Below are positions 1-64,000 of a stretch of 64,000 nucleotides of DNA, piece after piece. Each line of letters starts with the position of its first letter. The first letter of the stretch is position 1. Below the pieces are notes generated by a model. That model ran no database searches. It was not told the origin of the DNA and saw only the letters and a program-made list of their open reading frames with translations. The position numbers and the translations under genes are program-made. The stretch is taken from the IMG/VR virus record IMGVR_UViG_3300021255_001403; one strand, given 5' to 3'. The stretch is from an uncultured virus (IMG/VR IMGVR_UViG_3300021255_001403). Taxonomy: Duplodnaviria > Heunggongvirae > Uroviricota > Caudoviricetes.

Positions 1-101
1 CTTATACTTCAAATCCCGATACCGATAATCCTGATAAGCATGATTTTGAAAATTACATTATAACCATAGAATTTTGATTATATATTAAAGGAGAGAGCAA
101 A

Positions 102-758
102 ATGGAACCTATATTACATGAATATGAAGCCGGAGTAGCTGAAACGATTAAACACGATTTTATCTATACAATCGTTAAAACATTCGACGATCCTAATTGT
201 AAAAGAGTTACTAGAAGAGTATGTATTGTTTCTTGTGATATTAAGCCTATAATGAATTATTTGAAAGATTATTTTGATAATCATGGATACAAAATAGAAT
301 ATAAGAAAGTCAATAAGTTTGATTACTTTTCAATAGAAGTAATAGATATTATTGTTACCAAAACTGAAAAATCACAATTACCTTCATACTTAAAAAAGAT
401 ATACGGAAAAATAACTAATATACCTTTAGGAGAAGGTAGTAAAGAAGAGGAAGAACTGTTTAATAGTCCTCGTCTTATGAGTGCTGATGAAGCTAGAGAT
501 ATTGCTGATAAAAAGAATCTCGAAAATCAATTTTCTTTAGATCATTATCTTTTGCTTATTGGAGAAGCTATTGGTAAAGCAGCTAAAGAAGGTAAGTATT
601 CAGTAGATTTTAATTTAGAATATAATACTGATACTGAAGTCATTAATAAACTATCCAGTTATTTGAAATCTTTAGGATTTACTGTAAATGATAATACTTC
701 TTGGAATAGTAGTGATGGGTACTATAAGAAATTAACAATAGAGTTTTACAGTAAATAA
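102..758 (+). CDS. Hypothetical protein; C-terminal half belongs to the SAEEA...GY.V...I.W paralog family
   Basis: SD AAGGAGAG; motifs MSADEARD, IGKAAKEGKYSV, YLKSLGFTV, LTIEF shared with downstream paralogs. Confidence 0.75.
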   Translation: MEPILHEYEAGVAETIKHDFIYTIVKTFDDPNCKRVTRRVCIVSCDIKPIMNYLKDYFDNHGYKIEYKKVNKFDYFSIEVIDIIVTKTEKSQLPSYLKKIYGKITNIPLGEGSKEEEELFNSPRLMSADEARDIADKKNLENQFSLDHYLLLIGEAIGKAAKEGKYSVDFNLEYNTDTEVINKLSSYLKSLGFTVNDNTSWNSSDGYYKKLTIEFYSK

Positions 759-779
759 AAATTAAAGGAGAGAAATATT

Positions 780-1331
780 ATGATCGGTACTTTTAAATTC
801 TCTATTTTCTTAGTAAAGAATCCTTTACCTAGAAGGATTAAGAAGAAAAATAGAATGAATAATTATGTGGGATTTATTGTAGATGCTGATGAAAGGTTCA
901 ATTCTATATCTAACTCTATTGTCTCAGAAAATAATAGTCCTGGATTAGTGTTATATAACTTATCAGGATTTTTTCAGAGCTATGTGAATAGAGAAGATGG
1001 ATCTTTTTGTGTAGAACCTGGAGATTATAGAGATCCAGATTCTTATATCAAAAAAGCAAAGACTGAGTATATTAAATATCTTTGTGATAGTATAGATAAC
1101 CCTGGTAATATAGAAAAATATTACTCAGGTAAAGAGAAGATCAAAAAGATTGATGCTTCTTTAGATATCAATAATGAAGGGTATGAATGGTTTATCTTTA
1201 AATATGTAGACGCAATATGTCGATTAAATTGTGCAACTACTGATAGTGGAATTATAGCAAAATTTAGGAATAAACGGGAAAGGAATATAGCTAAAGCATA
1301 TATTCTTAATTATAAGAATATATTCAACTAA
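780..1331 (+). CDS. Hypothetical protein
   Basis: SD AAGGAGAG, operon context. Confidence 0.7.
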   Translation: MIGTFKFSIFLVKNPLPRRIKKKNRMNNYVGFIVDADERFNSISNSIVSENNSPGLVLYNLSGFFQSYVNREDGSFCVEPGDYRDPDSYIKKAKTEYIKYLCDSIDNPGNIEKYYSGKEKIKKIDASLDINNEGYEWFIFKYVDAICRLNCATTDSGIIAKFRNKRERNIAKAYILNYKNIFN

Positions 1332-1353
1332 TTCCATATAGGAGAGGAATATC

Positions 1354-2067
1354 ATGGAAAGTGCATATTTATATAGTAAGTATAAAAATTTCAAAGATCG
1401 AGAAAAGGAGATGATAGATACCACATTCAGAAATATCTCCAAACACATGAAAAATAACAAATTTGTTGATAATTCAATATTACTGACGATGGAGTTTAAT
1501 ATAAACTTTAGTTTTAATAATAATAATAATAAAGTTTGTATTCCTATCGAAGTTAAAGAGTATATAAGGAATGTATTAGAATCAGAAGATTACAAATATC
1601 TTACTAATGCTCCATCTGAAGATTCATCTTTAAATGACGTTCTTATCATCTATAAAACAAAAGAATCTAAAGTATTTGATTATAAAGAGTTAGCAGAAAG
1701 ACTTGGTGTATATAAAAAATATGATGATATGAATCTGTTTATTATCAATGCTAAAAAAGCATTAGAAATTTCTAACTCTGATAATCATCAAACAGATTCA
1801 GAATATGCTAAATCTAAATTAATAAAAGAAAAGATATTCGAGATTGGCGCTAAGATATATAAAGCTGCTCGTAATGGTGAGAAGAAGTTAGTATATGATT
1901 GTAATTTCTCTGATAAAGATGATGTAATAGAGTATATAACGAATCGTTTAAGAAAAGAGGGATATAATGTCGTCGAAAAGACCATTCCCTTTGCAGATTG
2001 TAGATATGAAGCTGAAACGTGTAAATACTTTATTATCAGTTGGGATAATGAAGAATGGGAGGAATAA
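1354..2067 (+). CDS. Hypothetical protein, SAEEA paralog family (C-terminal half)
   Basis: SD GGAGAGG; NAKKA, IYKAARNGEKKL, LRKEGYNV, IISW. Confidence 0.75.
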   Translation: MESAYLYSKYKNFKDREKEMIDTTFRNISKHMKNNKFVDNSILLTMEFNINFSFNNNNNKVCIPIEVKEYIRNVLESEDYKYLTNAPSEDSSLNDVLIIYKTKESKVFDYKELAERLGVYKKYDDMNLFIINAKKALEISNSDNHQTDSEYAKSKLIKEKIFEIGAKIYKAARNGEKKLVYDCNFSDKDDVIEYITNRLRKEGYNVVEKTIPFADCRYEAETCKYFIISWDNEEWEE

Positions 2068-2068
2068 G

Positions 2069-2383
2069 ATGGAAGATACAATTATCAGTGCAGAAGAAGC
2101 TATCAAACTTACTGAGACTAGTAAAGATAGTAAGATAAAAAGAAAAGAAGAAGCTTCTATGAAATTTTTAAAAGAAAGGATAGACCCTGCTATTAAAAAG
2201 GCCGCTAATAATGGTAAAAATGAAGTTAATATTCATATCAGTTCTGAAGACCACAAGGATATATCTTTCAATTATATTTTGAACTTTTTGAAAAGACTCG
2301 GATATAGTGTTTCTTATGAGAGTGCTAGAATATTAGACCCAAAATTTAAGACTACCGAATTGATTATTCAATGGGAGGAATAG
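2069..2383 (+). CDS. Hypothetical protein, SAEEA paralog family
   Basis: Start moved to ATG 2069 (GGAGG upstream); SAEEA, IKKAANNG, LKRLGYSV, LIIQW. Confidence 0.8.
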   Translation: MEDTIISAEEAIKLTETSKDSKIKRKEEASMKFLKERIDPAIKKAANNGKNEVNIHISSEDHKDISFNYILNFLKRLGYSVSYESARILDPKFKTTELIIQWEE

Positions 2384-2385
2384 TA

Positions 2386-2724
2386 ATGAGTGACGATAGT
2401 TTTGATTTCTTATATGCAGAAGATGCTAATGCACTTACAAAGTCTAGCAAAGCAAATTCAAAGAAAGAAAAAGAAGAAGCATCTATTAAATACTTAAAGA
2501 AGAAAATAGAACCTGAAATTAAAAAAGCTGCTAATGCTGGTGGAGATCAAGTTGTAGTTTATATTGATTATAATGAATATGAACCTATTTCCTTGAAATG
2601 CATTACAGATTTTTTGGAAAATCATGGTTATCATGTTTCTTGTACAAGTGCTAAAGTAATGGATCCGTCATTTAAGACTACTAGATTATCTATTCATTGG
2701 GGAGAGAAGAAAAATGAATGGTGA
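2386..2724 (+). CDS. Hypothetical protein, SAEEA paralog family
   Basis: GGAGG before ATG 2386; YAEDA, IKKAANAG, LENHGYHV, LSIHW. Confidence 0.8.
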   Translation: MSDDSFDFLYAEDANALTKSSKANSKKEKEEASIKYLKKKIEPEIKKAANAGGDQVVVYIDYNEYEPISLKCITDFLENHGYHVSCTSAKVMDPSFKTTRLSIHWGEKKNEW

Positions 2725-3046
2725 AACTTTTGAATTCTTATCTGCAGAAGAAGCTGATAAAATAGCATCTTCTTATGCTAAAAAGATTAATGATAGATTT
2801 GTAAAATCTTATCTTAAAGTAACCGTTGAATATGAAATAAAAGAAGCTGCTAAGAAAGGAAAGAAATCTGTAGATATCAAAATAGAATCAGGGCAAATAA
2901 CAGATTCTACTAGAGATTTCATTATAGACTATTTAAAATCTAAAGGATATGAAGCTGAAATAATCACTAAAACAGATTATTGGAGAGGAGAGGCATATGA
3001 TTATAAAGCGTTTTCTATCCATTGGGAAGAGAAGAAAAAAGAATAA
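2714..3046 (+). CDS. Hypothetical protein, SAEEA paralog family
   Basis: FLSAEEA, IKEAAKKG, YLKSKGYEA, FSIHW. Confidence 0.8.
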   Translation: MNGETFEFLSAEEADKIASSYAKKINDRFVKSYLKVTVEYEIKEAAKKGKKSVDIKIESGQITDSTRDFIIDYLKSKGYEAEIITKTDYWRGEAYDYKAFSIHWEEKKKE

Positions 3047-3362
3047 TAATGAATTCTTATCAGCAGAAGAAGCTAATGAAATAGCAACTTCTTATACCAA
3101 TAAAGTTAATGATAAATTTGTAAAATCTTATCTTAAAGAAATCGAATATATAATAAGAGAATTTGCTAATAGAGGAGAAAAATCTGTAGAAATAGAAGAA
3201 GAAAATGGTATGAATTTATCAAAATTAACAGAATCTAATGAAAAATCCATTACAGACTATTTGAAATCTAAAGGTTATAAGGTTGATATATCTACTAAAA
3301 CCAAAACAAATGGTTGGGGAGATGTATCGTACGATTACAAAGTATTTTCTATAAAATGGTGA
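2997..3362 (+). CDS. Hypothetical protein, SAEEA paralog family (close duplicate of preceding gene)
   Basis: FLSAEEA, FVKSYLK, YLKSKGYKV, FSIKW; start uncertain. Confidence 0.7.
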   Translation: MIIKRFLSIGKRRKKNNNEFLSAEEANEIATSYTNKVNDKFVKSYLKEIEYIIREFANRGEKSVEIEEENGMNLSKLTESNEKSITDYLKSKGYKVDISTKTKTNGWGDVSYDYKVFSIKW

Positions 3363-3375
3363 GAGGAGATTAATC

Positions 3376-3708
3376 ATGTTATTAACAGTACATATCAAAG
3401 ATGGAGGTAAACACATTTTCAATATTTCCCATATGATGTATGATAAAGAACTCAAAGTAGTATGGTTTGAAAATGGTACTAGAGATGCTAAATATTGGAT
3501 GAGTTCTGATACTCTTTTCGATAATCGTGGTGTATGGATAGATGAAACTACTCTTGAAAACTATAGAGTTAGTTTAGTAGAAGGGGTAGAAATGAATATA
3601 AATACATATACTGATTTAGAGAGTATTTATGATTCAATAGAAAAGAGTTTAACGCAGTTCGGCCAAGCCCATATAGAACTTGATCCTATAAATAATAAGA
3701 AGGGATAA
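3376..3708 (+). CDS. Hypothetical protein
   Basis: SD GAGGAG. Confidence 0.7.
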   Translation: MLLTVHIKDGGKHIFNISHMMYDKELKVVWFENGTRDAKYWMSSDTLFDNRGVWIDETTLENYRVSLVEGVEMNINTYTDLESIYDSIEKSLTQFGQAHIELDPINNKKG

Positions 3709-3712
3709 TAAA

Positions 3713-4309
3713 ATGATTGATAAAGAATCTCAAAGCTGGAAAGAATACACTCCTGAACAGAGGAAGATGAGAGAAGCAGCAGAATTGATTGTATCTAATA
3801 TGACTAGAGATGATCAGATGTATTACTGCTATACTGTAATTGCTGGCGCTAGTGATACTAGATTTAGATACTATTGTACCCATATAATATTTGATGATGA
3901 TAATCTGGATATTGGTGAATTTAGCGTGAATTGGATTCTTACAGGTCAATGTGCTATATGTGAAACTAATAAGGATAAACCTGATGCTAGTAATAGAGAT
4001 GGTATTGATCTGGCATTTCTTATGTTTGTCGTAATACTTAATCAGTTGCATCTTAAAGATATACTGAAACTGTATTTCGCGGTAAACGATGGAACACTTT
4101 ATCATCCAGAAGATTTCATAACTCTCGAGTCTATACGAGACGACTACAAGGGTATCCATCGTATATCTAAAGAGGCTGAAGAGCTTATTAAGGAAGGCTA
4201 TACCGTAAAGAAGATTATAAAAGAAATGGCAAAAGAAGTAGAAGATATTTGTAAGCACGATGGATTTAATGATCGCAGTCTTATTGATTTAACAACATAT
4301 AAGAATTGA
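3713..4309 (+). CDS. Hypothetical protein, tandem duplicate copy 1
   Basis: Near-identical to 4335..4940. Confidence 0.8.
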   Translation: MIDKESQSWKEYTPEQRKMREAAELIVSNMTRDDQMYYCYTVIAGASDTRFRYYCTHIIFDDDNLDIGEFSVNWILTGQCAICETNKDKPDASNRDGIDLAFLMFVVILNQLHLKDILKLYFAVNDGTLYHPEDFITLESIRDDYKGIHRISKEAEELIKEGYTVKKIIKEMAKEVEDICKHDGFNDRSLIDLTTYKN

Positions 4310-4334
4310 GTGTAAAATAAGGAGGGATAATAAA

Positions 4335-4940
4335 ATGATTGATAAAGAATCCCAAAGCTGGAAAGAATATACTCCTGAGCAAAAGAAGATGAGAGAAGCT
4401 GCTGAGTTAATAGTATCCAATATGACTAGAGATGACCAGATGTATTACTGTTATACGGTTATTGCTGGTGCTAGTGATACTAGATTTAGATATTATTGCA
4501 CTCATGTAATATTCGATGATGATAATCTGAATATTAATGAATTTGATGTAGAATGGATTCTTACTGGCCAATGTGGTATATGCGAAACCGATAAGAATTC
4601 TCCTGATAATGGTTTTACCAATCATAGACATGGTATTGATTTAGCTTTTCTTATGTTTGTGGTAATACTTAATCAGTTACATCTTAGAGATATATTGAAA
4701 CTGTATTTTGCGGTAAACGATGGATTACTTTCTCACCCAGAAGACTATTTAACTCTTGAGTATATACGAGATCATTATAAAGATGCCCATCGTGTATCTA
4801 AAGAAGCTGAAGAGCTTATCAAAGAAGGCTATACAGTTAAAAAGATTATAAAAGAAATGGCAAAAGAAGTAGAAGATATTTGTAAGCATGATGGATTTAA
4901 TGATCGCGGTCTTATTGATTTAACAGTCTATACGAATTGA
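4335..4940 (+). CDS. Hypothetical protein, tandem duplicate copy 2
   Basis: Near-identical to 3713..4309, SD AAGGAGG. Confidence 0.8.
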   Translation: MIDKESQSWKEYTPEQKKMREAAELIVSNMTRDDQMYYCYTVIAGASDTRFRYYCTHVIFDDDNLNINEFDVEWILTGQCGICETDKNSPDNGFTNHRHGIDLAFLMFVVILNQLHLRDILKLYFAVNDGLLSHPEDYLTLEYIRDHYKDAHRVSKEAEELIKEGYTVKKIIKEMAKEVEDICKHDGFNDRGLIDLTVYTN

Positions 4941-4950
4941 GGGTAATAAT

Positions 4951-5016
4951 ATGGATGACGATATGGTTATGATATTCTTACTCATTTTATTTATCTGGAT
5001 AGCATTAGGAATCTAA
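4951..5016 (+). CDS. Possible 21-aa hydrophobic membrane peptide MDDDMVMIFLLILFIWIALGI
   Basis: GAGGG upstream; fills the gap between operon genes; single TM-like stretch. Confidence 0.4.
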   Translation: MDDDMVMIFLLILFIWIALGI

Positions 5017-5040
5017 GTATTAAGAAGGAGAGAAAATATA

Positions 5041-5364
5041 ATGTTTACTTTAATTGAGGATAGTAAAGATAAATCACTTGGTAATGGGAGACATCAGAAT
5101 ATCTATACTAAGACAGAAATAGTGGCAATGAATTTTATGCTATCATCACCTACTAAAAAGATTAAAACTACAAATATGGCTATAATATTCAAAGTTGCTA
5201 ATGCTAAAGAAAGACCCTTTCTTGAAGAGTTAGAAGGATATTATGACTTTGATATGTATAAGATCAATAAACTTATCAATGAATATAATACGAAGAAAGA
5301 TATTGCATTCATAGATGAACTTAAATCTGATATCTTAGCATGTGCTAAAAGTATCGAAAAATAA
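5041..5364 (+). CDS. Hypothetical protein
   Basis: SD AAGGAGAG; followed by terminator. Confidence 0.7.
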   Translation: MFTLIEDSKDKSLGNGRHQNIYTKTEIVAMNFMLSSPTKKIKTTNMAIIFKVANAKERPFLEELEGYYDFDMYKINKLINEYNTKKDIAFIDELKSDILACAKSIEK

Positions 5365-5377
5365 TACTTATATTAGG

Positions 5378-5411
5378 ATAGAGGGAGAAATAACTCCCTC
5401 TATCTTTTTTT
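5378..5411 (+). terminator. Intrinsic terminator
   Basis: GATAGAGGGAG/CTCCCTCTATC stem followed by T run. Confidence 0.8.
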
Positions 5412-5454
5412 GTTTTTCACATTAAGATAAAGGAATGGAAGGAGGTATATTTAA

Positions 5455-6744
5455 ATGGGTTTTGTTGGAACCGAGTATAATAAACTGGTCAATACTACAT
5501 CTAGTATAGGATTAAATCTACAAGAGAATCCATATTATATGTATTCCGATAAGAAACCCACTGAGGTTACTTATTGGAATATTAATACTAAGAAATCTAC
5601 ATTAGATTTAGGAAGTCGTACTAATTATGACCAATTAGGTAAGAACTCTCCTCTTAGATATAATAAGATACTAGGATTCTATCTATATGGTTTACCACAA
5701 TTTCCTGTAGATATGAATAGAGGAGAATATGGTGTAGAATCTTCTACTATTGGAGGAGAAGCATTTGTATTACCTAATACACTGATTCCTAATGTGGATG
5801 ATTATTTCATCATTAACTATCTTGCTAAACCATATCTATTTAGAGTTACTAAGTCTTCTATAAACTCTCTTGAAACTAAAGTAAATGGGTATAGAATAGA
5901 GTTTGTATTGGATAATAGTAGAGAAGATTATATTAAAGCATTAAATACCTATCAGAAAGTAAGAACTCTTAAGTTCAAGATACAAAATGTTGGTAGTAAT
6001 GCTGTAAGTTGTTTTATATCTGAAGATGATGATAGAAGTATAAATGCTCTTATGAATCTATATAATTCTCTTAAAGAGTGTTATTGTAATCTATATTACA
6101 GAAATAACGTACAGACGTTTATATTGCACTATTTAGAGTTGTTTATCTATGATCCCTACTTAACAGAGTTTATGATAAGAAATAAACTGTTTAGTTATGG
6201 GGAGAATTATTTGTTTATGCAGCAAGCTGTACACAAACCTCCTACATTTGCTATAGAGTATAAACAATCTATATTCTATGACTTAGAAGAGAGAAATAAG
6301 CATCTCCATACTAATAGTTGTTATCCTGTACCTGTACATGACCCCAATAGTTTTCTTATGTATAGAATGGAAAACTATGTAGAGTTAAGCATTAATATCC
6401 ATCATAGTATGAAAAATCCTATAATGTGGATATCTGGTAAGTTATTTGATAATATAGAAGAGAATACGGAATATGAAGACGAAGGTAAGAATGATTATAT
6501 TCCGAAGAATATTATCATTAGATATTTTAATGATGGTAATAATTTTAGTATTACTAATGATGAAATCCATAGACTAAAAGACTATGATTGGAGATATACC
6601 AAGGATAATTTCTATGAGATTCCTATGCTGATGTATATAATTAAGATGTATATACATGGTTTAGAGAGTAAAGTAAATGAAGATGAAGACCTTGGTGAAG
6701 ATAGTGGAGTAATAAAAGAAGAGTGCTATAGTATAGGAAAGTGA
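5455..6744 (+). CDS. Probable virion structural protein (possible neck/head-tail connector type) of jumbo phage
   Basis: Late-type promoter CACA-N6-TA at 5418; SD GGAGG; N-terminal motifs (VTYWNIN, SPLRYNKI, IPNVDDYF) recalled from jumbo-phage structural proteins; function tentative. Confidence 0.5.
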   Translation: MGFVGTEYNKLVNTTSSIGLNLQENPYYMYSDKKPTEVTYWNINTKKSTLDLGSRTNYDQLGKNSPLRYNKILGFYLYGLPQFPVDMNRGEYGVESSTIGGEAFVLPNTLIPNVDDYFIINYLAKPYLFRVTKSSINSLETKVNGYRIEFVLDNSREDYIKALNTYQKVRTLKFKIQNVGSNAVSCFISEDDDRSINALMNLYNSLKECYCNLYYRNNVQTFILHYLELFIYDPYLTEFMIRNKLFSYGENYLFMQQAVHKPPTFAIEYKQSIFYDLEERNKHLHTNSCYPVPVHDPNSFLMYRMENYVELSINIHHSMKNPIMWISGKLFDNIEENTEYEDEGKNDYIPKNIIIRYFNDGNNFSITNDEIHRLKDYDWRYTKDNFYEIPMLMYIIKMYIHGLESKVNEDEDLGEDSGVIKEECYSIGK

Positions 6745-6749
6745 TAAAT

Positions 6750-6815
6750 ATGATGAAGAAGATATTGGATAATATATATATATATATATATAGACAGTTA
6801 GAGTTTGGAGTGTGA
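6750..6815 (+). CDS. Leader peptide MMKKILDNIYIYIYRQLEFGV containing (TA)10
   Basis: Read from sequence; homologous leader upstream of paralog 8479..9591. Confidence 0.45.
   Translation: MMKKILDNIYIYIYRQLEFGV
6773..6792. repeat. (TA)10 microsatellite
   Basis: Direct reading. Confidence 0.95.
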
Positions 6816-6821
6816 TATATT

Positions 6822-7950
6822 ATGGAAGTAGGTGTTAGTAATGAAATAAAGTACCAATCCTTAATATATTCACACAATGAACCATTGTTTCTTAAAACCA
6901 GATGGAGTGAGAACTAGATATTGTATAGGATGGAATGGATACGGAAGATATCTACCAAATACATTGAAGGTAACCTATAATGGGTTACCTTGTAATATTA
7001 GTGAAGAGAGTAATGGAATATTTTATAACTTTGATATAGCACCTAGTGGTAATTATGACGATTATGAAGTTACTTATATTACTAGACCACTTGATTATGC
7101 ATTCAGTACTGGAGACCCATTAGGTGGATATACTGGAGAAGAATACTTCTTATTTCCTAACTGGAATAATACATTAGGTGAAAAAGATGCATTCTGGATA
7201 GGTAAATATCAAGCTGGTGTTAGTACAAATAATATACCACAAAGTAGAAGTGGTGTTAATCTTTGGATCAATATTACTATCGGAGATAGTATAAATGCTA
7301 GTATTTCTAAAGGTACTGGATTCAATATTGTACGTAATCGTCAATGGGTATCTATAGCCTTGTGGTGCGATCATCATAATATAGCTCCTAAAGGAAATAT
7401 GTATGGTAATAATACTGGTAATCTTGATGGAGATTATACATCATTAGCTAGTTGTGGTGGAGGATATCTATCTATTGATGGTAATTATATCGTAACTGGT
7501 GCCAATGTTCCGAATACTTGGAATCATAATGGTCTATCTACTGGTATACATAATATGGTTGGTAATGTATGGGAATTTGTAAATGGCTTAGAAAATAGAA
7601 ATGGTAAGATATATATATTTGATGAAGATAATAGTAATTATGTATATAGTGGAGTAGACGTCGTTGGTGATAATATTGATGGTAAAGCCAATTATATAGT
7701 AGATATTACAAATACAACTCAGGCTATACTCAATGAAGGTATAGCTAATATTGTAAGCACTAATGGTTATATACCAAGTAATTTGTCTAATGGTATTGCT
7801 ATTATTAGAACCGATCAAATCAATCCAGCTCATAGAGGTGTTTCAAGTTATAATTGGGCTAAAAGTAGTTTATGGGATATAAGATTTGAAGGTGGATATA
7901 GTAGAACAGGTCAGTTAATGGGATTTCGTCTCGCAAGAGATTTAATATAG
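6822..7950 (+). CDS. C-type-lectin/FGE-sulfatase-fold (Mtd-like) protein, probable receptor-binding protein; +1 frameshift near 6888-6891 relative to its paralog
   Basis: FWIGKYQA, WNHNG..GIHNMVGNVWEFV, C-terminal GFRL; frame from ATG 6822 reads MEVGVSNEIKYQSLIYSHNEPLFLK and matches the paralog N-terminus, remainder is in the +1 frame (ORF 6877..7950). Confidence 0.75.
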
Positions 7951-7981
7951 ATAAATTTATTTTTATAAGGAGGAACTTATA

Positions 7982-8434
7982 ATGCTTAGTGAATATGAGG
8001 TTAGTGTATTATCAGAAGCAAGAGAGATATTAAATGAATTCGGAAATACTCCTAAAGGACAAAAGTTATTAAGAGGATTAGCTGATAGAATGAAAAGTAG
8101 AGCGGCAGCTTTAGGCTCAAAGCATTCTAAGGGATTTGCTTACGATCAAAGAAATTCTGAATTTAGTAGTTTTTCTAGAGATGCATTAGCAAAAAGATCT
8201 AGTGAAGCTCATAAAAAGCTTGGACTTATAACCCATGTAGATAAAAGTTTGTCTAAGCATACTGGATCTGCTCCAGGAACCTATTCTAATCCCGTTGCTA
8301 ATAAATATAAAGAACACTTAATGCGTAAAAATACTGGTTCGGTAATTGGTGATAAAATAGGTAGCGCTATAAACAAAACTTCTAGTGGAGTTAAGAATGC
8401 TTTTGGTAATATTGCAAGTAAAATCTTAGGATAA
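7982..8434 (+). CDS. Probable head-packaged protein: acidic leader ML.EYEV.VL.EARE..NE plus basic cargo
   Basis: SD AGGAGG; leader shared with 28880..29218. Confidence 0.7.
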   Translation: MLSEYEVSVLSEAREILNEFGNTPKGQKLLRGLADRMKSRAAALGSKHSKGFAYDQRNSEFSSFSRDALAKRSSEAHKKLGLITHVDKSLSKHTGSAPGTYSNPVANKYKEHLMRKNTGSVIGDKIGSAINKTSSGVKNAFGNIASKILG

Positions 8435-8439
8435 ACAAA

Positions 8440-8472
8440 ATATACAGAGAGGGATAAACTCCCTCTCTGTAT
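8440..8472. terminator. Bidirectional terminator between convergent genes
   Basis: TACAGAGAGGGA/TCCCTCTCTGTA inverted repeat. Confidence 0.75.
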
Positions 8473-8478
8473 TTATAT

Positions 8479-9591
8479 TTATATTAAGTCTCTAGAAAGA
8501 CGGAAACCAACATTCCAATTCGAGAGTGACAAAGCATTAGACACACTGAACGCCCATAACCCACATTGAAGACCAAGGTTCGAGCTACCACTACGTAAGA
8601 GAAGATATGTTTGACTATTATTATACCATGCATAATCACTATCTAAATTACTAGGTACATAACCTTGAGTATCAACTGTATTAGCTATACCTTCATTTAA
8701 TATAGCTTCAGAAGTATTAGTTATATCAACTATATTCATATTACTATTGTTACTTACACTAACACCGCTATCGACATAATTCTTATTCTCATCATATATA
8801 TAAATTTCCCCACTTCTATTCTCTAATCCATCTATAATTTCAAATATATTACCAACCATATTATGAATACCATTAGATTTACCATTATGGTTCCATGTAT
8901 CAGGTATAGTAGCACCAGTTACATAATAATATCCATTACCAGCATAATATCCTCCACCACATTGATCTAGTGTTGTATAATCTCCATCAAGATTATTAGT
9001 ATCATTACCATAAATATTACCTTTAACATGTATCTCATGATGATCACACCATCTAACAATAGATACCCATTCTCTATTGGTAATCATATCAAATCCATTA
9101 CCTTTAGACTTACATGCAGTAATAGCATCATTACGAGTTACATAACACCATAAATTAACACCACTTTTAGATTGAGGGATATTAGATCCATTATTCGATG
9201 CCTGATACTTTCCTATCCAAAATCCATCACCTTCTCCTAATGCATTATTCCAGTTAGGAAATAAGAAATATTCTTCATTAGGATATCCACCTAATTCATT
9301 ACCTGTACTAAATGCATAATCTAAAGGTCTTACTGCATAAGTAACTGTATAATCATCATAATTCCCACTAGGAGCTATATCAAAGTTATAGAACAACCCG
9401 TTCTCTTCTTCAGAAATATTACATGGTAACCCATTATAGGTTACCTTTAAAGTTCCAGGTAAGTATCTTCCATAGCCATTCCAACCTATACAATACCTGG
9501 TTCTTACACCATCAGGTTTTAAAAATAATGGTTCGGTTTGTTGATGAATTAGCCAGTATAAATGTATAGTATTTTCTATCTCTACATTCAT
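8479..9591 (-). CDS. C-type-lectin/FGE-sulfatase-fold (Mtd-like) protein with DGR variable-region-like C-terminus
   Basis: FWIGKYQAS, WNHNG..GIHNMVGNIFE, RSGSS...CGLWAFSVSNALSLSNWNVGFRL; paralog of 6822..7950. Confidence 0.8.
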   Translation of the reverse strand: MNVEIENTIHLYWLIHQQTEPLFLKPDGVRTRYCIGWNGYGRYLPGTLKVTYNGLPCNISEEENGLFYNFDIAPSGNYDDYTVTYAVRPLDYAFSTGNELGGYPNEEYFLFPNWNNALGEGDGFWIGKYQASNNGSNIPQSKSGVNLWCYVTRNDAITACKSKGNGFDMITNREWVSIVRWCDHHEIHVKGNIYGNDTNNLDGDYTTLDQCGGGYYAGNGYYYVTGATIPDTWNHNGKSNGIHNMVGNIFEIIDGLENRSGEIYIYDENKNYVDSGVSVSNNSNMNIVDITNTSEAILNEGIANTVDTQGYVPSNLDSDYAWYNNSQTYLLLRSGSSNLGLQCGLWAFSVSNALSLSNWNVGFRLSRDLI

Positions 9592-9668
9592 GCTAACTCA
9601 CCACCGATCTTATTATTAGCTAAAGGCTGTTTGTTATATATATATATATTACTCAAACTTTCCATCAT
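9588..9668 (-). CDS. Leader peptide MMESLSNIYIYNKQPLANNKIGGELA containing (TA)7; stop overlaps the start of the lectin gene (ATGA)
   Basis: SD GAAAGGA; late-type promoter GACA-N6-TA at 9709-9698. Confidence 0.5.
   Translation of the reverse strand: MMESLSNIYIYNKQPLANNKIGGELA
9635..9648. repeat. (TA)7 microsatellite
   Basis: Direct reading. Confidence 0.95.
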
Positions 9669-9723
9669 ATTAATCATCCTTTCAAAAATGATACACTTAT
9701 CAATTTGTCAAAATACCTCATAA

Positions 9724-9735
9724 TTATATACTATA
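9724..9735 (+). promoter_or_regulatory. Early-type phage promoter TTATATACTATA
   Basis: Motif recurs at least 13 times in intergenic regions upstream of non-structural genes. Confidence 0.65.
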
Positions 9736-9784
9736 TTTTTGAAGACACTTTAATACTACATAAATTGAAGGAGAGAGTGATATA

Positions 9785-10441
9785 ATGGGGACTATGCAAG
9801 ATGACGAGGTTAAAAGATCTATATGTAAAGAGATGGTTAAAGTTAACAATCTTCCACAATTGAAATTTCATCCAACAATCGTAGCAGTTGTATCTTTGTC
9901 TAAAGATGTAGATACTGATGAATATATGGATGATCTACATAGGATATTTGATAAAGACTATCATATTGATAAATACAATTATACCTTTTATTTTGAGATG
10001 ATTATAGATAAAATATCTGGTAATAAAATACTTTGTTTATTTGCTAAGAATCTTGATGATGATAATGATTATAAAGAAGTTACTAGATATACTGTAATGG
10101 CTGAAGCACCACAAATGATTATGAGGAATTATACTAATATAGATTCCAAAGTGAATAAATTCTTTAAAGCTATAGGAAAGATTTGTGTTACATTATTAAT
10201 TTCAGATAAAAATTATATTCTAGTGAAATCTGAGGTAACAGGATATTTACCTATAAAAAATATGAATAAATTAATGGATATTATTTTATCTCATTGTGAT
10301 TTAAAGTATTCTGTTAAATTTGATAAGTTTTCTAAAAAAGAGAAAAAGTCTTATTTCGATATAATCTTATACAAAGAAAAAGATGAAGAGGTAAAGTCTT
10401 TTATTAATACTGGTAGATCAACTGATCTTCATTTAGTATAA
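9785..10441 (+). CDS. Hypothetical protein
   Basis: SD AAGGAGAG. Confidence 0.7.
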   Translation: MGTMQDDEVKRSICKEMVKVNNLPQLKFHPTIVAVVSLSKDVDTDEYMDDLHRIFDKDYHIDKYNYTFYFEMIIDKISGNKILCLFAKNLDDDNDYKEVTRYTVMAEAPQMIMRNYTNIDSKVNKFFKAIGKICVTLLISDKNYILVKSEVTGYLPIKNMNKLMDIILSHCDLKYSVKFDKFSKKEKKSYFDIILYKEKDEEVKSFINTGRSTDLHLV

Positions 10442-10459
10442 CCATAAGGAGGAATTATA

Positions 10460-10657
10460 ATGGATGATAAAGCACTTGCAGATTATCAATATAATGAGGT
10501 GATGAAATATAAAGCTATAGCAGAAAAATCAAATCTTACTAAATTACCTATGCTTAGTCTTAGAGATGATGTAAAAGACAGACTTAAAGCAGAAGGGTAT
10601 AAAGTTATAAAGACTGGTAAGTTTTATACTTTAGATTGGAGTGATATGAAGAAATGA
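10460..10657 (+). CDS. Small hypothetical protein (distant SAEEA-family C-terminus LKAEGYKV...LDW)
   Basis: SD AGGAGG. Confidence 0.7.
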   Translation: MDDKALADYQYNEVMKYKAIAEKSNLTKLPMLSLRDDVKDRLKAEGYKVIKTGKFYTLDWSDMKK

Positions 10658-10878
10658 TTATTGAACCTACTACAAGTAAAGAAAAATTAGATAAACTTAC
10701 AAAAGAGGAGTTGATAGAAAAAGTAATAAAACTGGAAGAAACAAATCAGAATCTTCGTAATTATCTAGTACAATCTAAGTACCAATTCTATAGTTTAACA
10801 GGAGATATCAAACGTGTACTTAACAATTATGGAGCTAATAATGTAACTTTTGTAACTACAAATACTGCTGGTAAGTAA
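10654..10878 (+). CDS. Small coiled-coil hypothetical protein
   Basis: ATGA overlap; followed by hairpin 10888-10914. Confidence 0.65.
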   Translation: MIIEPTTSKEKLDKLTKEELIEKVIKLEETNQNLRNYLVQSKYQFYSLTGDIKRVLNNYGANNVTFVTTNTAGK

Positions 10879-10974
10879 AACTACAATAGTAGTAGGCTAT
10901 AATGCCTACTACTTAATTTTTGTTTATTCCAAAACAAAATCGTAATACAATATAGAAAGGGGTTTAAAATTATA

Positions 10975-13900
10975 ATGTCGAAATACTATAGAATTACATA
11001 TGATAATATTGGAATATATGAAGCCTTAAAACGTAAAGTAGATTTTGTAGAATGGAGGAATATACTAAATCAATCTACTTGGTTACCTAAACCACCAATG
11101 TATGATGATACTTGTATATCCTATTTTACTGAGAGTGGTTATAAGAAGTTTAATACCAATACAATGCCTATCGTAATTAAATACTTAGATAAAGATAAAA
11201 TCAATATAAAAGAAGTTACAGAATTAATCGGAGATATATTATATCGAGATAAATACCAAGTTGTAGTAAGACAAGTAATAACAAATAAGACAAACGCAAT
11301 TAAAGAGGAGATGGATATATCATCAATAGAAATATTGGATGAATCTTCAAAATCTAAGAATTACAAAAAGAGATATAAGAACCTAGATGATTTCTGTAAA
11401 GATTTTGATACTACAGAAGAAGCCATGGCTTATTATAAGTTTCATAACGTTAAGTGGCCAGAAGGAAAGACAAACGATAGACCTTTTAGTTGGCCTGATG
11501 ATATATTGAAAACGTTTGAAGGTAATTGCTGGGATCATGCCATATTTTTCTACTATTTCTGTAAAAAGAAAAATATTCCAGCCAATATTTATCGTATAGC
11601 CGTATTCGCAGAACCAGCTACAGATAATGATGGTCTTAGATGGTGGTGCATGGGTCATATAGTCAATGTATGTAAATCAGATACCGGATGGTATGTGTGC
11701 GACTATGGAGAAGGACCAGACACTGGGTTATTTGGTCCATTTAGATCAGAGAAAGAAACCATGGAAACATACAAAAAAATATTCTTATCCAGAATCAAAA
11801 TGAATATAAAACAAAAATATTCTACTGGATTCTTTTCTCATGTAACTGATGCATATTATTGTACTAGTGCAGAACAATATAAGGTTTATGATAAGTATTA
11901 TGGAAGACACGATATCTATCAGAGTGATGAAATTTTCTTAAATACTCTAAAATTACCATACGATAATAAAGTTACCAAATATACTTTTATAGATTCAATG
12001 AAGAATACTATAAAGAAAAATTTTGGATTATTGTATGATAAATTAGGTTCTTTATTCGAAGAGAGTAATATAGGAAATGGTGATAATATGATAGTGAATG
12101 AGTCGAGGCTATCTAATAGTATAAATTTATCTAAAGATGATTTTGATGAAAATATGCATTTCATAAAAACTCATGCTAAAACTCCTAAAGATCTTAATAC
12201 TATACTTAATAAATTCGATTATGGATACTTCACTAAAAATGGTACTTATTATGATGAAAACCATGTTGGAGACTTTAGTGATTATACCACAATGGATCCA
12301 CATGACGTTATAAAATTTGCTGTTGGAGTATGTTGGGATTTTACAGAAACCGAAGCATATTTATTTGATAAACTCTTTAATTATAAGATAACTAATAAAG
12401 CACTTAAGAATGGAACCTATTCTCTTTATTATATGGAGCATGATGATTCCAAAGGAATATCTCCTACTCACACTTGGTTAGCTTATATGGAAAATGATAA
12501 GGTATATCTATTCGAATCATCTTGGTTTAAGTATCAAGGTATACATGAATTCAATTCTGAAATGGAAATAATGGAGTTCTACGATAAAGCTCAAAGAGAG
12601 AATGAAGTTAAGAGAGGTAATAAATTACGTGGAGGTATAGTCATTAAGTATCTTCCTGTAAGAAAATATGGATTGAAACCATTAGAGTTTATGACACATA
12701 TTTACAAATGTAATACCTCTAGACTAATGAAAGTATCTCCTGAGTTTCCTATACATTGTAATATTCAACCTATAAAAGAGGATACTGATATGATATTCAA
12801 TGAAGAGTTAGAAAAGGGAAATAATGTGATATTCTCAGAAGATGATATATACTGCAATATGGATAAATGGGATAATCATGAATCCCACGTATTATTCATT
12901 CTGGGATTATCTGCTTCTGGTAAATCTACCTTATCTAGAAAATTAGCTGAAAAATATAAATGTAATCTTATAGAATTAGATGTGATAGCATTTGCGATTA
13001 CTGGTGAAAAAGCACATGATAAGGGAAGACAAACTTGGGAATATATTAAAAAAGCTGACCACATGCTATATAAATTTATGAAAGAAAAAGGATTAGAACC
13101 TGACTTTTTGAGGCATGTGCCATGTAGTAGTCATCAACTACCTGTATTAGATAAGAAAGATGAAAGAGAAAAACAAAAATGGATAGATAAATATATCCAT
13201 TGGGTTTGTTTCGAGCAAAAAGAGAGGTGCGTTTTAGAAGGAGGTCATGCTTGTGTAACTATAGCAAATCATAAAGAATATAGAGAGTTCCCTATTATAT
13301 TCAAGGGTTCATCTTTATTAAAATCTATGATAAGACGAGTTAAAAGAACTTGGATAGATGATAATGAACCTATGGGGCCTATTGAATTAGCCAAATATTT
13401 AGTTATCCTATATAAGCAATATGGTAAAATGTTTCCAGAAGTGAATGCTGCTAGAAATGCTGTAATAACAAAAGATAATTTTAAGATAATAAAAGAATAT
13501 AGAGATCTTGAGGATATTGATATGATCGTTAATGAATCTACTTTTATATCTGATAAAGATTTAGTATGGAATTTTGATAAATGGAAAAGAGGAGATATAA
13601 ATCTCCTGTTTATCTGTGGTTATTCTGGTGGTGGTAAGTCTACTTTATCTAGGATACTAGCTAAGAAATATAACTGTCCTCTTAGTGAAATGGATATGGA
13701 AAATCAAGAAATTAAAAAGACTTATCATAATGAATTATCTCAATATGGTCCTGGTGGTACATTTGGCGATCCTAAGAAGATGGGGTTTATAATTAATAAA
13801 TACATCGAAAGATATGGTAATAAAGAAAGACGTATAATAGAAGGAGTACAATTAGCTTCAGTAGATTTTAGTTTTATAAAAGATTATGCAGTTATATTCA

Positions 13901-15753
13901 AAGGAACCTCGGCTGTAACAGCATCTATGAGAGCTTGGAAAAGAGCATTTACTGATGATGAGAATGCTGAAAGATGGGCAGAAGATAAATCTACTTTAGG
14001 AAAATTAAAATATAAACTTCAACAAGGTCCTAATAGATTGAAGACTAATATCAATAAAGTAGGACCATTTATGGAAAAGTTCTATGCTGATATGAAGAAA
14101 GCTGGAGCTAAAGAAATGGAGTATGAGGATATCGTAAATCCTAATACAGAAGATTTTCATATTCCTCTTCTTATTAGTGGAGATGATGTATACGTTAATT
14201 TTGATAAATGGAAAGAAGGAAAGTGTAATACTCTTTTCATTCTTGGATTATCAGGTTCTGGTAAATCTACTCTTGGTAAGAAATTAGCTAAAGCTAGAAA
14301 AGCGTTCTATGTAGAAACTGATAAGATAAGAGGAAACTCTCATTACTCTGATGAAGAGATGAGAAAAGATCATCCTCTTATTTTAAGATGGTTTGAATCT
14401 CAGTATGATAAAGATAGGAGAGGGTTTAATAGTCTAGATAAGTCTATTCGTAAAAAAGAATGGGATAGATGTGTAGAATGGATGATTAATCAAAAAGAAC
14501 CTAAAGTAATAGAAGGTGCTATAGAAGAGTTCTTATTAGAGCATCCAGAATACTCTGAATATCCTATAGTGTTTAAGAATACCAGTATGCTTAAATCTAT
14601 AGTAAGAATGACTCGTAGACAATTATTCGAAGTCGATAAAAATAAGGTAGATGATTATAATACTCAATTCTTAAAATGGTGGTTAAAACATATTCAAAAG
14701 TATAATGATATGAGAAAGAGGAATAACAACGTGAGAGATACTATTATCGGTAAGAAAGAGAATAGTTATGAAGTAATGAAAGAGTCTAGAACTCTTAAAG
14801 ATGATGATGTGTATTTCATAAAATGCAAATGGGAAGATGGAGATAAATCTGGTTATACTGTAAATGCTTGTAAAAATATTAATGGAGAAGTTTATAGAGT
14901 ACGTACTGAGATGCTGGTAATTAAAGATGGTAAAGTATTATGCGTTAAAGATTACCATGATAATCTTGGTTTAGGATATAAACTTCCTGGAGGTTCTGTA
15001 GAAAAAGGTGTATCTTATGCAGAGCAAGCAGCAGAAGAAGTTAAAGAAGAAGCTCGTATTATTATAAATCCCAAATCTATTCTAGATACTGGTATTACTT
15101 ATATTCGTAAGTATACTAAACAACCTAGATGGGTATCGCATTTAACTCCTCCTATTCCTTATGTAGGTGGTATATCTTATGTATACGTGGGAGAGTATAA
15201 ATCAGATTTTAATGGAGATATACCAGATGTGCATAGAGATGATGGATTTTATAAACGTGCTAGATTCTATGATATTGATGAGATTAATTGGATACCAGAG
15301 CATAAGAAAGCATTAGATATGTATCTTGAAAAGAATATGCAAAAACAAGATCAATCTAAAGATACCTATGAAAATGCTCTTAAGATATTTAACTCTCTTA
15401 CTCCTCAAGAGCAGTATTGGATGGATGATAGATATGTAGATTCTCCTCATACATTCTATCGTAAAGTGCACTTTATTGGTAGAAAACCTGTTGGGTTTGT
15501 AGATACCTATAGATTCCATCCTAATGATCCTGGTGTGATTATAGTATTAGCAGTTAATAAATCTTATAGAGGTAAAGGTATTGCTAGTGATTTAGTAAAA
15601 TCTGCTACTCTTTATTGTAAATCTAAAGGTATTAAGAAGATTATATGGAGAGCCCATAAAGATAACTATGCTTCTATACAGTTAGCTAAGAAACTAGGAT
15701 ATACTAAGACTAATGAAAACGAGAAAAGTTATAGATTTGAAAAAACTCTATAG
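10975..15753 (+). CDS. Polyvalent protein: N-terminal unknown domain, 2 transglutaminase/papain-like domains, 3 P-loop kinase-like domains, NUDIX hydrolase, GNAT acetyltransferase
   Basis: GNCWDHA..GH..D and GVCWDF..THTW..E triads; Walker A GLSASGKST, GYSGGGKST, GLSGSGKST; Nudix box PGGSVEKGVSYAEQAAEEVKEEA; GNAT LAVNKSYRGKGIA..NYASIQLAKKLGY; late-type promoter AACA-N6-TA at 10933. Confidence 0.85.
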   Translation: MSKYYRITYDNIGIYEALKRKVDFVEWRNILNQSTWLPKPPMYDDTCISYFTESGYKKFNTNTMPIVIKYLDKDKINIKEVTELIGDILYRDKYQVVVRQVITNKTNAIKEEMDISSIEILDESSKSKNYKKRYKNLDDFCKDFDTTEEAMAYYKFHNVKWPEGKTNDRPFSWPDDILKTFEGNCWDHAIFFYYFCKKKNIPANIYRIAVFAEPATDNDGLRWWCMGHIVNVCKSDTGWYVCDYGEGPDTGLFGPFRSEKETMETYKKIFLSRIKMNIKQKYSTGFFSHVTDAYYCTSAEQYKVYDKYYGRHDIYQSDEIFLNTLKLPYDNKVTKYTFIDSMKNTIKKNFGLLYDKLGSLFEESNIGNGDNMIVNESRLSNSINLSKDDFDENMHFIKTHAKTPKDLNTILNKFDYGYFTKNGTYYDENHVGDFSDYTTMDPHDVIKFAVGVCWDFTETEAYLFDKLFNYKITNKALKNGTYSLYYMEHDDSKGISPTHTWLAYMENDKVYLFESSWFKYQGIHEFNSEMEIMEFYDKAQRENEVKRGNKLRGGIVIKYLPVRKYGLKPLEFMTHIYKCNTSRLMKVSPEFPIHCNIQPIKEDTDMIFNEELEKGNNVIFSEDDIYCNMDKWDNHESHVLFILGLSASGKSTLSRKLAEKYKCNLIELDVIAFAITGEKAHDKGRQTWEYIKKADHMLYKFMKEKGLEPDFLRHVPCSSHQLPVLDKKDEREKQKWIDKYIHWVCFEQKERCVLEGGHACVTIANHKEYREFPIIFKGSSLLKSMIRRVKRTWIDDNEPMGPIELAKYLVILYKQYGKMFPEVNAARNAVITKDNFKIIKEYRDLEDIDMIVNESTFISDKDLVWNFDKWKRGDINLLFICGYSGGGKSTLSRILAKKYNCPLSEMDMENQEIKKTYHNELSQYGPGGTFGDPKKMGFIINKYIERYGNKERRIIEGVQLASVDFSFIKDYAVIFKGTSAVTASMRAWKRAFTDDENAERWAEDKSTLGKLKYKLQQGPNRLKTNINKVGPFMEKFYADMKKAGAKEMEYEDIVNPNTEDFHIPLLISGDDVYVNFDKWKEGKCNTLFILGLSGSGKSTLGKKLAKARKAFYVETDKIRGNSHYSDEEMRKDHPLILRWFESQYDKDRRGFNSLDKSIRKKEWDRCVEWMINQKEPKVIEGAIEEFLLEHPEYSEYPIVFKNTSMLKSIVRMTRRQLFEVDKNKVDDYNTQFLKWWLKHIQKYNDMRKRNNNVRDTIIGKKENSYEVMKESRTLKDDDVYFIKCKWEDGDKSGYTVNACKNINGEVYRVRTEMLVIKDGKVLCVKDYHDNLGLGYKLPGGSVEKGVSYAEQAAEEVKEEARIIINPKSILDTGITYIRKYTKQPRWVSHLTPPIPYVGGISYVYVGEYKSDFNGDIPDVHRDDGFYKRARFYDIDEINWIPEHKKALDMYLEKNMQKQDQSKDTYENALKIFNSLTPQEQYWMDDRYVDSPHTFYRKVHFIGRKPVGFVDTYRFHPNDPGVIIVLAVNKSYRGKGIASDLVKSATLYCKSKGIKKIIWRAHKDNYASIQLAKKLGYTKTNENEKSYRFEKTL

Positions 15754-15768
15754 AAAGGATAATATATC

Positions 15769-16338
15769 ATGATAAAGATTTATAAAATCGACACTCTTAC
15801 AAATATCGTATCTATTGATGTGAATAAGTACACTTATAGAGATATAGCTATGGTAGCTTATATCTGCTGGAAGTTAGATAGTAAAATCTGTTTAGCTCAG
15901 AATAAAGATCTCATGGTTAAAGGCTATACTAATATCTTAGTTAATAACGATAGAGATATAAAAGCTATCAATTGTGCTTATATGATATTAGAGAATCCTC
16001 ATAATAAGTACTCTGTACAAGATGTATACCATATCTTATCATATAAACACTTTGAATTCTTATATGAAGCTATAAAGTTAGCTATCAATATTAAGAAAGA
16101 AACTTATACTATAAACTCGTATCCTACTATAATAGAATTGATACAATTCGCTATAGGGTTTATCAAAGATAATTATGGTAGGGATTATAATGAGTATCTT
16201 TATAGATATTCTTCTTTCATACGAGAGATAAACCATAAAGCTGTAAGAGGTAAAGATCCTAATACTATTGATAGTGATATATTCAATTTTGATGATACTG
16301 CTTTTAGGTATGATCTGATTGAAAAGGGGAGAGAATGA
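15769..16338 (+). CDS. Hypothetical protein
   Basis: SD GAAAGGA. Confidence 0.7.
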   Translation: MIKIYKIDTLTNIVSIDVNKYTYRDIAMVAYICWKLDSKICLAQNKDLMVKGYTNILVNNDRDIKAINCAYMILENPHNKYSVQDVYHILSYKHFEFLYEAIKLAINIKKETYTINSYPTIIELIQFAIGFIKDNYGRDYNEYLYRYSSFIREINHKAVRGKDPNTIDSDIFNFDDTAFRYDLIEKGRE

Positions 16339-16339
16339 T

Positions 16340-16726
16340 ATGAAAAAGTTTTTGATTGGTATTCTTATAGCACTAACACTAGTCTTCTTAGGTCATAATA
16401 TATCAGAAGCTTTAACACATTATCACTACTATCTTTGGTCTGATACGCATTATGCATTCTGGTTAGATGCTAATAGTATAAAAACTAGCGATAGTAGATC
16501 TTGGGCTGCTTTTAATATTATATTGGAAGATATGAGTACAGGAGAACAGGTGTATGATGTAAACCCAATCCTATTCTACAAAAAAGATGGAGAATGGTAT
16601 GTATCCTTCTATAGAGATTGCATGGAACCAAAACCACTCAAAGACTATAGTGATTGGTGGCAACCATGGGCATTAGATTGGTTAATCACCAAAGGATATA
16701 TAAGAGATAAGGTGAATGAGTTATGA
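16340..16726 (+). CDS. Secreted or membrane-anchored protein
   Basis: Signal-peptide-like MKKFLIGILIALTLVFLGHNISEA; SD GGGGAGAG. Confidence 0.7.
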   Translation: MKKFLIGILIALTLVFLGHNISEALTHYHYYLWSDTHYAFWLDANSIKTSDSRSWAAFNIILEDMSTGEQVYDVNPILFYKKDGEWYVSFYRDCMEPKPLKDYSDWWQPWALDWLITKGYIRDKVNEL

Positions 16727-17001
16727 TAGTAATATTCAAGAAGCGTAAAACTATCTATGATGCTAATAGTATAGAGTTAGCAGAAAGAGAGAATAGTAAA
16801 TGTATAATAATAAGATATGGTTATGGCGATAAAGCTACAATCATATCAAAATCTGACCTAAATAAAATCAAAGGACTTAGATACTTTGAGACTAAAGAAA
16901 GAAGATTCAAAATAGACTCTAGTATCACTGTAGATGAGTTCTATGAATTCATTCAAGAATATACTATAGCGAATGGGAAACTAATACTTCCATTTATGTA
17001 A
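16723..17001 (+). CDS. Hypothetical protein
   Basis: ATGA overlap, GGTGA upstream. Confidence 0.65.
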   Translation: MIVIFKKRKTIYDANSIELAERENSKCIIIRYGYGDKATIISKSDLNKIKGLRYFETKERRFKIDSSITVDEFYEFIQEYTIANGKLILPFM

Positions 17002-17066
17002 TCAATGTTTACCAGAGAGCTGCATAATAGCAGCTCTCTATTTTATATTCAAAAGGAGAGGTTATT

Positions 17067-17438
17067 ATGTATACTAAAGAAAATCGAATGGTAGATTACA
17101 TGGAAGGAAATGAGATATTCGAAAACAATAAGAAGTTTCTAGATATCTGCGTTACTAGAGCTATACAGTATGTCTCTAGTAACTATCTTAGATCACCTTA
17201 CAATAAGATCGTAGCCGTAAAGATGTCTGATATCTTATGTGATCTTATAGATAAACAGACTGAAGAAGAAAGCAGAAAGTATGAAGATATCCATAGGCTA
17301 TTAGAAGCTAGATGTGATTCTGGTATATCCTTAAGATACTTCACCTATAAGCTAACGGAAAAGTTATACTCGTATGGTTACTGTGTTGCTACGGTAAACT
17401 ATGGTAAAGGTTATGCAGAATTTGTAATTGAGGAGTGA
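17067..17438 (+). CDS. Hypothetical protein
   Basis: SD AAGGAGAGG. Confidence 0.7.
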   Translation: MYTKENRMVDYMEGNEIFENNKKFLDICVTRAIQYVSSNYLRSPYNKIVAVKMSDILCDLIDKQTEEESRKYEDIHRLLEARCDSGISLRYFTYKLTEKLYSYGYCVATVNYGKGYAEFVIEE

Positions 17439-17456
17439 TAGAGTCTATAATTTCGA

Positions 17457-17475
17457 TTATATACTATATCTGTGA
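17457..17475 (+). promoter_or_regulatory. Early-type promoter TTATATACTATA-N3-GTGA driving a ncRNA
   Basis: Matches recurrent motif. Confidence 0.65.
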
Positions 17476-17662
17476 ATAACAAACAGAACCTATGTCGGAT
17501 GGTGGATTACCCCGCAATGTAGGCTGTGCTGAAAGGCTGTTTGTTTGAATAAGCACGTAAGTATGAAAGTGAAGCTGGGGACTCCACCCTAAACCAGCAA
17601 CTGCTTGGTGGGTGCACACACTAAGCAAAAAAGAATGGGACTGATCACCTCATTCTTTTTTT
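17476..17662 (+). ncRNA. Structured, probably pseudoknotted ncRNA of unknown class
   Basis: GC-rich island with no SD-led ORF; several stems, GNRA loops, GGTGGA/TCCACC loop-loop complementarity; own promoter and terminator (17627-17662). Confidence 0.65.
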
Positions 17663-17715
17663 GTTTATTGGGATAACAATTTGGTAATATCTTATATTAT
17701 AGAGGAGGAAATAAA

Positions 17716-18384
17716 ATGTCTTATTTGTCTGCCAATTCGCTAGCATCATATAATGAATCGTCAATGACATTAAATGAGGATACCAAAACAGTATTACACA
17801 ATCTTTGGACCAGATTCTTTTTTGGTAATCCACATGCATTGAATGCTAAATCTTGGTCTTGGTTTGTAAATTTATTCGCATCATTACCAGTTAAACTTAT
17901 GAATCCTTATTGGCTTTTGCAGTTCTTTGCTTCTATAGCAGGATTTACTGATAAGATAGACGTTGAGTATTTCAACTCGATGTATCACTTCGATGAGTCA
18001 TTGAGAAACAAAATACTTTCTTGGTGTAAAAAGAATGATGGATTTAAAATAGATAGCGACTCTAAAAGATATCTTACTGGTTTCTTAGGAGACTTTTCTG
18101 TAGATGATAATACGGTAGGTACTACTAATGTAAGACTTGCTACTAGAGGTATTGGTAAAGGTGTATTAACTACATCTACTGCTTGTATTCCTATTATAGA
18201 TAAAGATGGTTTCTATTGCGTATATCCTACTTTCAATAGTAATAAGATTTTAGATTTGAAAGTATTATGCGTTAATTATGAAAATGAGAATACTAAGAAT
18301 AAATTGATAAAGCCTTTCTTCTTTGTAAAGACTTTGAAAGAGTTCGATTCAGTAAGTGAGAAATCTTATAAAAATATAATCTAA
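17716..18384 (+). CDS. Probable virion/head protein (N-terminal YNES, LNED Glu motifs)
   Basis: Late-type promoter at 17675; SD GAGGAGG. Confidence 0.65.
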   Translation: MSYLSANSLASYNESSMTLNEDTKTVLHNLWTRFFFGNPHALNAKSWSWFVNLFASLPVKLMNPYWLLQFFASIAGFTDKIDVEYFNSMYHFDESLRNKILSWCKKNDGFKIDSDSKRYLTGFLGDFSVDDNTVGTTNVRLATRGIGKGVLTTSTACIPIIDKDGFYCVYPTFNSNKILDLKVLCVNYENENTKNKLIKPFFFVKTLKEFDSVSEKSYKNII

Positions 18385-18484
18385 TCATCTAGAGAGGTTA
18401 ATACCTCTCTAGATATATACTCCTTCAACATTTGAATAAGTGGTATTGGACTCACTAAATCATGCTTATAGGAGGTGAATAAGT

Positions 18485-19207
18485 ATGAGAGAGTATACCC
18501 CAGTGGTATTACCACAAGCAAAAGAAAAGATTGTTTTAGGTTCTATACCACCATTTGAAATACCGGATTGGGATTTATCCAATCCAAAAACTCTTGCGAA
18601 ATTTTTTTTCAATATAGAAAGAATATGTAGAAACTCTAGATCTTATAAGAGAATGATAAATTTTCTTAAAGAGTATGTAGATATGGCACATTGCTCTTTC
18701 TATAAGAATACTAATGGTATGGATATGAATGATGTACAAATTCATATTCATCATGAACCATTTACACTCTTCGATATCGTTAGTATTATATATGCTAAAC
18801 GTGTAGCAAATCATGAAATTATTACTGAGAATCAGATAGCTAAAGAAGTAATGTGGAATCATTATAGAATGGCTGTAGGATTAATTCCTTTATCTGAATC
18901 AGTTCATGATATCGTACACTCAGGATTTTTATTTATACCAACTACTAATGTATTTGGTTATTATAGAAAATTTTTTGAGGATTATGAACCTTATATAGAT
19001 CCAAGAATGAAAGCTGTATTAGCTAATAATGAGAAAGCTTCTTTAGCTTATGATTATGCTAAAGAGACTAAAGTCTTACATGTTAGCTCAGTTTATATAG
19101 ATCCATCTGGAAGTTATGACTTCCCACAAACTAAGGATATTATCGAGCTACTTAAACGAAAGATTAAAGAGTTCGATAGTGAAATAGAAAATAAACAAAT
19201 ATTATGA
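18485..19207 (+). CDS. Jumbo-phage protein with HNH-like metal-binding motifs
   Basis: C..HIHHEP...LIPLSESVHDIVH; late-type promoter at 18427; SD GGAGGTGA. Confidence 0.55.
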   Translation: MREYTPVVLPQAKEKIVLGSIPPFEIPDWDLSNPKTLAKFFFNIERICRNSRSYKRMINFLKEYVDMAHCSFYKNTNGMDMNDVQIHIHHEPFTLFDIVSIIYAKRVANHEIITENQIAKEVMWNHYRMAVGLIPLSESVHDIVHSGFLFIPTTNVFGYYRKFFEDYEPYIDPRMKAVLANNEKASLAYDYAKETKVLHVSSVYIDPSGSYDFPQTKDIIELLKRKIKEFDSEIENKQIL

Positions 19208-19217
19208 GGTGATTTTA

Positions 19218-19541
19218 ATGTATACAGATTACGATTTAGGTGAACCACTTGATGAAGGTGCGTTCGCTACTCTAAAAGAAAAGATGAGTAAAGGATATAA
19301 TAAAGCTAAACAGTTTGTGCATAAGCATAATGGTAAGATTGGTGCAGGGTTAGCTGGTTTAGGTGCATTACATGCTACTCAAGGTAATCTTGTTTCTGCT
19401 GGTATTTATGGTGGTTTGGGTTATAAACTGCTTAAAGCCCATGGTCGTAAGGTAGATCGCCAGAAATGGGATAATATGAGTCACGCTGATAAAGAATATG
19501 CTAGATATCAGGCTCTTAAGAAAATTGCAGATAAAGATTAA
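19218..19541 (+). CDS. Leader (YTDYDLGEPLDE) plus cationic glycine-zipper peptide
   Basis: Leader shared with 27876..28193; GAGLAGLGAL, AGIYGGLG. Confidence 0.7.
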   Translation: MYTDYDLGEPLDEGAFATLKEKMSKGYNKAKQFVHKHNGKIGAGLAGLGALHATQGNLVSAGIYGGLGYKLLKAHGRKVDRQKWDNMSHADKEYARYQALKKIADKD

Positions 19542-19567
19542 TATATTTCCAATGAGGTGAAGCAATT

Positions 19568-20452
19568 ATGTACTTTAAAGAAGATACTACTTGTAAATTA
19601 CACAGTTGCTTTGATAATATCCCTAGACTTATACAAGAGGATTATAACTCTTATACAGCTAAGAGTGTTTGCATAAGAGAAACCCTTAATGGTAATAACG
19701 TAATTCGATTCTCAGAAATCATGAATTATGCTAACCATAATGGGTTGTCTTTAGATGAGGCAATTGATGATGTATTAATGACTCACCCTCTTGTAATGAA
19801 ACCTGTATTCACAGTTAATAATATAACCTATCTCACTAACGAATCTTATTATGATTTAGTGAATGAGTCTTTAGGCAATTATATGCTTACTTTGGAACAG
19901 GTTGATTTATCTACTGATCCATTTTATCAGAGCTTATCTGAAGCAGTAGAGACTGATATTTCTAATAATAAATACTACTTTACTGAAGAAGTAATAAATG
20001 AGTTTGTTAATGAATTAATGGATCAGGCTAAGGGATATTTAGATCAAGGTAAACAATTTGTATCTGATAACTTTGGCAAAATGAAAAATGCTGTTATGCA
20101 ATCAGATACAGTTAAAAATATAACTGATAAGGCATCAGGTCTTAAAGATACTGCTATGGGTTATGTAAATAAATATGGTGATCAAGCATCAGAATTTATT
20201 TCCCATGGTATTAAAACTGTTACTGGTAAAGATGTATCTCCTGATCAGGTTAAGAATGGTGTAGTTAAAGGTGTTGCTGGTTTAGGTATTACTGCATTAG
20301 CTGCTAAAGGTTTAACAGCTCTTCGTAATATGCTTAATCAGACTCAAAATCAAGCTGCATCTGCATCTCCTGATAGGCAAGGTGTTTTATCTAGAATAAT
20401 CGAAAAGATTAAAGCTGCTATTGCTAGAATAACTGGTGGTGCACCAGCTTAA
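19568..20452 (+). CDS. Probable internal head protein, RENS-domain paralog family
   Basis: VCIRE..VIRFSEI; many hydrophobic-X-E motifs; GVAGLGITALA segment. Confidence 0.65.
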   Translation: MYFKEDTTCKLHSCFDNIPRLIQEDYNSYTAKSVCIRETLNGNNVIRFSEIMNYANHNGLSLDEAIDDVLMTHPLVMKPVFTVNNITYLTNESYYDLVNESLGNYMLTLEQVDLSTDPFYQSLSEAVETDISNNKYYFTEEVINEFVNELMDQAKGYLDQGKQFVSDNFGKMKNAVMQSDTVKNITDKASGLKDTAMGYVNKYGDQASEFISHGIKTVTGKDVSPDQVKNGVVKGVAGLGITALAAKGLTALRNMLNQTQNQAASASPDRQGVLSRIIEKIKAAIARITGGAPA

Positions 20453-20476
20453 TTTTTAGAAAGGAGGAATTGTAGG

Positions 20477-21436
20477 ATGTTATATACTGAAGAAGAAGTA
20501 CATGGTAATCCTACATCTCTTTTAGATACTCTCGAGAGATTAGATGAAAATGTATCTACTATCGAGATGGTAAATGTAAGAGAGAATTCCCGTTTGGGTA
20601 AATGGATTATAGATCTGAATGAAGCATATAACTTCGTTCAGGAAAATGGTATAGATTTCGATGAAGTTGTTTTAGAAATCTCTAACGTTCATGGTATAGA
20701 TCCTAATGATATTGGATTCATGACTGACTATGATTCTATAGTTGCTAATGAAGATATTCAGTATCTCGTAACTGAAATGACTCAGAAAGATATTCCTGTA
20801 TATATTAAGAATGCAGATTCTATAGAATTTTCTCAGTTTGTAGATGAAGCTGTAGAAGAATATCTTGCTGGTGATCCTACTAAGATGCATGCTCTTCAGG
20901 AGTTTAGTCTTGGTAAAGCACATGATACTGCTATGCAGAAATCTAAAGCACGTATAATGGCACAGCAAGGTTCTAACTTTTTGCAGAGTGGTATTAATGC
21001 TGCATTTAGAGGTGCTGTAAGAGGTGCTAATGCTGGCGCAACTGATATAATCAATAATCGTTTATTTGGCGCTATTAATGGTCGAGAAGTACATAATCCA
21101 GATGGTACTACTCGTAGAGAAAATGGTTGGGCTTATAATACTGCTGCTCGTTATGGTGGTCATGATGCAGGACACTTTGCACGTTCCATGACTCGTGGTG
21201 CTACTAGAGGAGTAAGTAATTATTTGGTAAATAAAGTTCAGCATGGTATTGGTTTGACTGATGACAGATTAAACAATTATAATGCTCAGACTAATATTCG
21301 TAATTCTTTTGGTACCATTAAGAATAAGATTAAGGTTCTTCTCTCTCGTCTTGGTATGACTAAAGATCCTCAGGAAAGAGAGAAACTTAATAATGCTATT
21401 TATGAACTTAAACAGGCTAATGGTATAATGGGGTGA
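20477..21436 (+). CDS. Probable internal head protein, RENS-domain paralog family
   Basis: VNVRENSRLG; acidic N-half, basic Gly/Ala/Arg-rich C-half after LQE. Confidence 0.7.
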   Translation: MLYTEEEVHGNPTSLLDTLERLDENVSTIEMVNVRENSRLGKWIIDLNEAYNFVQENGIDFDEVVLEISNVHGIDPNDIGFMTDYDSIVANEDIQYLVTEMTQKDIPVYIKNADSIEFSQFVDEAVEEYLAGDPTKMHALQEFSLGKAHDTAMQKSKARIMAQQGSNFLQSGINAAFRGAVRGANAGATDIINNRLFGAINGREVHNPDGTTRRENGWAYNTAARYGGHDAGHFARSMTRGATRGVSNYLVNKVQHGIGLTDDRLNNYNAQTNIRNSFGTIKNKIKVLLSRLGMTKDPQEREKLNNAIYELKQANGIMG

Positions 21437-21441
21437 TTCTG

Positions 21442-21993
21442 ATGGAAGGGATTTTTACAGATAAAGATCTTAAAGAATGTGCATTGCTTGAAGATAATAT
21501 CTTTGATTATGTACGTACTGGGTCTTTAAATTATCACCTTATAGAGCATTGCTTTGGTGCTGAAAATCTTCTTCCAGATGATATCATAGCTCTTGAGAAT
21601 GAGATAGTACACGAATCTGACAATATCCCTTATGATACTGAAGGTGATTATCTCATGCAAGCTAGTCTGCAGCTGTCTCCAAAAGAGACAGCTGTTATGG
21701 CTAAAGACCCTAAGAAAATTGCTACTGCATTTAGAGCTTTAAGAAATAAATTAGAAGAAGCAGAAGACCGTCAGAAACGTGCTAATGCTGAATCTAAAGG
21801 TTTCTTAGCTACAGTGATTTATACTATTAAAAGAGCTATGAACTGGATACTCAAAAAGTTTCATGATATTAAAGGTTATATATTGGATTCTGTACATGAA
21901 AGACCTGAAGGATACTCTCAAACCTTTAGAGATCTTAAATGGATTCATAATAAAGAAGCTGAGAGATTGGCTACTAAATTCAATAACTTTTAA
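21442..21993 (+). CDS. Probable internal head protein (C-terminal amphipathic helical module)
   Basis: LLED, VHES motifs; ALRNKL...FLATVI...WILKKF resembles family C-terminus. Confidence 0.6.
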   Translation: MEGIFTDKDLKECALLEDNIFDYVRTGSLNYHLIEHCFGAENLLPDDIIALENEIVHESDNIPYDTEGDYLMQASLQLSPKETAVMAKDPKKIATAFRALRNKLEEAEDRQKRANAESKGFLATVIYTIKRAMNWILKKFHDIKGYILDSVHERPEGYSQTFRDLKWIHNKEAERLATKFNNF

Positions 21994-22062
21994 AATCATA
22001 TCTTTGACAAATTTGTAATATGGTATTTTCTCACCATAAATAATAGGAAAAGGAGTAAGACT

Positions 22063-22758
22063 ATGCTGATACGAGAAGAAACTTTAGTTTCATCGGCTAA
22101 TATTAATATTACCGATTATTTGCATGAATCTGAATCTTCTTATCTTCCGAATATGGTAACTATTCGTCATAATTCCCGTCTTGATAAAGATCTTATCCAA
22201 TTAGAATCTTTTGTAAAATATGGACGAGATAATGATATCGACAATGGTGGATATGCTATTGCTAAAGTATGTGAAGCCAATGAAATAGAAGATATGGATA
22301 AGATTGCTTTTCTTGTAAATGAAGAGCATCTGTATTCTGATGATGATGTTATGGATACATTTATGCAGATTAAAGAATCTGGTATGGATGTATTCGTATC
22401 TCCTATATCTGATGATTCTATTTTTGTTACCAAACTTCGTGAAGCTATGATGCTTGATGAAAGCTATGATAATTATGATCAGGCTAAAAATCTTCAGGCT
22501 TATGTAAATGAGTCATTGATGGATGACTTTTCTAGTAGAGCTTCTAGCTTAGCTAATAGAGGTAAGAAAACTGTATCTGATACAGTATCTTCTTTATCTC
22601 AGAAATTAGCTGCTATTAGAAAAGAGATTACTTTACGTACTTCCAAGTTAGGCAGAACTGTAGGTTCTTCAAAAGCCCTTCTTCAGCGTCAGATTAATAA
22701 ACTTAAAGATGCTGCGGCTAATGTTAAGAAAAAACTTACTAGTGCTAAAGAAGGCTAA
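22063..22758 (+). CDS. Probable internal head protein, RENS-domain paralog family
   Basis: VTIRHNSRL; late-type promoter at 22006. Confidence 0.7.
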   Translation: MLIREETLVSSANINITDYLHESESSYLPNMVTIRHNSRLDKDLIQLESFVKYGRDNDIDNGGYAIAKVCEANEIEDMDKIAFLVNEEHLYSDDDVMDTFMQIKESGMDVFVSPISDDSIFVTKLREAMMLDESYDNYDQAKNLQAYVNESLMDDFSSRASSLANRGKKTVSDTVSSLSQKLAAIRKEITLRTSKLGRTVGSSKALLQRQINKLKDAAANVKKKLTSAKEG

Positions 22759-22772
22759 GGGAGGAATTTTAT

Positions 22773-23576
22773 ATGTCTATGTACAATAGTGCTATACAGA
22801 TCCTCTCTGAATTAGCACTTCATGAAAGTGGTGTAGAACTTCCTGAAAAAGCTCCTACATCTATATTCGAACAGGTAATGGATACATTGTATGATATTCC
22901 TATTCTTAATGAATCGGAATCTATATTCACTGTAGAAATGGTTCCTGTACGTACTTCTAATCGTTTAGGTTATTATTTAATTGAGATGGAAGATCTGTCT
23001 CGTTATATGATGACTAATCGTATTAATAATGTACGTGATGCAGTTGGTAAAATCCTTGAGTGTAATGGCTTACAGGGTTGCTATGATAAGGTAGCTCTGG
23101 TAATTGATGAAGCTTCTATTCTTAATGAATTAGAAGATTTAGGATTACCGATGAGTGATTATTATAAGACTACACCTGCTCCGACTAATCTTGGTATTCC
23201 TGTATCTGATGGTACAGTATATAAAACCAAGATACGTCAGTTTGCTAACTCTAAAGAAGTTATGGACGTACTGACTGGTCGTTATGGTCTTCCTCTTATC
23301 AAAAAGAACTACTCTAAAGTAGGTCTTCTTGGTGATGATTGTGATAAGCCTATGCTGAATAATTCTCAGATGAGTGAGGAAGGTAATATCAAAGTTCAGC
23401 CTGGTAGTCAGGTTATTACTGAGAAAGACGATAAAAAGAAAGAAGATAAATCTACTGATAAGAAGAAACCCGTAACTGAAGATACTTCTTTCCAGAATAT
23501 GTCTGCTCACGAATTAAGAGTACAGAGAATACGTGATATCATGGGTGGTAAGTACGATAATGAAGATCTCTTATAA
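22773..23576 (+). CDS. Probable internal head protein, RENS-domain paralog family
   Basis: VPVRTSNRLG; LHES, LNES motifs. Confidence 0.7.
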   Translation: MSMYNSAIQILSELALHESGVELPEKAPTSIFEQVMDTLYDIPILNESESIFTVEMVPVRTSNRLGYYLIEMEDLSRYMMTNRINNVRDAVGKILECNGLQGCYDKVALVIDEASILNELEDLGLPMSDYYKTTPAPTNLGIPVSDGTVYKTKIRQFANSKEVMDVLTGRYGLPLIKKNYSKVGLLGDDCDKPMLNNSQMSEEGNIKVQPGSQVITEKDDKKKEDKSTDKKKPVTEDTSFQNMSAHELRVQRIRDIMGGKYDNEDLL

Positions 23577-23599
23577 TCATTATAGGAGGTTGTGTAATA

Positions 23600-23923
23600 A
23601 TGGCTTATTTATCATTCAATGAAGGTGTATTCGATGTAGTAAGCTCTATAAAGAATAGAGTTGTTAATAATGTATCTAATGCAGTAAACACTGTACAACG
23701 AGGTGTACAGTCTGTTTCTGATGGAATACAAGGAGCCAAGGATAGGGTAAATAATATTTCTAATGCTGGTTCTAATTTAGTAAATGCTATTAGAGGTAGA
23801 TCTACTAATAATGGAACCAATAATGATGGTGAGTCTCCAGACCATGAAGGTGGTCATGGTGGAATGTCTAGAGAAGAATACATTAAGAGTCGTATTCTAT
23901 CCAATTATAAACCCCGTACTTGA
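23600..23923 (+). CDS. Short leader (YLSFNE) plus amphipathic peptide GVFDVVSSIKNRVV
   Basis: SD GGAGG. Confidence 0.65.
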   Translation: MAYLSFNEGVFDVVSSIKNRVVNNVSNAVNTVQRGVQSVSDGIQGAKDRVNNISNAGSNLVNAIRGRSTNNGTNNDGESPDHEGGHGGMSREEYIKSRILSNYKPRT

Positions 23924-23959
23924 CTTTTTATATAAAAAATCTAAAGGGAGGATTTGATC

Positions 23960-24268
23960 ATGAGTTTCGTTGATCACTTATTTCGTCCTGTAGACGAAGG
24001 TTGTGGCTGTGAAAAATGTGGTGTAAGTATGGGCACCGGTCTTGGTGTACCGTATTCTGATGCCAATAAATTATGGAAGATTCCTATAAATCAGTATCAG
24101 GATAGTGATGCAAACTTTGTTGGTGATGGTGATGATCCTGCTACCAGCAATGCAAACGTTCCTGCTACTCTTGCAGCTCGGACTGCAGGTGGTGACCCGC
24201 ATCCCTCTACTCTTCGTAATGGTATAAATAAACGTGCTCTTGCTGGTTTATATACCCCTAAGGACTAA
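23960..24268 (+). CDS. Small protein with FVDHLF...VDE leader and a CGCEKC motif
   Basis: SD GGGAGG; leader like 28196 and 28534. Confidence 0.65.
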   Translation: MSFVDHLFRPVDEGCGCEKCGVSMGTGLGVPYSDANKLWKIPINQYQDSDANFVGDGDDPATSNANVPATLAARTAGGDPHPSTLRNGINKRALAGLYTPKD

Positions 24269-24350
24269 TAAAAGACTACTTTAAATTTTTATTTCTTCAC
24301 ATCTAAATAAAGATTCACAGATCTTTAAAAGATTACAGGAGGTAAGAAAT

Positions 24351-25118
24351 ATGGTCTATACAGAAGCAGATCTTAAGACTTCTAGCATAGATGAAGCTAT
24401 GAGTCTTTTAGAGAATACTTCTTACCTCACAGATCAGGAGTCGCAATACTTTCCAGAAATGGTTCCTATTAGAGAAAATTCTCGTCTTCAGTGTAATATA
24501 GTTAGATTGGAAGATTTGGTTGAATATTCTTATGCTAATGGTATTACCGAAGCAGGAATCTCTTTGGCTCAGATTTGTGAGGCTTCTAAGATCGATCAGA
24601 ATTCTGTGGCATTTTCTGTAGATGAAGTATCTATATTAGAAGATGCTGAGATGGAAGATACTGCTAGATTGTTAATAGAATCTGGTGCCAAAGTATATCT
24701 CGCTCCAATTAATGAAAATGATATTGCTTACTTATTAGCAGAATCGGTAATTGAAGCTATGATCGTTTCTGAAGAAGAAGGACAAGAAGAATATGGTAAT
24801 GCTTTATTCGAAGCATTTATCACTAATGATTATGAAACCCTTCTTGCTGAGGATTTTATTACTGAGTCTCTCAGCAATAAATTCACTAAAGCTGGTAAAT
24901 CTATAGAATCTTTAAAGAATAGATTAGCTAATACTATTAGTCAGGGTGCTAGAAATAGCAGAAACCTGGCTGCTAGGAAAGTATCTTCTTTAAAGACTCT
25001 TGGAAATAAAGTTCGTACTTCTCTTGGTGGAGGAGCTAAGAAGTTAATGGGTAAAATGGATCAGGGTGTAAACTATTTAACTTCAGAACTTAAGAAGCCT
25101 TTCCAGAATCAGGTATAA
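24351..25118 (+). CDS. Probable internal head protein, RENS-domain paralog family
   Basis: VPIRENSRL; late-type promoter at 24298. Confidence 0.7.
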   Translation: MVYTEADLKTSSIDEAMSLLENTSYLTDQESQYFPEMVPIRENSRLQCNIVRLEDLVEYSYANGITEAGISLAQICEASKIDQNSVAFSVDEVSILEDAEMEDTARLLIESGAKVYLAPINENDIAYLLAESVIEAMIVSEEEGQEEYGNALFEAFITNDYETLLAEDFITESLSNKFTKAGKSIESLKNRLANTISQGARNSRNLAARKVSSLKTLGNKVRTSLGGGAKKLMGKMDQGVNYLTSELKKPFQNQV

Positions 25119-25140
25119 ACTTTAAAGGGAGGAAAATATA

Positions 25141-26187
25141 ATGTTATTTACTGAAGATTCACTTATGACCGGTGTAAATGGTCTTTCTATATTGGATGAA
25201 TCCTGCTATATTGATTCCGATATTGCTACGCTGAAGACTGTTCCGGTTGTTGAGAATAGTACTCTGGGTGCAGCTGTTGTACGTTTCAGCGACATTGAAG
25301 CTCTGGCTGAATCCAATGGTTGTGATTTCATTGATGCTATGGAAGCTGTAGCAGAACAGAATGAAATTGATCCGGAATATCTGGCTGTAGCTGTTGATGA
25401 AGCTCGTATGATTGAAGAGCCGGAACTGGTTTATGAACTGGCTAATGTAGTTATCAATCCGCAGTCTGAAAATAGCTTAGCTTATCAGTTCTGCGAAGCT
25501 TGCCTTGATGGTTACATTGATTCCGAAGGTGATGAAACCTTCTTGGAAGCTATGATCGACGAAGAAGTAATGTTCGTTGATGAAGCTAAATCCGTACTCG
25601 GTCGTGTTGTTGATAGCATTGGTAGCAAAGCTAAAGGTGCATATGATGTACTGGCTGGTAACAACACTGATCGTCTTCGTGGTCAGGCTCATCAGTTCCA
25701 GCGCAATGTAAATACTGCTAAGGCTGATGCTAAAGCTCGTGGTGAACGTTATGGTATGCGTTCTAGTGCTGGTTCTCAGGCTTATGAAGAGTATAATGAC
25801 CTGAAGAAGCTTAAGAATCCGCATGTAGCAGCTCTTAAGAAAGAATCTCGTATTCGTAAAGGTGCTGCTATCGGTGCTGGTTTAGCTGCTGCTGGTGGTG
25901 CTGCTTACCTGCTCAGCCGTAATAAAGATAAGGTTAAATCCGCTGGTGGCGCACTCTCTGCAGCTTCTTCTGCTAAGCTGGATAAGATTGTTGCTTCCGC
26001 TAATGGTAAACCGAAATCCTGGATTTCCCAGAAGATCGCTGCTCTGCGCGGTATGTATTCCAAATGGTTGCAGAAAGCTCAGGCAGAATCCGATGCTGGT
26101 AAAGCTAGTGTAATTAAGAAATTCGCTGCAAAGATTCTTGCTTGCATCGACGCTCTTATGAAGAAACTGGAAAATGCTACGGCTTGA
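25141..26187 (+). CDS. Probable abundant internal head protein, RENS domain plus Gly-zipper plus C-terminal helical module
   Basis: VPVVENSTLG; GAAIGAGLAAAGGAAYLL; GC-richer codon usage like the capsid gene. Confidence 0.75.
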   Translation: MLFTEDSLMTGVNGLSILDESCYIDSDIATLKTVPVVENSTLGAAVVRFSDIEALAESNGCDFIDAMEAVAEQNEIDPEYLAVAVDEARMIEEPELVYELANVVINPQSENSLAYQFCEACLDGYIDSEGDETFLEAMIDEEVMFVDEAKSVLGRVVDSIGSKAKGAYDVLAGNNTDRLRGQAHQFQRNVNTAKADAKARGERYGMRSSAGSQAYEEYNDLKKLKNPHVAALKKESRIRKGAAIGAGLAAAGGAAYLLSRNKDKVKSAGGALSAASSAKLDKIVASANGKPKSWISQKIAALRGMYSKWLQKAQAESDAGKASVIKKFAAKILACIDALMKKLENATA

Positions 26188-26250
26188 TTTAAGTAATTAA
26201 CACGGCTAGAGGAGGAAACTCCTCTAGCTTTTTTATTAAAGGTGATTACT

Positions 26251-26946
26251 ATGTATAGAAACTTACAAACTATAGATGGTGCATATATATTTTGTGAGTC
26301 TTGCATTAAGTCTTATGAGTTTACTGGAGATGAAATGTACTTAGATGCTTTATGTGAAGGTATGTTTAGTGGCCCAAGATTTGAATTGGATACTAAGAAA
26401 TATGCTAAGCATGGTATAATGGTTTCTTCCAATCCTCATGATACTCATACTGAAATAGATGGCGGTCAGTATCAGAATGCTACTCCAGAACAACTTAAGA
26501 AAATGCAAGAACTCAAAACTGAACGTAAAATGCTACAAGCAAGAAATGCTGGCTGGGAAAATATGACTGCTGGTAGAAAATTACGTTATAATGCAGGTGT
26601 AATTGGTAAAGGATTAAATAGAAATAAAGGTAAGATTGCTGCTGGTGCTGCTATTGCAGGTTTAGCTGGTTATGCTTTAAAGAAGAAATCTGATGCTGAT
26701 TATAAAGATAAACAGTTACAGTTTAAAGATGCTCAGATTGCTCATATAAAGGCTCAAGCTGCACATCAGTCTAAATCTTGGATATCCAAAAAGATCGCTG
26801 CTTTGAGATCTATATATCAGAATTATCTCCAAAAAGCACGTATTGCTAAAGCTAATGGTCAAGCATCTATATTCCAGAAAGTAGCATCTAAGATATTAGG
26901 TGTTATTGATTACTTGACTGCTAAATTACAGCATGCAGTAGAATAA
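26251..26946 (+). CDS. Internal head family member with truncated N-domain
   Basis: AYIFCE...GDEMYLDAL remnant; AAGAAIAGLAGYAL; SWISKKIAALR module. Confidence 0.7.
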   Translation: MYRNLQTIDGAYIFCESCIKSYEFTGDEMYLDALCEGMFSGPRFELDTKKYAKHGIMVSSNPHDTHTEIDGGQYQNATPEQLKKMQELKTERKMLQARNAGWENMTAGRKLRYNAGVIGKGLNRNKGKIAAGAAIAGLAGYALKKKSDADYKDKQLQFKDAQIAHIKAQAAHQSKSWISKKIAALRSIYQNYLQKARIAKANGQASIFQKVASKILGVIDYLTAKLQHAVE

Positions 26947-26961
26947 AGAAGGTGTATAATA

Positions 26962-27855
26962 ATGCTTTATAGTGAAAGTGATGTGAAAGGTATAAATGGC
27001 TTAGATGTATTATCTGAAGCTAATTATCTTTCTGATAATATAGTAACCCCTATAACAGTTCCTGTTGTAGAGAATAGTAGCTTAGGTGCAGCTGTAGTAA
27101 GATTTAGCGATATAGAATCTATTACTGAATCTTATGGTTGTGACTATTTAGATGCTATGGCTGCTGTAGCAGAACAGAATGGTATTGATCCTGAATATCT
27201 TGCTGTTGCAGTAGATGAAGCTCGTATTATAGAAGAACCAGAATTGATAAATGAATTGGCTAATGTAGTTATCAATCCGCAGTCTGAAAACAGTTTAGCT
27301 TATCAGTTCTGTGAAGCTATGGTTGATTCTTATGCTGAGACTGGTGATGAAGCTTATCTCGAAGCTATATCTACAGACCAGTATATGGATAAAATGAATC
27401 AGATTTATGATAATTATGATTTGCATAAAGATGATATCACGAAAACCACTTCTAAATATAAGAATTCTGAACAGGCTAAGCATGATATAGATAAACTTGG
27501 TAGATTAGCTGAAATTGGCAAAAGAAATCTCAAAGCTAATTCTACTAGAATTAATCCTACTGTAGCTAAAGCGGCTTATAATACTTTAGACCGTCTTAAG
27601 AAAGAAGCAGATAATGCTCCGAGAACTTGGTTAGCACATAAAGTTGCTTCTCTTAGAGGTCTTTATTATAAATGGCTTGAAAGAGCTAGAAATGAAAGAG
27701 ACTTAAGAAAAGCTGGTATCTTTAAGACTATTGCTTCTAAAGTATTAGGAGTTCTTGATTATCTTATGAGTAAACTGCAGAAGCTTACTAATAAGATTGG
27801 TACTAATGATTTTAGATATACATTCCAAAGTAGTTTAAAAGAAAAGAAGAAATAA
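26962..27855 (+). CDS. Internal head family member, close paralog of 25141..26187
   Basis: VPVVENSSLGAAVVRFSDIE; TWLAHKVASLRGLYYKWL. Confidence 0.75.
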   Translation: MLYSESDVKGINGLDVLSEANYLSDNIVTPITVPVVENSSLGAAVVRFSDIESITESYGCDYLDAMAAVAEQNGIDPEYLAVAVDEARIIEEPELINELANVVINPQSENSLAYQFCEAMVDSYAETGDEAYLEAISTDQYMDKMNQIYDNYDLHKDDITKTTSKYKNSEQAKHDIDKLGRLAEIGKRNLKANSTRINPTVAKAAYNTLDRLKKEADNAPRTWLAHKVASLRGLYYKWLERARNERDLRKAGIFKTIASKVLGVLDYLMSKLQKLTNKIGTNDFRYTFQSSLKEKKK

Positions 27856-27875
27856 TATAGTAGTTGGTGATTACA

Positions 27876-28193
27876 ATGTTTACCAATTATGATTTTGGAG
27901 AACCATTGGATGAATCTGCTTGGGAAATAATAAAAGATAGAGCTAAACGTACTAAGAACTTTGTTAAGCATAATAGATATGGTATAGGATCTGCTATACT
28001 TGGTGGAACTGCATTCCATAATATAGTAGATCTTAATGATTCCAAATCTAAGAAAGAAGCAGCTCTTAGAACTGCTTTAGCTGGTATTAGTGCTTATGGA
28101 TCTAGAAAGTTATTTAAGAAGCAGTTAAAGTATTACCAAAATAATCCAATGGTTGTAGCTAAGAAGAAATTAACTGGAAAATGGAGTGACTAA
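27876..28193 (+). CDS. Leader (FTNYDFGEPLDE) plus cationic amphipathic/Gly-zipper peptide
   Basis: Leader shared with 19218..19541. Confidence 0.7.
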   Translation: MFTNYDFGEPLDESAWEIIKDRAKRTKNFVKHNRYGIGSAILGGTAFHNIVDLNDSKSKKEAALRTALAGISAYGSRKLFKKQLKYYQNNPMVVAKKKLTGKWSD

Positions 28194-28195
28194 AA

Positions 28196-28513
28196 ATGCA
28201 TAATGATTTTGAAGAGCATTTGTTTAATCCCGAAGTAATTCAGGAAGGCGTATTTGGTGCTATTAAGAATAAGATTAAATCTGGTGCTAGTTTCTTAAAT
28301 CGTAATAAGGGTAAGATACTTGGTGCTGGTTTAGCTGCTGGTGCAGGTTATGCAGCTTATAAAAATCGTGATAATATAAAAGATCGTTATAATAAATTCC
28401 GTGGTAATAATGGTGATGGTGCCCAGGATGCTAATAAGCCTCAGTCTCAGGAAGATAGGCTGAAAGCTCTTCAGGACAAAGTAGACAAGATGGGTCAGAA
28501 CCAGCAGTCTTAA
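28196..28513 (+). CDS. Leader (DFEEHLF..IQE) plus cationic peptide GVFGAIKNKIKSGASFL...GAGLAAGAGYAAY
   Basis: SD GGAGTGA; leader similar to 28534 and 23960. Confidence 0.7.
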   Translation: MHNDFEEHLFNPEVIQEGVFGAIKNKIKSGASFLNRNKGKILGAGLAAGAGYAAYKNRDNIKDRYNKFRGNNGDGAQDANKPQSQEDRLKALQDKVDKMGQNQQS

Positions 28514-28533
28514 TAAAGAATGAAGTGATTTAT

Positions 28534-28839
28534 ATGACTAAAGATTTTACTAATCATTTATATACGATACACGAATCTTTTTTGAAAGATAAACTTAATT
28601 ATCTTTCGAAGAATAAATATAATATTGGTAGCAAGATAGCTGGAGGTTTAGCATCTTTAAACGCTTATAATGCTTATAAGAAATATAAGAAAGATAAACC
28701 TATAGCTGGTCATTTATTACGTGCTGGTGGGTTTGGTTTATTATCGGCTAAATTAAAATCTTTACATAATAAATCACTTCCTAAGCCACCAGTAGTAAAA
28801 GAACCTGAACATTATAAATATCGTATATTGAAATATTAA
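28534..28839 (+). CDS. Leader (DFTNHLYTIHE) plus cationic Gly-zipper peptide
   Basis: IAGGLASL, AGGFGLL. Confidence 0.65.
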   Translation: MTKDFTNHLYTIHESFLKDKLNYLSKNKYNIGSKIAGGLASLNAYNAYKKYKKDKPIAGHLLRAGGFGLLSAKLKSLHNKSLPKPPVVKEPEHYKYRILKY

Positions 28840-28879
28840 AATGTGGAGTGCCTTAATTGGCACTCCACTGTTATATTAT

Positions 28880-29218
28880 TTATATCATACCATTTGCCAT
28901 CATATTCTGATGATGTAGCATTTGTTGATTAAATACATGATGATTTTGGTTTTGCTGATTCCAAAATGCTAGATTATGTAATCTTCTCTGTTTAGCTGAA
29001 GTTCTAGTGTGTGGTCTACTATATTTACCACCGCGTTTATTATTATTAGCCATACCTTTAAGAATTAATCCTGCTACTGCAGCTCCAGCAAGTTGACGTT
29101 TATGTTTAGATGCCCAATCTTTAGCTTTAGACAGTTTATCTTTAACTCCTTGCATAGATAATTCATTGATGGTTTCTCTAGCCTCCATCAATACTTCTAC
29201 TTCATATTGATCTAACAT
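28880..29218 (-). CDS. Leader (MLDQYEVEVLMEARETINE) plus cationic hydrophobic peptide with Q/N/H-rich tail
   Basis: SD AAGGAGG; late-type promoter GACA-N6-TA at 29262-29251; leader shared with 7982..8434. Confidence 0.7.
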   Translation of the reverse strand: MLDQYEVEVLMEARETINELSMQGVKDKLSKAKDWASKHKRQLAGAAVAGLILKGMANNNKRGGKYSRPHTRTSAKQRRLHNLAFWNQQNQNHHVFNQQMLHHQNMMANGMI

Positions 29219-29355
29219 TATTAATTCCTCCTTAATTAAAATAAAGACATTACTATTTTGTCTTTGGTAATGAATAGTGTAAAAGTGTATATTTTCAATT
29301 GTATATTATAGAGGTGATAATAAGATTATTCATCTACAAGAAAGGAAGATTTATT

Positions 29356-29571
29356 ATGTTTAACTATGTAAAATCCGAAGGAACTTTCAGCACTGTATCT
29401 GGTCTTCAGGTTGGAGGTAAAGTAGTGTACTCGTCGGTTACCCAGAATAAGGAACAGGCTGAAAACGCCGAGGCCCTCGGCATGATCATTCTCGCTGCAG
29501 GTACTGCAGCAGCCTGCTACGCAGGTAATCAGATTTTTAAAGGTGCGAAAGCACTCTGGAAAAAATTCTGA
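29356..29571 (+). CDS. Small early membrane protein
   Basis: Early-type promoter 29299-29317; TM-like LGMIILAAGTAAACYAG; GC-richer codons. Confidence 0.65.
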   Translation: MFNYVKSEGTFSTVSGLQVGGKVVYSSVTQNKEQAENAEALGMIILAAGTAAACYAGNQIFKGAKALWKKF

Positions 29572-29581
29572 GACCAAAAAG

Positions 29582-29629
29582 AAAAAAGATAGCAATAAGA
29601 GCTGGCGCTTCATAGTGCTATCTTTTTTT
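29582..29629 (+). terminator. Terminator element, copy 1 (shared with 33928..33976)
   Basis: AAAAAAGATAGCA...GCTGGCGCT..ATAGTGCTATCTTTTTTT. Confidence 0.75.
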
Positions 29630-29739
29630 GCTTTTTAAACTTATTTTTGATTATATATTATATTAGTGAATAAGAGTAAATAATACTCTTATAAAAGAAT
29701 TTCATTTAGTCTTTTTTTAAAGAAAAGGAGAGGATAACT

Positions 29740-30018
29740 ATGTTTGGTAACAACACTCAGGCTCAAGTTCAGGTTCCCCAGCAGCAGCAGGCAGCACAAC
29801 CCGCTTATGTCCAGATTGATAAACACGGAAACGTGTATATCGTTGAGAAGCAGACCTTTACGGATGCTTTGAAAACCGGTGCGGCTACAGGTCTCGCTGT
29901 TGGTGGTACCATGATCGCAGCTACGGCACTTGGACAGGCTCTTGGCGTGTTTGAAAAACCTGGTGTGCAGCAGGCAGTCGAAAAGTTTGGTGATTACGTC
30001 ACTAAAGTTATTCGTTAA
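29740..30018 (+). CDS. Small early Gln-rich membrane protein
   Basis: Early-type promoter 29651-29669; SD AAGGAGAGG; GAATGLAVGGTMIAATALG. Confidence 0.7.
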   Translation: MFGNNTQAQVQVPQQQQAAQPAYVQIDKHGNVYIVEKQTFTDALKTGAATGLAVGGTMIAATALGQALGVFEKPGVQQAVEKFGDYVTKVIR

Positions 30019-30104
30019 CTTCCTGCGATACCAAGAAAAGAAGGCCTCCCACCGGCCTTCTTTTTTTATCTTCTTCTTCACATTTTATTAAGAGGTGATG
30101 TAAA

Positions 30105-31100
30105 ATGTTTTCTCCTGAAATATTGTTGAAAAATAAGAAAATAGATATTAAACCAAAAGCACTTAATTATGATATCGACTCTCTTTATACTAATATGATT
30201 AGAGATCTATCTAGTAGTATAATTAATAGTCATAAATCCTTTATTAACTCACAGAAATCTTTTTTTAAGTCTTTAACTAAAGATATACTAAATACTGCTA
30301 CTAAAGGTGCAGATACTGCTATAGATATTATAGTATCTTCTAAAAATAAAACTTATGGAGAAGGTATAGGAAATTCTATAAATAAAGGATTAGACTCTTT
30401 TGTGAGTTATATATTCAAGCACAATTGCGATACCTTATCACAAGTAAAATTTATAAACTCTGCTATAAAACACTATCCCCAATTAAAGTATAATACCTAT
30501 ACAATGGAGGCTATAAAATTTGAATCAGATTTCTTTTTAACTGATAAAGAGTTTCATTCTGTATTTATGAAATTCTATCTTGATCATAGATTTGTTAAAG
30601 AATTTGATTTCCCAGATTTAACCCATTCATTCGATAAAAGACTATATGATGCTTTAGAATTAGAAAAATTCATATTTGGTACATTAAAGACTTTCTCTAA
30701 AGAAAGACAATACTCTGTATCTGAAATTATGGATATATTCGATAAATATAGAGTACGTATAAAAGAGTACTTTGGTGAATATAAATCTGAAATACAATAC
30801 TTAAAGAATACTATGCATCATGATATAGAAAAGGTTAAAAGAGATTATGCCGATTATGTGGAAGATATAAATAATGATAAATATATGACCCAAGCAGATA
30901 AAGATAGATTAATCAAAATAGCCACTTCTAGCCTAAAAATGTATTCCGATTTAATTATAAATATTATAAATACTGCTACTATTGCTTATAGAACACAATA
31001 CAAAATTGCTGTAGATTCATTGAAGAAAATATGTTTTGTAATCAATATGGCTTATGATGATATTTATGACCAAGTGAAAGGAATGAGTGCAGTATCATGA
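30105..31100 (+). CDS. Hypothetical late protein
   Basis: Late-type promoter at 30079; SD GAGGTGA. Confidence 0.7.
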   Translation: MFSPEILLKNKKIDIKPKALNYDIDSLYTNMIRDLSSSIINSHKSFINSQKSFFKSLTKDILNTATKGADTAIDIIVSSKNKTYGEGIGNSINKGLDSFVSYIFKHNCDTLSQVKFINSAIKHYPQLKYNTYTMEAIKFESDFFLTDKEFHSVFMKFYLDHRFVKEFDFPDLTHSFDKRLYDALELEKFIFGTLKTFSKERQYSVSEIMDIFDKYRVRIKEYFGEYKSEIQYLKNTMHHDIEKVKRDYADYVEDINNDKYMTQADKDRLIKIATSSLKMYSDLIINIINTATIAYRTQYKIAVDSLKKICFVINMAYDDIYDQVKGMSAVS

Positions 31101-31369
31101 GTTACTTAAAATACAACTCTTCTTTATTAGAGAGTAAATTGAAATCTAAACAACGCAATGAATTAGATGATTCAGAATTTGGTATTCCATCTCAAAGAAG
31201 ATTTCCTTTAAATGATGAAGCTCATGTAAGAGCTGCAATAAGAATGTTTAATCATGTAGATAAAGAGCATGAAGCAGAACTAGCTAGGAATATAATAAGA
31301 AAGATGAAAGAGTATAATATTCCCAATGATGTGGTAGGTGAAAATAATAGACTAAAAAATTACTTATAA
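31097..31369 (+). CDS. DUF6582-like protein with LLES leader
   Basis: RNELDDSEFGIPSQRRFPLNDEAHVRAAIRMF resembles the DUF6582 pattern as recalled. Confidence 0.6.
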   Translation: MSYLKYNSSLLESKLKSKQRNELDDSEFGIPSQRRFPLNDEAHVRAAIRMFNHVDKEHEAELARNIIRKMKEYNIPNDVVGENNRLKNYL

Positions 31370-31383
31370 GGAGAAATCGAGTT

Positions 31384-32217
31384 ATGAGCTATTTAAACGT
31401 AAAGCCCAGTAGCAAATCAGACGAAAGCGTAGAATTAGCGAAATATATAATTTCCAAATTCCAGGATGCAGGGCTTGTGCCTAAAAAAAAGTCTGCTGCT
31501 GGGGGTTTAACTAAAGAGCAAATTGCCGCATTAATGAATTTGACTAAAGTTATAGGTATAGTAATACTTAAAGTCACTTTAGCACTTTGGATATCTAAAT
31601 TTACTTTCTCTAATCTTAAAAAGATTGCTATTAGAGAGATAACTAAAAATCAGAAGAATAAGGAATTAAGTGAATATCTTAAGAAAGAAATAAAGAAAGT
31701 ATATCATGAGCATCCTGGATATACTAACTGTACTTTAGAACAATTTGAAAAGACTTCAGTATTTTCTTATATGACTGCTGAATTTAGAGATAAGACTACA
31801 TTAGAGAAAGCTGAACGTTTAACAGACTTTGCAGTTAAATCATTGATAGATGTAGCATCAGGTAAGTTATTACCTATACCATTTGCTATGATATGGTTTG
31901 GTCCTCTTATTCGAGTATTCCTTACTTATACAGGATTGAATATGGGTATATCGTCTGTATATACCATGTGTGTAAAGTTTGGTAATCAAACTCTCCAAGT
32001 AGGTGTAGATGTAAAACCATTGAGTTTTGTATTACGCAATATATGGGTATACTCATTTAATAAAGATGGAGAATTAGTAGCTACTAGAATACAAGATCCT
32101 CCTTATTCTATCTATAAGATTACTAAGAAAGATATAGATGAGATGATAGATAAGTACGGATTGGATGATGATTTGACTAAATTAAAACGAGAGGTGGTAG
32201 GTCAAAGTGAGGATTAA
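31384..32217 (+). CDS. Hypothetical late protein with hydrophobic segments
   Basis: SD AAGGAG. Confidence 0.65.
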   Translation: MSYLNVKPSSKSDESVELAKYIISKFQDAGLVPKKKSAAGGLTKEQIAALMNLTKVIGIVILKVTLALWISKFTFSNLKKIAIREITKNQKNKELSEYLKKEIKKVYHEHPGYTNCTLEQFEKTSVFSYMTAEFRDKTTLEKAERLTDFAVKSLIDVASGKLLPIPFAMIWFGPLIRVFLTYTGLNMGISSVYTMCVKFGNQTLQVGVDVKPLSFVLRNIWVYSFNKDGELVATRIQDPPYSIYKITKKDIDEMIDKYGLDDDLTKLKREVVGQSED

Positions 32218-33358
32218 AGAAGATAATAATTACTTTGATGATATCACTTTAGGGATAGAGTCTTATACAAGAACTGCTATATCAGTAATAAATGAAGAGT
32301 TTAAAGAGTGGTTAAAATCAGAAGGATTATTTCTAGAAAAAGGTCCTATTAAGAAGAAAGATTCTGGTATGTCTGCTGGTAGTTATGATAAATGGGTATT
32401 GGAGACTATTAGTAATCTTAAGTCTAATTATAATAGATTCGATAGGCATATAAGAACTCAAGTATCACAAGACCAAGCATGGTTAAAGAAATATAGTAAA
32501 CTTATTACTGATAATGGTAGATTCCCAGTAAGTCCTAAATTATGTTTAAAATCTGCTCCTAATTATTTTTTAGCATTTAGAAGAATTACTATGAATATTG
32601 GTAGTAAGTTGGCTGGTATAGATCTTAATAAAATAGATCCCAGTAATGCACCTGAAGCTAATATGTGGCTGAAGAAATACTTAATCCCTGATTATCCAGG
32701 TAAAGTAGAATTTCCTGAGTATTGTAAAGCATACTTTTATGGCAAAGATAAACAGATGGATTATAGTGTAGAAGAGATGACTCAATTAGTACAAGTAGCA
32801 TTTATGTATTGTAGTCAATTCTTAGGTAAGACTGTATCAGTAAGAAATGATATAAATACTTTCGTAGCATTTATAAATAAATCTATAGATGGGGTAGTGA
32901 AGAATACCACAAACACAATGGTAAATAGTCTCCAGAATAATAAGCAAGGTCAACAAGCTACTGTAGGTGCTAATCAAATGGCATCTACTAATCCTATGGC
33001 TAATGTTATGGGTCAACATCAACAACAGCAAGTAAACGCTGATACTAATATGCTATTATTCTATGCAGATTATTTACCAGAGTTTTTAAATGAAGAAGAC
33101 CAACAAAATGTAGCTAATACTGTAGCACAAGCTAATGGAAATAATATAGAAAGTAAAGTACAACAAAGTGCTACAAGTTTATTCTATAAACGTAAACAAG
33201 CTGCAGTAGAAGTAATACGAGATTGTATTAATGCTCGTAATACGGTTATAAGTCTTATGTATAGAGACTTTATATATGTATTAAGAAACCATGTAGCAAT
33301 GCATAAAGGGCAAGCTGCTGGTAATGCTGGTCAACAACAACAAGGAGGGCAACAGTAA
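32207..33358 (+). CDS. Probable virion protein, Gln-rich
   Basis: SD GAGGTGG, GTG start; IKED, INEE, LNEE motifs. Confidence 0.65.
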   Translation: MRIKEDNNYFDDITLGIESYTRTAISVINEEFKEWLKSEGLFLEKGPIKKKDSGMSAGSYDKWVLETISNLKSNYNRFDRHIRTQVSQDQAWLKKYSKLITDNGRFPVSPKLCLKSAPNYFLAFRRITMNIGSKLAGIDLNKIDPSNAPEANMWLKKYLIPDYPGKVEFPEYCKAYFYGKDKQMDYSVEEMTQLVQVAFMYCSQFLGKTVSVRNDINTFVAFINKSIDGVVKNTTNTMVNSLQNNKQGQQATVGANQMASTNPMANVMGQHQQQQVNADTNMLLFYADYLPEFLNEEDQQNVANTVAQANGNNIESKVQQSATSLFYKRKQAAVEVIRDCINARNTVISLMYRDFIYVLRNHVAMHKGQAAGNAGQQQQGGQQ

Positions 33359-33451
33359 TGAATATCATTAAAATAGATATCTAAAACAACAATAGTGTAG
33401 AACGGCATATGCCGTTCTACATGAAATTTGTGTAAATATGTAATATTTTGA

Positions 33452-33470
33452 TTATATATTATAATAGTGA
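33452..33470 (+). promoter_or_regulatory. Early-type promoter TTATATATTATA-ATA-GTGA
   Basis: Recurrent motif. Confidence 0.7.
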
Positions 33471-33545
33471 TAATAAGGTTGTGATACCGAGGTGAGTGTC
33501 ACGTAAAATAATGACCCTTGTATCAAGACTTAGGAGGTCTTTATT

Positions 33546-33920
33546 ATGTTGTACATCGCTAATGCATTTTCCTTTAACATGTTCGAAAATGTACCTGAGG
33601 TTCTGGTACAGAGAGAGCTGGACGTCGATGGAGTAAAAGAACTTTTGAGACATGAGTTGGCTTTCGAATCGGTTGTAGGCCATGCTGACACTGCGTCTAT
33701 TTTAACAAACATGTTGGATACCGAAATCAAATTCAATCGGGTCTCCAATAACTTCGGTTACGGAGACCAGATTTTGGTGGCCCAGTACATTGGTCCGAGA
33801 CTCCCTGAAGGAGCCGTTTCCCTCCCAGAGGGAAGCAAGATAAAGTTCATTCTCGTAACTCCGAAACGGAAGGATGATATCGGCTGCTGGCATTGCGGTC
33901 CGACTACCATACTCTGGTAA
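33546..33920 (+). CDS. acrIII-1: DUF1874 / STIV B116-like protein = AcrIII-1 family viral ring nuclease (anti type III CRISPR)
   Basis: LYIANAFSFNM, SVVGHADTA (catalytic GH), NRV, GDQILVAQYIGPRLPEG, all hallmark DUF1874 motifs. Confidence 0.85.
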   Translation: MLYIANAFSFNMFENVPEVLVQRELDVDGVKELLRHELAFESVVGHADTASILTNMLDTEIKFNRVSNNFGYGDQILVAQYIGPRLPEGAVSLPEGSKIKFILVTPKRKDDIGCWHCGPTTILW

Positions 33921-33927
33921 CAAAAAC

Positions 33928-33976
33928 AAAAAAGATAGCAAAACAGGCTGGCGCTCTATAGTGCTATCTTTTTTTT
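33928..33976 (+). terminator. Terminator element, copy 2
   Basis: AAAAAAGATAGCA...GCTGGCGCT..ATAGTGCTATCTTTTTTTT. Confidence 0.75.
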
Positions 33977-34029
33977 GTTATTAAATCCACTTTAAATTAT
34001 ATATTATAATAGTGAAAGGAGAGATAGAT

Positions 34030-34437
34030 ATGAATATTAAAGATAGAATAAGAATCTTTGATTATGTAAAAAAGACGATCTCTAATAATACTAAATCCAG
34101 GTTGTTTATCGAACTAGATATCCCATGCAGTAAGGATAGTGATGCTTATGGGTGTTTTATGTTTGATATTAAACTGGAAATCATTGATGCAGGATATTAT
34201 CTAATTATTATCAATCCCGCAGGTGCTAGCGATACTAGTCATACTGTAGTACATTTATTCTTATTTTCTAATCCAGAAGATAAGATAGCGTTCCAAGATG
34301 CTGCATTAAATTTACATAAGGAGGTTGATAAGAAAGTGCTTGATATGTTTAATAGTGGTGGTATATCAATTCACTATAAAGAAGTCGAAAATGATATCGA
34401 AGATACAGCCAATAGGTTATTGAATATGGTGAACTGA
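34030..34437 (+). CDS. Early hypothetical protein, tandem duplicate copy 1
   Basis: Early-type promoter 33997; MNIKDRIRIFDYVKK shared with next gene. Confidence 0.75.
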   Translation: MNIKDRIRIFDYVKKTISNNTKSRLFIELDIPCSKDSDAYGCFMFDIKLEIIDAGYYLIIINPAGASDTSHTVVHLFLFSNPEDKIAFQDAALNLHKEVDKKVLDMFNSGGISIHYKEVENDIEDTANRLLNMVN

Positions 34438-34457
34438 AAATTTAAGGAGGGATAAAT

Positions 34458-34871
34458 ATGAATATTAAAGATAGAATAAGGATTTTCGATTATGTGAAAA
34501 AGAAAGTCTCTAATAATACCAAAGATAGGTTACTTATCGAACTAAATATCCCATGTAGTATAAATAGTGACGACTGTGGGTCTCTGATAGATGGTATTAG
34601 TCTGGAGATTATTAATATGGGTTATGATTTTATTTTCATTAATAACCCAGAAGGCGCTAGTAATAGTACAGCAGTACATTTATTTGTATTCTCTAGTTCA
34701 GAAGACAAGAAAAAATTTCAAGAGTCTGCATTGAAATTACATAAGGAAGTTGATAAGAAGATACTTGATATATTTAATAGTGGTACATCAGTTCCCTATG
34801 AACAACTTGAAGAGGATGTTAAAGATATACAATTGACATATGAATGCAATGCTAAAGATCTAAAGATTTAA
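34458..34871 (+). CDS. Early hypothetical protein, tandem duplicate copy 2
   Basis: Paralog of 34030..34437. Confidence 0.75.
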   Translation: MNIKDRIRIFDYVKKKVSNNTKDRLLIELNIPCSINSDDCGSLIDGISLEIINMGYDFIFINNPEGASNSTAVHLFVFSSSEDKKKFQESALKLHKEVDKKILDIFNSGTSVPYEQLEEDVKDIQLTYECNAKDLKI

Positions 34872-34883
34872 GGAGAGGATATT

Positions 34884-35282
34884 ATGGATAATGAAAAAGA
34901 TTTTAGATGGAATAAAGTCTATACATTTATAGGAAATGATCCTAATGAATTAGATCTTGCAATAATACATAAAGAATGTGGTAAAGGAGTGATAATAGGT
35001 AAATTAAAAACTGAAGTTATTATAGTCGATATAGAATTAATCAATGCTTATAACGGGGACGAAGTAACAGTACTCAATTATAAGAATTTTCCCAATACCG
35101 ATGAAGCATATGATAAAATGCTTCGATGGATAGGAAAGATGACTAAGAAATCTATATTCTCTAGATATTTTAATAAGTATGATCCATATAATCATGTAAC
35201 TAAAGATAATATGGAAAACGTTTCTAATCTTATAAGTAAAATAAAAGAAGCTGTAGATAAATTAGTAAATAAAATGCCATGA
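34884..35282 (+). CDS. Hypothetical protein
   Basis: SD AAGGAGAGG. Confidence 0.7.
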   Translation: MDNEKDFRWNKVYTFIGNDPNELDLAIIHKECGKGVIIGKLKTEVIIVDIELINAYNGDEVTVLNYKNFPNTDEAYDKMLRWIGKMTKKSIFSRYFNKYDPYNHVTKDNMENVSNLISKIKEAVDKLVNKMP

Positions 35283-35344
35283 ATAAGTTTATAAAATGAA
35301 ATATATACTATAGGAGTGATAAATAAAAGAAAGGAGGTGTCATA

Positions 35345-35437
35345 ATGATATCTCATTTCAATCCATTAGAGTTGATATTCGATATCGCCATCAGTCTTAT
35401 CTGGGCAAAAGCTGAAGATAAGATTAATGAAGATTAA
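35345..35437 (+). CDS. 30-aa early hydrophobic peptide MISHFNPLELIFDIAISLIWAKAEDKINED
   Basis: Early-type promoter 35301, SD AAGGAGGTG, terminator 35452-35483. Confidence 0.65.
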   Translation: MISHFNPLELIFDIAISLIWAKAEDKINED

Positions 35438-35519
35438 ATATCAATTCTTTAATACAGCCTGTTAATCCAGGCTGTATTTTTTTGTCCGGAAACACTATAT
35501 TAAAGGGGTGAGTTAGTAT

Positions 35520-36617
35520 ATGAAAACTTATAATTGTCCTTATTGTAATAAAAAGCTTATTAGAGATAAGCTTGTTAAGCATATAGAGAAAGAGCATGAT
35601 TATGAACTTCCATTAGATTATACAGCATATCGTTTGGTATATGATATTGTAAATAATAAACAAGGCCATGGTTCTTGCCAAATATGTGGTAAAGATACAC
35701 AATGGAATGAGAAACGTCAGAAATATAACCGTCTTTGTGGAGATCCTAAATGCTATGAAGAAGTAAAACGTATACACCATGAACGTATGTTAAGGGTATA
35801 CAATAAAGTACATCTTTTAGATGATCCTAAACAACAAGAAAAAATGCTAGCACATAGAAGAATAGCAGGAGAATATAAGTGGAGTGATGGTACTAAGTTT
35901 ACTTATATGGGGTCGTTTGAGAAGAATCTCTTAAAGTTTATGGATAAAACTTTAGAGTTTAAATCTAATGAGATTATTGCTCCTGGTCCTACATTGGAAT
36001 ATGTATTCCAAGGAAAGACTCATCATTGGATAACAGACTTTTTAATCATTCCCTATAATCTTATCATAGAAGTAAAAGATGGTGGGGATAATCCTAATAA
36101 GAGAGAAATGCCTATATATAGAGCAAAGCAGATAGAAAAAGAAAAGATGATTACTAATCAAGGTACTTATAATTATCTTAGACTAACTAATAACAACTTT
36201 GCTCAGTTATTAGGTGTATTAGCAGAATTGAAGATGAACGTGGTGGATGAAGTGGAAAATAAAATATATCGTATAAATGAAGATGCAAATAAGTCTATAG
36301 TAGGCCATGTAATGATGCATGAATCCAATGCCCTATTAGGAACTGTATTATCTGGTTTAATATTAGAAACCTCTACTATATATAAAATAAAAGATGGCAG
36401 AATTATAGACGATCCTGATGGAGAAGAAGTGTTAGAAGCATATATAATCAAACCACATCTTAAGAATAAACATTATGAAAATAAATTTGTAGATTCAGTG
36501 CAGAAGACTAAAGACTTAGTAAAGAAGTGCCATATGGTAGAGTATTGTACTTTCTTTAATGCTAATCCTGAGAATATAATGGATGGGGTCATAATAGGTG
36601 TAAAAACATCTCTATAA
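35520..36617 (+). CDS. Zinc finger plus TnsA/T4 gp4-like PD-(D/E)XK endonuclease (possible head-completion nuclease)
   Basis: CPYC...H...H, CQIC, YMGSFEK, HHWITDF...IIEVK; late-type promoter at 35491. Confidence 0.65.
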   Translation: MKTYNCPYCNKKLIRDKLVKHIEKEHDYELPLDYTAYRLVYDIVNNKQGHGSCQICGKDTQWNEKRQKYNRLCGDPKCYEEVKRIHHERMLRVYNKVHLLDDPKQQEKMLAHRRIAGEYKWSDGTKFTYMGSFEKNLLKFMDKTLEFKSNEIIAPGPTLEYVFQGKTHHWITDFLIIPYNLIIEVKDGGDNPNKREMPIYRAKQIEKEKMITNQGTYNYLRLTNNNFAQLLGVLAELKMNVVDEVENKIYRINEDANKSIVGHVMMHESNALLGTVLSGLILETSTIYKIKDGRIIDDPDGEEVLEAYIIKPHLKNKHYENKFVDSVQKTKDLVKKCHMVEYCTFFNANPENIMDGVIIGVKTSL

Positions 36618-36664
36618 TGTGTTAATTTATTTTATGAATATATCATATTAAGGAGGATAAAAAT

Positions 36665-37387
36665 ATGTGGATTTATAATGACCCTATGACCACTCCGTTA
36701 GAAGAGGTGGATAATGCAAATATGGGTAAAGCTAAATATATACGTACTGTTGGTAAAGGCGGTGCAGCATTTAACTTTACTTGTATGACTGGTGATAGCC
36801 ATAAATATTTACCGTTTACTATTCGTTCTATTCATCAGTTACTTGATCGTGGTATTCAGTGTTTTGAATTACTCGAAGATGGTACTGAATTAGAACTTAC
36901 TTTAGCTAACTATGCTTCTGATAATGGTGGTAAGGAAGTAGAAGAAACTGAAGTAGTTATTGATAATGATGAGCAGAAGACTATTAAAGAACTTCGTGCG
37001 ATTGCTGCAGCAAACGGTAAGAAACGTTGCAATGCTGCTAATCCTGAAGCAACTACTCGTAATATCAAAGATTTAGTTATTGATGTAGTATCTGCTACTG
37101 TAGAAGAGCTTACTGAGTTTGAAGATATTACTGAGATTCCTAAAGTAGCTCATGCTATATTTGAAGTAGGTCCTAATAAAGACGTAGCTATTACTTGGGA
37201 TGATTCTGCTTATGATAATACTAAAGTTGGCACTTATACAGTAACTGCAACTGTAGATACTGCTAAACTTCCGTCTAATGTTACTGATACTGATGTAGTA
37301 ACTGTAGACTTTACAATTACTGTAGTAGAAGCTCCTGAGGTTGAAACTGGAGAAACTGGTGGTGGAACAGTTAATCCTACTATTTGA
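36665..37387 (+). CDS. Virion surface protein with C-terminal Ig-like domain
   Basis: VAITWDDSAYDNTKVGTYTVTATV...FTITV bacterial Ig-like pattern; late-type promoter at 36605. Confidence 0.65.
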   Translation: MWIYNDPMTTPLEEVDNANMGKAKYIRTVGKGGAAFNFTCMTGDSHKYLPFTIRSIHQLLDRGIQCFELLEDGTELELTLANYASDNGGKEVEETEVVIDNDEQKTIKELRAIAAANGKKRCNAANPEATTRNIKDLVIDVVSATVEELTEFEDITEIPKVAHAIFEVGPNKDVAITWDDSAYDNTKVGTYTVTATVDTAKLPSNVTDTDVVTVDFTITVVEAPEVETGETGGGTVNPTI

Positions 37388-37499
37388 TAGTGAATAAGAA
37401 TTGTAATCTTAAATACAAATATACCGTAGGCTATTATGCCTACGGTATATTTTTTTTATCCAAAAACAAACGTGTAAATAGAGAGAGGGTGGTTGTAGT

Positions 37500-39938
37500 A
37501 TGTTAGATTATCATTTTAATATAAGTGGTAAAGTATTATTGAATGGTAAAACTGTTGATATAAGACCAGAGAATATAACTGACCTTATTCGTATATACGA
37601 TTTTAATAACAGATTAATGCCTATGAATCTTATACGTTTATCACTTGATAAAAACACTTTAGATGAAATTTATAAGAATGCTAAGACTTGTACTATACAA
37701 CTTCGTATAGGTAAATTTGGTAAAGATAAAAATAAAACTACAACAGCTTATCCAGCTGATGCTACTTATATAGATGCTGAGTATAGTGTAGTAGTAGGTA
37801 GTGATATAAATTATAATAAAGAACTAGATGAAATAGCTAATTCAGGTTCTGGTATACCTATGAGAGATAAACTTAAAGAAACTTATCTAGGATTGGTTAG
37901 TAAAGATTGTATAGATGCTAATAAGATAGTAGAAAACTCTAATATATTAACTACTACTATGCAAAATATAGTATTATCATCTCTTAAACATACACATCTT
38001 TTAATAGAACCTTTTGATTATAATGATATTGAAGACCAGTTGATTATTCCTCCTAATGATACTTGTGCATCATTAATAAAGTACTTAAATTCTGTGAAAG
38101 TTTTCTATGATACGAAATATATGCTATTCTTTGATGAACCTAATGTAACTTATCTCTTATCTAGAAGTGGTAGAGGTGTACCAATGATAGGAGAAGATTT
38201 TAATGATGTAATATTCCAGATACGTCCTATAACTGATAGTAAGTCTATGAATATAGGAATGGAAAAGAATTGGCAGCAACAGGCATATGTAGCAGATATT
38301 TCTGTAATGGATTCCGTATATAATATAGACCATGATACTGCTAAAGTAATAAATAATATAGAGACTATAATAGCACCATCATTTGATAACTCCCCATTCC
38401 AATTAGAAGAAGTAAGGAAAATGCAAACTGAAATTAATAATGTAGTTAATTCATTTGCTAGTCAGATAGGAAAGTATGATAAAGCTGTAGGCAATATATC
38501 AGAACGTATAAATAGTGCTATGGATGGTATTACCGAACAGATTAATGGTGTATTAAAACCTCTTACTAATTTCCAAAATGACTTAATTGGTGCGGCTATG
38601 AGGCAAGCAGGAGCTATACCTACATCTGTAGGTGTAGAAGTTACAGATGAACTTACTGTAAATATAGATATTATAGGAAGTGGTATTAAATCTGCAGCTA
38701 ATACTGTTATGAAATCTGCATTTAGTGGAGCATTTGACGGATTAAATATAGGATTGAATGCTAGAGAACTAATGTCTCAGAATGCTATGAATTTCGCTCC
38801 AGATATGTATAAACTACACTTCTTAGATAATAAGACTAGTTGTTGCTCGTTTATTAATTGTAGTGAAGTAATGAATAAGACTGTTAAGAATATGGGAGGA
38901 TTAACTAGTGGATTCTCTAATATGCTTAGTGGATTTACGTCTCAAATTAATAATACATTAAGCTCATTCTCTAGTGTAGTAAGTAATGTATCTTCTATAG
39001 TAAACCAAGGCCAAAATCTTCATCAAATGCTAGAAATGGTAAGATCTAATCCCTATTATGGTTTATTACAAGACCAATATGGTGATGTAGATGATACTAT
39101 GACTATGATGAGTACTAATATAGCTAAAATGGGTCAGGCATTATCTATGTCGAGCGCTGCTATATCTACATGTAATAGTTATATGAATAAGTATACTGAA
39201 GCTGTAAATGATTTACAGAAGTTTGCTAAAATGGCTACATCTTTCTCTGGTGGATTAAACTCTGCTGGTAAGATAGATGTAAAATCTAAATTCATGTCTA
39301 CTTATGACTCTACTCGCATATTTGGTTCTTCTGGTACTAGTATATCTAATGATATGGGAGCATTATCTAATCTTATAGCTCAATCTATTACTAGTATTAA
39401 AGGATTAAAGAATATAAACCTTGCTAGCTTTGGTACTAAATCTAAATCAGGTAGACTTACATATTCAGATTTACTTACTTTATCCTCTAATATATTCTCC
39501 AAAGATATACGTAATATAGGCCAATTAGGTATATCTAAGTTTACAGTAGATCTTAATGTAGGCGGAGGTATAATGGGTAAAAATAAAGCTGTAGGTACTC
39601 TTATACTCAAAACTCGTAATGATAATCCTAATGAAGTAAAGAATGCTAAATCTGAATTAGAATTAAGAGTAAATCAGTTATGTATAAATAAATTCGGTTT
39701 AGACCCCTCAGTATTTACTCCTAATAAACGATATACGATAAAAAATTATAATGGTCATGGAGAAAAGAATGGTCAATTCTTATTGAATACTAAGATTGAG
39801 ATATATACTAGAGAGGATAATACATTTATCTGCAATACTCAATTATATTTCAATAAGATACCTGAGTCTATTAAGTATAGTACAAGTGCTACTAATATAA
39901 GTACACCCACTACAAATACTGCTAATTCAAAAAAATAA
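37500..39938 (+). CDS. Probable baseplate hub/tail protein with long inserted helical region
   Basis: Late-type promoter at 37465; hub-like N-terminus and C-terminal FTPNKRY...GQFLL; central S/N/M-rich helical segment; tentative. Confidence 0.45.
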   Translation: MLDYHFNISGKVLLNGKTVDIRPENITDLIRIYDFNNRLMPMNLIRLSLDKNTLDEIYKNAKTCTIQLRIGKFGKDKNKTTTAYPADATYIDAEYSVVVGSDINYNKELDEIANSGSGIPMRDKLKETYLGLVSKDCIDANKIVENSNILTTTMQNIVLSSLKHTHLLIEPFDYNDIEDQLIIPPNDTCASLIKYLNSVKVFYDTKYMLFFDEPNVTYLLSRSGRGVPMIGEDFNDVIFQIRPITDSKSMNIGMEKNWQQQAYVADISVMDSVYNIDHDTAKVINNIETIIAPSFDNSPFQLEEVRKMQTEINNVVNSFASQIGKYDKAVGNISERINSAMDGITEQINGVLKPLTNFQNDLIGAAMRQAGAIPTSVGVEVTDELTVNIDIIGSGIKSAANTVMKSAFSGAFDGLNIGLNARELMSQNAMNFAPDMYKLHFLDNKTSCCSFINCSEVMNKTVKNMGGLTSGFSNMLSGFTSQINNTLSSFSSVVSNVSSIVNQGQNLHQMLEMVRSNPYYGLLQDQYGDVDDTMTMMSTNIAKMGQALSMSSAAISTCNSYMNKYTEAVNDLQKFAKMATSFSGGLNSAGKIDVKSKFMSTYDSTRIFGSSGTSISNDMGALSNLIAQSITSIKGLKNINLASFGTKSKSGRLTYSDLLTLSSNIFSKDIRNIGQLGISKFTVDLNVGGGIMGKNKAVGTLILKTRNDNPNEVKNAKSELELRVNQLCINKFGLDPSVFTPNKRYTIKNYNGHGEKNGQFLLNTKIEIYTREDNTFICNTQLYFNKIPESIKYSTSATNISTPTTNTANSKK

Positions 39939-39945
39939 AAAATAA

Positions 39946-39977
39946 CTCCCCTCTAGACTTTACGTCTAGAGGGGAAC
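39946..39977. terminator. Bidirectional terminator
   Basis: TCCCCTCTAGAC/GTCTAGAGGGGA. Confidence 0.8.
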
Positions 39978-40077
39978 TTTTAGTTAAAACCATTTATTTA
40001 CTTTAGGAGGCAAACCCAATACAATATAGCGTAAACTACTTCTCACTAGTAATTATTTTTAAACCCTATATCATATT
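39946..40077 (-). ncRNA. Putative late sRNA with CCUCCU anti-SD motif
   Basis: Promoter AACA-TTAAAG-TA (40088-40077) and terminator with no ORF between. Confidence 0.4.
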
Positions 40078-40090
40078 ACTTTAATGTTTC

Positions 40091-40128
40091 AAAAAAAAAT
40101 AAACCTGAGATATTAATCTCAGGTTATT
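40091..40128 (-). terminator. Terminator closing the minus-strand sRNA array
   Basis: AACCTGAGAT/ATCTCAGGTT stem, A9 on plus = U9 tail on minus. Confidence 0.7.
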
Positions 40129-40157
40129 TAAAAAGAATTGTGATAATAATTATGAGC

Positions 40158-40306
40158 TTAATAATGGTATGAAACTTTTATGCCCAAACATCAAAGGAGA
40201 AGTTCATATATAACACCACAATATTATGAACGGAGATAACCACCATGAGTATGCTTGCTATGGACTCGACCAAACCATAACAAACGATGTTTCATACCAT
40301 TGTTAA
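40158..40306 (-). ncRNA. Panhandle sRNA unit 1
   Basis: 18-bp terminal inverted repeat (40158-40175/40289-40306, 1 mismatch), internal hairpin, two UCUCC motifs. Confidence 0.55.
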
Positions 40307-40318
40307 ACTAATAATAAA

Positions 40319-40424
40319 TATAATAATACTATGAATGAATCGAGCCATAATGACACCGCTATGTATGCAAGCCAAGGAGATGATTTACTTACACAAAAGA
40401 AGATCCATTCATAGTATTATTATA
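40319..40424 (-). ncRNA. Panhandle sRNA unit 2
   Basis: 23-bp inverted repeat (40319-40341/40402-40424; single G-U on minus); AUCAUCUCCUU in loop. Confidence 0.55.
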
Positions 40425-40439
40425 ATTACTATAATAATA

Positions 40440-40612
40440 TAATAAGATACATAAGCAATGTGGAATCCAATCCATTAAGCAAGATCATAGTTTGTCCGTC
40501 CATTCACTTACCATCTGGAAATTGTATGTGTATTTTCAATACTCTTTAAATATTTAGCGTTCTTTTAATTCTTCGCTATAAGAATAGAGGTTTGTACTTA
40601 TGTATCTTATTA
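40440..40612 (-). ncRNA. Panhandle sRNA unit 3
   Basis: Perfect 16-bp inverted repeat (40440-40455/40597-40612); early-type promoter 40630-40612 abuts it. Confidence 0.55.
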
Positions 40613-40636
40613 CACTATTATAGTATATAACTAAAA

Positions 40637-40761
40637 ATAAGTTTAGTATAGCTAGGTTTTGAAAGGAGAACTTAAAACCAATATTACCCTTACCCAACTA
40701 ATAATATTGGAGTTTGTGTGTGTAGTGAAATTGTATTTATGCCCTAGCTATACTAACTTAT
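40637..40761 (-). ncRNA. Panhandle sRNA unit 4
   Basis: 14-bp perfect core (40643-40656/40743-40756) extendable with a bulge; late-type promoter AACA-ATATGA-TA places +1 at 40759; UUCUCCUUUC in loop. Confidence 0.55.
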
Positions 40762-40855
40762 CATATTGTTATACGTGTTGTAATTTTTTAATTTTCGCAA
40801 TGATAAACTAAGATATTCTAATTATATATTATAGTAGTGAAAGGAGGCGATTAAG

Positions 40856-40954
40856 ATGGGTGATATCGTTATGGGTATCGTAATCATCTTTGCTGTATAT
40901 GCAACCTGGATGATGATAGGCTACAGATTAGAAGAATCAGAACGCAACCAGTAA
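40856..40954 (+). CDS. 32-aa early single-TM peptide MGDIVMGIVIIFAVYATWMMIGYRLEESERNQ
   Basis: Early-type promoter 40822-40840; SD AAGGAGG. Confidence 0.65.
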   Translation: MGDIVMGIVIIFAVYATWMMIGYRLEESERNQ

Positions 40955-40985
40955 TCACATTTAAAAAAAGAAAGGAGGTGATTAC

Positions 40986-41105
40986 ATGGTAACCATCGAA
41001 CAGGTTAATGGAGGTTTCAAGATTCACTGGCTTAATATGACCAGTGGAGTTATGAGTGCTAAGAGCCTTATGGAGTTACTGAACTCCTATCACTACAACA
41101 AATAA
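40986..41105 (+). CDS. 39-aa early peptide MVTIEQVNGGFKIHWLNMTSGVMSAKSLMELLNSYHYNK
   Basis: SD AAGGAGGTGA; terminator 41103-41140. Confidence 0.65.
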   Translation: MVTIEQVNGGFKIHWLNMTSGVMSAKSLMELLNSYHYNK

Positions 41106-41140
41106 AAAAGATGGGGATATTGACTCCCCATCTTTTTTTG

Positions 41141-42277
41141 TTATATTTTACTTAAATCTATTGGATTTGTTGTACCAAAGTATGTATTCACTATATCATA
41201 TAATGCTTGAGGATCATTCAGATCTTTTAAGAAGATAGACTCTATTGATTCTGGTAATTCTCTATAGAGTTTTAATTGGTATGCTATATCTATAGCACAA
41301 TACCTACTAGCAATTTCTTCTTTAGTAATGAATACATTCTTTTTTGCTGTATCCACTATAGCATTATAGATAGACTCTGGTGTTACTACCATCTGTGTAT
41401 TCTTAATATAACTCAGTATCTTTATTGCTTGGGAATAGTTGAATAAACCTTTTACATCTCTGCATTGTAATCCGGTTAATATCATAAATGGACTAACCCA
41501 AGACTGAGGTATATCAAAAGTATCGTTATTAGTAGTATCTTTCTTTTTAGTTCTAAGTATATAAGCAAATAAAGCATTATTATAATTAAAACTAAAAGAT
41601 GTATCTTCTAATACACTAAGCTCTTTATTTACTGTAGACTTCTTGAAGAATACTTTAGTATTAGGAAGAATAGTCGGTAATTGGAAAGAATATTCTGAGC
41701 AAGTTATAAATATACTTGGGATATCTAAACCATTTCTAGTGAATTTATCTATTAAATCAGCAGCTATTACTGTAGGTTCTACTGTACCTAATTTAAGATA
41801 AACTCCTGGTATATATGGAAATAAAGTCTTCATTAGTTCTATATTATGATCTATAACAGACTTTATTGGAGAACTATTTATAAGACTTATATTCTTATTA
41901 TTATATCCAGATATGAACCTATAGGAATTAGAACTGTCATTAGAAGAGTATATGACGAATATATTACTCTTTATACCACACTTCTTAAAGAAATTCCTAT
42001 AATGTAAAGGCATATTTACCATAGTAGCTAATACACCAAAAGGGTCTACGATATCATTAAACTTGTATAGAGGCATTATTAGTTGTGAGAAATCTATAAA
42101 TACATTCACCTCAGTAATAGGATTGGGGAATTCTAAGCTACAAAGCTTATTAAGCTGAATATATTTTATAAATCTCCCATATAACTTTGCTTCTGATATA
42201 CTATTAAATGCACTATTACTAAAAGTTTCATCATGCATTCTTTTATTAGCATTGCTCAATTGATGTGATTGTATCAA
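41141..42277 (-). CDS. Conserved-looking jumbo-phage protein, possibly PIN/FEN (T4 RNase H)-like fold
   Basis: VNVFIDF, HYRNFF, VEPTVIA, ILTG..VKG; tentative. Confidence 0.45.
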   Translation of the reverse strand: MIQSHQLSNANKRMHDETFSNSAFNSISEAKLYGRFIKYIQLNKLCSLEFPNPITEVNVFIDFSQLIMPLYKFNDIVDPFGVLATMVNMPLHYRNFFKKCGIKSNIFVIYSSNDSSNSYRFISGYNNKNISLINSSPIKSVIDHNIELMKTLFPYIPGVYLKLGTVEPTVIAADLIDKFTRNGLDIPSIFITCSEYSFQLPTILPNTKVFFKKSTVNKELSVLEDTSFSFNYNNALFAYILRTKKKDTTNNDTFDIPQSWVSPFMILTGLQCRDVKGLFNYSQAIKILSYIKNTQMVVTPESIYNAIVDTAKKNVFITKEEIASRYCAIDIAYQLKLYRELPESIESIFLKDLNDPQALYDIVNTYFGTTNPIDLSKI

Positions 42278-42779
42278 GATTCGGCGTACTCGGACTTAAG
42301 TCGCCTAACCCCCCTCCTCCTATCCCACCACCTGGTAAGAATCTTAGACAGGTATTATTAAATAATCGTGTTTTAACGCAATTATCACAAATACGTGAAA
42401 ACATGATTATGGATGGATGATTCTGTGATGTACCACAATTAATACAAGTAAATGGTAACTTTTCAGCTTTCCACATTCTTTTTTGGCATGTATCACATAT
42501 CATAGCCTTTACATGCTTAGGATTAACTGAAGTGACTTTATCACAAATTACACAATGATACCACCAACGTCTAGCAGGTTTAGGTATATCTTGCTCATCA
42601 TAGATACAGTTTTCAAATATGCATCTACCATAAGCATCTTTGTATTTACAACTTTTATGGATACCATCTTCATTAGTTTCTTCCTTTGTACGTTTACATA
42701 ATTCAAATGACTCCATAGCCACATCTTGACCATCACCACGTAATTCTTTATTACTAGTGGCGCTATCCATTAAAGCCAT
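42246..42779 (-). CDS. Cys-rich zinc-binding protein
   Basis: CVIC, CDTC, CINC, CDNC; SD GAGGGGGTGA. Confidence 0.7.
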   Translation of the reverse strand: MALMDSATSNKELRGDGQDVAMESFELCKRTKEETNEDGIHKSCKYKDAYGRCIFENCIYDEQDIPKPARRWWYHCVICDKVTSVNPKHVKAMICDTCQKRMWKAEKLPFTCINCGTSQNHPSIIMFSRICDNCVKTRLFNNTCLRFLPGGGIGGGGLGDLSPSTPNLDTITSIEQC

Positions 42780-43036
42780 TTTTTCACCCCCTCATTATTA
42801 TTATGCTTTTTAACACACACTTTTACCTTATGTAACCTATAAAAGAAGAGTAATTCTTGCATTATTACAACTAATGCTGTCATTACTATGAAAATGATTA
42901 ATAATAAAAATATCCATAAAATCTCTTCTTGATAAAGGTTAATAAAATGGGACACCAGAAAAACTCCTTTGTAAAGAAATATACACATAAAAATAGACTG
43001 CTAAGTATTACTTAGCAGTCCATAGAATAATTAATT

Positions 43037-43453
43037 TTATTCAGATAGCATTAATGCTTTGGGATCTAAAAACTCTTCATCTTCATTAGCCTCAAATTCA
43101 GTATTCTTAGCTTCCATAACTTTTTCCATACCGATATTTTTAACCAACGATTCTTCAAAATCAGGTCTATCCTTAATAGAGCTAATTACTTTGGTAGTAT
43201 TACCATAACCCAATTTAGCCATAGATTCTACTAATTCATTGGGACCATCTTCAGTCATAAAGGTATAACCTCTACTAGCTGTTTCTTTTCCTTCTGAATC
43301 AAGATTCCATTTACGTAATTCAAGTTTGGGTGCTCTATTACCCCAACTTATCTTACGAATCATACCAACTGTATTACCCTTTTCTTCGAATACTACATCA
43401 GGACTACCATCTACTACAGTAAATTCTATTGGACCACCTTTTTTGAAAGACAT
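43037..43453 (-). CDS. PC4/YdbC-like ssDNA-binding protein
   Basis: IRKISWGNRAPKLELRKW...RGYTF matches PC4 pattern; SD AGGAGG. Confidence 0.7.
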   Translation of the reverse strand: MSFKKGGPIEFTVVDGSPDVVFEEKGNTVGMIRKISWGNRAPKLELRKWNLDSEGKETASRGYTFMTEDGPNELVESMAKLGYGNTTKVISSIKDRPDFEESLVKNIGMEKVMEAKNTEFEANEDEEFLDPKALMLSE

Positions 43454-43621
43454 AATACTTCCTCCTAACTAGATATTCATTTATAATGGGATTATATTGT
43501 AATCTACCAATAACGATATAAGATGAATTAGTGTTGAGGGTATTGTGCATAATGATAAAAATACAATTAAAAATACTATAAAATTCTTTACTATCTTTAA
43601 GATTTCCATTTTTTATAATAA

Positions 43622-44068
43622 TTATCTTTCCTCAACCGAACAACATAAAGTCCTATCATATTCTTCTCCAGAGAACTCTATCTCTTTTAAGAAATTGATA
43701 ATTTCTTCAATATTTTCTCTATAACTCTTCTGTATATCATCTACGATATCAGGATCTTTCTCTTTCTTACTAAAATATTTCTTTATAGCAGCACTATTCT
43801 TACAATGCCTGATAATGGATTTAATATCTTCCTCATCCAAAAGGAAATAGAATTCTCCATCATCATTACTATCTAACTCTATACCTTCGTCTTTACATTT
43901 CTCTTTATAAATGTTTTTAATCAAAGGCATAAGATAATCAGCATATGAATAATCAAATACACATAACTCTTCACCAATGGCATCATCCCAAATAAATTCA
44001 TCTTCTGCGACTGTAACTGAATTATCCCAAAAGTTTTGATCTGCCATACAAATACTAATCTCTTTCAT
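43622..44068 (-). CDS. Acidic hypothetical protein
   Basis: SD GAGGG. Confidence 0.65.
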   Translation of the reverse strand: MKEISICMADQNFWDNSVTVAEDEFIWDDAIGEELCVFDYSYADYLMPLIKNIYKEKCKDEGIELDSNDDGEFYFLLDEEDIKSIIRHCKNSAAIKKYFSKKEKDPDIVDDIQKSYRENIEEIINFLKEIEFSGEEYDRTLCCSVEER

Positions 44069-44164
44069 AAAACCCTCTTCTTTTCTATCTTTAATAATTT
44101 TTACAAAAAATAGATAGAGGGAATGAACCCTCTATCTACCTTTTCCTACTTAAGTGTAAACTGA

Positions 44165-44956
44165 TTACATATTATCAGTTACAATACCAAGCGGATTGTC
44201 TCCACCAAACGAGATGCCCATATCAGATGCGACATCCTGCAGGTCTTTAGTATTAGTACGCTGCAGAGTGAGCATCCACTTGGACTCGATGTTGCCATTC
44301 GGAGTAATAACCGGATTAATCGGTTTCAGATTCGGGATATTGTATACATAATATCCACCGTTTTCCGTAGTGGAACCATATACCAGCTTCAGCACTTTGT
44401 TCAGGTCAACCATAACCTGAAGATAAATGGTCTGCTGTGCAGTGAAGTTATTACGTACAGAAGTTTCCTTCATGCACGCATTCCAATTAACCTTACCAGT
44501 GTTATAGTTGATAAAGTTATTGGGAATAACGTCAACCAACAGTTCCTTAGCTTCTTCCGAAAGCTCATAGGTTTTTCTATTGGACGAAATCAGGTTATTG
44601 ATTGCTGCAATGGAATCTTTATTATTCCGAGCAACATTAATAACCGAATCATACTTACCAATATTCGGTTCAGCTTTCTGACCCTTATCCGTGAAGAATA
44701 AAGTAGTCACAATCTGGCGAGTATTGGTTACCGAGATATCGGAACCCTGATAGTTTACGAACAAACTGTTCATCAAACTATTAATCATACGGCAGATATC
44801 AGTGCTAGATAAACACGTGAGTTCCATCAATGACGGAAACGGCGACGGAGTTACAGCAATCTGCTTGCGAGTGCCATTCTTAATCTTTTCCGCAAGTTCT
44901 TTCTCCTTTTCCCGCTGACTCTGGCTCTGGTTTTCGTTGTTCTGGAATGTAGACAT
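44165..44956 (-). CDS. Probably highly expressed hypothetical protein
   Basis: SD GAGGAGG before ATG 44956; GC-richer codon usage. Confidence 0.75.
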   Translation of the reverse strand: MSTFQNNENQSQSQREKEKELAEKIKNGTRKQIAVTPSPFPSLMELTCLSSTDICRMINSLMNSLFVNYQGSDISVTNTRQIVTTLFFTDKGQKAEPNIGKYDSVINVARNNKDSIAAINNLISSNRKTYELSEEAKELLVDVIPNNFINYNTGKVNWNACMKETSVRNNFTAQQTIYLQVMVDLNKVLKLVYGSTTENGGYYVYNIPNLKPINPVITPNGNIESKWMLTLQRTNTKDLQDVASDMGISFGGDNPLGIVTDNM

Positions 44957-45051
44957 TTGTGTGTCCTCCTCTAATATATTAGAAATATTTTGATGCATAT
45001 GGAAGAGAGCTCTTTCTTCCGCATCACGGCTATATAGAAAAGCATTTCTGC

Positions 45052-46119
45052 TTAACTACCAACATTTAAGAATCTTGATATTTCTTCTTGAGTCATTCCT
45101 GATTCTTCTTCGGTTAAATACATTATACTCTTTTCTTCAAAAGATAAAATCCATACTTTGTATTCTTTTTCATTTACTCTTTCTCTAATCATCACTATAT
45201 TGTATTTAGGATTTTCCTTTTTTAATATAGGTACTACCAATGTAGGATCTAACTCTGTGAATACTATTGTATCAGTATCTATAGTAGTATACTTATTGAT
45301 TGTATAGTTTGAAATACCAAGTTTTGTCATAGATTCTATACCATAACAATGTACACTATATATGAAATTGCATAATATACTAAATCTAGGATTACTTATA
45401 TCTCTATTCTCTAATATTTTTTTATCACTATGATCTAACTGTATCATATTACTCATAAAACTACACAATCCTAATATATAATCATTAAGATTATGTAATG
45501 CCTTATAAAATTTTACATCAGAATCTATATATTCAAATATAGATCTATTAAGACTTATGCACTTTATATAAGCTCTATATAAAATTTCTTCTATTTCTGG
45601 AGTTAGTATATATAATGGATTCATATTATAATCGTACATGTATAAATATACAATCTCTAATTCTTCACAATCAAAATTCTCTGGTATCGGAGAACCAAAA
45701 TAATCTAGATTATAAAACTCAGATTCTATACACAACCTGGGTTGTATTATACATTCTTTGTACTTATCATAACCTTTTCTTATAAAGTTTAATGGAAATA
45801 CTATATATCCTTTCTCCTTAACTTTATTCTGGAGATATGTATGGTAATGACTAATAGTCATTATATAAGAATACTCAATATTAGCATCTTTTATACGTTT
45901 TAAGGATATACAATAGTTTGGCATTACAGCAGTAAAATACTCATGGCATTCTCTTGCAGTTAAAAGTATATCTTCTCTATTATCAGATAAAGACTTTGCT
46001 ACTAAGGTATCTTTATCCAACTCTTTAACTACTTTTATTCTTTCTGGGAAATCTCTTTTCGAATTAAGATTATCCAACCATAATATCTTACCTACTGTAG
46101 CTTTGTGTTTTAACTCCAA
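45052..46119 (-). CDS. Hypothetical protein (TTG start)
   Basis: SD AAGGAGG; two early-type promoters upstream (46268-46257, 46206-46195). Confidence 0.7.
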   Translation of the reverse strand: MELKHKATVGKILWLDNLNSKRDFPERIKVVKELDKDTLVAKSLSDNREDILLTARECHEYFTAVMPNYCISLKRIKDANIEYSYIMTISHYHTYLQNKVKEKGYIVFPLNFIRKGYDKYKECIIQPRLCIESEFYNLDYFGSPIPENFDCEELEIVYLYMYDYNMNPLYILTPEIEEILYRAYIKCISLNRSIFEYIDSDVKFYKALHNLNDYILGLCSFMSNMIQLDHSDKKILENRDISNPRFSILCNFIYSVHCYGIESMTKLGISNYTINKYTTIDTDTIVFTELDPTLVVPILKKENPKYNIVMIRERVNEKEYKVWILSFEEKSIMYLTEEESGMTQEEISRFLNVGS

Positions 46120-46326
46120 GAAAAAATAGACCTCCTTTATAAATATATTTATAACTGATAATGAATCTCTCCAAAGAGAGATTCACTACATTATTATAGT
46201 ATATATTTATATATCACTTTATAAGATTCCTATATATTACATATACTACCATATCTATAGTATATAATTAAACAAAAATATAGAGAGTAGCCATTTAATA
46301 TGGCTACTCTATTGTTTATATGAATT

Positions 46327-48426
46327 TCACATTGGAATCTTAGTCTTAATGATTTCGAATAGTGCTTTAAACATAGCCCACATTCGTTCTATCATAGTCT
46401 TACTAATCTTAAGTACAGACTTATCGAATGGAGTTTGCTTATAATATTCGACGAAATCAAAACTGGGATCATTATCTAATATAGCAGCCATATACTTATT
46501 AAAGTCATTAAGTATAAAAGCTCTGGTTTTATAATAATAAGTAAGCTTTTCCTTATCTTGTATTTTCTTACGGGAATATATACGTTCTTCTATAAGAGTA
46601 TTCATATACCAAAGTTTAGCTACAAAATATTTCATAGCTTCAAAGTTTTTTACTCTGTGATAGTGTATAAGCATCTTATGGCATTTACTATATTCTACAG
46701 TAAAATTCATAGTCTTACTACGTTTAATAAATAAATTACCATCTTCATCAAACTCTACAGGAAGAGTAGTAACTTCTTGTACTGGTTGCATATTCAATAA
46801 TTCGAATGCTTTATCAGAACCAGTAATCTCTTCATACTCATCAAAAATCTCTAATTTAGTAAAACTATCTACTACGTCTTTATAAGTACCACAATCATTA
46901 AATAGATTAAATATAGATCCACCTATACTACCCTTTTTATTTCCTACCATAAATGGGTCATCTTTATCATTAAGTATACCATTCATAAGATTCATGGTAA
47001 ATAATTTCTTATTTGCTATCTTAGGTCTAGATGTAGTAGATTTGGATACTGATTTAAACGATTGAAATATATTACCCTTATTAAAATTTTCATACTTACT
47101 CATCTCAATTTTCTTCTTAGTATCGGGAGAAGTTTTAGAGTAATATACTGATACCGCTGGATAATCTAATTTATCAATAGCATCTTTAAGGTCTGCTTTA
47201 CTAGCTATTCTACCACCTACTAATTCATCCCAATTACTACTCTTAGTAGGATTGGTACTAACAAATACTCTACTCTCTTTACTTTCTTTTTTATCTGTAT
47301 TCAACTCATTAAGTATAACTACTGCTATACCAGACAATTCTTTATTGTCTTCATGTATAGTAGTAGGAGTAGATGTGAGATCTATAAAGTTAAAATTGCA
47401 ATTCTCTTTAAATACTTTATTAGACCTACTAGCTACAGTATCTTCTGAAATTTCATTTATCTTAAATGCTGGATTCCACCCAACACTAATAAGATCTTCT
47501 TTAGTGGATGACTCATCAGCTATTATACGTCTATATTCTTTATTAAAATTTATCGAAGACTTTATACCAACACACTTCTCACAATAACTTTCAAATAGTA
47601 TATTATCTTTTAACACTTCTTCATCTAATATACCTTCTATTTCCCATGGTAAAAAATATGGAGACTTACCTAAATAATTGGCATTCTCATTCGTCTTAAT
47701 CTTATTAATCACTACTTCTTTGGATTCATCATAGATAGACTTATCTACAACAGATTCAGGCTGACTCATATCTAATAACATAAGACTTTCTACTATATCA
47801 TTAGAGTTCATAATCTGTTCACTTACAGAACTCATCACTAAATCAGTCTCATATCTATCATCTTCATAAAAGTCACTATCTTCTTGTAGTATTCTGCCAT
47901 ATTCTTGGTAATAAACCTCTGATACTGGGAAACCATATATTTCTTTAGACTTTTCATCAGAGAATCTTCTATCTTCATAATTTTGGTTATTATACTTAAT
48001 CCAAGACTCATTTAACTGATATTTATCCAATGAATTCACTGGTATAAGTATAACATCATTATCTACCATACATGATTCTGCTAAACTATTTTTATAATCA
48101 CTTGGAGTATATTCATAATTAGCATCATAACCATTAATATCTTTATTTAAGAATCTACGACGATTGATTCTATATAACTCTTCACAGTTTTTATCAAATA
48201 GTAAATAAGATTTATGATTTGCAATCATTTTAAGAGAAAATGGGGATGCACTAAATGCATACCAATCATTCTTTAATTCTTCTTCATTTTCATAATAAGG
48301 TTTTATAAGTTTAAGACCAGGATATGTAGTTTCAAATCTTTTAACTTCTTTTAATTTATTATCATCTATAGTATTTTTAATTAGATCTCTACGACCTTCT
48401 AACAAATCTGAATTGTCGTATAACAT
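46327..48426 (-). CDS. Probable virion (head) protein with many hydrophobic-X-E motifs
   Basis: LLEG, LAES, LNES, IVES, LFES, IHED; SD AAGGAGG. Confidence 0.6.
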   Translation of the reverse strand: MLYDNSDLLEGRRDLIKNTIDDNKLKEVKRFETTYPGLKLIKPYYENEEELKNDWYAFSASPFSLKMIANHKSYLLFDKNCEELYRINRRRFLNKDINGYDANYEYTPSDYKNSLAESCMVDNDVILIPVNSLDKYQLNESWIKYNNQNYEDRRFSDEKSKEIYGFPVSEVYYQEYGRILQEDSDFYEDDRYETDLVMSSVSEQIMNSNDIVESLMLLDMSQPESVVDKSIYDESKEVVINKIKTNENANYLGKSPYFLPWEIEGILDEEVLKDNILFESYCEKCVGIKSSINFNKEYRRIIADESSTKEDLISVGWNPAFKINEISEDTVASRSNKVFKENCNFNFIDLTSTPTTIHEDNKELSGIAVVILNELNTDKKESKESRVFVSTNPTKSSNWDELVGGRIASKADLKDAIDKLDYPAVSVYYSKTSPDTKKKIEMSKYENFNKGNIFQSFKSVSKSTTSRPKIANKKLFTMNLMNGILNDKDDPFMVGNKKGSIGGSIFNLFNDCGTYKDVVDSFTKLEIFDEYEEITGSDKAFELLNMQPVQEVTTLPVEFDEDGNLFIKRSKTMNFTVEYSKCHKMLIHYHRVKNFEAMKYFVAKLWYMNTLIEERIYSRKKIQDKEKLTYYYKTRAFILNDFNKYMAAILDNDPSFDFVEYYKQTPFDKSVLKISKTMIERMWAMFKALFEIIKTKIPM

Positions 48427-48470
48427 GTGTATTTTTCCCTCCTTACTAGAGTATTTATATAAATCTCCTT

Positions 48471-49112
48471 TTATCTATTATTCATAATATCATTTAACTC
48501 TTCTGTGATGATATCTAACTTTTCTTGTATTTCAGTAGAAGATAATAATGGAAAGATAGTACTAAAATCTTCTTCATCACCTATTATTTTTTCTCCCATA
48601 GGATAATGAGAATCCTTTTTCATTTTAATAGAATTAAACTCTCTTTCGAGATTTCCTGCATCAGCTGATAATTCTTTACTTAGTTTATCTAAATATACTC
48701 TTTCTAATAATGGGTCATAATCAGCTTGATCTGGAGACAATAACTCATGCCCAGTAAATACTTCATATATATACCCAGGTTTATGTATTGGTCTTTCTTC
48801 ATATGGTAAAGAAACTTCATTTATCAATCTATCCCATATTTCGTCAACAGCACTACTTTGTACAAGATATATACTACTGCTACAATTAAAAAAAGTCTTC
48901 CCTCCGAAGTATTCGTCATCTTTTCGTTTAGCACAAATTTTCCCACAGGCATCAATCCCAAGAAGACTGTTATTATCAATAGATCTTGTTGCCACATATG
49001 AACCCCAACCTCCTGACAAATCCTTATCCGGACTAGTATTTATTATAATGGCATCTCCTTTAGCCGCTCCTACCATAGGATTCATAGCTGCCAATGCCAT
49101 AGCTTCATTCAT
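48471..49112 (-). CDS. Hypothetical late protein
   Basis: Late-type promoter CACA-N6-TA at 49153-49142; SD AAGGAGG. Confidence 0.7.
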   Translation of the reverse strand: MNEAMALAAMNPMVGAAKGDAIIINTSPDKDLSGGWGSYVATRSIDNNSLLGIDACGKICAKRKDDEYFGGKTFFNCSSSIYLVQSSAVDEIWDRLINEVSLPYEERPIHKPGYIYEVFTGHELLSPDQADYDPLLERVYLDKLSKELSADAGNLEREFNSIKMKKDSHYPMGEKIIGDEEDFSTIFPLLSSTEIQEKLDIITEELNDIMNNR

Positions 49113-49228
49113 TTCAAAAGACCTCCTTTTCTATTTCAGTTTACCATTATGTGCCGGTTATTATGTAATTTTTAAGAGCAAATACAAAATGATAATCTTA
49201 TATATAGATAAAGAGGTGAGTATTTAAT

Positions 49229-49669
49229 ATGCCCACAGAGAGACAAAAAGAAAATAATAATATAAAAGAATATTTTATAGGATTGAATGAATTAGGCTTA
49301 CCTAAAGTATATGATATGAGTAAGATAGAGCCAGGTAAACTTAATTCGGCTATAATATTAATTACTAAACTTATACTAATGCGTAAAGGCACTATAGCTG
49401 ATATACCAGATATGGGAGTAGATATAAGAGGTAGATATAGATTCTCTTTTGAAGAAGAATTAACGATGTTACAAGCAGATATACAAGCACAAATAGAAGC
49501 ATATCTACCAGAGTTTATTCCTGTAAATGTAGCAGCATATTTTGAAAGAGATAGAAATGGATATCCTGGAGTAGCTATAGTAATTATAATCAATAAAACT
49601 GCTTATAGAGTTCTTTATAGTATAGAGAAGAATACTATAGAAGGAATAACTAGTGGATTTGAAGGATGA
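49229..49669 (+). CDS. Baseplate wedge / sheath initiator, gp25/GPW-like
   Basis: LILMRKGTIADIPDMGVDI...IQAQIEAYLPE. Confidence 0.75.
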   Translation: MPTERQKENNNIKEYFIGLNELGLPKVYDMSKIEPGKLNSAIILITKLILMRKGTIADIPDMGVDIRGRYRFSFEEELTMLQADIQAQIEAYLPEFIPVNVAAYFERDRNGYPGVAIVIIINKTAYRVLYSIEKNTIEGITSGFEG

Positions 49670-49675
49670 TGTAGA

Positions 49676-50224
49676 ATGATTGTATTTTATATTAGGAAAA
49701 ATGATTGGAGAAAAGAGATAAGATTCATTGATAAAGATAAATTTAATAAAGATACAATGGAACTTTTTGAAATAGATGAAGATGAATTGGAAAAGATTAA
49801 TGATGAATTCTCTAGATGTAATACATGGATTCATGTAACTAAAAAAGATGATCCAGATTTCAAATCTCATCTTATTCAGAAAAATAAATTTGACCCTAGA
49901 ACTATGAATATAGTATGGCAGTCTAAAGAAGAGATTAAACAATCTGAAATCAATATCAAAGATATGCTTAAGAATAAAGAGTGTCCAGGAATGCATGTAG
50001 CAATTACTGAGACCTCTGTATTCCATAAAGGAAAATTAGATGAAGGTGCAATGGAAAATCTTTTAGATACTGGTTTAGATAGTGCTAAGAAACGTGCTGT
50101 AGAAACTAGTAAAAAGAGAGGTCATGCATATAATAAGAATTATAAGAATCGCTGGGTAAGGAGGAAGAATACCAATGGCAGAAGAAAAAGAACTTACGCT
50201 GGAGGATTTGGGGCTAAAAAATGA
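49676..50224 (+). CDS. Hypothetical protein with basic C-terminus
   Basis: Operon context. Confidence 0.6.
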   Translation: MIVFYIRKNDWRKEIRFIDKDKFNKDTMELFEIDEDELEKINDEFSRCNTWIHVTKKDDPDFKSHLIQKNKFDPRTMNIVWQSKEEIKQSEINIKDMLKNKECPGMHVAITETSVFHKGKLDEGAMENLLDTGLDSAKKRAVETSKKRGHAYNKNYKNRWVRRKNTNGRRKRTYAGGFGAKK

Positions 50225-52364
50225 AACTCCAGCCGAATCTGTAGCTAAGACTAAAGTAGTTGGTAATGTAAAAACTGAGAATGGAGATAATATCCAGATT
50301 ATTAAACCTGATATAGATGTATCTAAAATCGAGAATGAGTGGAAGCCTAAAGAAATGACTTATACCGATAAGGATAATAAAGTAGCTGTTACTCATGATC
50401 GTAAAATCATTCGTCCAGATATTAATAAAAATAAAGTTCGTAATGAACGTAATGCTGGATACCAAAGAGTCTCTATCAATTCTTTCGCTAAAACCCCAGT
50501 AGGTGCTAAGAAGAAAGAAGAGAATCCTATTCGTAAAACTCTTGATGGATTATATGAATTAGCTGATCAGAATATTGAACGTACTAAACAGGATCTTACT
50601 CGTCCTGGTGGTCGTATTGATGAAGCTAAGCATAAATATATTGATGACCGTTGGGCATTGTTACAGAAACGTGCTAAAGGGTCTAAATCATTAAGAGACC
50701 ATATTAAAGCTATAGAAGATATAATGGAAACCGATGCAAGATTTGATGGTATTTCAGAATATCTTCGTAAAGGATATATCATCTTTAAGGTAGCACATGA
50801 TGAAGGTGTAGGTGTAAATGACGAAACGTTTGGTATTGAAACTGCTACTCGTGAAATGAAACCTCGTCTTTCTAATGAAGCTGCTAAAGAAGCTGATTCT
50901 ATTCTTGATCAGTCTGATGATAGTGATGATTTATTATCTAATGATAAATTTGTAATTGGAGAAGATGTAAGCTCAGAGATTCCGTTTATGGAAGATACTG
51001 GAGATAATAATAAGGAGGAAGTTTCTATGATCACTGAAGAAGAAAATGTAGAAACTGATAAGGAAAAGGTAGATGTAATTCCTGAGAAGACTGTAGAAGA
51101 AGAAGTTAAACCTGTAGTTAAGAAAGTAACACCTAAAAAGAAAGTAGAGACTAATATTCCTACTAAAGAAGAAGAGATTAAAGAGGATCCTGATGTAAAT
51201 GAGGATATTCCTACGGTAGATAATAATACTACTGCATCTGATCCGTCTGATCTTATCTCTATTGAAGGTGGAGAAGAAGAGGAAGAGAATACTGACCTTC
51301 GTGAAACTACAGATGAAGAAGAGCTTACTGAAGAGCAGAAAGCTGTTATGCGTAAAGATCTGAAGACTCAGATTATTAGTAAGCTTAACCTTAATAGGGC
51401 TAATGACCTTGAAGGATTTGAAATATCTTCTCGTCCTATTAGTCTTAATGCTTCTATTGATAGAGACCATAAGATTGAAGAAGATCTTTCTGTAACTTGG
51501 GGTTTGCAGTATAGTGGTGTACCTATTGAGATTGCTCCTTTCTATGGTCAGGAACTTATTAAACTCAATCCTGAAGTTACTAACTTCCAGACTGTAGCAG
51601 GTCTTCGTACTATCTTCTCTCTCTTATATAAGCATTTCACGATTAAGAATAAACCGAAGTTTGAAACTTGGTTACGTCAGATATCTGACTATGATATTGA
51701 CTGCATGATCTTTGGTGCTTATTATGCATCTTTCCGTGATAATAACTTCCTTACTTATGAATGCCCGAAATGCCATAAAGCATTTATTGAAAAGAAAGAT
51801 TGTAAGGATATGGTTGTTTATCCGAATGATAAAGTTAAAGAACGCTTTGCTAGTATTCTTAAGAAAGATACTGTTGGTACTAAACTCTATAAGACTAAGC
51901 CGATTAAGATTAATGATAAATATGCTGTAGGATTTGTTACCCAGTCTATATACAGTAACATGTTTGAACCTGCTGCTCTTAGTGATGATTTCAAGAAGAA
52001 ATATGCTACTATTATCAATATCATGCCTAATATTGATCGTGTATATCGTATCAATTATGATACCCATAAACTCGATCCGATTATGTTTGGTGTAATCGAA
52101 GGAGATATCACTAAGACTGTACAGCGTAAGGTTAAGGGTCTTAATACTATTATCTCTAGCTTTACTCCTGATGAACGTTCTTTACTTATTGCTGAAGCAG
52201 ATAAGATTTCTCGAGTATTTGATGCTGACGTTATTAGGTATCAGATTCCGTCTACTGTATGCCCTGAATGTGGTACTAAGATTAAGGGTGTGCAGGAAAG
52301 TCCTCTTAACCTCCTTTTTATGCGTGCTCAATTACCGATCGTAGCAGCCTCTATTCCCGAGTAA
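50175..52364 (+). CDS. Tail/baseplate-hub assembly chaperone-like protein (T4 gp26/gp51-type Zn ribbons) with long acidic N-terminal region
   Basis: YECPKC and CPECG, ends PLNLLF; SD AAGGAGG; next to gp25-like gene. Confidence 0.6.
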   Translation: MAEEKELTLEDLGLKNETPAESVAKTKVVGNVKTENGDNIQIIKPDIDVSKIENEWKPKEMTYTDKDNKVAVTHDRKIIRPDINKNKVRNERNAGYQRVSINSFAKTPVGAKKKEENPIRKTLDGLYELADQNIERTKQDLTRPGGRIDEAKHKYIDDRWALLQKRAKGSKSLRDHIKAIEDIMETDARFDGISEYLRKGYIIFKVAHDEGVGVNDETFGIETATREMKPRLSNEAAKEADSILDQSDDSDDLLSNDKFVIGEDVSSEIPFMEDTGDNNKEEVSMITEEENVETDKEKVDVIPEKTVEEEVKPVVKKVTPKKKVETNIPTKEEEIKEDPDVNEDIPTVDNNTTASDPSDLISIEGGEEEEENTDLRETTDEEELTEEQKAVMRKDLKTQIISKLNLNRANDLEGFEISSRPISLNASIDRDHKIEEDLSVTWGLQYSGVPIEIAPFYGQELIKLNPEVTNFQTVAGLRTIFSLLYKHFTIKNKPKFETWLRQISDYDIDCMIFGAYYASFRDNNFLTYECPKCHKAFIEKKDCKDMVVYPNDKVKERFASILKKDTVGTKLYKTKPIKINDKYAVGFVTQSIYSNMFEPAALSDDFKKKYATIINIMPNIDRVYRINYDTHKLDPIMFGVIEGDITKTVQRKVKGLNTIISSFTPDERSLLIAEADKISRVFDADVIRYQIPSTVCPECGTKIKGVQESPLNLLFMRAQLPIVAASIPE

Positions 52365-52540
52365 GCATGATCTGCGACGATAATAAGGGCAAAATGACTT
52401 TCGGGGAAGTTTTAGGCTATAATCTTGGATTACTCCAGTATTTATGGGTTAAAGCTTTGAAGAATCTGAAAAGGATGAAGGGGTCTACTAATAAATCATC
52501 TGGGGCTAGCAGTCTTGCTGAAGTTATTGCAGACCTCTAA
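52313..52540 (+). CDS. Probable -1 frameshift extension (G-T type) of the chaperone
   Basis: C CTT TTT slippery-like site; -1 frame open to TAA 52540; no SD for internal ATG 52367. Confidence 0.55.
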   Translation, partial: PFYACSITDRSSLYSRVSMICDDNKGKMTFGEVLGYNLGLLQYLWVKALKNLKRMKGSTNKSSGASSLAEVIADL

Positions 52541-52558
52541 TGTAAGAGGAGGATATCA

Positions 52559-52870
52559 ATGAATCTCATTCAGTTTTACGAGAAAATATCCTCTGACAAT
52601 ACTACTGTGGGAAATACTGCGTATTTCTCAGAAGAAGTAACAATATTCAATATACTTAATGGTACTTTTCCAGATGAAGATATATTACATATTGGCATCA
52701 TGAGTGATGCAAATCCAACGTTCAAAATAACTTTAAGGAACGAGACTATTGCTTCTTGTGCTGAGGATAATATGAAAGACCAAATAGTTCAAGGTGCTTA
52801 CTACCCCTTATATCGTATCTCAGTTAATAGGGAAGGAAGCACTTTATATATAAAGCTAATTCAATTATAA
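52559..52870 (+). CDS. Hypothetical protein
   Basis: SD GAGGAGG; terminator 52883-52919. Confidence 0.7.
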   Translation: MNLIQFYEKISSDNTTVGNTAYFSEEVTIFNILNGTFPDEDILHIGIMSDANPTFKITLRNETIASCAEDNMKDQIVQGAYYPLYRISVNREGSTLYIKLIQL

Positions 52871-52918
52871 ATCAAATAAAATGCACCCAGGGATAAATAA
52901 TCCCTGGGTGTTTATTTT

Positions 52919-53392
52919 TTATCCAATTTTACGATCTATTGCCATCTTACTATACTTATTTTGTACATTACCCAATTCTTCTTCGATTCTATAATCTTTG
53001 TGGAATAATTTGTAGATATCTTCAATATCTTCTTTACTCCTATACTCATCATATTTATCATCGGCGAAGAATTCTTTTTCAGCTACAGCAAATACCATTC
53101 CCATAGCATAAGATGGTTCTAATAGTGTAACTAATTCAAATCCCTTATTCTTACTTTTAGCAGAGAACTTATATTCGCAATCACATCTATTACTTATAGA
53201 AGCTCTTAATATAAGTTCATAATTACCACTTCTAAAAATATATACTCTCATACTAAGAATATTATCAGTTCTCTTACACAAACAAACCATCTTAGAATTC
53301 TTAAGTTTATTTTTTGGTCTAGCAATATAAGACCTATCAAACGGACTGAGTTTATTAATAGTAAAGGAAACTACTTTATCAGATTTGCTCAT
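52919..53392 (-). CDS. Hypothetical protein
   Basis: Minus-strand operon. Confidence 0.65.
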   Translation of the reverse strand: MSKSDKVVSFTINKLSPFDRSYIARPKNKLKNSKMVCLCKRTDNILSMRVYIFRSGNYELILRASISNRCDCEYKFSAKSKNKGFELVTLLEPSYAMGMVFAVAEKEFFADDKYDEYRSKEDIEDIYKLFHKDYRIEEELGNVQNKYSKMAIDRKIG

Positions 53393-53416
53393 TTTACTCT
53401 CTCTTCTTTCTCTTAT

Positions 53417-53944
53417 TTATTCGATATCATCCATTTCAGTACCATAAGTATATGAGAATGATTCTAATATCTCTTGAACTAATTTATCATTATCATCTAA
53501 TTTCTCTATACGATACATACTATCAAAGATTTCAGATAATACTCCAAGGATATTATTAAAATCAATATTGAAATGATTCTTAGATATCTTCAATCCGAAT
53601 ACATAAGCAAATAACTCATCAGTTAATTCTTTTTCGTTATTATACTCAGATTCAGTATAATCTGTAACCACTTTCATTTCCCCAGTTTTCTTAATATTAA
53701 AATAAAACTGGAAATTTAGCATATGTGCTTTATTAATAGAATCTGAATCATCTTTAAATACTGGTACCATTCCATAGTCTATAAATGTGTATATAGGAAC
53801 AGTATCGTCAGATAAAGGATCACTAAAGTAATCATTTATCTTTGGTACAAACCCTGCATGGCAGATACTATTATCTACCTTTCTTCTAGTGATAAAGATA
53901 TCTAATTTCCCTTTATCATCTTCACTAAACATGAATAGAGCCAT
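53417..53944 (-). CDS. Hypothetical protein
   Basis: SD AAGGAG. Confidence 0.7.
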   Translation of the reverse strand: MALFMFSEDDKGKLDIFITRRKVDNSICHAGFVPKINDYFSDPLSDDTVPIYTFIDYGMVPVFKDDSDSINKAHMLNFQFYFNIKKTGEMKVVTDYTESEYNNEKELTDELFAYVFGLKISKNHFNIDFNNILGVLSEIFDSMYRIEKLDDNDKLVQEILESFSYTYGTEMDDIE

Positions 53945-53957
53945 TTACTAACTCCTT

Positions 53958-54701
53958 TTATAGATCTCTTATTTCATCAAAAAGACCAAATACTTTCTTT
54001 ATTCTTGTAGTAGTTTTCTTAGTAAAGCTAGTAAGTCTTGTATTATACTCGTTGAAGAAGTATTTAGAATCTTCTATACACATTTCTCTGAATTCTTTAA
54101 GTTTCATATTTTCATAAGTCTTATATTTATTAGTATCAGCAAATACTCTTTCTAATCTTATATAATGAAGAGGATTACATGGTTTACCTTCGGCTTTATC
54201 TAATTCAGATACTAAACAAGAAGACTTAATAGTCCCAAAATCTACTACATTATCACATTTTCTTCTTACAGTAAAACTCTTACATATTTCAATATACCTA
54301 GAAGTTACATCCAAAGTACAAATATTAGAATCACCAAAATCAGGATTATTCATATCTTCAAATAAATCAAAACATGGTGTAGTATCAATACATTCATTAG
54401 GAACAATCTTTCTTGTATACGGATCAAACTGGAATCTCATATGATAACCAATATTGATTTTATTTCCTACTAATGCATCATATCCTAAATTCACATCTTT
54501 AAGAGTTAGATTATTAAATTCTTTTTCTGTGGTATTCAGATTCAGTATGGTGTATTCATTAATAGGTGGTACTGTATATTGGGAATTTAGCTCTTGATAA
54601 AATCTAGTTAACTCTAGTGCTGCTTCAGCCTCTTTCTTATTTTTAATATCATAGAAATTCCCTGCAAAATAGACTACATACCCTTTGTTAATTTTACTCA
54701 T
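53958..54701 (-). CDS. Hypothetical protein
   Basis: SD AAGGAGAG. Confidence 0.7.
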   Translation of the reverse strand: MSKINKGYVVYFAGNFYDIKNKKEAEAALELTRFYQELNSQYTVPPINEYTILNLNTTEKEFNNLTLKDVNLGYDALVGNKINIGYHMRFQFDPYTRKIVPNECIDTTPCFDLFEDMNNPDFGDSNICTLDVTSRYIEICKSFTVRRKCDNVVDFGTIKSSCLVSELDKAEGKPCNPLHYIRLERVFADTNKYKTYENMKLKEFREMCIEDSKYFFNEYNTRLTSFTKKTTTRIKKVFGLFDEIRDL

Positions 54702-54825
54702 AATTAACTCACTCTCCTTTTCTTATTTTCTAGTTATTGTGTATATAAATATTTAAAACCGTGTAAAATTGTAGCGGGAGACATTTAATTAAATATCCTT
54801 AGATTACGATTTAGGAGGTTTTGTA

Positions 54826-56568
54826 ATGGAAATCTTTGAAGAAGCTGCAGATAAAAAAGAAAAGCATCTACGAATATCTCCGTTAAATACAGAGCAATTT
54901 ATTAAAGTAAATGAATTGTTAGAAATAGATGACCCTATATTCTTTGCTAGATCTAATATGCCTACAGAAAGAGGTTTATTATCTAACGAAATATTTGGTA
55001 TTACTAAAGAAGATAGAACTACGATATTTGCTTATATACATTTAGCCGGAGAAACTTTTATGCATCCATTAGCATATAAGATCTGGAGTAAATTAGATTC
55101 CAATATCCCATCTTGTATTGCTGAGTTAGATACCTATAAAGTAGATAAAGAAACAGGTAAACTTATACCAGATCCTAATGGAGAGAATGGTATAAAGTTT
55201 TTACAAAAAGTAATAAAGACTATTAACTTTAAAACCAATAAATCTGCTAAGAGATTAGTTAAGACTACATTTCTAGAAAAATATAGAGATAAATTGTTTA
55301 TAGATGACTTTGTAGTTATACCAGCAGGATATCGAGACGTAGATACAGAAATTGGTGGTAGAATTGGTGTTGGTGAAATAAATAAAATGTACGATGCTAT
55401 CATCAGAGATTGTAAAGCATTAAAAGAATCTGATGATTATGGATTATCATTAAATGGATCATTAAGATTACGTATACAAAAAGGAATAGTATCTGTATAC
55501 GATTTCTTATGCTTTGGTAGAGATACTAAAGGTGTAGATTCCCAAGCATCAGGCTTATCAAGAAAATTAGGTCTTATTAGACGAGCTGGTATGAAGAAGT
55601 CTTTCGACTGGGGTGCTCGTCTAGTTATCTGTACTCAGAATCTAAGAAAAGAGAATTTATCTGATATACTCATAGACTTAGACTCTATTGGTTTACCATT
55701 AGCGGCTATATGTGCTAACTATTATCCTTATATGATATTCTGGATAAGAACTTGGTTTGAAAATAATCTTACTGATAAAGAAGATATACTTGTAGTAGAC
55801 CCTAAAAAGAAAACTGCTGTTAAAGGTGAATTACAAGACTGGAGAGAATACTATTCTGATGAAAGAATCAAACAAGAGTTAGATAGATTCCTTCATGGTT
55901 CTTCTACTCGTCTTAATGCTATAGAAGCTCCTGTATCTGATGAATATAAACGTAAGAATACTAAAGCATATCTTATGTTTAAGGGTTATATGGTTCCAGA
56001 TGAAGCTGTAGCTAAGCAGTATGAAAAACAAGACTCTCCTATAGCTGATGAAGAATATATGAAATTCTCTATACAAGAAAGACCACTTACTTGGTGTGAT
56101 CTATTTTATAGAGCTGCTATGGATGTAACTAAAGATAGAACGGTATTAGTATCTCGTTTCCCTATTGATAGTTACTATAACCAGTATCCAGCTAAAGTTA
56201 AAGTAGTATCTACTAATGAAACTGAACCAATGATAGTAAATGGTACTTTCTTCAAATTATATCCCAAGATAAGAATAGAGGATATAAACCAAGATACTTC
56301 AAATAAGTTCGTAGATGTAGCATTACCTAATAACGTACGTCTTGATTCTATTGGTGGTGACTTTGATGGTGATACTGTATCATCTAAAGCAGTTTATTCT
56401 ATAGAATCTAATGATGAGTTATTAAATGCTATCAATTCTAAAAAACATTATATCTCTCTCGGTGGTGAGAATATAATGTATACGTCTAAAGAATGTATCC
56501 AATCATTATATAATCTCACTCTTGTATTACCTGACGATAAACCCAAGCTTACTGAAGCAAAATTTTAG
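54826..56568 (+). CDS. Phage multisubunit RNA polymerase beta-prime subunit (N-terminal plus catalytic part), probably virion RNAP
   Basis: ERGLLSNEIFG, FAYIHL..HP, VIPAGYRD, SRFP, catalytic GGDFDGD; late-type promoter at 54780 and IFEE leader suggest packaging. Confidence 0.9.
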   Translation: MEIFEEAADKKEKHLRISPLNTEQFIKVNELLEIDDPIFFARSNMPTERGLLSNEIFGITKEDRTTIFAYIHLAGETFMHPLAYKIWSKLDSNIPSCIAELDTYKVDKETGKLIPDPNGENGIKFLQKVIKTINFKTNKSAKRLVKTTFLEKYRDKLFIDDFVVIPAGYRDVDTEIGGRIGVGEINKMYDAIIRDCKALKESDDYGLSLNGSLRLRIQKGIVSVYDFLCFGRDTKGVDSQASGLSRKLGLIRRAGMKKSFDWGARLVICTQNLRKENLSDILIDLDSIGLPLAAICANYYPYMIFWIRTWFENNLTDKEDILVVDPKKKTAVKGELQDWREYYSDERIKQELDRFLHGSSTRLNAIEAPVSDEYKRKNTKAYLMFKGYMVPDEAVAKQYEKQDSPIADEEYMKFSIQERPLTWCDLFYRAAMDVTKDRTVLVSRFPIDSYYNQYPAKVKVVSTNETEPMIVNGTFFKLYPKIRIEDINQDTSNKFVDVALPNNVRLDSIGGDFDGDTVSSKAVYSIESNDELLNAINSKKHYISLGGENIMYTSKECIQSLYNLTLVLPDDKPKLTEAKF

Positions 56569-56656
56569 TTAATTCCATATAAATGGGGTAGTCATATAGA
56601 CTACCCCATGAATTTTGTATCCTTGACATTAGCATAACTTGATAGGAGGTTAAAAA

Positions 56657-57964
56657 ATGAAGCGGTCTACTATACCTATAGAAAAAGTTAATCTTCGGAA
56701 ATCTCACACCGAAGATAAAGAACTTTGTCTAAATAATAAACATGCCTATCCATATTTAATTAATGAACAAGATAATCTATCTATTTACCATATAAGAGAT
56801 TGTTTGAATAACTGGAACAGTTATTCCAGTAGTCTTAAATCAAATATCCATAGAGTATCTCAATTACTTAATATGACTGAATCTAAACTACCAGATTATA
56901 TCAATGAAGTAGAAGATACTATATCCAATTATATAATCCCTTATGTAGATAACCCAAATTTTTATACTAGACTATTTGAGAATAGTAAGACTATTAAAGA
57001 CTCTATAAAAGAGCAAGTAGAATGTGATAGATTACTTAGCAATTATAATGCTATATCAAAACGGTTTAATATAGATAAACACTTTATTTATGGCATAAAT
57101 GAGAATAGATCACTTACAGATATCATATACTCATTTTGTGATATGATAGATACTTATGATAGTGATTATAAAACCAAATTCTGTATAGCTACAGAATGTG
57201 CTTTATATATAAATGATAAGAATTATCTGAATATACCAACCAGAGCTATTATTGAGAATATTATAGATTACCATCTTATGCAGTATGGTAATAGGAATAT
57301 GGAAAAATTTGTAGATAATATGAAAGATAGTATAGAGAAAGATTGCTTTATAGATGAATCTGCTGAAGAGTATATAGACTTTCTTAATGACGTATATACT
57401 CATATGAATGAAGATATATACTCCGAGGATATAGAAAACCATTTTAACTCCAATTCAGATATTACTATTGTAGAAGCGTATGATGAGTATAATAATCTAT
57501 CTAACTCTTTAAAGAATCTTTATGAGAGTGCTATGCTAGATAAAGCTGATAGACTTATTGCTAGATATAAAATATCTCTTATCAAGAATAAGAAAACTAT
57601 CGAGAATGCTATAAAGTCTTTATTAGTAGTACACAGATTGAGAGATATAAAGAAGGGTACTTCGAATGCATTATCATTAGTATTCTTCTCAGCTCTTATG
57701 GGAGGAGCATTTGCATTTGGTGCTATTCCTGGAATACTCGGATTAATAACTACTTATACTTTACAACAATCTATCCAAGAAGTTTATCTAAGAGATTCTA
57801 TCAAAGCTTGGGAGAATCATAAAGAAATGGTAGAGAATAAATTAGATAGTACTTATGATAATGATACCAAGAAGAAACTGATATCTTATATAGCTGAATT
57901 GGATAATAATATAGATTTACTGAAAGAGAAATTAGTCGAATATGACTCCGAAAGGAGAGAATGA
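56657..57964 (+). CDS. Probable virion/head assembly protein with hydrophobic segment
   Basis: Late-type promoter at 56625; upstream of capsid genes. Confidence 0.6.
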   Translation: MKRSTIPIEKVNLRKSHTEDKELCLNNKHAYPYLINEQDNLSIYHIRDCLNNWNSYSSSLKSNIHRVSQLLNMTESKLPDYINEVEDTISNYIIPYVDNPNFYTRLFENSKTIKDSIKEQVECDRLLSNYNAISKRFNIDKHFIYGINENRSLTDIIYSFCDMIDTYDSDYKTKFCIATECALYINDKNYLNIPTRAIIENIIDYHLMQYGNRNMEKFVDNMKDSIEKDCFIDESAEEYIDFLNDVYTHMNEDIYSEDIENHFNSNSDITIVEAYDEYNNLSNSLKNLYESAMLDKADRLIARYKISLIKNKKTIENAIKSLLVVHRLRDIKKGTSNALSLVFFSALMGGAFAFGAIPGILGLITTYTLQQSIQEVYLRDSIKAWENHKEMVENKLDSTYDNDTKKKLISYIAELDNNIDLLKEKLVEYDSERRE

Positions 57965-57967
57965 TAT

Positions 57968-58732
57968 ATGGGGTTATTTGAATCTTTTATATTAAGAGAA
58001 GCTGGAGAATCTGCAGATAAGAAACCATTTAAAATGGCTGGTGGTGAAGAGCAGGTACCAATGCGTCAAAATACACCAGACTTTACACAACCACAATCTC
58101 AACAGCAAGAACCTCCTGCTGAGGATGCTGCTGATGGAGCAGCTCCTCCTCAAGATGCTGGTGGTGATCCTGCAGCACAAGGTGAAGAAGAAGCACCTCC
58201 AGAAGAAGGAGGAGAAGAGGGTGCTCCTGAAGATCCTAATGCTGCTGGTGATATGGCTGGTGGAGAAGAAATGGGCCCACAAAATGCTGAGGAAGAATTA
58301 CAGCAAGATGAGAAAGAAGTCTTTGCTGATTTGAAACCTGAGCAGATGGCAATTAAAGTAAAAGAATTAAAAGATCAATATGCAACTCTTCATCAGATTA
58401 TAATGGATAATCTTGAGAAGATAAATAAGATTTCCCATACGACTTATGATGATGCTTTATTAGATCTTATTGTAAGAAAAATGGCATTACTTAAGTCTAT
58501 GATAAGAGATTCTTTGGATAAGACTTTTGCTACTAGAACCTATGCTGAGAATAAAGAGGCTTTAGCAAGATTTACGATTACTTATAATGAGTTAGAGATT
58601 CTTTTAAGGAATATTCATCAAGCTAGATTAGATAGAGCTGATGCTCTTGCTGAAAGAAATAATAAAACCACTAAAAAAGGTAAGACACCAGAGTTCCCAA
58701 CTTTATTTACACGGGGTTATGATGTACAATAA
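57968..58732 (+). CDS. Scaffold-like protein (acidic Pro/Gly/Glu-rich N-half, coiled-coil C-half)
   Basis: LFES, LREA motifs; directly upstream of capsid gene. Confidence 0.55.
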   Translation: MGLFESFILREAGESADKKPFKMAGGEEQVPMRQNTPDFTQPQSQQQEPPAEDAADGAAPPQDAGGDPAAQGEEEAPPEEGGEEGAPEDPNAAGDMAGGEEMGPQNAEEELQQDEKEVFADLKPEQMAIKVKELKDQYATLHQIIMDNLEKINKISHTTYDDALLDLIVRKMALLKSMIRDSLDKTFATRTYAENKEALARFTITYNELEILLRNIHQARLDRADALAERNNKTTKKGKTPEFPTLFTRGYDVQ

Positions 58733-58759
58733 CTTTTACCTTTTAAAATTAGCTGTATA

Positions 58760-58771
58760 AACATTACTATA
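58760..58771 (+). promoter_or_regulatory. Late-type promoter AACA-N6-TA for the capsid gene
   Basis: Recurrent motif at about 20 late transcription units. Confidence 0.7.
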
Positions 58772-58904
58772 ATACCAGTAGTGCCGAAATTAACCCTATG
58801 CAAGTTTGGGTGAGCTTAAATGCACTATTGGATTAATTATATGAATTTTACGAACTCTTGATAAGAAAGTTAATAGATCAAGGGAAATAAAGGAGGAAAA
58901 CGTC

Positions 58905-60926
58905 ATGGCAGTAGTTGGTACTAGCCCTGCTAAGCAGCTCCAAGAGTCGCTTCGCAACTATGAAACAGACCCTATGCGTGGCTTGGCAAAGAAATTTGCT
59001 TCCATCGCACAGGCTGGTATATCTGAAAACGTTGATTTATTTAGTGAACCCACTAAATTTTTCAGTAAATCCGTTTTGAATAATCAGATGAAAGATTTCT
59101 TTATTAAAGAATCTTTTGACCCCGAAGATCCGGATCTGAAAGGTAAACCGGACGCTGTAAAAGCTGCTTATGCTCAGATGGCTCAGTTATATGAAAACGA
59201 TATCTCTAGCCTTACTGAAGCAGCTCCGCTTGGTGCTTTCAACCCAGTTGTTGGTATTACCTTCCCGATGCATAAGAATCTTCTTATGACTACGGTATTT
59301 GATAAAGGTGCTATTCCGAAAGATGTCGCTGCTGGTCCGCAGTTCACCTTGACGATGGAAACCCGTACTCTGTATAGTCCGGATGGTACCCAGATTGATA
59401 TGTTCTTGGAGCAGAATAAGATTAAAGATATCGTTGAATCTGCTGTTCCTCGTAAGGATATCGTTCTGAAGCTTCCGGAAGACCAGAATACGGATATTCT
59501 GTCTCTGCTTGGTGCAGCTAACCGTACGACTGCTAACGTATCTCGTGCTTCTAAAGTTACGAAGATTATCGTTAAAAATGTTTGGACGGTTAAAGGTGAG
59601 CAGTATGCTACGGTTGATAGCAATGGTAATGTAACTGCTATTTCCACTTATACTGGTGATGGTGAAGCACTGAATAAGGTTATTCCTATCGAACCGATTC
59701 GTTTCGTTGCCTCCTATGGTCAGTATGACCGTACGTTCCAGCATCGTATCAACATGATCGTTCCGACTGATGGTACTGGTGGTGTTCGTAATGAAGAGTT
59801 CCAGTTCGCTGGTTCTATGCATAACAACCGTTTCTCCTTCATGACGACTTCTGCTAACGTAACGCATGTAATTCTGAGTGCAGCTCTGGATGTTTCTTCT
59901 GCTGCATATGAAACTCCGAAAGTTAAATGGTCCGCACGTACGGAATTCTTTGAAATCCCCGAAGCACCACATATCACGGTAACCATCTCTCCTGAAGAGA
60001 CCCGTGATATCCAGGCTATGTATAATGTAAATCAGTTAACGAAACTGATGAGCATGATCAAGCTGACCTTGGTTAACTACAAAGATGATAAGATTCTCGA
60101 AGATCTTGATATGTCCTTCACGAATCTGCCGGCTACTAGCAAGATTGCTGCTGGTTTCGATTTCGTACCGCCGGATAACTTCCTGGGTAGCCATGTAACC
60201 TGGCGTTATGAAACCTTCATGGACTTCCTCGATACTCATGTAACGACTCTGTTACAGGTATTGAATGATGAAAACATGACGGTTTCCATATTCGGTCGTC
60301 CTGAACTTATTCGTAAGATTACTCCGAAAGAATATACGTATCAGACTCCGTCTACGATTGGTCCTGTTCAGTTAGACTATAAGAAGACGGTTAAGACTAC
60401 TGATAATCGTATCTATCAGTTCATTAGTTCGAACAAGCTGCGTAATGATAATAACCTGATTATTATCCTGAATCCGCGCAACTCTAAACGAGTAATGTAC
60501 AAGATCTTCGATTATCAGCTGTATGTAGGTAATGAAATTCGTGATACGGATAACTATCAGTTACCGGCAATCACCGCTTTCGAGCGCTTCCTCTTCATTT
60601 CCTATCAGCCTGTACAGGGTCGTATCCAGATCTTCAACCCGACTGGCTTGAAGAAGCATCTGGTTAATAATAATCCTATTGGTAATCGTGCTCTGAATGA
60701 TTATACTGCTAATGAAATTAGCTATGATCATGAAACTGGTAAGTATATTGAATATACTCGTGACCAGCTGCCGAATACGCCGGTTAGCCCGACCAGCATT
60801 ATTCAGCAGAGCCCGCAGGAATTCAAGGATGCAGACTATAGCAAGAATGTACCCATCTATTCCCCGAACTACACTAATAGTGATCCTTCTAATCCGGCTC
60901 CGTCCAATCCGAGCACTGGTTATTAA
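58905..60926 (+). CDS. Probable major capsid protein
   Basis: 673 aa; most strongly biased codons in window; propeptide with LQES, IKES, LTEA cleavage-like sites; scaffold-like neighbour; strong SD. Confidence 0.75.
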   Translation: MAVVGTSPAKQLQESLRNYETDPMRGLAKKFASIAQAGISENVDLFSEPTKFFSKSVLNNQMKDFFIKESFDPEDPDLKGKPDAVKAAYAQMAQLYENDISSLTEAAPLGAFNPVVGITFPMHKNLLMTTVFDKGAIPKDVAAGPQFTLTMETRTLYSPDGTQIDMFLEQNKIKDIVESAVPRKDIVLKLPEDQNTDILSLLGAANRTTANVSRASKVTKIIVKNVWTVKGEQYATVDSNGNVTAISTYTGDGEALNKVIPIEPIRFVASYGQYDRTFQHRINMIVPTDGTGGVRNEEFQFAGSMHNNRFSFMTTSANVTHVILSAALDVSSAAYETPKVKWSARTEFFEIPEAPHITVTISPEETRDIQAMYNVNQLTKLMSMIKLTLVNYKDDKILEDLDMSFTNLPATSKIAAGFDFVPPDNFLGSHVTWRYETFMDFLDTHVTTLLQVLNDENMTVSIFGRPELIRKITPKEYTYQTPSTIGPVQLDYKKTVKTTDNRIYQFISSNKLRNDNNLIIILNPRNSKRVMYKIFDYQLYVGNEIRDTDNYQLPAITAFERFLFISYQPVQGRIQIFNPTGLKKHLVNNNPIGNRALNDYTANEISYDHETGKYIEYTRDQLPNTPVSPTSIIQQSPQEFKDADYSKNVPIYSPNYTNSDPSNPAPSNPSTGY

Positions 60927-61025
60927 TAAAAGACTCTCCCTAAAATTACATAAATCCCACAATTATTCCAGAGGACCTAAATGGTCCTCTGGGATTAATT
61001 TTTTACAGATATAAAACATAAGAGT

Positions 61026-61215
61026 AAAGTGCTATTAATAAACTAGTCTCCTTGAAAAAGAAATAAAGCCTGCTCATCTTTATTTCTTTACTGTTTCGGG
61101 TGTTGCTGATTTGTGTTCCTTTCTATTTCTGTTAAAGAAAAGAGAGTGCGTTAAGCACTCTCCTTTTCTTTGGGCTTATTTAAGGGGGAGAGCATAATTG
61201 CTCTCCCCTATTCTA
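61026..61215 (+). ncRNA. Putative late multi-hairpin sRNA with anti-SD-like motifs
   Basis: Promoter AACA-TAAGAG-TA at 61015; three hairpins; TCTCCTT and TTCCTTTCT; no ORF. Confidence 0.45.
61114..61190 (+). repeat. Structured element copy 1 (homolog at 61922..62002)
   Basis: TGTTCCTTTCTATT...GAGTGC-loop-GCACTC...TATTTAA.GGGGAG. Confidence 0.75.
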
Positions 61216-61273
61216 GTGCGTGAAATCAAAAAAAATAACCCCTCCTAAGAGGGGCATTAATTATCTCCTTTAC

Positions 61274-61729
61274 TTATACAGGAAGGGTGGTGATAGGATA
61301 CGTCATTTTGAATTTATTCATATCAGTTATACAGATTATATCTATATAACCGTACTCTGATAGAATAACTTCGTCTAAAGTGTATTCCTCATCCACCGGC
61401 CCATAATAGAATCCTTTACAGGTTTCTATTATTCTAGAATCTTTATCTTCTACCTCCAATTCCAGAAGCCAGTGTTTCTCAAAATTTGCTAAGAAGCAGA
61501 AAAATTTATTTTCTCCCAAAGTCTTTTTCATAGAAAAATTATCTGGAAAATCAACTGAATAATCTGACTTCTTATAAAAGAAAATTCCCTTTCTATGAGT
61601 ATTGATAGCAGAATTGACTGCTCTTAATCTCATAGATCCATACTCACCAATCTTGGTTCTAGCCATAATTGGCTTTCTGGACTTCAGAGTTTTTAACTCT
61701 GAATCTGACACAAAACGATAAAGTTTCAT
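61274..61729 (-). CDS. Early hypothetical protein
   Basis: Early-type promoter 61819-61801; SD AAGGAG; MKLYRFVS..E start. Confidence 0.7.
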   Translation of the reverse strand: MKLYRFVSDSELKTLKSRKPIMARTKIGEYGSMRLRAVNSAINTHRKGIFFYKKSDYSVDFPDNFSMKKTLGENKFFCFLANFEKHWLLELEVEDKDSRIIETCKGFYYGPVDEEYTLDEVILSEYGYIDIICITDMNKFKMTYPITTLPV

Positions 61730-61921
61730 GAATGTCTCCTTTCTATAGATAGAGGATCATAGCTATTTTGCATATGTATCTATATACATATAACCTCTAT
61801 TCACTACTATAATATATTATTGTAAATATATCGTTTTACAAAATAAAGAGGAATGATATCTCTCTTTAATGAGTAATATAATATAAAGTTATAGACTTTA
61901 TAGTAAGTTTAATTTATTAGT

Positions 61922-62002
61922 TGTTCCTTTCTATTCTGCTACGAGAAAGAAGAGTGCTTGGGGTGTGAGCACTCTACTTTCTTTTGTGTATTTAAAGGGG
62001 AG
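61922..62002 (+). repeat. Structured element copy 2
   Basis: Homologous to 61114..61190; its 3-prime GGGGAG is the SD of the next gene. Confidence 0.75.
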
Positions 62003-62005
62003 TGT

Positions 62006-62251
62006 ATGAAAATGACTTTTGTATTAAAAACTGTTCCAGGAGTTAGAGAGATTTATGTACCAACTAATAACAAAGATTTAGAAAGTAAGATGACAGAGCT
62101 AATAGATGCTGTAAATGAAGCTTATCATGATTATAAAGAATCTAAATTGAATTGTAAGAGATCTGATACAGAATATGGTATTTATCATGAAGCAGTAAAT
62201 GAAGTATATAGATTCGTTAGAGCAAATCCTGAATGTACAATTAAAATATGA
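62006..62251 (+). CDS. Hypothetical protein
   Basis: SD AAGGGGAG before ATG 62006. Confidence 0.65.
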   Translation: MKMTFVLKTVPGVREIYVPTNNKDLESKMTELIDAVNEAYHDYKESKLNCKRSDTEYGIYHEAVNEVYRFVRANPECTIKI

Positions 62252-62287
62252 ATATAGGTGTGCTACCCTTAATTGGGTAGCACATTA

Positions 62288-62461
62288 TTAATTATCATAT
62301 TGAGCAATTACTAATTCTACTTTATTCTTTTCCATTGGGCAATCGCTCATAATACTAGTAGGCTTCTTTATATCTTCCCACCATGGTTTCTTATTAGCAC
62401 TAATTCTATCTTTTTCGGGAAGATTAGCACTATAATCATTCAATGCTCTAGAAGAATCCAT
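62288..62461 (-). CDS. 57-aa late protein sharing RALNDY(S/T)AN and PTSI with the capsid C-terminal tail
   Basis: SD GAGGTGA; late-type promoter AACA-GTGCAT-TA 62499-62488. Confidence 0.65.
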   Translation of the reverse strand: MDSSRALNDYSANLPEKDRISANKKPWWEDIKKPTSIMSDCPMEKNKVELVIAQYDN

Positions 62462-62518
62462 AATTATCACCTCATTTGACAAATTATTAATGCACTGTTT
62501 AAAAGAGGAGGCTTCTAT

Positions 62519-63718
62519 ATGATGTTTACAAAAACACAATTCAAAAACATGTATGAAGATGTGGAAATATGTATTGCTAATATAAAAATGAACCCTATAC
62601 AGGAATACTTTGATGATTTAAAATTTGCTTTAAATAAATTATTCCAAAGTCAGTGTAGTTCGGTTATTTATACTGAGAATATAGATAAATTATTCTTCGG
62701 TTTATATATAATGCCTAGAATCAATCCTAATGAAACTATCCAAGCTATTACGTCTACTAAAAAGCTTATAGTCAAGGCTTATGATATAGAAATAGATTCT
62801 AAATTATTCAGTCCCTCTATTGGTCTTACCAATAGAGAAATTACTGCTCTTATTATACATGATATTGGAGCAATGGTATTAGATTCATCTCCAGCTCAAG
62901 AAGTTATTAAAGCTATAGATAGATACTTGGTAGATAATCATCAGGTATTAAAGCTTAGTGATTCTATTCATTATCGTCAGATACTCAATCTTGGGTTTAG
63001 AGATGCTATAAGAAAATGTACTTCCATATTCCAATTAGGTAGTTATAATGTAGAGAAAGATATATTTGCAGACTTTATTGATTGGACTAATTATAAAGAA
63101 TCTGTATTATCTGGATTGAATAAGATAGAGAGTACTGGCAATAATATAAATAAGAATCTTGATAATAAATTTATTGTATTATCTTGGTTGATGAGAGTGT
63201 ATAATGATGTAGTTGGATATAGATTATCTGTAATAAGATTATGTGAACGTATGAAAGAATTATCTCCCTCTAAGATAGAGAGAAAAGAATTAGATACTTT
63301 GAATAAACGTATACAACTTATTGATGATGATATGCTATTAGAGTCTAATAAATCTGAAATGGATTTTGAAGGTAAAGAGTTATTAGAGTCTATTAGATTA
63401 TTACAATTTCCTATAGATGATGATGTATACGATTGCTTAAAACGTAGTAAGAATGATTTAGTAGGAATTGTATTACAGCAAGATAATATAGATCCTAATG
63501 AACCTGATGCTATACCAGATCTTATCCATAACATAAATAACTCTATGAGTCATATAAAAGACTATGTAGAGAATCATGAGACTAATAAAGATGCATTTAA
63601 ACAGTTTGATACCATTTATCGTGATATGGCTAAACGTCGTTCACAATTAAATGATGGTAAAATGTATGTAGTAAATTATGGGCTTAAAAATAAATTTACA
63701 AAACAAGAAGATCAATAA
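62519..63718 (+). CDS. Probable virion protein with degenerate zincin-like motif (ALIIHDIGA)
   Basis: Late-type promoter at 62478; SD GAGGAGG; LLES motifs. Confidence 0.55.
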   Translation: MMFTKTQFKNMYEDVEICIANIKMNPIQEYFDDLKFALNKLFQSQCSSVIYTENIDKLFFGLYIMPRINPNETIQAITSTKKLIVKAYDIEIDSKLFSPSIGLTNREITALIIHDIGAMVLDSSPAQEVIKAIDRYLVDNHQVLKLSDSIHYRQILNLGFRDAIRKCTSIFQLGSYNVEKDIFADFIDWTNYKESVLSGLNKIESTGNNINKNLDNKFIVLSWLMRVYNDVVGYRLSVIRLCERMKELSPSKIERKELDTLNKRIQLIDDDMLLESNKSEMDFEGKELLESIRLLQFPIDDDVYDCLKRSKNDLVGIVLQQDNIDPNEPDAIPDLIHNINNSMSHIKDYVENHETNKDAFKQFDTIYRDMAKRRSQLNDGKMYVVNYGLKNKFTKQEDQ

Positions 63719-63789
63719 CATATGGGATAGGCGAAATGCCTATCCCTAATTTTGATTATATACTATAAAAATGAAAGGAAGATATTAAT

Positions 63790-64000
63790 ATGAGTATTCA
63801 GCATGAATTCGAGGTCGAAGTACCAAGACAAATTAAAGAGGTAGAAATAAAAGATTTTATATTTGATGAATCTGCTAAATATTTTATTAAGTCTTTTCTT
63901 TGTAAGGAGGCTGATAGAAAAGAGACAGACTATTATGATATTAAACCTAAGGAATTGAAAACTGGTACTAATGCTAAAGGGGATGTGATTAAATCAGGTA
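63790..64000 (+). CDS. Early hypothetical protein, truncated by window end
   Basis: Early-type promoter 63756; SD GAAAGGA; open to the end of the window. Confidence 0.55.
   Translation, partial: MSIQHEFEVEVPRQIKEVEIKDFIFDESAKYFIKSFLCKEADRKETDYYDIKPKELKTGTNAKGDVIKSG

Follow-up and report, generated by a model that had tools for sequence, protein, structure and literature searches.

A predicted early small RNA unit of no recognised family in an uncultured AR9-like jumbo phage of the ruminant gut

Intergenic small RNAs have been found by ONT-cappable-seq in the giant phages 201phi2-1 and phiKZ, and 3 of the 11 small RNAs reported from 201phi2-1 are intergenic (PMC11512511). Giant phages that encode RNA polymerases of their own are known to make small RNAs, and a function has been assigned to almost none of them. 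In AR9, early promoters were mapped by dRNA-seq and primer extension, conform to AAATATATATTAT-(6N)-G+1 and were ascribed to the injected virion polymerase, and the late promoter consensus is AACA-6N-TA (PMC5312081, with the early promoters in its Table S2). Here we describe a short intergenic unit (17457-17662, plus strand) in the window, i.e., the whole stretch of 64,000 nucleotides of viral DNA that was analysed; the unit probably encodes an orphan early small RNA of this known general kind.

The phage and the layout of the unit

The window comes from an uncultured AR9-like jumbo phage, the habitat of which is the gut of ruminants. The assignment follows from a multisubunit RNA polymerase subunit encoded in the window (phrog_2986), the best matches of which are in the AR9/PBS1-like Firmicutes jumbo phages Listeria LPJP1, Staphylococcus S6 and Bacillus Goe21 (about 30% identity), and from a neighbouring 240-aa protein (18485-19207), the AR9 homologue of which is a hypothetical protein annotated gp241. 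Near-identical or related DNA was present in sheep and goat gut metagenomes, and contigs from three studies other than the possible source (X3, X7 and X8) cross the whole unit. The unit is flanked on the plus strand by a gene for a 123-aa protein (17067-17438, with its stop codon at 17438) and by a gene for a 222-aa protein (17716-18384). The neighbouring proteins belong to no family in PHROGs or Pfam; the Atlas leads for them were weak (SPP1_portal clusters at 0.92 with 135 shared features, DUF4007 at 0.87) and had no tie to any RNA. Elsewhere, the window encodes a 1592-aa protein (10975-15753) in which three P-loop kinase-like (AAA_33-type) regions are combined with a NUDIX domain and, at the C terminus, a GNAT acetyltransferase. 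Contigs from an RNA library of the source sample (X20), which indicate presence only, cover 19234-19500 alone within 16000-19500, a stretch inside a gene for a 110-aa protein and the start of the gene after it; their failure to reach the unit counts neither for nor against its expression.

The early-type promoter of the original prediction was borne out by the distribution of its motif. Its core, TTATATACTAT (17457..17467, plus strand), resembles the AR9 early consensus, and the full motif, TTATATACTAT-ATCTGT-G (17457-17474), has the AR9-type arrangement of an extended AT-rich consensus, 6 nt and then a G start. The pattern [AT][AT]ATATA[CT]TAT-6N-[GA] occurs in 13 copies in the window, whereas mononucleotide shuffles contain 2.5 on average and never more than 8. 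Twelve of the copies are intergenic, most of them immediately 5′ of a ribosome-binding site, and the only one within an ORF is at 47586 on the minus strand; the copy of the unit is as good as those that precede genes. By the AR9 rule, transcription would start at G17474 (plus strand), 6 nt past the motif. The 5′ end of the feature as first delimited (from 17457) is promoter and not transcript. A sigma-70-like sequence, TTGTAA-18-TATAAT (17422..17451, plus strand; 10 of 12 matches), lies at the end of the upstream gene and is probably incidental, the region having 12 such promoter-like sites where 9.8 are expected. Two other copies of the early motif (29302 and 29654) stand before GC-rich stretches (GC up to 0.59) in the interval 29302-30100, where overlapping ORFs of 90-130 codons are found on both strands.

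The 3′ end of the unit is an intrinsic terminator (17627..17662, plus strand), as had been claimed: a GC-containing hairpin (17628-17660) with a 12-pair stem and the 9-nt loop ACUGAUCAC directly precedes a U7 tract. The hairpin was present in every fold, with a pairing probability of about 1; it is missing from the output of a simple terminator scan because of the loop limit of 8 used there. Beyond it lies a late-type promoter-like sequence, AACA-ATTTGG-TA (17675..17686, plus strand), which is outside the RNA, precedes the gene at 17716-18384 and delimits the unit on its 3′ side. AACA-6N-TA was found no more than 80 nt from the start in 9 of 70 ORFs, against a background of 0.03 per 80 nt.

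Between the predicted start and the terminator lies a GC-rich, ORF-less body of 153 nt (17474..17626, plus strand). The window is AT-rich (mean GC 0.317, s.d. 0.062 in 80-nt windows), and the GC-rich island that had first drawn attention was recovered, with peaks of 0.48 in 100-nt windows and 0.51 in 80-nt windows (17478-17660). When compared with the list of ORFs in the window, it is the only such island that is clearly outside ORFs. GC-rich patches that code for glycine-rich stretches explain several other GC islands of the window. The plus strand of the unit has only short frames (9, 18 and 23 codons), all of which lack a Shine-Dalgarno sequence, in line with the earlier statement that there is no ORF led by one; the real genes of this phage have strong ribosome-binding sites. 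We conclude that the unit is non-coding. It also belongs to no recognised family: the suggested search of Rfam (version 15) at gathering thresholds gave no match across the 64 kb, a search relaxed to E 10 over 17300-17800 gave five matches at chance level (E 4.7-8.6, 15-16.5 bits), and ARAGORN identified no tRNA or tmRNA gene in the window.

Because the gene at 17716-18384 has a late-type promoter of its own, the unit stands alone, and the claim of a stand-alone unit agrees with all parts of this layout (an early promoter motif, a terminator, no coding frame and a separate late-type promoter for the next gene). The explanation that we prefer, with slightly better than even confidence, is that the unit forms an early gene in its own right, the product of which would be a non-coding RNA of about 189 nt; as to mechanism, our best guess is a base-pairing regulator that acts in trans. 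Production of the RNA, its early timing and its action are inferred.

A role in cis, the main rival, is unlikely in our judgement. The unit might be the 3′UTR and terminator of the upstream gene and, for transcripts from the early promoter, a long, prematurely terminated leader that limits early read-through into 17716-18384, a gene that would then be expressed mainly from its late promoter. Since no other terminator was found from the stop codon at 17438 to 17627, the hairpin must also end the transcripts of the upstream gene. The literature has parallels for such an arrangement: AR9 genes with both an early and a late promoter are described as continuously expressed, early 5′UTRs of up to 340 nt are found in Table S2 of the same study (PMC5312081), and 8 of the 11 small RNAs reported from 201phi2-1 arise from premature termination in 5′UTRs (PMC11512511). 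However, the terminator pairs with a probability of about 1 and no alternative antiterminator pairing was seen in the folds, the late-type promoter sits past the terminator, and a plain spacer or 3′UTR leaves both the GC content and the 97.4% conservation described below unexplained.

Fold of the RNA and the loop-loop complement

The original prediction combined several stems, two GNRA hairpins and a kissing-loop pseudoknot into a compact RNA. The stems P1 (17478-86/17537-45), which encloses P2 (17489-98/17512-23; together 17478..17545, plus strand), P5 (17574..17598, plus strand) and P6 (17603..17626, plus strand) can indeed form with standard pairs at these positions, but the pairing probability computed for P1 is only about 0.1 and the body as a whole folds unremarkably. 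In P5 a GCUGG/CCAGC stem closes a C-rich loop of 15 nt (GGACUCCACCCUAAA); the pairing probability of this hairpin varies from 0.3 to 0.8 according to the ends chosen for the RNA. P6 has 8 pairs and the loop GGUGCACA, which contains the palindrome GUGCAC; with a pairing probability of about 1.0, it is, together with the terminator, the only robust helix. The originally proposed fold has an energy of -51.8 kcal/mol, compared with -52.9 for the minimum free energy (MFE) structure.

The body alone (17474-17627) has an MFE z-score of -0.38, with 69 of 200 dinucleotide shuffles folding as well or better, and its minus strand has a z-score of -0.49. The z-score of the whole unit (-2.78) is due to parts outside the body, chiefly the terminator, given the value for the body alone. 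Because the body folds no better than its shuffles, the structure lends no independent support to the unit.

The segment GGUGGAUUACCCC (17501..17513, plus strand) is complementary to 17577-17588 by 6+4 pairs, which could be read as a kissing loop or as a long-range helix. As had been noticed, GGUGGA (17501-06) in one loop is the exact complement of UCCACC (17583-88) in another; the complement itself stands, yet the same bases form an alternative helix and its chance probability is 0.03-0.18. When loops were shuffled, a 6-nt complement arose in 3% of cases for that pair of loops, in 6% for any pair of hairpin loops and in 18% for any two unpaired segments. In the MFE structure the identical bases make a plain long-range helix of 6+4 pairs (GGUGGAUUACCCC/GGGGACUCCACC) that excludes both P2 and P5.

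A compact RNA held together by this kissing-loop pseudoknot, acting as a ribozyme, a protein sponge or an anti-defence decoy, appears improbable. Apart from the exact complement, it can be said in its favour that the fold with local hairpins is within 1.1 kcal/mol of the MFE, the kissing energy being uncounted, that the variant C17588>U found in relatives turns the proposed G17501-C17588 pair into G-U and so retains a pair, and that P6 and the terminator hairpin are robust. Against it stand the chance level of the complement, the rival use of the same bases in the MFE structure, the z-score of the body, the absence of compensatory changes, and the lack of a match to a ribozyme or any other Rfam family even at E up to 10. 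The two GNRA hairpins did not hold up either: GCU-GAAA-GGC consists of 3 pairs, with C17537 also claimed by P1, and AC-GUAA-GU has 2 pairs and is not conserved, its loop being AUAA in the related locus L003. Beyond the 6-nt complement nothing points to a tertiary-folded RNA, and the body is not unusually stable; by these folding models a kissing-loop pseudoknot is possible yet unsupported. The most useful result is a negative one, in that the proposed tertiary fold rests on a complement at the level of coincidence.

A second unit with an early promoter was observed on the minus strand of the window (40085-40611). Its predicted start is near 40611, and about 520 nt separate this from a terminator near 40090-40130; only frames of 31-50 codons are present, none with an obvious ribosome site. 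Its predicted fold has three long closed domains formed by long, mostly perfect inverted repeats and an MFE z-score of -8.17 (none of 100 shuffles folds as well), and it gave no Rfam match in the search of the whole window. Judged by these computed folds, it makes a much stronger candidate for a structured RNA than does the unit at 17457-17662.

Relatives, conservation and a shared 3′ hairpin

No match to the unit was found by blastn against 50,697 phage records, no copy by an exact 27-mer search of IMG/VR, and no further copy by an exact 25-mer search of species genomes. Related loci were gathered by means of the 240-aa neighbour (1 IMG/VR locus and 53 metagenome loci). Among 55 related loci the RNA is carried only by L010 and L003 and is absent from the other 53; L010 is an identical 1.8-kb contig that may be from the same population. 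The 222-aa neighbour, used as a query in IMG/VR and the phage records, led to no homologue of the unit beyond these two. A covariance model built on the originally proposed fold recovered only the known copies in 602,195 bases of the 55 related loci and no copy in the complete 266-kb relative (L001). At the same position, L004 and L007 have ordinary promoter-leader gaps and were rejected as carriers of the RNA.

L003 differs from the window at six positions in 239 nt (97.5% identity): 17455, 17545, 17557, 17568, 17602 and 17638. The RNA itself is identical at 184 of 189 positions (97.4%) and its body at 149 of 153, whereas the whole upstream and downstream genes are 78.2% and 91.2% identical, respectively. 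At third codon positions identity to L003 is 68-89% (84 of 124 in the 123-aa protein gene, 192 of 223 in the 222-aa protein gene and 214 of 241 in the 240-aa protein gene), and Fisher tests of the RNA against these positions gave 2e-13, 3.5e-5 and 7e-4 in the same order. Conservation well above that of silent sites suggests selection on the RNA sequence itself, for which it is the best evidence available. The high identity could also derive from a patch of recent recombination: the alignment with L003 is a mosaic of more and less similar parts, one of which, between genes at 18385-18484, likewise reaches 98% identity.

The substitutions in L003 are scattered over the unit: 17545 (T>A) breaks the terminal pair of P1, 17557 changes the presumed GUAA loop to AUAA, 17568 and 17602 are linker positions, and 17638 changes a G-U pair of the terminator stem to A-U. 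Among the variants listed for the X3, X7 and X8 contigs, only C17588>U (X3 and X7) and one inserted G are inside the unit; the insertion is in X7, just 5′ of P5 (after 17573). None of these variants (the six in L003, of which four are substitutions in the body, and the two listed from the contigs) is compensatory, so they favour no fold over another. Covariation in homologues, which had been proposed as a check on the fold, speaks neither for nor against it: the only homologues, L010 and L003, are identical and 97.5% identical, respectively.

As improbable as the compact kissing-loop RNA, in our judgement, is the absence of any functional RNA, in which case a GC-rich remnant, decayed or acquired, would by chance sit 3′ of a promoter-like motif and 5′ of the terminator that serves the upstream gene. 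In favour of this, the region is an orphan (only 2 of the 55 related loci have it, and the complete 266-kb relative lacks it), the stability of the body is unremarkable, and the minus strand has an open frame of 62 codons with an A-G-L-G motif as in the glycine-rich paralogues of this phage. But a decaying fragment should diverge faster than its coding neighbours and this one diverges more slowly, and the promoter copy equals those before genes. The minus strand of the unit carries a 54-codon TTG frame containing A-V-A-G-L-G, which is without a well-placed ribosome site, matches no PHROG or Pfam family, and at the protein level is similar to none of the genes in the window (best E 0.31); a decayed glycine-zipper gene on the minus strand was rejected on this ground. 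In L003 the frame has two synonymous and two non-synonymous changes, and the +1 insertion after 17573, in an X7 contig of depth 44, shifts both this frame and the 9-codon plus-strand frame.

In some relatives a different non-coding region occurs: a conserved stretch of about 430 nt (1290-1745 in L001, about 1880-2350 in L054) directly follows the tRNA-Leu gene or genes, of which there is one in L001/L011 and there are two in L054. The two copies are 67% identical, that of L001 has a z-score of -3.26, and neither belongs to an Rfam family. L001/L011 have 55% identity to the window in the 240-aa protein. The loop core CUGAUCA is common to the terminators of the window, L003, L001/L011 and L054; the loop of L001/L011 is UCUGAUCAC where the window has ACUGAUCAC, and in L054 the stem sequence is changed and the loop core kept. 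L003 and L001 both carry AGAAUGAGA 5′ of the loop core, and on its 3′ side both have CCU and then AUUCUU, with one extra base in L003. Across the window, L003, L001 and L054, the four innermost stem positions are paired in 15 of 16 cells, compared with 31-50% in slid controls, and two of the four pairs change on both sides (G-C / U-A / C-G and U-A / A-U). Covariation was seen in the terminator stem only. The pattern CTGATCACCT[N]ATTCTT matched 17 loci in IMG/VR, of which the L001 contig alone has the hairpin and the others are chance matches. Homology of the bodies was considered and left unproven, as the common words are short (AGUAUGAAGG, GCUUGG and GUCUAUAA). On sequence grounds, what the RNA of the window appears to share with that of L001/L054 is a 3′ module and not the whole RNA.

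Both UGAUCA in the terminator loop and GUGCAC in the P6 loop are palindromes, which, speculatively, would permit loop-loop dimers. If the unit is real, the occurrence of the same 3′ hairpin loop across different ncRNAs of related phages would make it a possible protein-binding or dimerisation site. We have entertained, as a highly doubtful reading, that the 3′ hairpin with its palindromic (C)UGAUCA is a functional module common to otherwise unrelated ncRNAs of rumen AR9-like phages, serving loop-loop dimerisation or as a site for a phage protein, and that the RNA of the window, with its GUGCAC loop and 6-nt complement, multimerises early and is not a simple antisense RNA. A micro-peptide of 18 codons (17492-17548) or 9 codons (17564-17593) is very improbable indeed: both frames start with ATG and the sole L003 change in the longer one (17545) is synonymous, but, unlike the genes of the phage, neither has a Shine-Dalgarno sequence, and the 9-codon frame shows two amino-acid changes (17568 in L003; 17588 in X3 and X7) and is frameshifted in one relative.

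Proposed action and comparison with described RNAs

If the unit is, as we prefer, a gene for a trans-acting small RNA, a promoter of the virion RNA polymerase type, by analogy with AR9, would drive transcription from G17474, and transcription would end at the hairpin and U-tract (17627-17662), to give an RNA of about 189 nt that has no coding frame. The single-stranded C-rich loop of P5, and perhaps the 3′ hairpin too, may then pair with mRNAs in trans, for which the candidate targets are five sites in phage genes with GCUGGUUUAG or a 10-nt variant of it. The segment 17588-17601, which runs from the 3′ side of the P5 loop through the 3′ arm of that hairpin into three bases of linker, is complementary over 14 nt to a site at 20273 and over 11 nt to sites at 19353, 24240, 25875 and 28324; half of this stretch sits in the P5 stem. 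These counts refer to exact complements, a scan of the whole window with RNAduplex having given long-loop duplexes that were uninterpretable. At the protein level the candidate sites correspond to an A-G-L core within a glycine-rich stretch, which in several of the genes reads G-A-G-L-A. At least four complementary sites were reached by shuffled RNAs in 2.2% of 1000 trials; as the target idea is post hoc, this sequence-based p of about 0.02, taken before any correction, can serve as a tentative pointer. In the phage of L011 the target complementarity has no counterpart. Genes with the A-G-L glycine-rich stretch are found at 19209-19541, 19568-20452, 23954-24268, 25141-26187 and 28196-28513, where the stretch is encoded by the recurring word GCTGGTTTAG or a 10-nt variant.

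The sequence GAUCACCUC is similar to the anti-Shine-Dalgarno end of 16S rRNA, and at least four genes have GAGGUGAU ribosome sites that AUCACCUC complements; the best duplexes with ribosome-binding sites reflect merely the U-rich 3′ arm. An anti-Shine-Dalgarno mimic was rejected as the main reading, CCUC lying in the stem and L054 having CAACU instead. The likeness of GAUCACCUC, half of which is in the stem and which is altered in L054, is probably secondary.

RsaE/RoxS and the hairpins of RNAIII are C-rich-loop riboregulators of Firmicutes. As in these RNAs, the unpaired C-rich CUCCACCC (P5 loop) and UACCCC (P2 loop) of the RNA of the window could pair with G-rich sites in mRNAs. It differs in that it matches no such family in Rfam and that no more than 4 nt of a GGAGG-type site can pair with its loops, and its anti-Shine-Dalgarno-like CACCUC is half inside the terminator stem and changed in L054.

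With the non-coding region of L001/L011 and L054, the unit shares the CUGAUCA terminator loop and its position upstream of the same 240-aa protein gene on the same strand. Those RNAs differ in being more than twice as long and in adjoining tRNA genes, and the bodies show no detectable similarity; on the sequences compared, homology beyond the 3′ hairpin is unproven.

Like the early units of AR9, the unit has the promoter core, the spacing to a G start, an AT-rich genome around it and early and late promoters that are separate. It departs from them in one respect, for each early promoter listed in Table S2 of the AR9 study is assigned to a gene, whereas the unit of the window terminates before any gene is reached (PMC5312081).

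If real, the unit gives an uncultured rumen lineage an early, strongly conserved RNA without a family; as the evidence stands, it is another orphan candidate and not a new mechanism. As a predicted small RNA it is new and family-less, and stand-alone small RNAs of jumbo phages are already known from the 201phi2-1 and phiKZ work (PMC11512511). The RNAs described there are transcripts detected in Pseudomonas phages, whereas that of the window is predicted and belongs to a distant, AR9-like lineage. What they have in common, as far as those RNAs are described in that source, is their organisation as promoter-to-terminator units without a coding sequence in giant phages with multisubunit RNA polymerases.

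Follow-up and report, generated by a model that had tools for sequence, protein, structure and literature searches.

The question raised by this locus is what a giant phage encodes in a stretch of its genome that lacks open reading frames of ordinary length. The DNA analyzed here, one stretch of 64 kb that we call the window, comes from an uncultured giant phage of ruminant guts, a distant relative of the AR9-type jumbo phages whose host is probably a low-G+C Firmicute of the same habitat. Positions 39939-41140 form the sole long ORF-free gap within it, defined as at least 350 nt without any ORF of 70 aa or more. The largest ORFs inside the gap are no longer than 50 aa, and strains close to the window carry 1-, 2- and 5-nt indels within it. 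Searching the whole 64-kb window with 4227 Rfam models gave no matches at the gathering score, and at E ≤ 5 the window and the diverged strain L018 gave sub-threshold matches only, centred on terminators. No tRNA or tmRNA genes were found in the 64 kb with ARAGORN.

The gap comprises a putative RNA region and two micro-ORFs, which together make up a single insertion of ~1.2 kb with a bidirectional terminator at either edge. The RNA region holds an array of inverted repeats that is absent from all 16 IMG/VR relative loci, which were found by an alignment-based scan (single-protein scans found none). Among six loci with the matching convergent gene pair, five have a gap of merely ~160-260 nt, and the sixth, L005, is filled differently: it holds early promoters on the plus strand, small ORFs and a gene for a membrane protein. 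Exact DNA patterns that included the repeat arms had no matches in IMG/VR, where some of the patterns spanned variable positions, or in the genome collection, and the phage GenBank collection gave neither a DNA match to the region nor a protein match for either flanking gene. The phage itself was present in at least 20 sequencing runs, from eight studies, none of which is recorded as an RNA run, and contigs bridged the locus in all four metagenome runs examined, which came from four studies. The locus is an accessory insertion, confined to the source-phage lineage.

We observed four back-to-back inverted repeats, in agreement with a preliminary description that had seen the ORF-free region as tiled by inverted-repeat units. 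They join 40134-40175 to 40289-40330 (unit 1, 42 nt, 81% complementary), 40311-40341 to 40402-40432 (unit 2, 31 nt, 90%), 40427-40455 to 40597-40625 (unit 3, 29 nt, 93%) and 40626-40656 to 40743-40773 (unit 4, 31 nt, 74%). When the whole 64-kb window was scanned for arms of at least 20 nt lying no more than 300 nt apart, these were the four longest among 12 pairs. The units had been described as unrelated, which has to be corrected, as units 1 and 2 have similar stems (a direct repeat of 37 nt at 73%, and cross-pairing over 15 nt at 87%). Together with a fifth unit, the predicted RNA units are as follows:

40626..40773, minus strand: unit 4, upstream of the early promoter; helix core pairing 40743-40761 with 40637-40656.
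40428..40624, minus strand: unit 3; closing helix of 30-31 bp, of which 19 bp lie inside the early transcript from 40613.
40319..40424, minus strand: unit 2; 23-bp closing helix and 60-nt interior, with AUCAUCUCCUU in the predicted apical loop.
40149..40315, minus strand: unit 1, the 3′-most domain; helix of 40289-40315 with 40149-40175, ~25 pairs with two bulges.
39936..40077, minus strand: unit 0, a predicted RNA of ~140 nt running from a late-type promoter to a bidirectional terminator, with GCCUCCUA in a predicted hairpin loop.

The predicted closing helices comprise 20 pairs in unit 4, 30 in unit 3, 21-23 in unit 2 and 25 in unit 1, so that each of these units is shut by the ~20 bp or more of near-perfect double strand that is looked for in RNase III precursors. 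The interior of unit 1 is 113 nt long, with UAUCUCCG and CUUCUCCUUUG in predicted loops, and that of unit 4 is 86 nt long, with UUCUCCUUUC predicted to be unpaired.

The region folds far better than shuffled sequence on either strand. The 706-nt stretch reached -197.5 kcal/mol on the minus strand (z -8.2) and -165.8 on the plus strand (z -7.2), and none of 20 shuffles matched the native fold energy on either strand. Taken singly, each of units 0 to 4 folded better on the minus strand than all 100 shuffles, with z-scores from -3.1 (unit 4) to -8.4 (unit 2); the minus-strand folds of units 2 and 0 had energies of -39.0 and -40.6 (z -4.0 for unit 0), compared with -24.7 and -29.5 for the plus strand. 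In all three strains, the minus-strand fold was 24-33 kcal/mol stronger than that of the plus strand. The minus strand is also the G-richer of the two, and G-richness alone favours folding.

Signals that could drive and end transcription of such an RNA were found on the same strand, and bidirectional terminators lie at the borders of the locus:

40613..40645, minus strand: copy of an AR9-like early promoter, TATATACTATAATAGTG, with +1 at the G at 40613; its upstream part is conserved.
40759..40770, minus strand: late-type AACA-N6-TA motif, with +1 at 40759, where pairing of the unit-4 core helix begins.
40077..40088, minus strand: late-type AACA-N6-TA motif, with +1 at 40077 and a T-run ahead; identical in L018.
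40091..40125, minus strand: intrinsic terminator that closes the predicted multi-domain RNA; 10-bp stem, 4-nt loop and U9 tail (40125-40102 plus T9).
39944..39978, both strands: bidirectional intrinsic terminator, serving the 812-aa gene in the plus direction and the predicted unit-0 RNA in the minus direction (stem, then AUUUUUUAUU).
41104..41138, both strands: bidirectional terminator that bounds the inserted module on its right, 94% identical in L018.

The 17-nt early motif TATATAYTATANWANTG occurs seven times in the window compared with 0.02 expected, a count made with a pattern that was built from these very seven sites. In G001, a related complete phage of 266 kb, the motif has 16 copies and the reversed pattern none. 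An SD and an ORF follow within 240 nt, in the orientation of the motif, for 28 of 31 distinct copies. The other three, which have no ORF, are orthologues of one another and stand at the array locus of the window, of L017 and of L018. In G001 an ORF follows every one of the 16 early promoters, and no ORF-less unit analogous to the array was found among them. The motif fits the AR9 early consensus, AAATATATATTAT-(6N)-G+1 (PMC5312081), from which the consensus of this clade departs slightly (TTATATAYTATA for ATATATATTAT) and the copy at 40613 departs at two positions; the AR9 virion polymerase is described there as tolerating little deviation from its promoter. By count, the AR9 core at no more than one mismatch was not enriched (9 vs. 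5.7 expected). Motifs of both AR9 promoter classes occur at the locus. The early one is A/T-rich, with its G+1 six nt further on, and recurs before ORFs; the other is AACA-N6-TA, which has the form of the AR9 late promoter consensus, with A as the start (PMC5312081). The late-type motif had a density of 0.91 per kb-strand in intergenic sequence vs. 0.14 in coding sequence, a 6.5-fold difference, and five copies lie 18-47 nt ahead of plus-strand genes; because the motif carries little information, neither of the two copies at the array, at 40759 and at 40077, can be called more than a plausible promoter. Motif and spacing at 40759 are retained in L018. Promoters of the sigma-70 type were not enriched (17 vs. 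20.5 expected). Terminator-like sites numbered five in 39000-42000 compared with 0.7 expected, and the T9-tailed terminator was found on the minus strand only.

The minus-strand signals that had been proposed earlier are all in place and in the orientation claimed: an early-type promoter abuts the unit-3 stem, AACA-N6-TA stands both at 40759 and at 40077, and there is a terminator with a U tail. The five separate small RNAs proposed with them fit less well, as the layout favours one transcript of ~523 nt (or ~670 nt) together with one RNA of ~140 nt. The early +1 at 40613 is the first paired base of unit 3, and the complementarity of the unit-3 helix reaches 11-12 nt upstream of this predicted start, which the early transcript alone leaves unexplained.

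Comparison of strains separated the array into parts that are kept and parts that change. Between the window and L018, the arms are 83-92% identical and the terminators 94% (40091-40125 and 41104-41138) and 81% (39944-39978; shuffles 54%), while the fourfold-degenerate sites of the flanking gene are 75% identical. The early promoter, too, falls within the 83-94% spanned by stems and terminators. For the interiors of units 1, 2 and 4 the figures are 60, 56 and 57%, and shuffles give 60, 52 and 57%. The loop of unit 3 is 72% identical vs. 58% for shuffles, and its interior core at ~40486-40581 is conserved in L018 and includes a hairpin with one compensatory change. Apart from a 15-nt block that is common to unit-4 interiors at permuted positions, the unit interiors had no significant similarity or complementarity to the window or the 34 loci.

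The stems also covary. In an alignment of three sequences, effectively two lineages, with the structure derived from one of them, 98% of the cells in 98 closing-helix pairs can pair, and only 30-47% do when the partner columns are slid by 1-3 positions. Five pairs are changed on both sides, which was attained by one of 500 shuffles, and two more are changed one-sidedly to G-U, where the plus strand has A-C mismatches. By helix, 24 of 25 pairs are invariant and one is changed on both sides in unit 1 (helix 5), two A-U pairs are compensated to G-C in unit 2, 29 of 30 pairs are invariant in unit 3 (helix 2), and one pair is changed on both sides and two one-sidedly to G-U in unit 4 (helix 1), the core of which is conserved. 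The conservation of the stems, on which the preliminary description had made its reading depend, therefore holds in L018, and pairs are kept through compensatory change as in a structured RNA, over these three sequences. In one metagenome run, X3, contigs stop matching at the inner arm ends of units 1 and 4 (joints 40173/40291 and 40655/40744), and such joints could come from exchanged interiors, from deletions or from the assembly itself. To judge from the strains compared, the predicted closing helices are a conserved scaffold and the interiors are exchangeable between strains.

The CU-rich motifs that had been noted in the units are all present, and they are far commoner than in shuffled sequence in two strains. 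On the minus strand of the window, CTCC occurs six times compared with 0.82 expected, and none of 1000 dinucleotide shuffles reached six. In L018, whose interiors are non-homologous to those of the window, CTCCT occurs four times compared with 0.47 expected (0 of 1000 shuffles); units 2 and 3 of that strain have UCCUU-type motifs only and no CUCC. Five of the six CUCC motifs are located in loops or unpaired stretches of the window's predicted fold, so that pyrimidine motifs would be exposed as in an anti-SD RNA. We compared seven motif segments with the 80 translation-initiation regions of the window, and their pairing was no better than that of shuffled queries (best duplex energies -14.8 to -24.2; shuffled queries, mean best about -18 and minimum -24). 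GGAG lies upstream of 45 of these 80 phage genes. The phage's own genes rely on SD sequences, and therefore a general anti-SD RNA would hit phage mRNAs too. In antisense regulators, seed loops are expected to be conserved and stems to be freer. The array has the reverse pattern, with stems fixed and loops changing.

From its sequence, the gap most likely makes a heavily folded regulatory RNA of several long hairpins. Beyond this, our tentative reading, to which we give somewhat less than an even chance, is that the locus is a structured minus-strand non-coding RNA, possibly processed by RNase III, presenting anti-SD loops that would lower translation. It keeps the minus-strand signals, the stem conservation and the anti-SD enrichment of the interpretation proposed at the outset and gives up its five separate small RNAs, together with a retron and a CsrA sponge that had been offered as alternatives. 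Transcription, any processing and the anti-SD action we infer as follows. Transcription by the injected virion RNA polymerase would begin at the early promoter, with +1 at 40613, run through units 3, 2 and 1 and end at the U9 terminator near 40091, giving an RNA of ~523 nt. Later, AACA-N6-TA at 40759 would add unit 4 in a read-through form of ~670 nt, and AACA-N6-TA at 40077 would yield the separate unit-0 RNA of ~140 nt. Each domain would be shut by a nearly perfect A/U-rich helix of 19-31 bp, which may protect the ends or may be long double-stranded RNA that host RNase III cuts, freeing the interior. The interiors would expose CUCC(U), pair with ribosome-binding sites and reduce the translation of host and/or phage mRNAs.

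Such an RNA would have partial counterparts in known systems. S. aureus RNAIII and RoxS/RsaE are Firmicutes multi-hairpin RNAs with C/U-rich loops that pair with Shine-Dalgarno regions. The RNA predicted here is likewise several hundred nt long, with many hairpins, repeated pyrimidine-rich apical anti-SD motifs and RNase III as a plausible partner. In contrast to them, it is phage-encoded, is built of tandem long-stemmed panhandles, has no sequence or Rfam relation to them and has conserved stems around swapped interiors, the reverse of what is usual. RNase III stalks offer a second comparison, as long helices bracket the 16S and 23S rRNAs of rRNA operons and RNase III sites occur in the early RNA of phage T7. 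There too, one transcript holds several payloads, each closed by a long flanking helix; in the array, however, the payloads are non-coding interiors of 60-140 nt rather than rRNAs or mRNAs, and the cleavage is a proposal.

A bolder form of this reading, which we regard as doubtful, is that the locus is an RNA cassette array, one transcript in which conserved stalks, serving for processing or protection, hold payloads of 60-140 nt with anti-SD cores. Strains would swap or rearrange these payloads and so retarget host- or phage-specific mRNAs. If true, the array might, for example, silence host translation or neutralise host abortive-infection toxins, and it would amount to a programmable, polycistronic small-RNA operon, for which phages are not known to offer a precedent.

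Among the competing explanations, the one that survives best, though we hold it unlikely, is that the minus-strand RNA binds a protein and not mRNAs. Its long helices could titrate host RNase III or an RNA-sensing defence protein, or an RNA-binding protein of the host or the phage could be the partner of its repeated CU-rich loops and conserved unit-3 core. This would fit the finding that conservation is concentrated in the helices and in the core of unit 3 and does not extend to the remaining loops, as well as the fact that no specific mRNA target stands out among the 80 initiation regions. The hairpin modules also appear to derive from duplication, given the likeness of the unit 1 and 2 stems, and known multi-hairpin sponge RNAs have repeated modules too. 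However, such a decoy comes without an identifiable protein partner, no Rfam sponge family was matched and the 6S RNA model had no match even at E ≤ 5 in the window and L018. The enrichment of CUCC in non-homologous loops would fit RNA-RNA pairing equally well.

A second alternative concerns the neighbouring features of the same insertion:

40823..40839, plus strand: early promoter copy that would drive the divergent micro-ORF transcript, with the +1 G one base before the ribosome-binding site.
40856..40954, plus strand: micro-ORF 1, 32 aa, with a hydrophobic stretch ahead of a charged tail; very strong SD.
40986..41105, plus strand: micro-ORF 2, 39 aa; very strong SD.

It is improbable, in our judgment, that the RNA is an antisense controller of these divergent hydrophobic micro-ORFs, pairing at their SDs and start codons in the manner of a type I toxin-antitoxin system. 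RNA and micro-ORFs share one module with divergent early promoters between its two bidirectional terminators, and the micro-ORFs rank first and second of the 80 initiation regions for predicted pairing with the RNA (-28.5 and -28.0; median -20.1). Furthermore, the interior of unit 1, when read as plus strand, resembles at 40227-40246 a diverged copy of a ribosome-binding site and ATG, and the antisense of this segment can pair with micro-ORF 2 over both its SD and its AUG. The margin over the third rank (-26.6) is small, however, and the two ranks are confounded because pairing energy correlates with SD strength (r 0.57) and the micro-ORFs have the strongest SDs as well. The cognate pairings in L018 (-30.9 and -21.7) are within the range of shuffles (means -25.9 and -24.0), and co-variation of loops and micro-ORF leaders was not supported between the window and L018. 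Micro-ORF 1 is variable or replaced between strains, its stretch being replaced in X2. At E ≤ 10, four peptides matched no Pfam family, toxin families included, with just two sub-threshold DUF matches. In tisB/istR-1-type pairs, which are divergent type I toxin-antitoxin systems, the antitoxin pairs in trans with the toxin leader. The present locus is similar in combining a small hydrophobic peptide gene with a divergent predicted non-coding RNA in one accessory module, and in an imperfect complementarity of ~18 bp to a ribosome-binding region, which is not clearly above controls. It differs in that its RNA would be far larger and multi-domain, and known antitoxin RNAs are several-fold shorter, which counts against the antitoxin-like role.

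It is distinctly improbable that the repeats act at the DNA level, as cruciforms or hairpins of an origin (possibly primed by the early transcript), as a recombination hot spot that swaps cassettes or as remnants of a mobile element with terminal inverted repeats. The region is A/T-rich and dense in inverted repeats, it lies at a convergent-gene junction where the relative L005 has a different insertion, its interiors have been exchanged between strains with the flanking arms unchanged, and the X3 contig matches end at inner arm ends. Against this, the repeats are enclosed, on one of the strands, by a promoter and terminators, and the one-sided changes keep G-U pairs solely in the minus-strand RNA. 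No transposase, integrase or replication initiator domain was found among the 75 ORFs of the window, and the arms have no further copies in the window or the 34 loci, nor in the exact searches of IMG/VR and the genome collections. A miniature inverted-repeat transposable element was rejected in the absence of dispersed arm copies and of a transposase domain. We likewise rejected a CRISPR array or solitary-repeat RNA anti-CRISPR, in which direct repeats of a single sequence would alternate with spacers: here the repeats form inverted pairs that differ from one another, and the lone long direct repeat is the one of 37 nt at 73%.

The opposite strand is a far less probable source of function. Here the AGGAG sites would be ribosome-binding sites of micro-ORFs, a decoy of the 30S subunit or GGA protein-binding sites. 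GGAG is enriched on the plus strand, these being the same six sites as CTCC on the minus strand, and the plus strand folds well too (z -7.2). However, no early-promoter copy lies on it inside 39946-40770, the upstream gene ends in a strong terminator and the fold is weaker than that of the minus strand by 24-33 kcal/mol in all three strains. Not one of the six sites is followed at a workable distance by a start codon that is conserved. The only candidate, ATG 40244 with 11 codons, is disrupted by a frameshift in L017; translation of plus-strand micro-ORFs from AGGAG sites, named earlier as an outcome that would overturn the minus-strand reading, thus lacks usable start codons. The CsrA sponge lacks any plus-strand promoter: a CsrB/RsmZ-type RNA would need the GGAG sites of the plus strand, where no promoter copy lies, and the minus strand has GGAG once in the window and not at all in L018. 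The sole PrrB/RsmZ match in Rfam (E 4.6) lies outside the region. A retron-like RNA, with a1/a2 inverted repeats around a template for reverse transcription, can be dismissed almost entirely, as the likeness of layout (terminal inverted repeats around a structured interior) is superficial, no reverse-transcriptase domain is encoded by the 75 ORFs of the 64-kb window and no Rfam retron family was matched.

The minus-strand RNA that we favour would belong to a class that has hardly been explored, the non-coding RNAs made by virulent and giant phages. The jumbo-phage small RNAs published so far that we found are short species of the 5′ UTR type: Pseudomonas phage 201phi2-1 has 11 small RNAs, one of them conserved with phiKZ (PMC11512511). 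Like the array, which is known from sequence, they are non-coding units of a giant phage defined by a promoter and a nearby terminator; they differ in being shorter than 250 nt and mostly derived from 5′ UTRs, in phages unrelated to the source phage, and the passages of that report on small RNAs describe no tandem panhandle array or anti-SD motif (PMC11512511). The word ‘noncoding’ is absent from the main text of the AR9 paper, so no such RNA is reported there under that term (PMC5312081), and ‘jumbo’ and ‘giant’ do not occur in the available portion of a 2025 review on phage small RNAs. As a candidate for RNA-based host takeover or self-regulation among AR9-like phages, the locus is concrete and can be put to the test, and it provides a search recipe for similar loci, namely a clade promoter with no ORF behind it together with tandem long-range helices. 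If the interiors are not guides, the locus would be a well-delimited new structured RNA of one lineage only of uncultured ruminant-gut phages; if they are retargetable guides, the design would matter for RNA regulation and for the arms races between phages and their hosts.

The window comes from an uncultured jumbo phage, whose RNA-polymerase subunit (54826-56568; PHROG 2986) matched split beta/beta' subunits in 221 jumbo-phage records, at identities of only 26-31%, with Listeria LPJP1, Staphylococcus S6-like and Bacillus AR9/PBS1-like phages as top matches, and near-identical DNA was present in metagenome runs from sheep, goat and bovine gut. The GenBank phage collection held no match for the array region or for either flanking gene. 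Elsewhere in the window, a 1592-aa protein (10975-15753, plus strand) combines at least three P-loop kinase/AAA-type domains, a NUDIX hydrolase and a C-terminal GNAT acetyltransferase, a fusion unusual for a phage. An endonuclease-annotated protein (35520-36617, plus strand; PHROG 15137, N-terminal zinc-finger match) shares 54-69% identity with the relatives' copies, compared with only 28-45% for neighboring genes, and its gene may be of a mobile, homing type.

The interval 39939-41140 is the sole stretch of 350 nt or more in the 64-kb window that lacks ORFs of 70 aa or longer, and within 39939-40855 the longest ORFs reach at most 50 aa. The flanking genes (812 aa, plus strand; 378 aa, minus strand) are convergent neighbors in related IMG/VR phages; the distance between them is 1202 nt in the window and approximately 160-260 nt in five of six loci with the convergent arrangement, while the sixth, the IMG/VR relative L005, carries a different 1.9-kb insertion. 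Given these short gaps and the other insertion in L005, the RNA locus and two plus-strand micro-ORFs (40856-40954, 32 aa; 40986-41105, 39 aa) form a lineage-specific accessory insertion with a predicted bidirectional terminator at each edge. This junction resembles an accessory-module hot spot. Metagenome contigs yielded two close relatives, L017 and L018 (96% and 93% amino-acid identity in the 812-aa protein, respectively), and contigs bridged 39000-40794 in all four metagenome runs compared, from four studies. Between unit 4 of the array and micro-ORF 1, and in micro-ORF 1 itself (40794-40954), three of four strains have other sequence (104, 150 and 91 letters), and the micro-ORFs of L017 are only 82-83% identical to those of the window while the adjoining RNA locus is 94-100% identical. 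In L005, the same junction (7352-9200) holds a 202-aa membrane-protein ORF, a 114-aa ORF and two tandem terminator-plus-early-promoter modules driving small ORFs.

Four inverted repeats, placed back to back, tile 40134-40773 (units 4 to 1 in minus-strand order, followed by unit 0).

Arms of the inverted repeats, with arm length and complementarity
Unit 1: 40134-40175 / 40289-40330, 42 nt, 81%
Unit 2: 40311-40341 / 40402-40432, 31 nt, 90%
Unit 3: 40427-40455 / 40597-40625, 29 nt, 93%
Unit 4: 40626-40656 / 40743-40773, 31 nt, 74%

These are the longest four among the 12 pairs in the whole window with arms of at least 20 nt at most 300 nt apart. For a 706-nt stretch, the predicted folding energy is -197.5 kcal/mol (minus strand, z -8.2) and -165.8 kcal/mol (plus strand, z -7.2), values reached by none of 20 shuffles in either case, and every single-unit minus-strand fold beat all 100 of its shuffles (z -3.1 for unit 4, -4.8 for 3, -8.4 for 2, -4.5 for 1 and -4.0 for 0). 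In each single unit the minus strand was at least as stable as the plus strand, and its fold was better by 24-33 kcal/mol in all three sequences (window, L017 and L018). The preliminary description of an array of inverted repeats is borne out, as is every terminator and CU-rich motif that it named; its statement that the units are unrelated fails for units 1 and 2, whose similar stems suggest that a hairpin module was duplicated. An A/T-rich arm segment (40305-40340) was matched with 4 differences in 36 nt by high-depth contigs of other organisms in metagenome run X2, which is probably low-complexity similarity and not a shared element.

A promoter-like motif was first seen as a short repeat, extra metagenome contigs matching only 40608-40652. 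The motif, TATATAYTATANWANTG, has seven copies in the window versus 0.02 expected, for a pattern derived from these same copies.

Copies of the early-promoter motif
29652-29668, plus strand
33453-33469, plus strand
33998-34014, plus strand
40823-40839, plus strand
63757-63773, plus strand
46189-46205, minus strand
40613-40629, minus strand

It agrees with the early consensus that the main text of the AR9 transcriptome paper gives as AAATATATATTAT-(6N)-G+1 (PMC5312081), and the early-promoter element that the phage appears to use closely resembles the one in Bacillus phage AR9. The AR9 core at up to one mismatch recovered five of the seven sites, in a count that is not enriched (9 versus 5.7 expected). 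The complete 266-kb relative G001 has 16 copies of the motif and none of the reversed pattern. Among 31 distinct copies from the window, the loci and G001, 28 are followed in their own orientation by a Shine-Dalgarno (SD) sequence and an ORF of 25 codons or more at most 240 nt downstream; the remaining three are the orthologous copies at the array locus in the window, L017 and L018. This copy (40645-40613) faces leftward, its G+1 at 40613 being the first base of the unit-3 closing helix, and approximately 520 nt downstream lies a terminator (40125-40102) with a T9 tail, the only minus-strand-specific one of the region. Promoter and terminator together predict a minus-strand RNA of about 523 nt containing units 3, 2 and 1. 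At three of the seven window copies and several in relatives, the predicted start precedes the ribosome-binding site by one base (mRNA 5′ end GAAAGGAG/GAAAGGAA), implying 5′ UTRs of almost leaderless length. A STIV B116-like domain protein (33546-33917, plus strand; Pfam PF08960, E 8e-12) is encoded downstream of one copy.

The late promoter motif given for AR9 in the same text, AACA-N6-TA (PMC5312081), is 6.5 times as dense in intergenic as in coding sequence of the window, with five copies 18-47 nt before plus-strand genes. Two copies concern the array.

AACA-N6-TA copies at the array, both retained in L018
+1 at 40759, minus strand, first base of the unit-4 core helix
+1 at 40077, minus strand, unit 0, directly past the U9 tail

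Because this motif carries little information, starts at 40759 and 40077 are only plausible. Of the minus-strand signals proposed earlier, the early-type promoter abutting unit 3 and the T9 terminator were both found, and for the late-type promoter the motif and its retention stand, with the start at 40759 as a candidate. The plus strand has a negative GC skew across 39900-40650, as for the minus-strand genes of the phage.

Comparison with L018 separated the arms from what they enclose.

Identity between window and L018 (shuffled control in brackets)
Arms: 83-92% (61-64%)
Early promoter and unit-3 right arm: 92% (64%)
Both terminators: 94% (50-60%)
Fourfold-degenerate sites of the flanking gene: 75% (no shuffled control)
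Unit 1 interior: 60% (60%)
Unit 2 interior: 56% (52%)
Unit 4 interior: 57% (57%)
Unit 3 interior: 72% (58%)

The unit-3 interior keeps a core in L018, including a hairpin with one compensatory change, and the two unit-4 interiors have a common 15-nt block at permuted positions. Conserved stalks with seemingly exchangeable interiors are the most unusual and least explained feature of the array. The four closing helices have 98 pairs in total. In a minus-strand alignment of three sequences (two lineages), one of which supplied the structure, 98% of cells are paired, versus only 30-47% when partner columns were slid by 1-3 positions. While 85 of the 98 pairs show no variation, in five both bases differ (three A-U to G-C, one G-C to U-G, one A-U to U-G), a number reached by only 1 of 500 shuffles. 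Stem conservation with compensatory change is seen in the diverged L018. Two further pairs have a one-sided change to G-U, for which the plus-strand equivalent is an A-C mismatch. Covariation and strand preference are consistent with a minus-strand structure and favor it modestly. Alternatively, the array may act at the DNA level, as an origin or recombination hot spot. This less probable reading fits the exchange of interiors between fixed arms, as well as contig joints at inner arm ends in metagenome run X3, but leaves the one-strand promoter/terminator frame and the G-U-preserving changes unexplained.

A minus-strand RNA would be rich in anti-SD motifs. CTCC occurs six times on the minus strand of the window region (0.82 expected) and GGAG once (1.2 expected); CTCCT occurs four times in L018 (0.47 expected), in units 0, 1 and, twice, 4. 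Neither the CTCC nor the CTCCT count was reached in 1,000 shuffles, confirming that the motifs are more frequent than in shuffled sequence. The L018 copies sit in interiors that are not alignable with those of the window, and its units 2 and 3 have UCCUU-type motifs only. In the predicted fold, five of the six window CUCC motifs are in loops or in unpaired sequence. On the plus strand the six sites read as AGGAG boxes. None of them has a conserved, suitably spaced start codon, and the single start-codon candidate is frame-shifted in L017, which argues against the translation of micro-ORFs from them. A plus-strand transcript, including the GGA-motif (CsrA-type) sponge once considered, is likewise unlikely, with no plus-strand promoter copy within the array and weaker folding. 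A mobile element (no transposase among 75 ORFs of the window; no other copies of the arms in the window, in 34 loci or by exact search of IMG/VR and genome collections) and the suggested retron-like RNA (no reverse transcriptase among the 75 ORFs) found no support. Neither the window nor L018 had an Rfam hit at gathering score, or a credible one at E up to 5, and the window has no tRNA or tmRNA.

Seven motif segments paired with the window's 80 initiation regions no better than shuffled queries did. With the whole RNA, the leaders of the adjacent micro-ORFs ranked first and second of the 80 (-28.5 and -28.0; median -20.1), with rank 3 close (-26.6); these leaders also have the strongest SDs, and SD strength and pairing energy are correlated (r 0.57). 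In L018, the cognate pairings were within the shuffled range. The micro-ORF peptides have a hydrophobic stretch followed by a charged tail, and no family in Pfam.

Firmicutes have multi-hairpin regulatory RNAs with C/U-rich loops, and RNase III processing stalks bracket payloads within one transcript. The array would work most like these two; no test placed it in either group. Jumbo-phage small RNAs on record are, in the passages available, short and mostly 5′UTR-derived (PMC11512511), the word "noncoding" is absent from the main text on the AR9 transcriptome (PMC5312081), and neither "jumbo" nor "giant" occurs in the accessible text of a 2025 review on phage small RNAs (PMC12197685). In the literature searches (listings and passages), no tandem panhandle array turned up.

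We consider this a real, lineage-specific, structured non-coding locus, and very probably a minus-strand RNA gene. If it is such a gene, an anti-SD mode of action is plausible, unproven and to be held tentatively. The 8-mer GAAAGGAG, complementary to the unit-4 motif, is found eight more times in the window, including at several ribosome-binding sites and at the extreme 5′ ends of two predicted early mRNAs, and any anti-SD action would therefore be broad.
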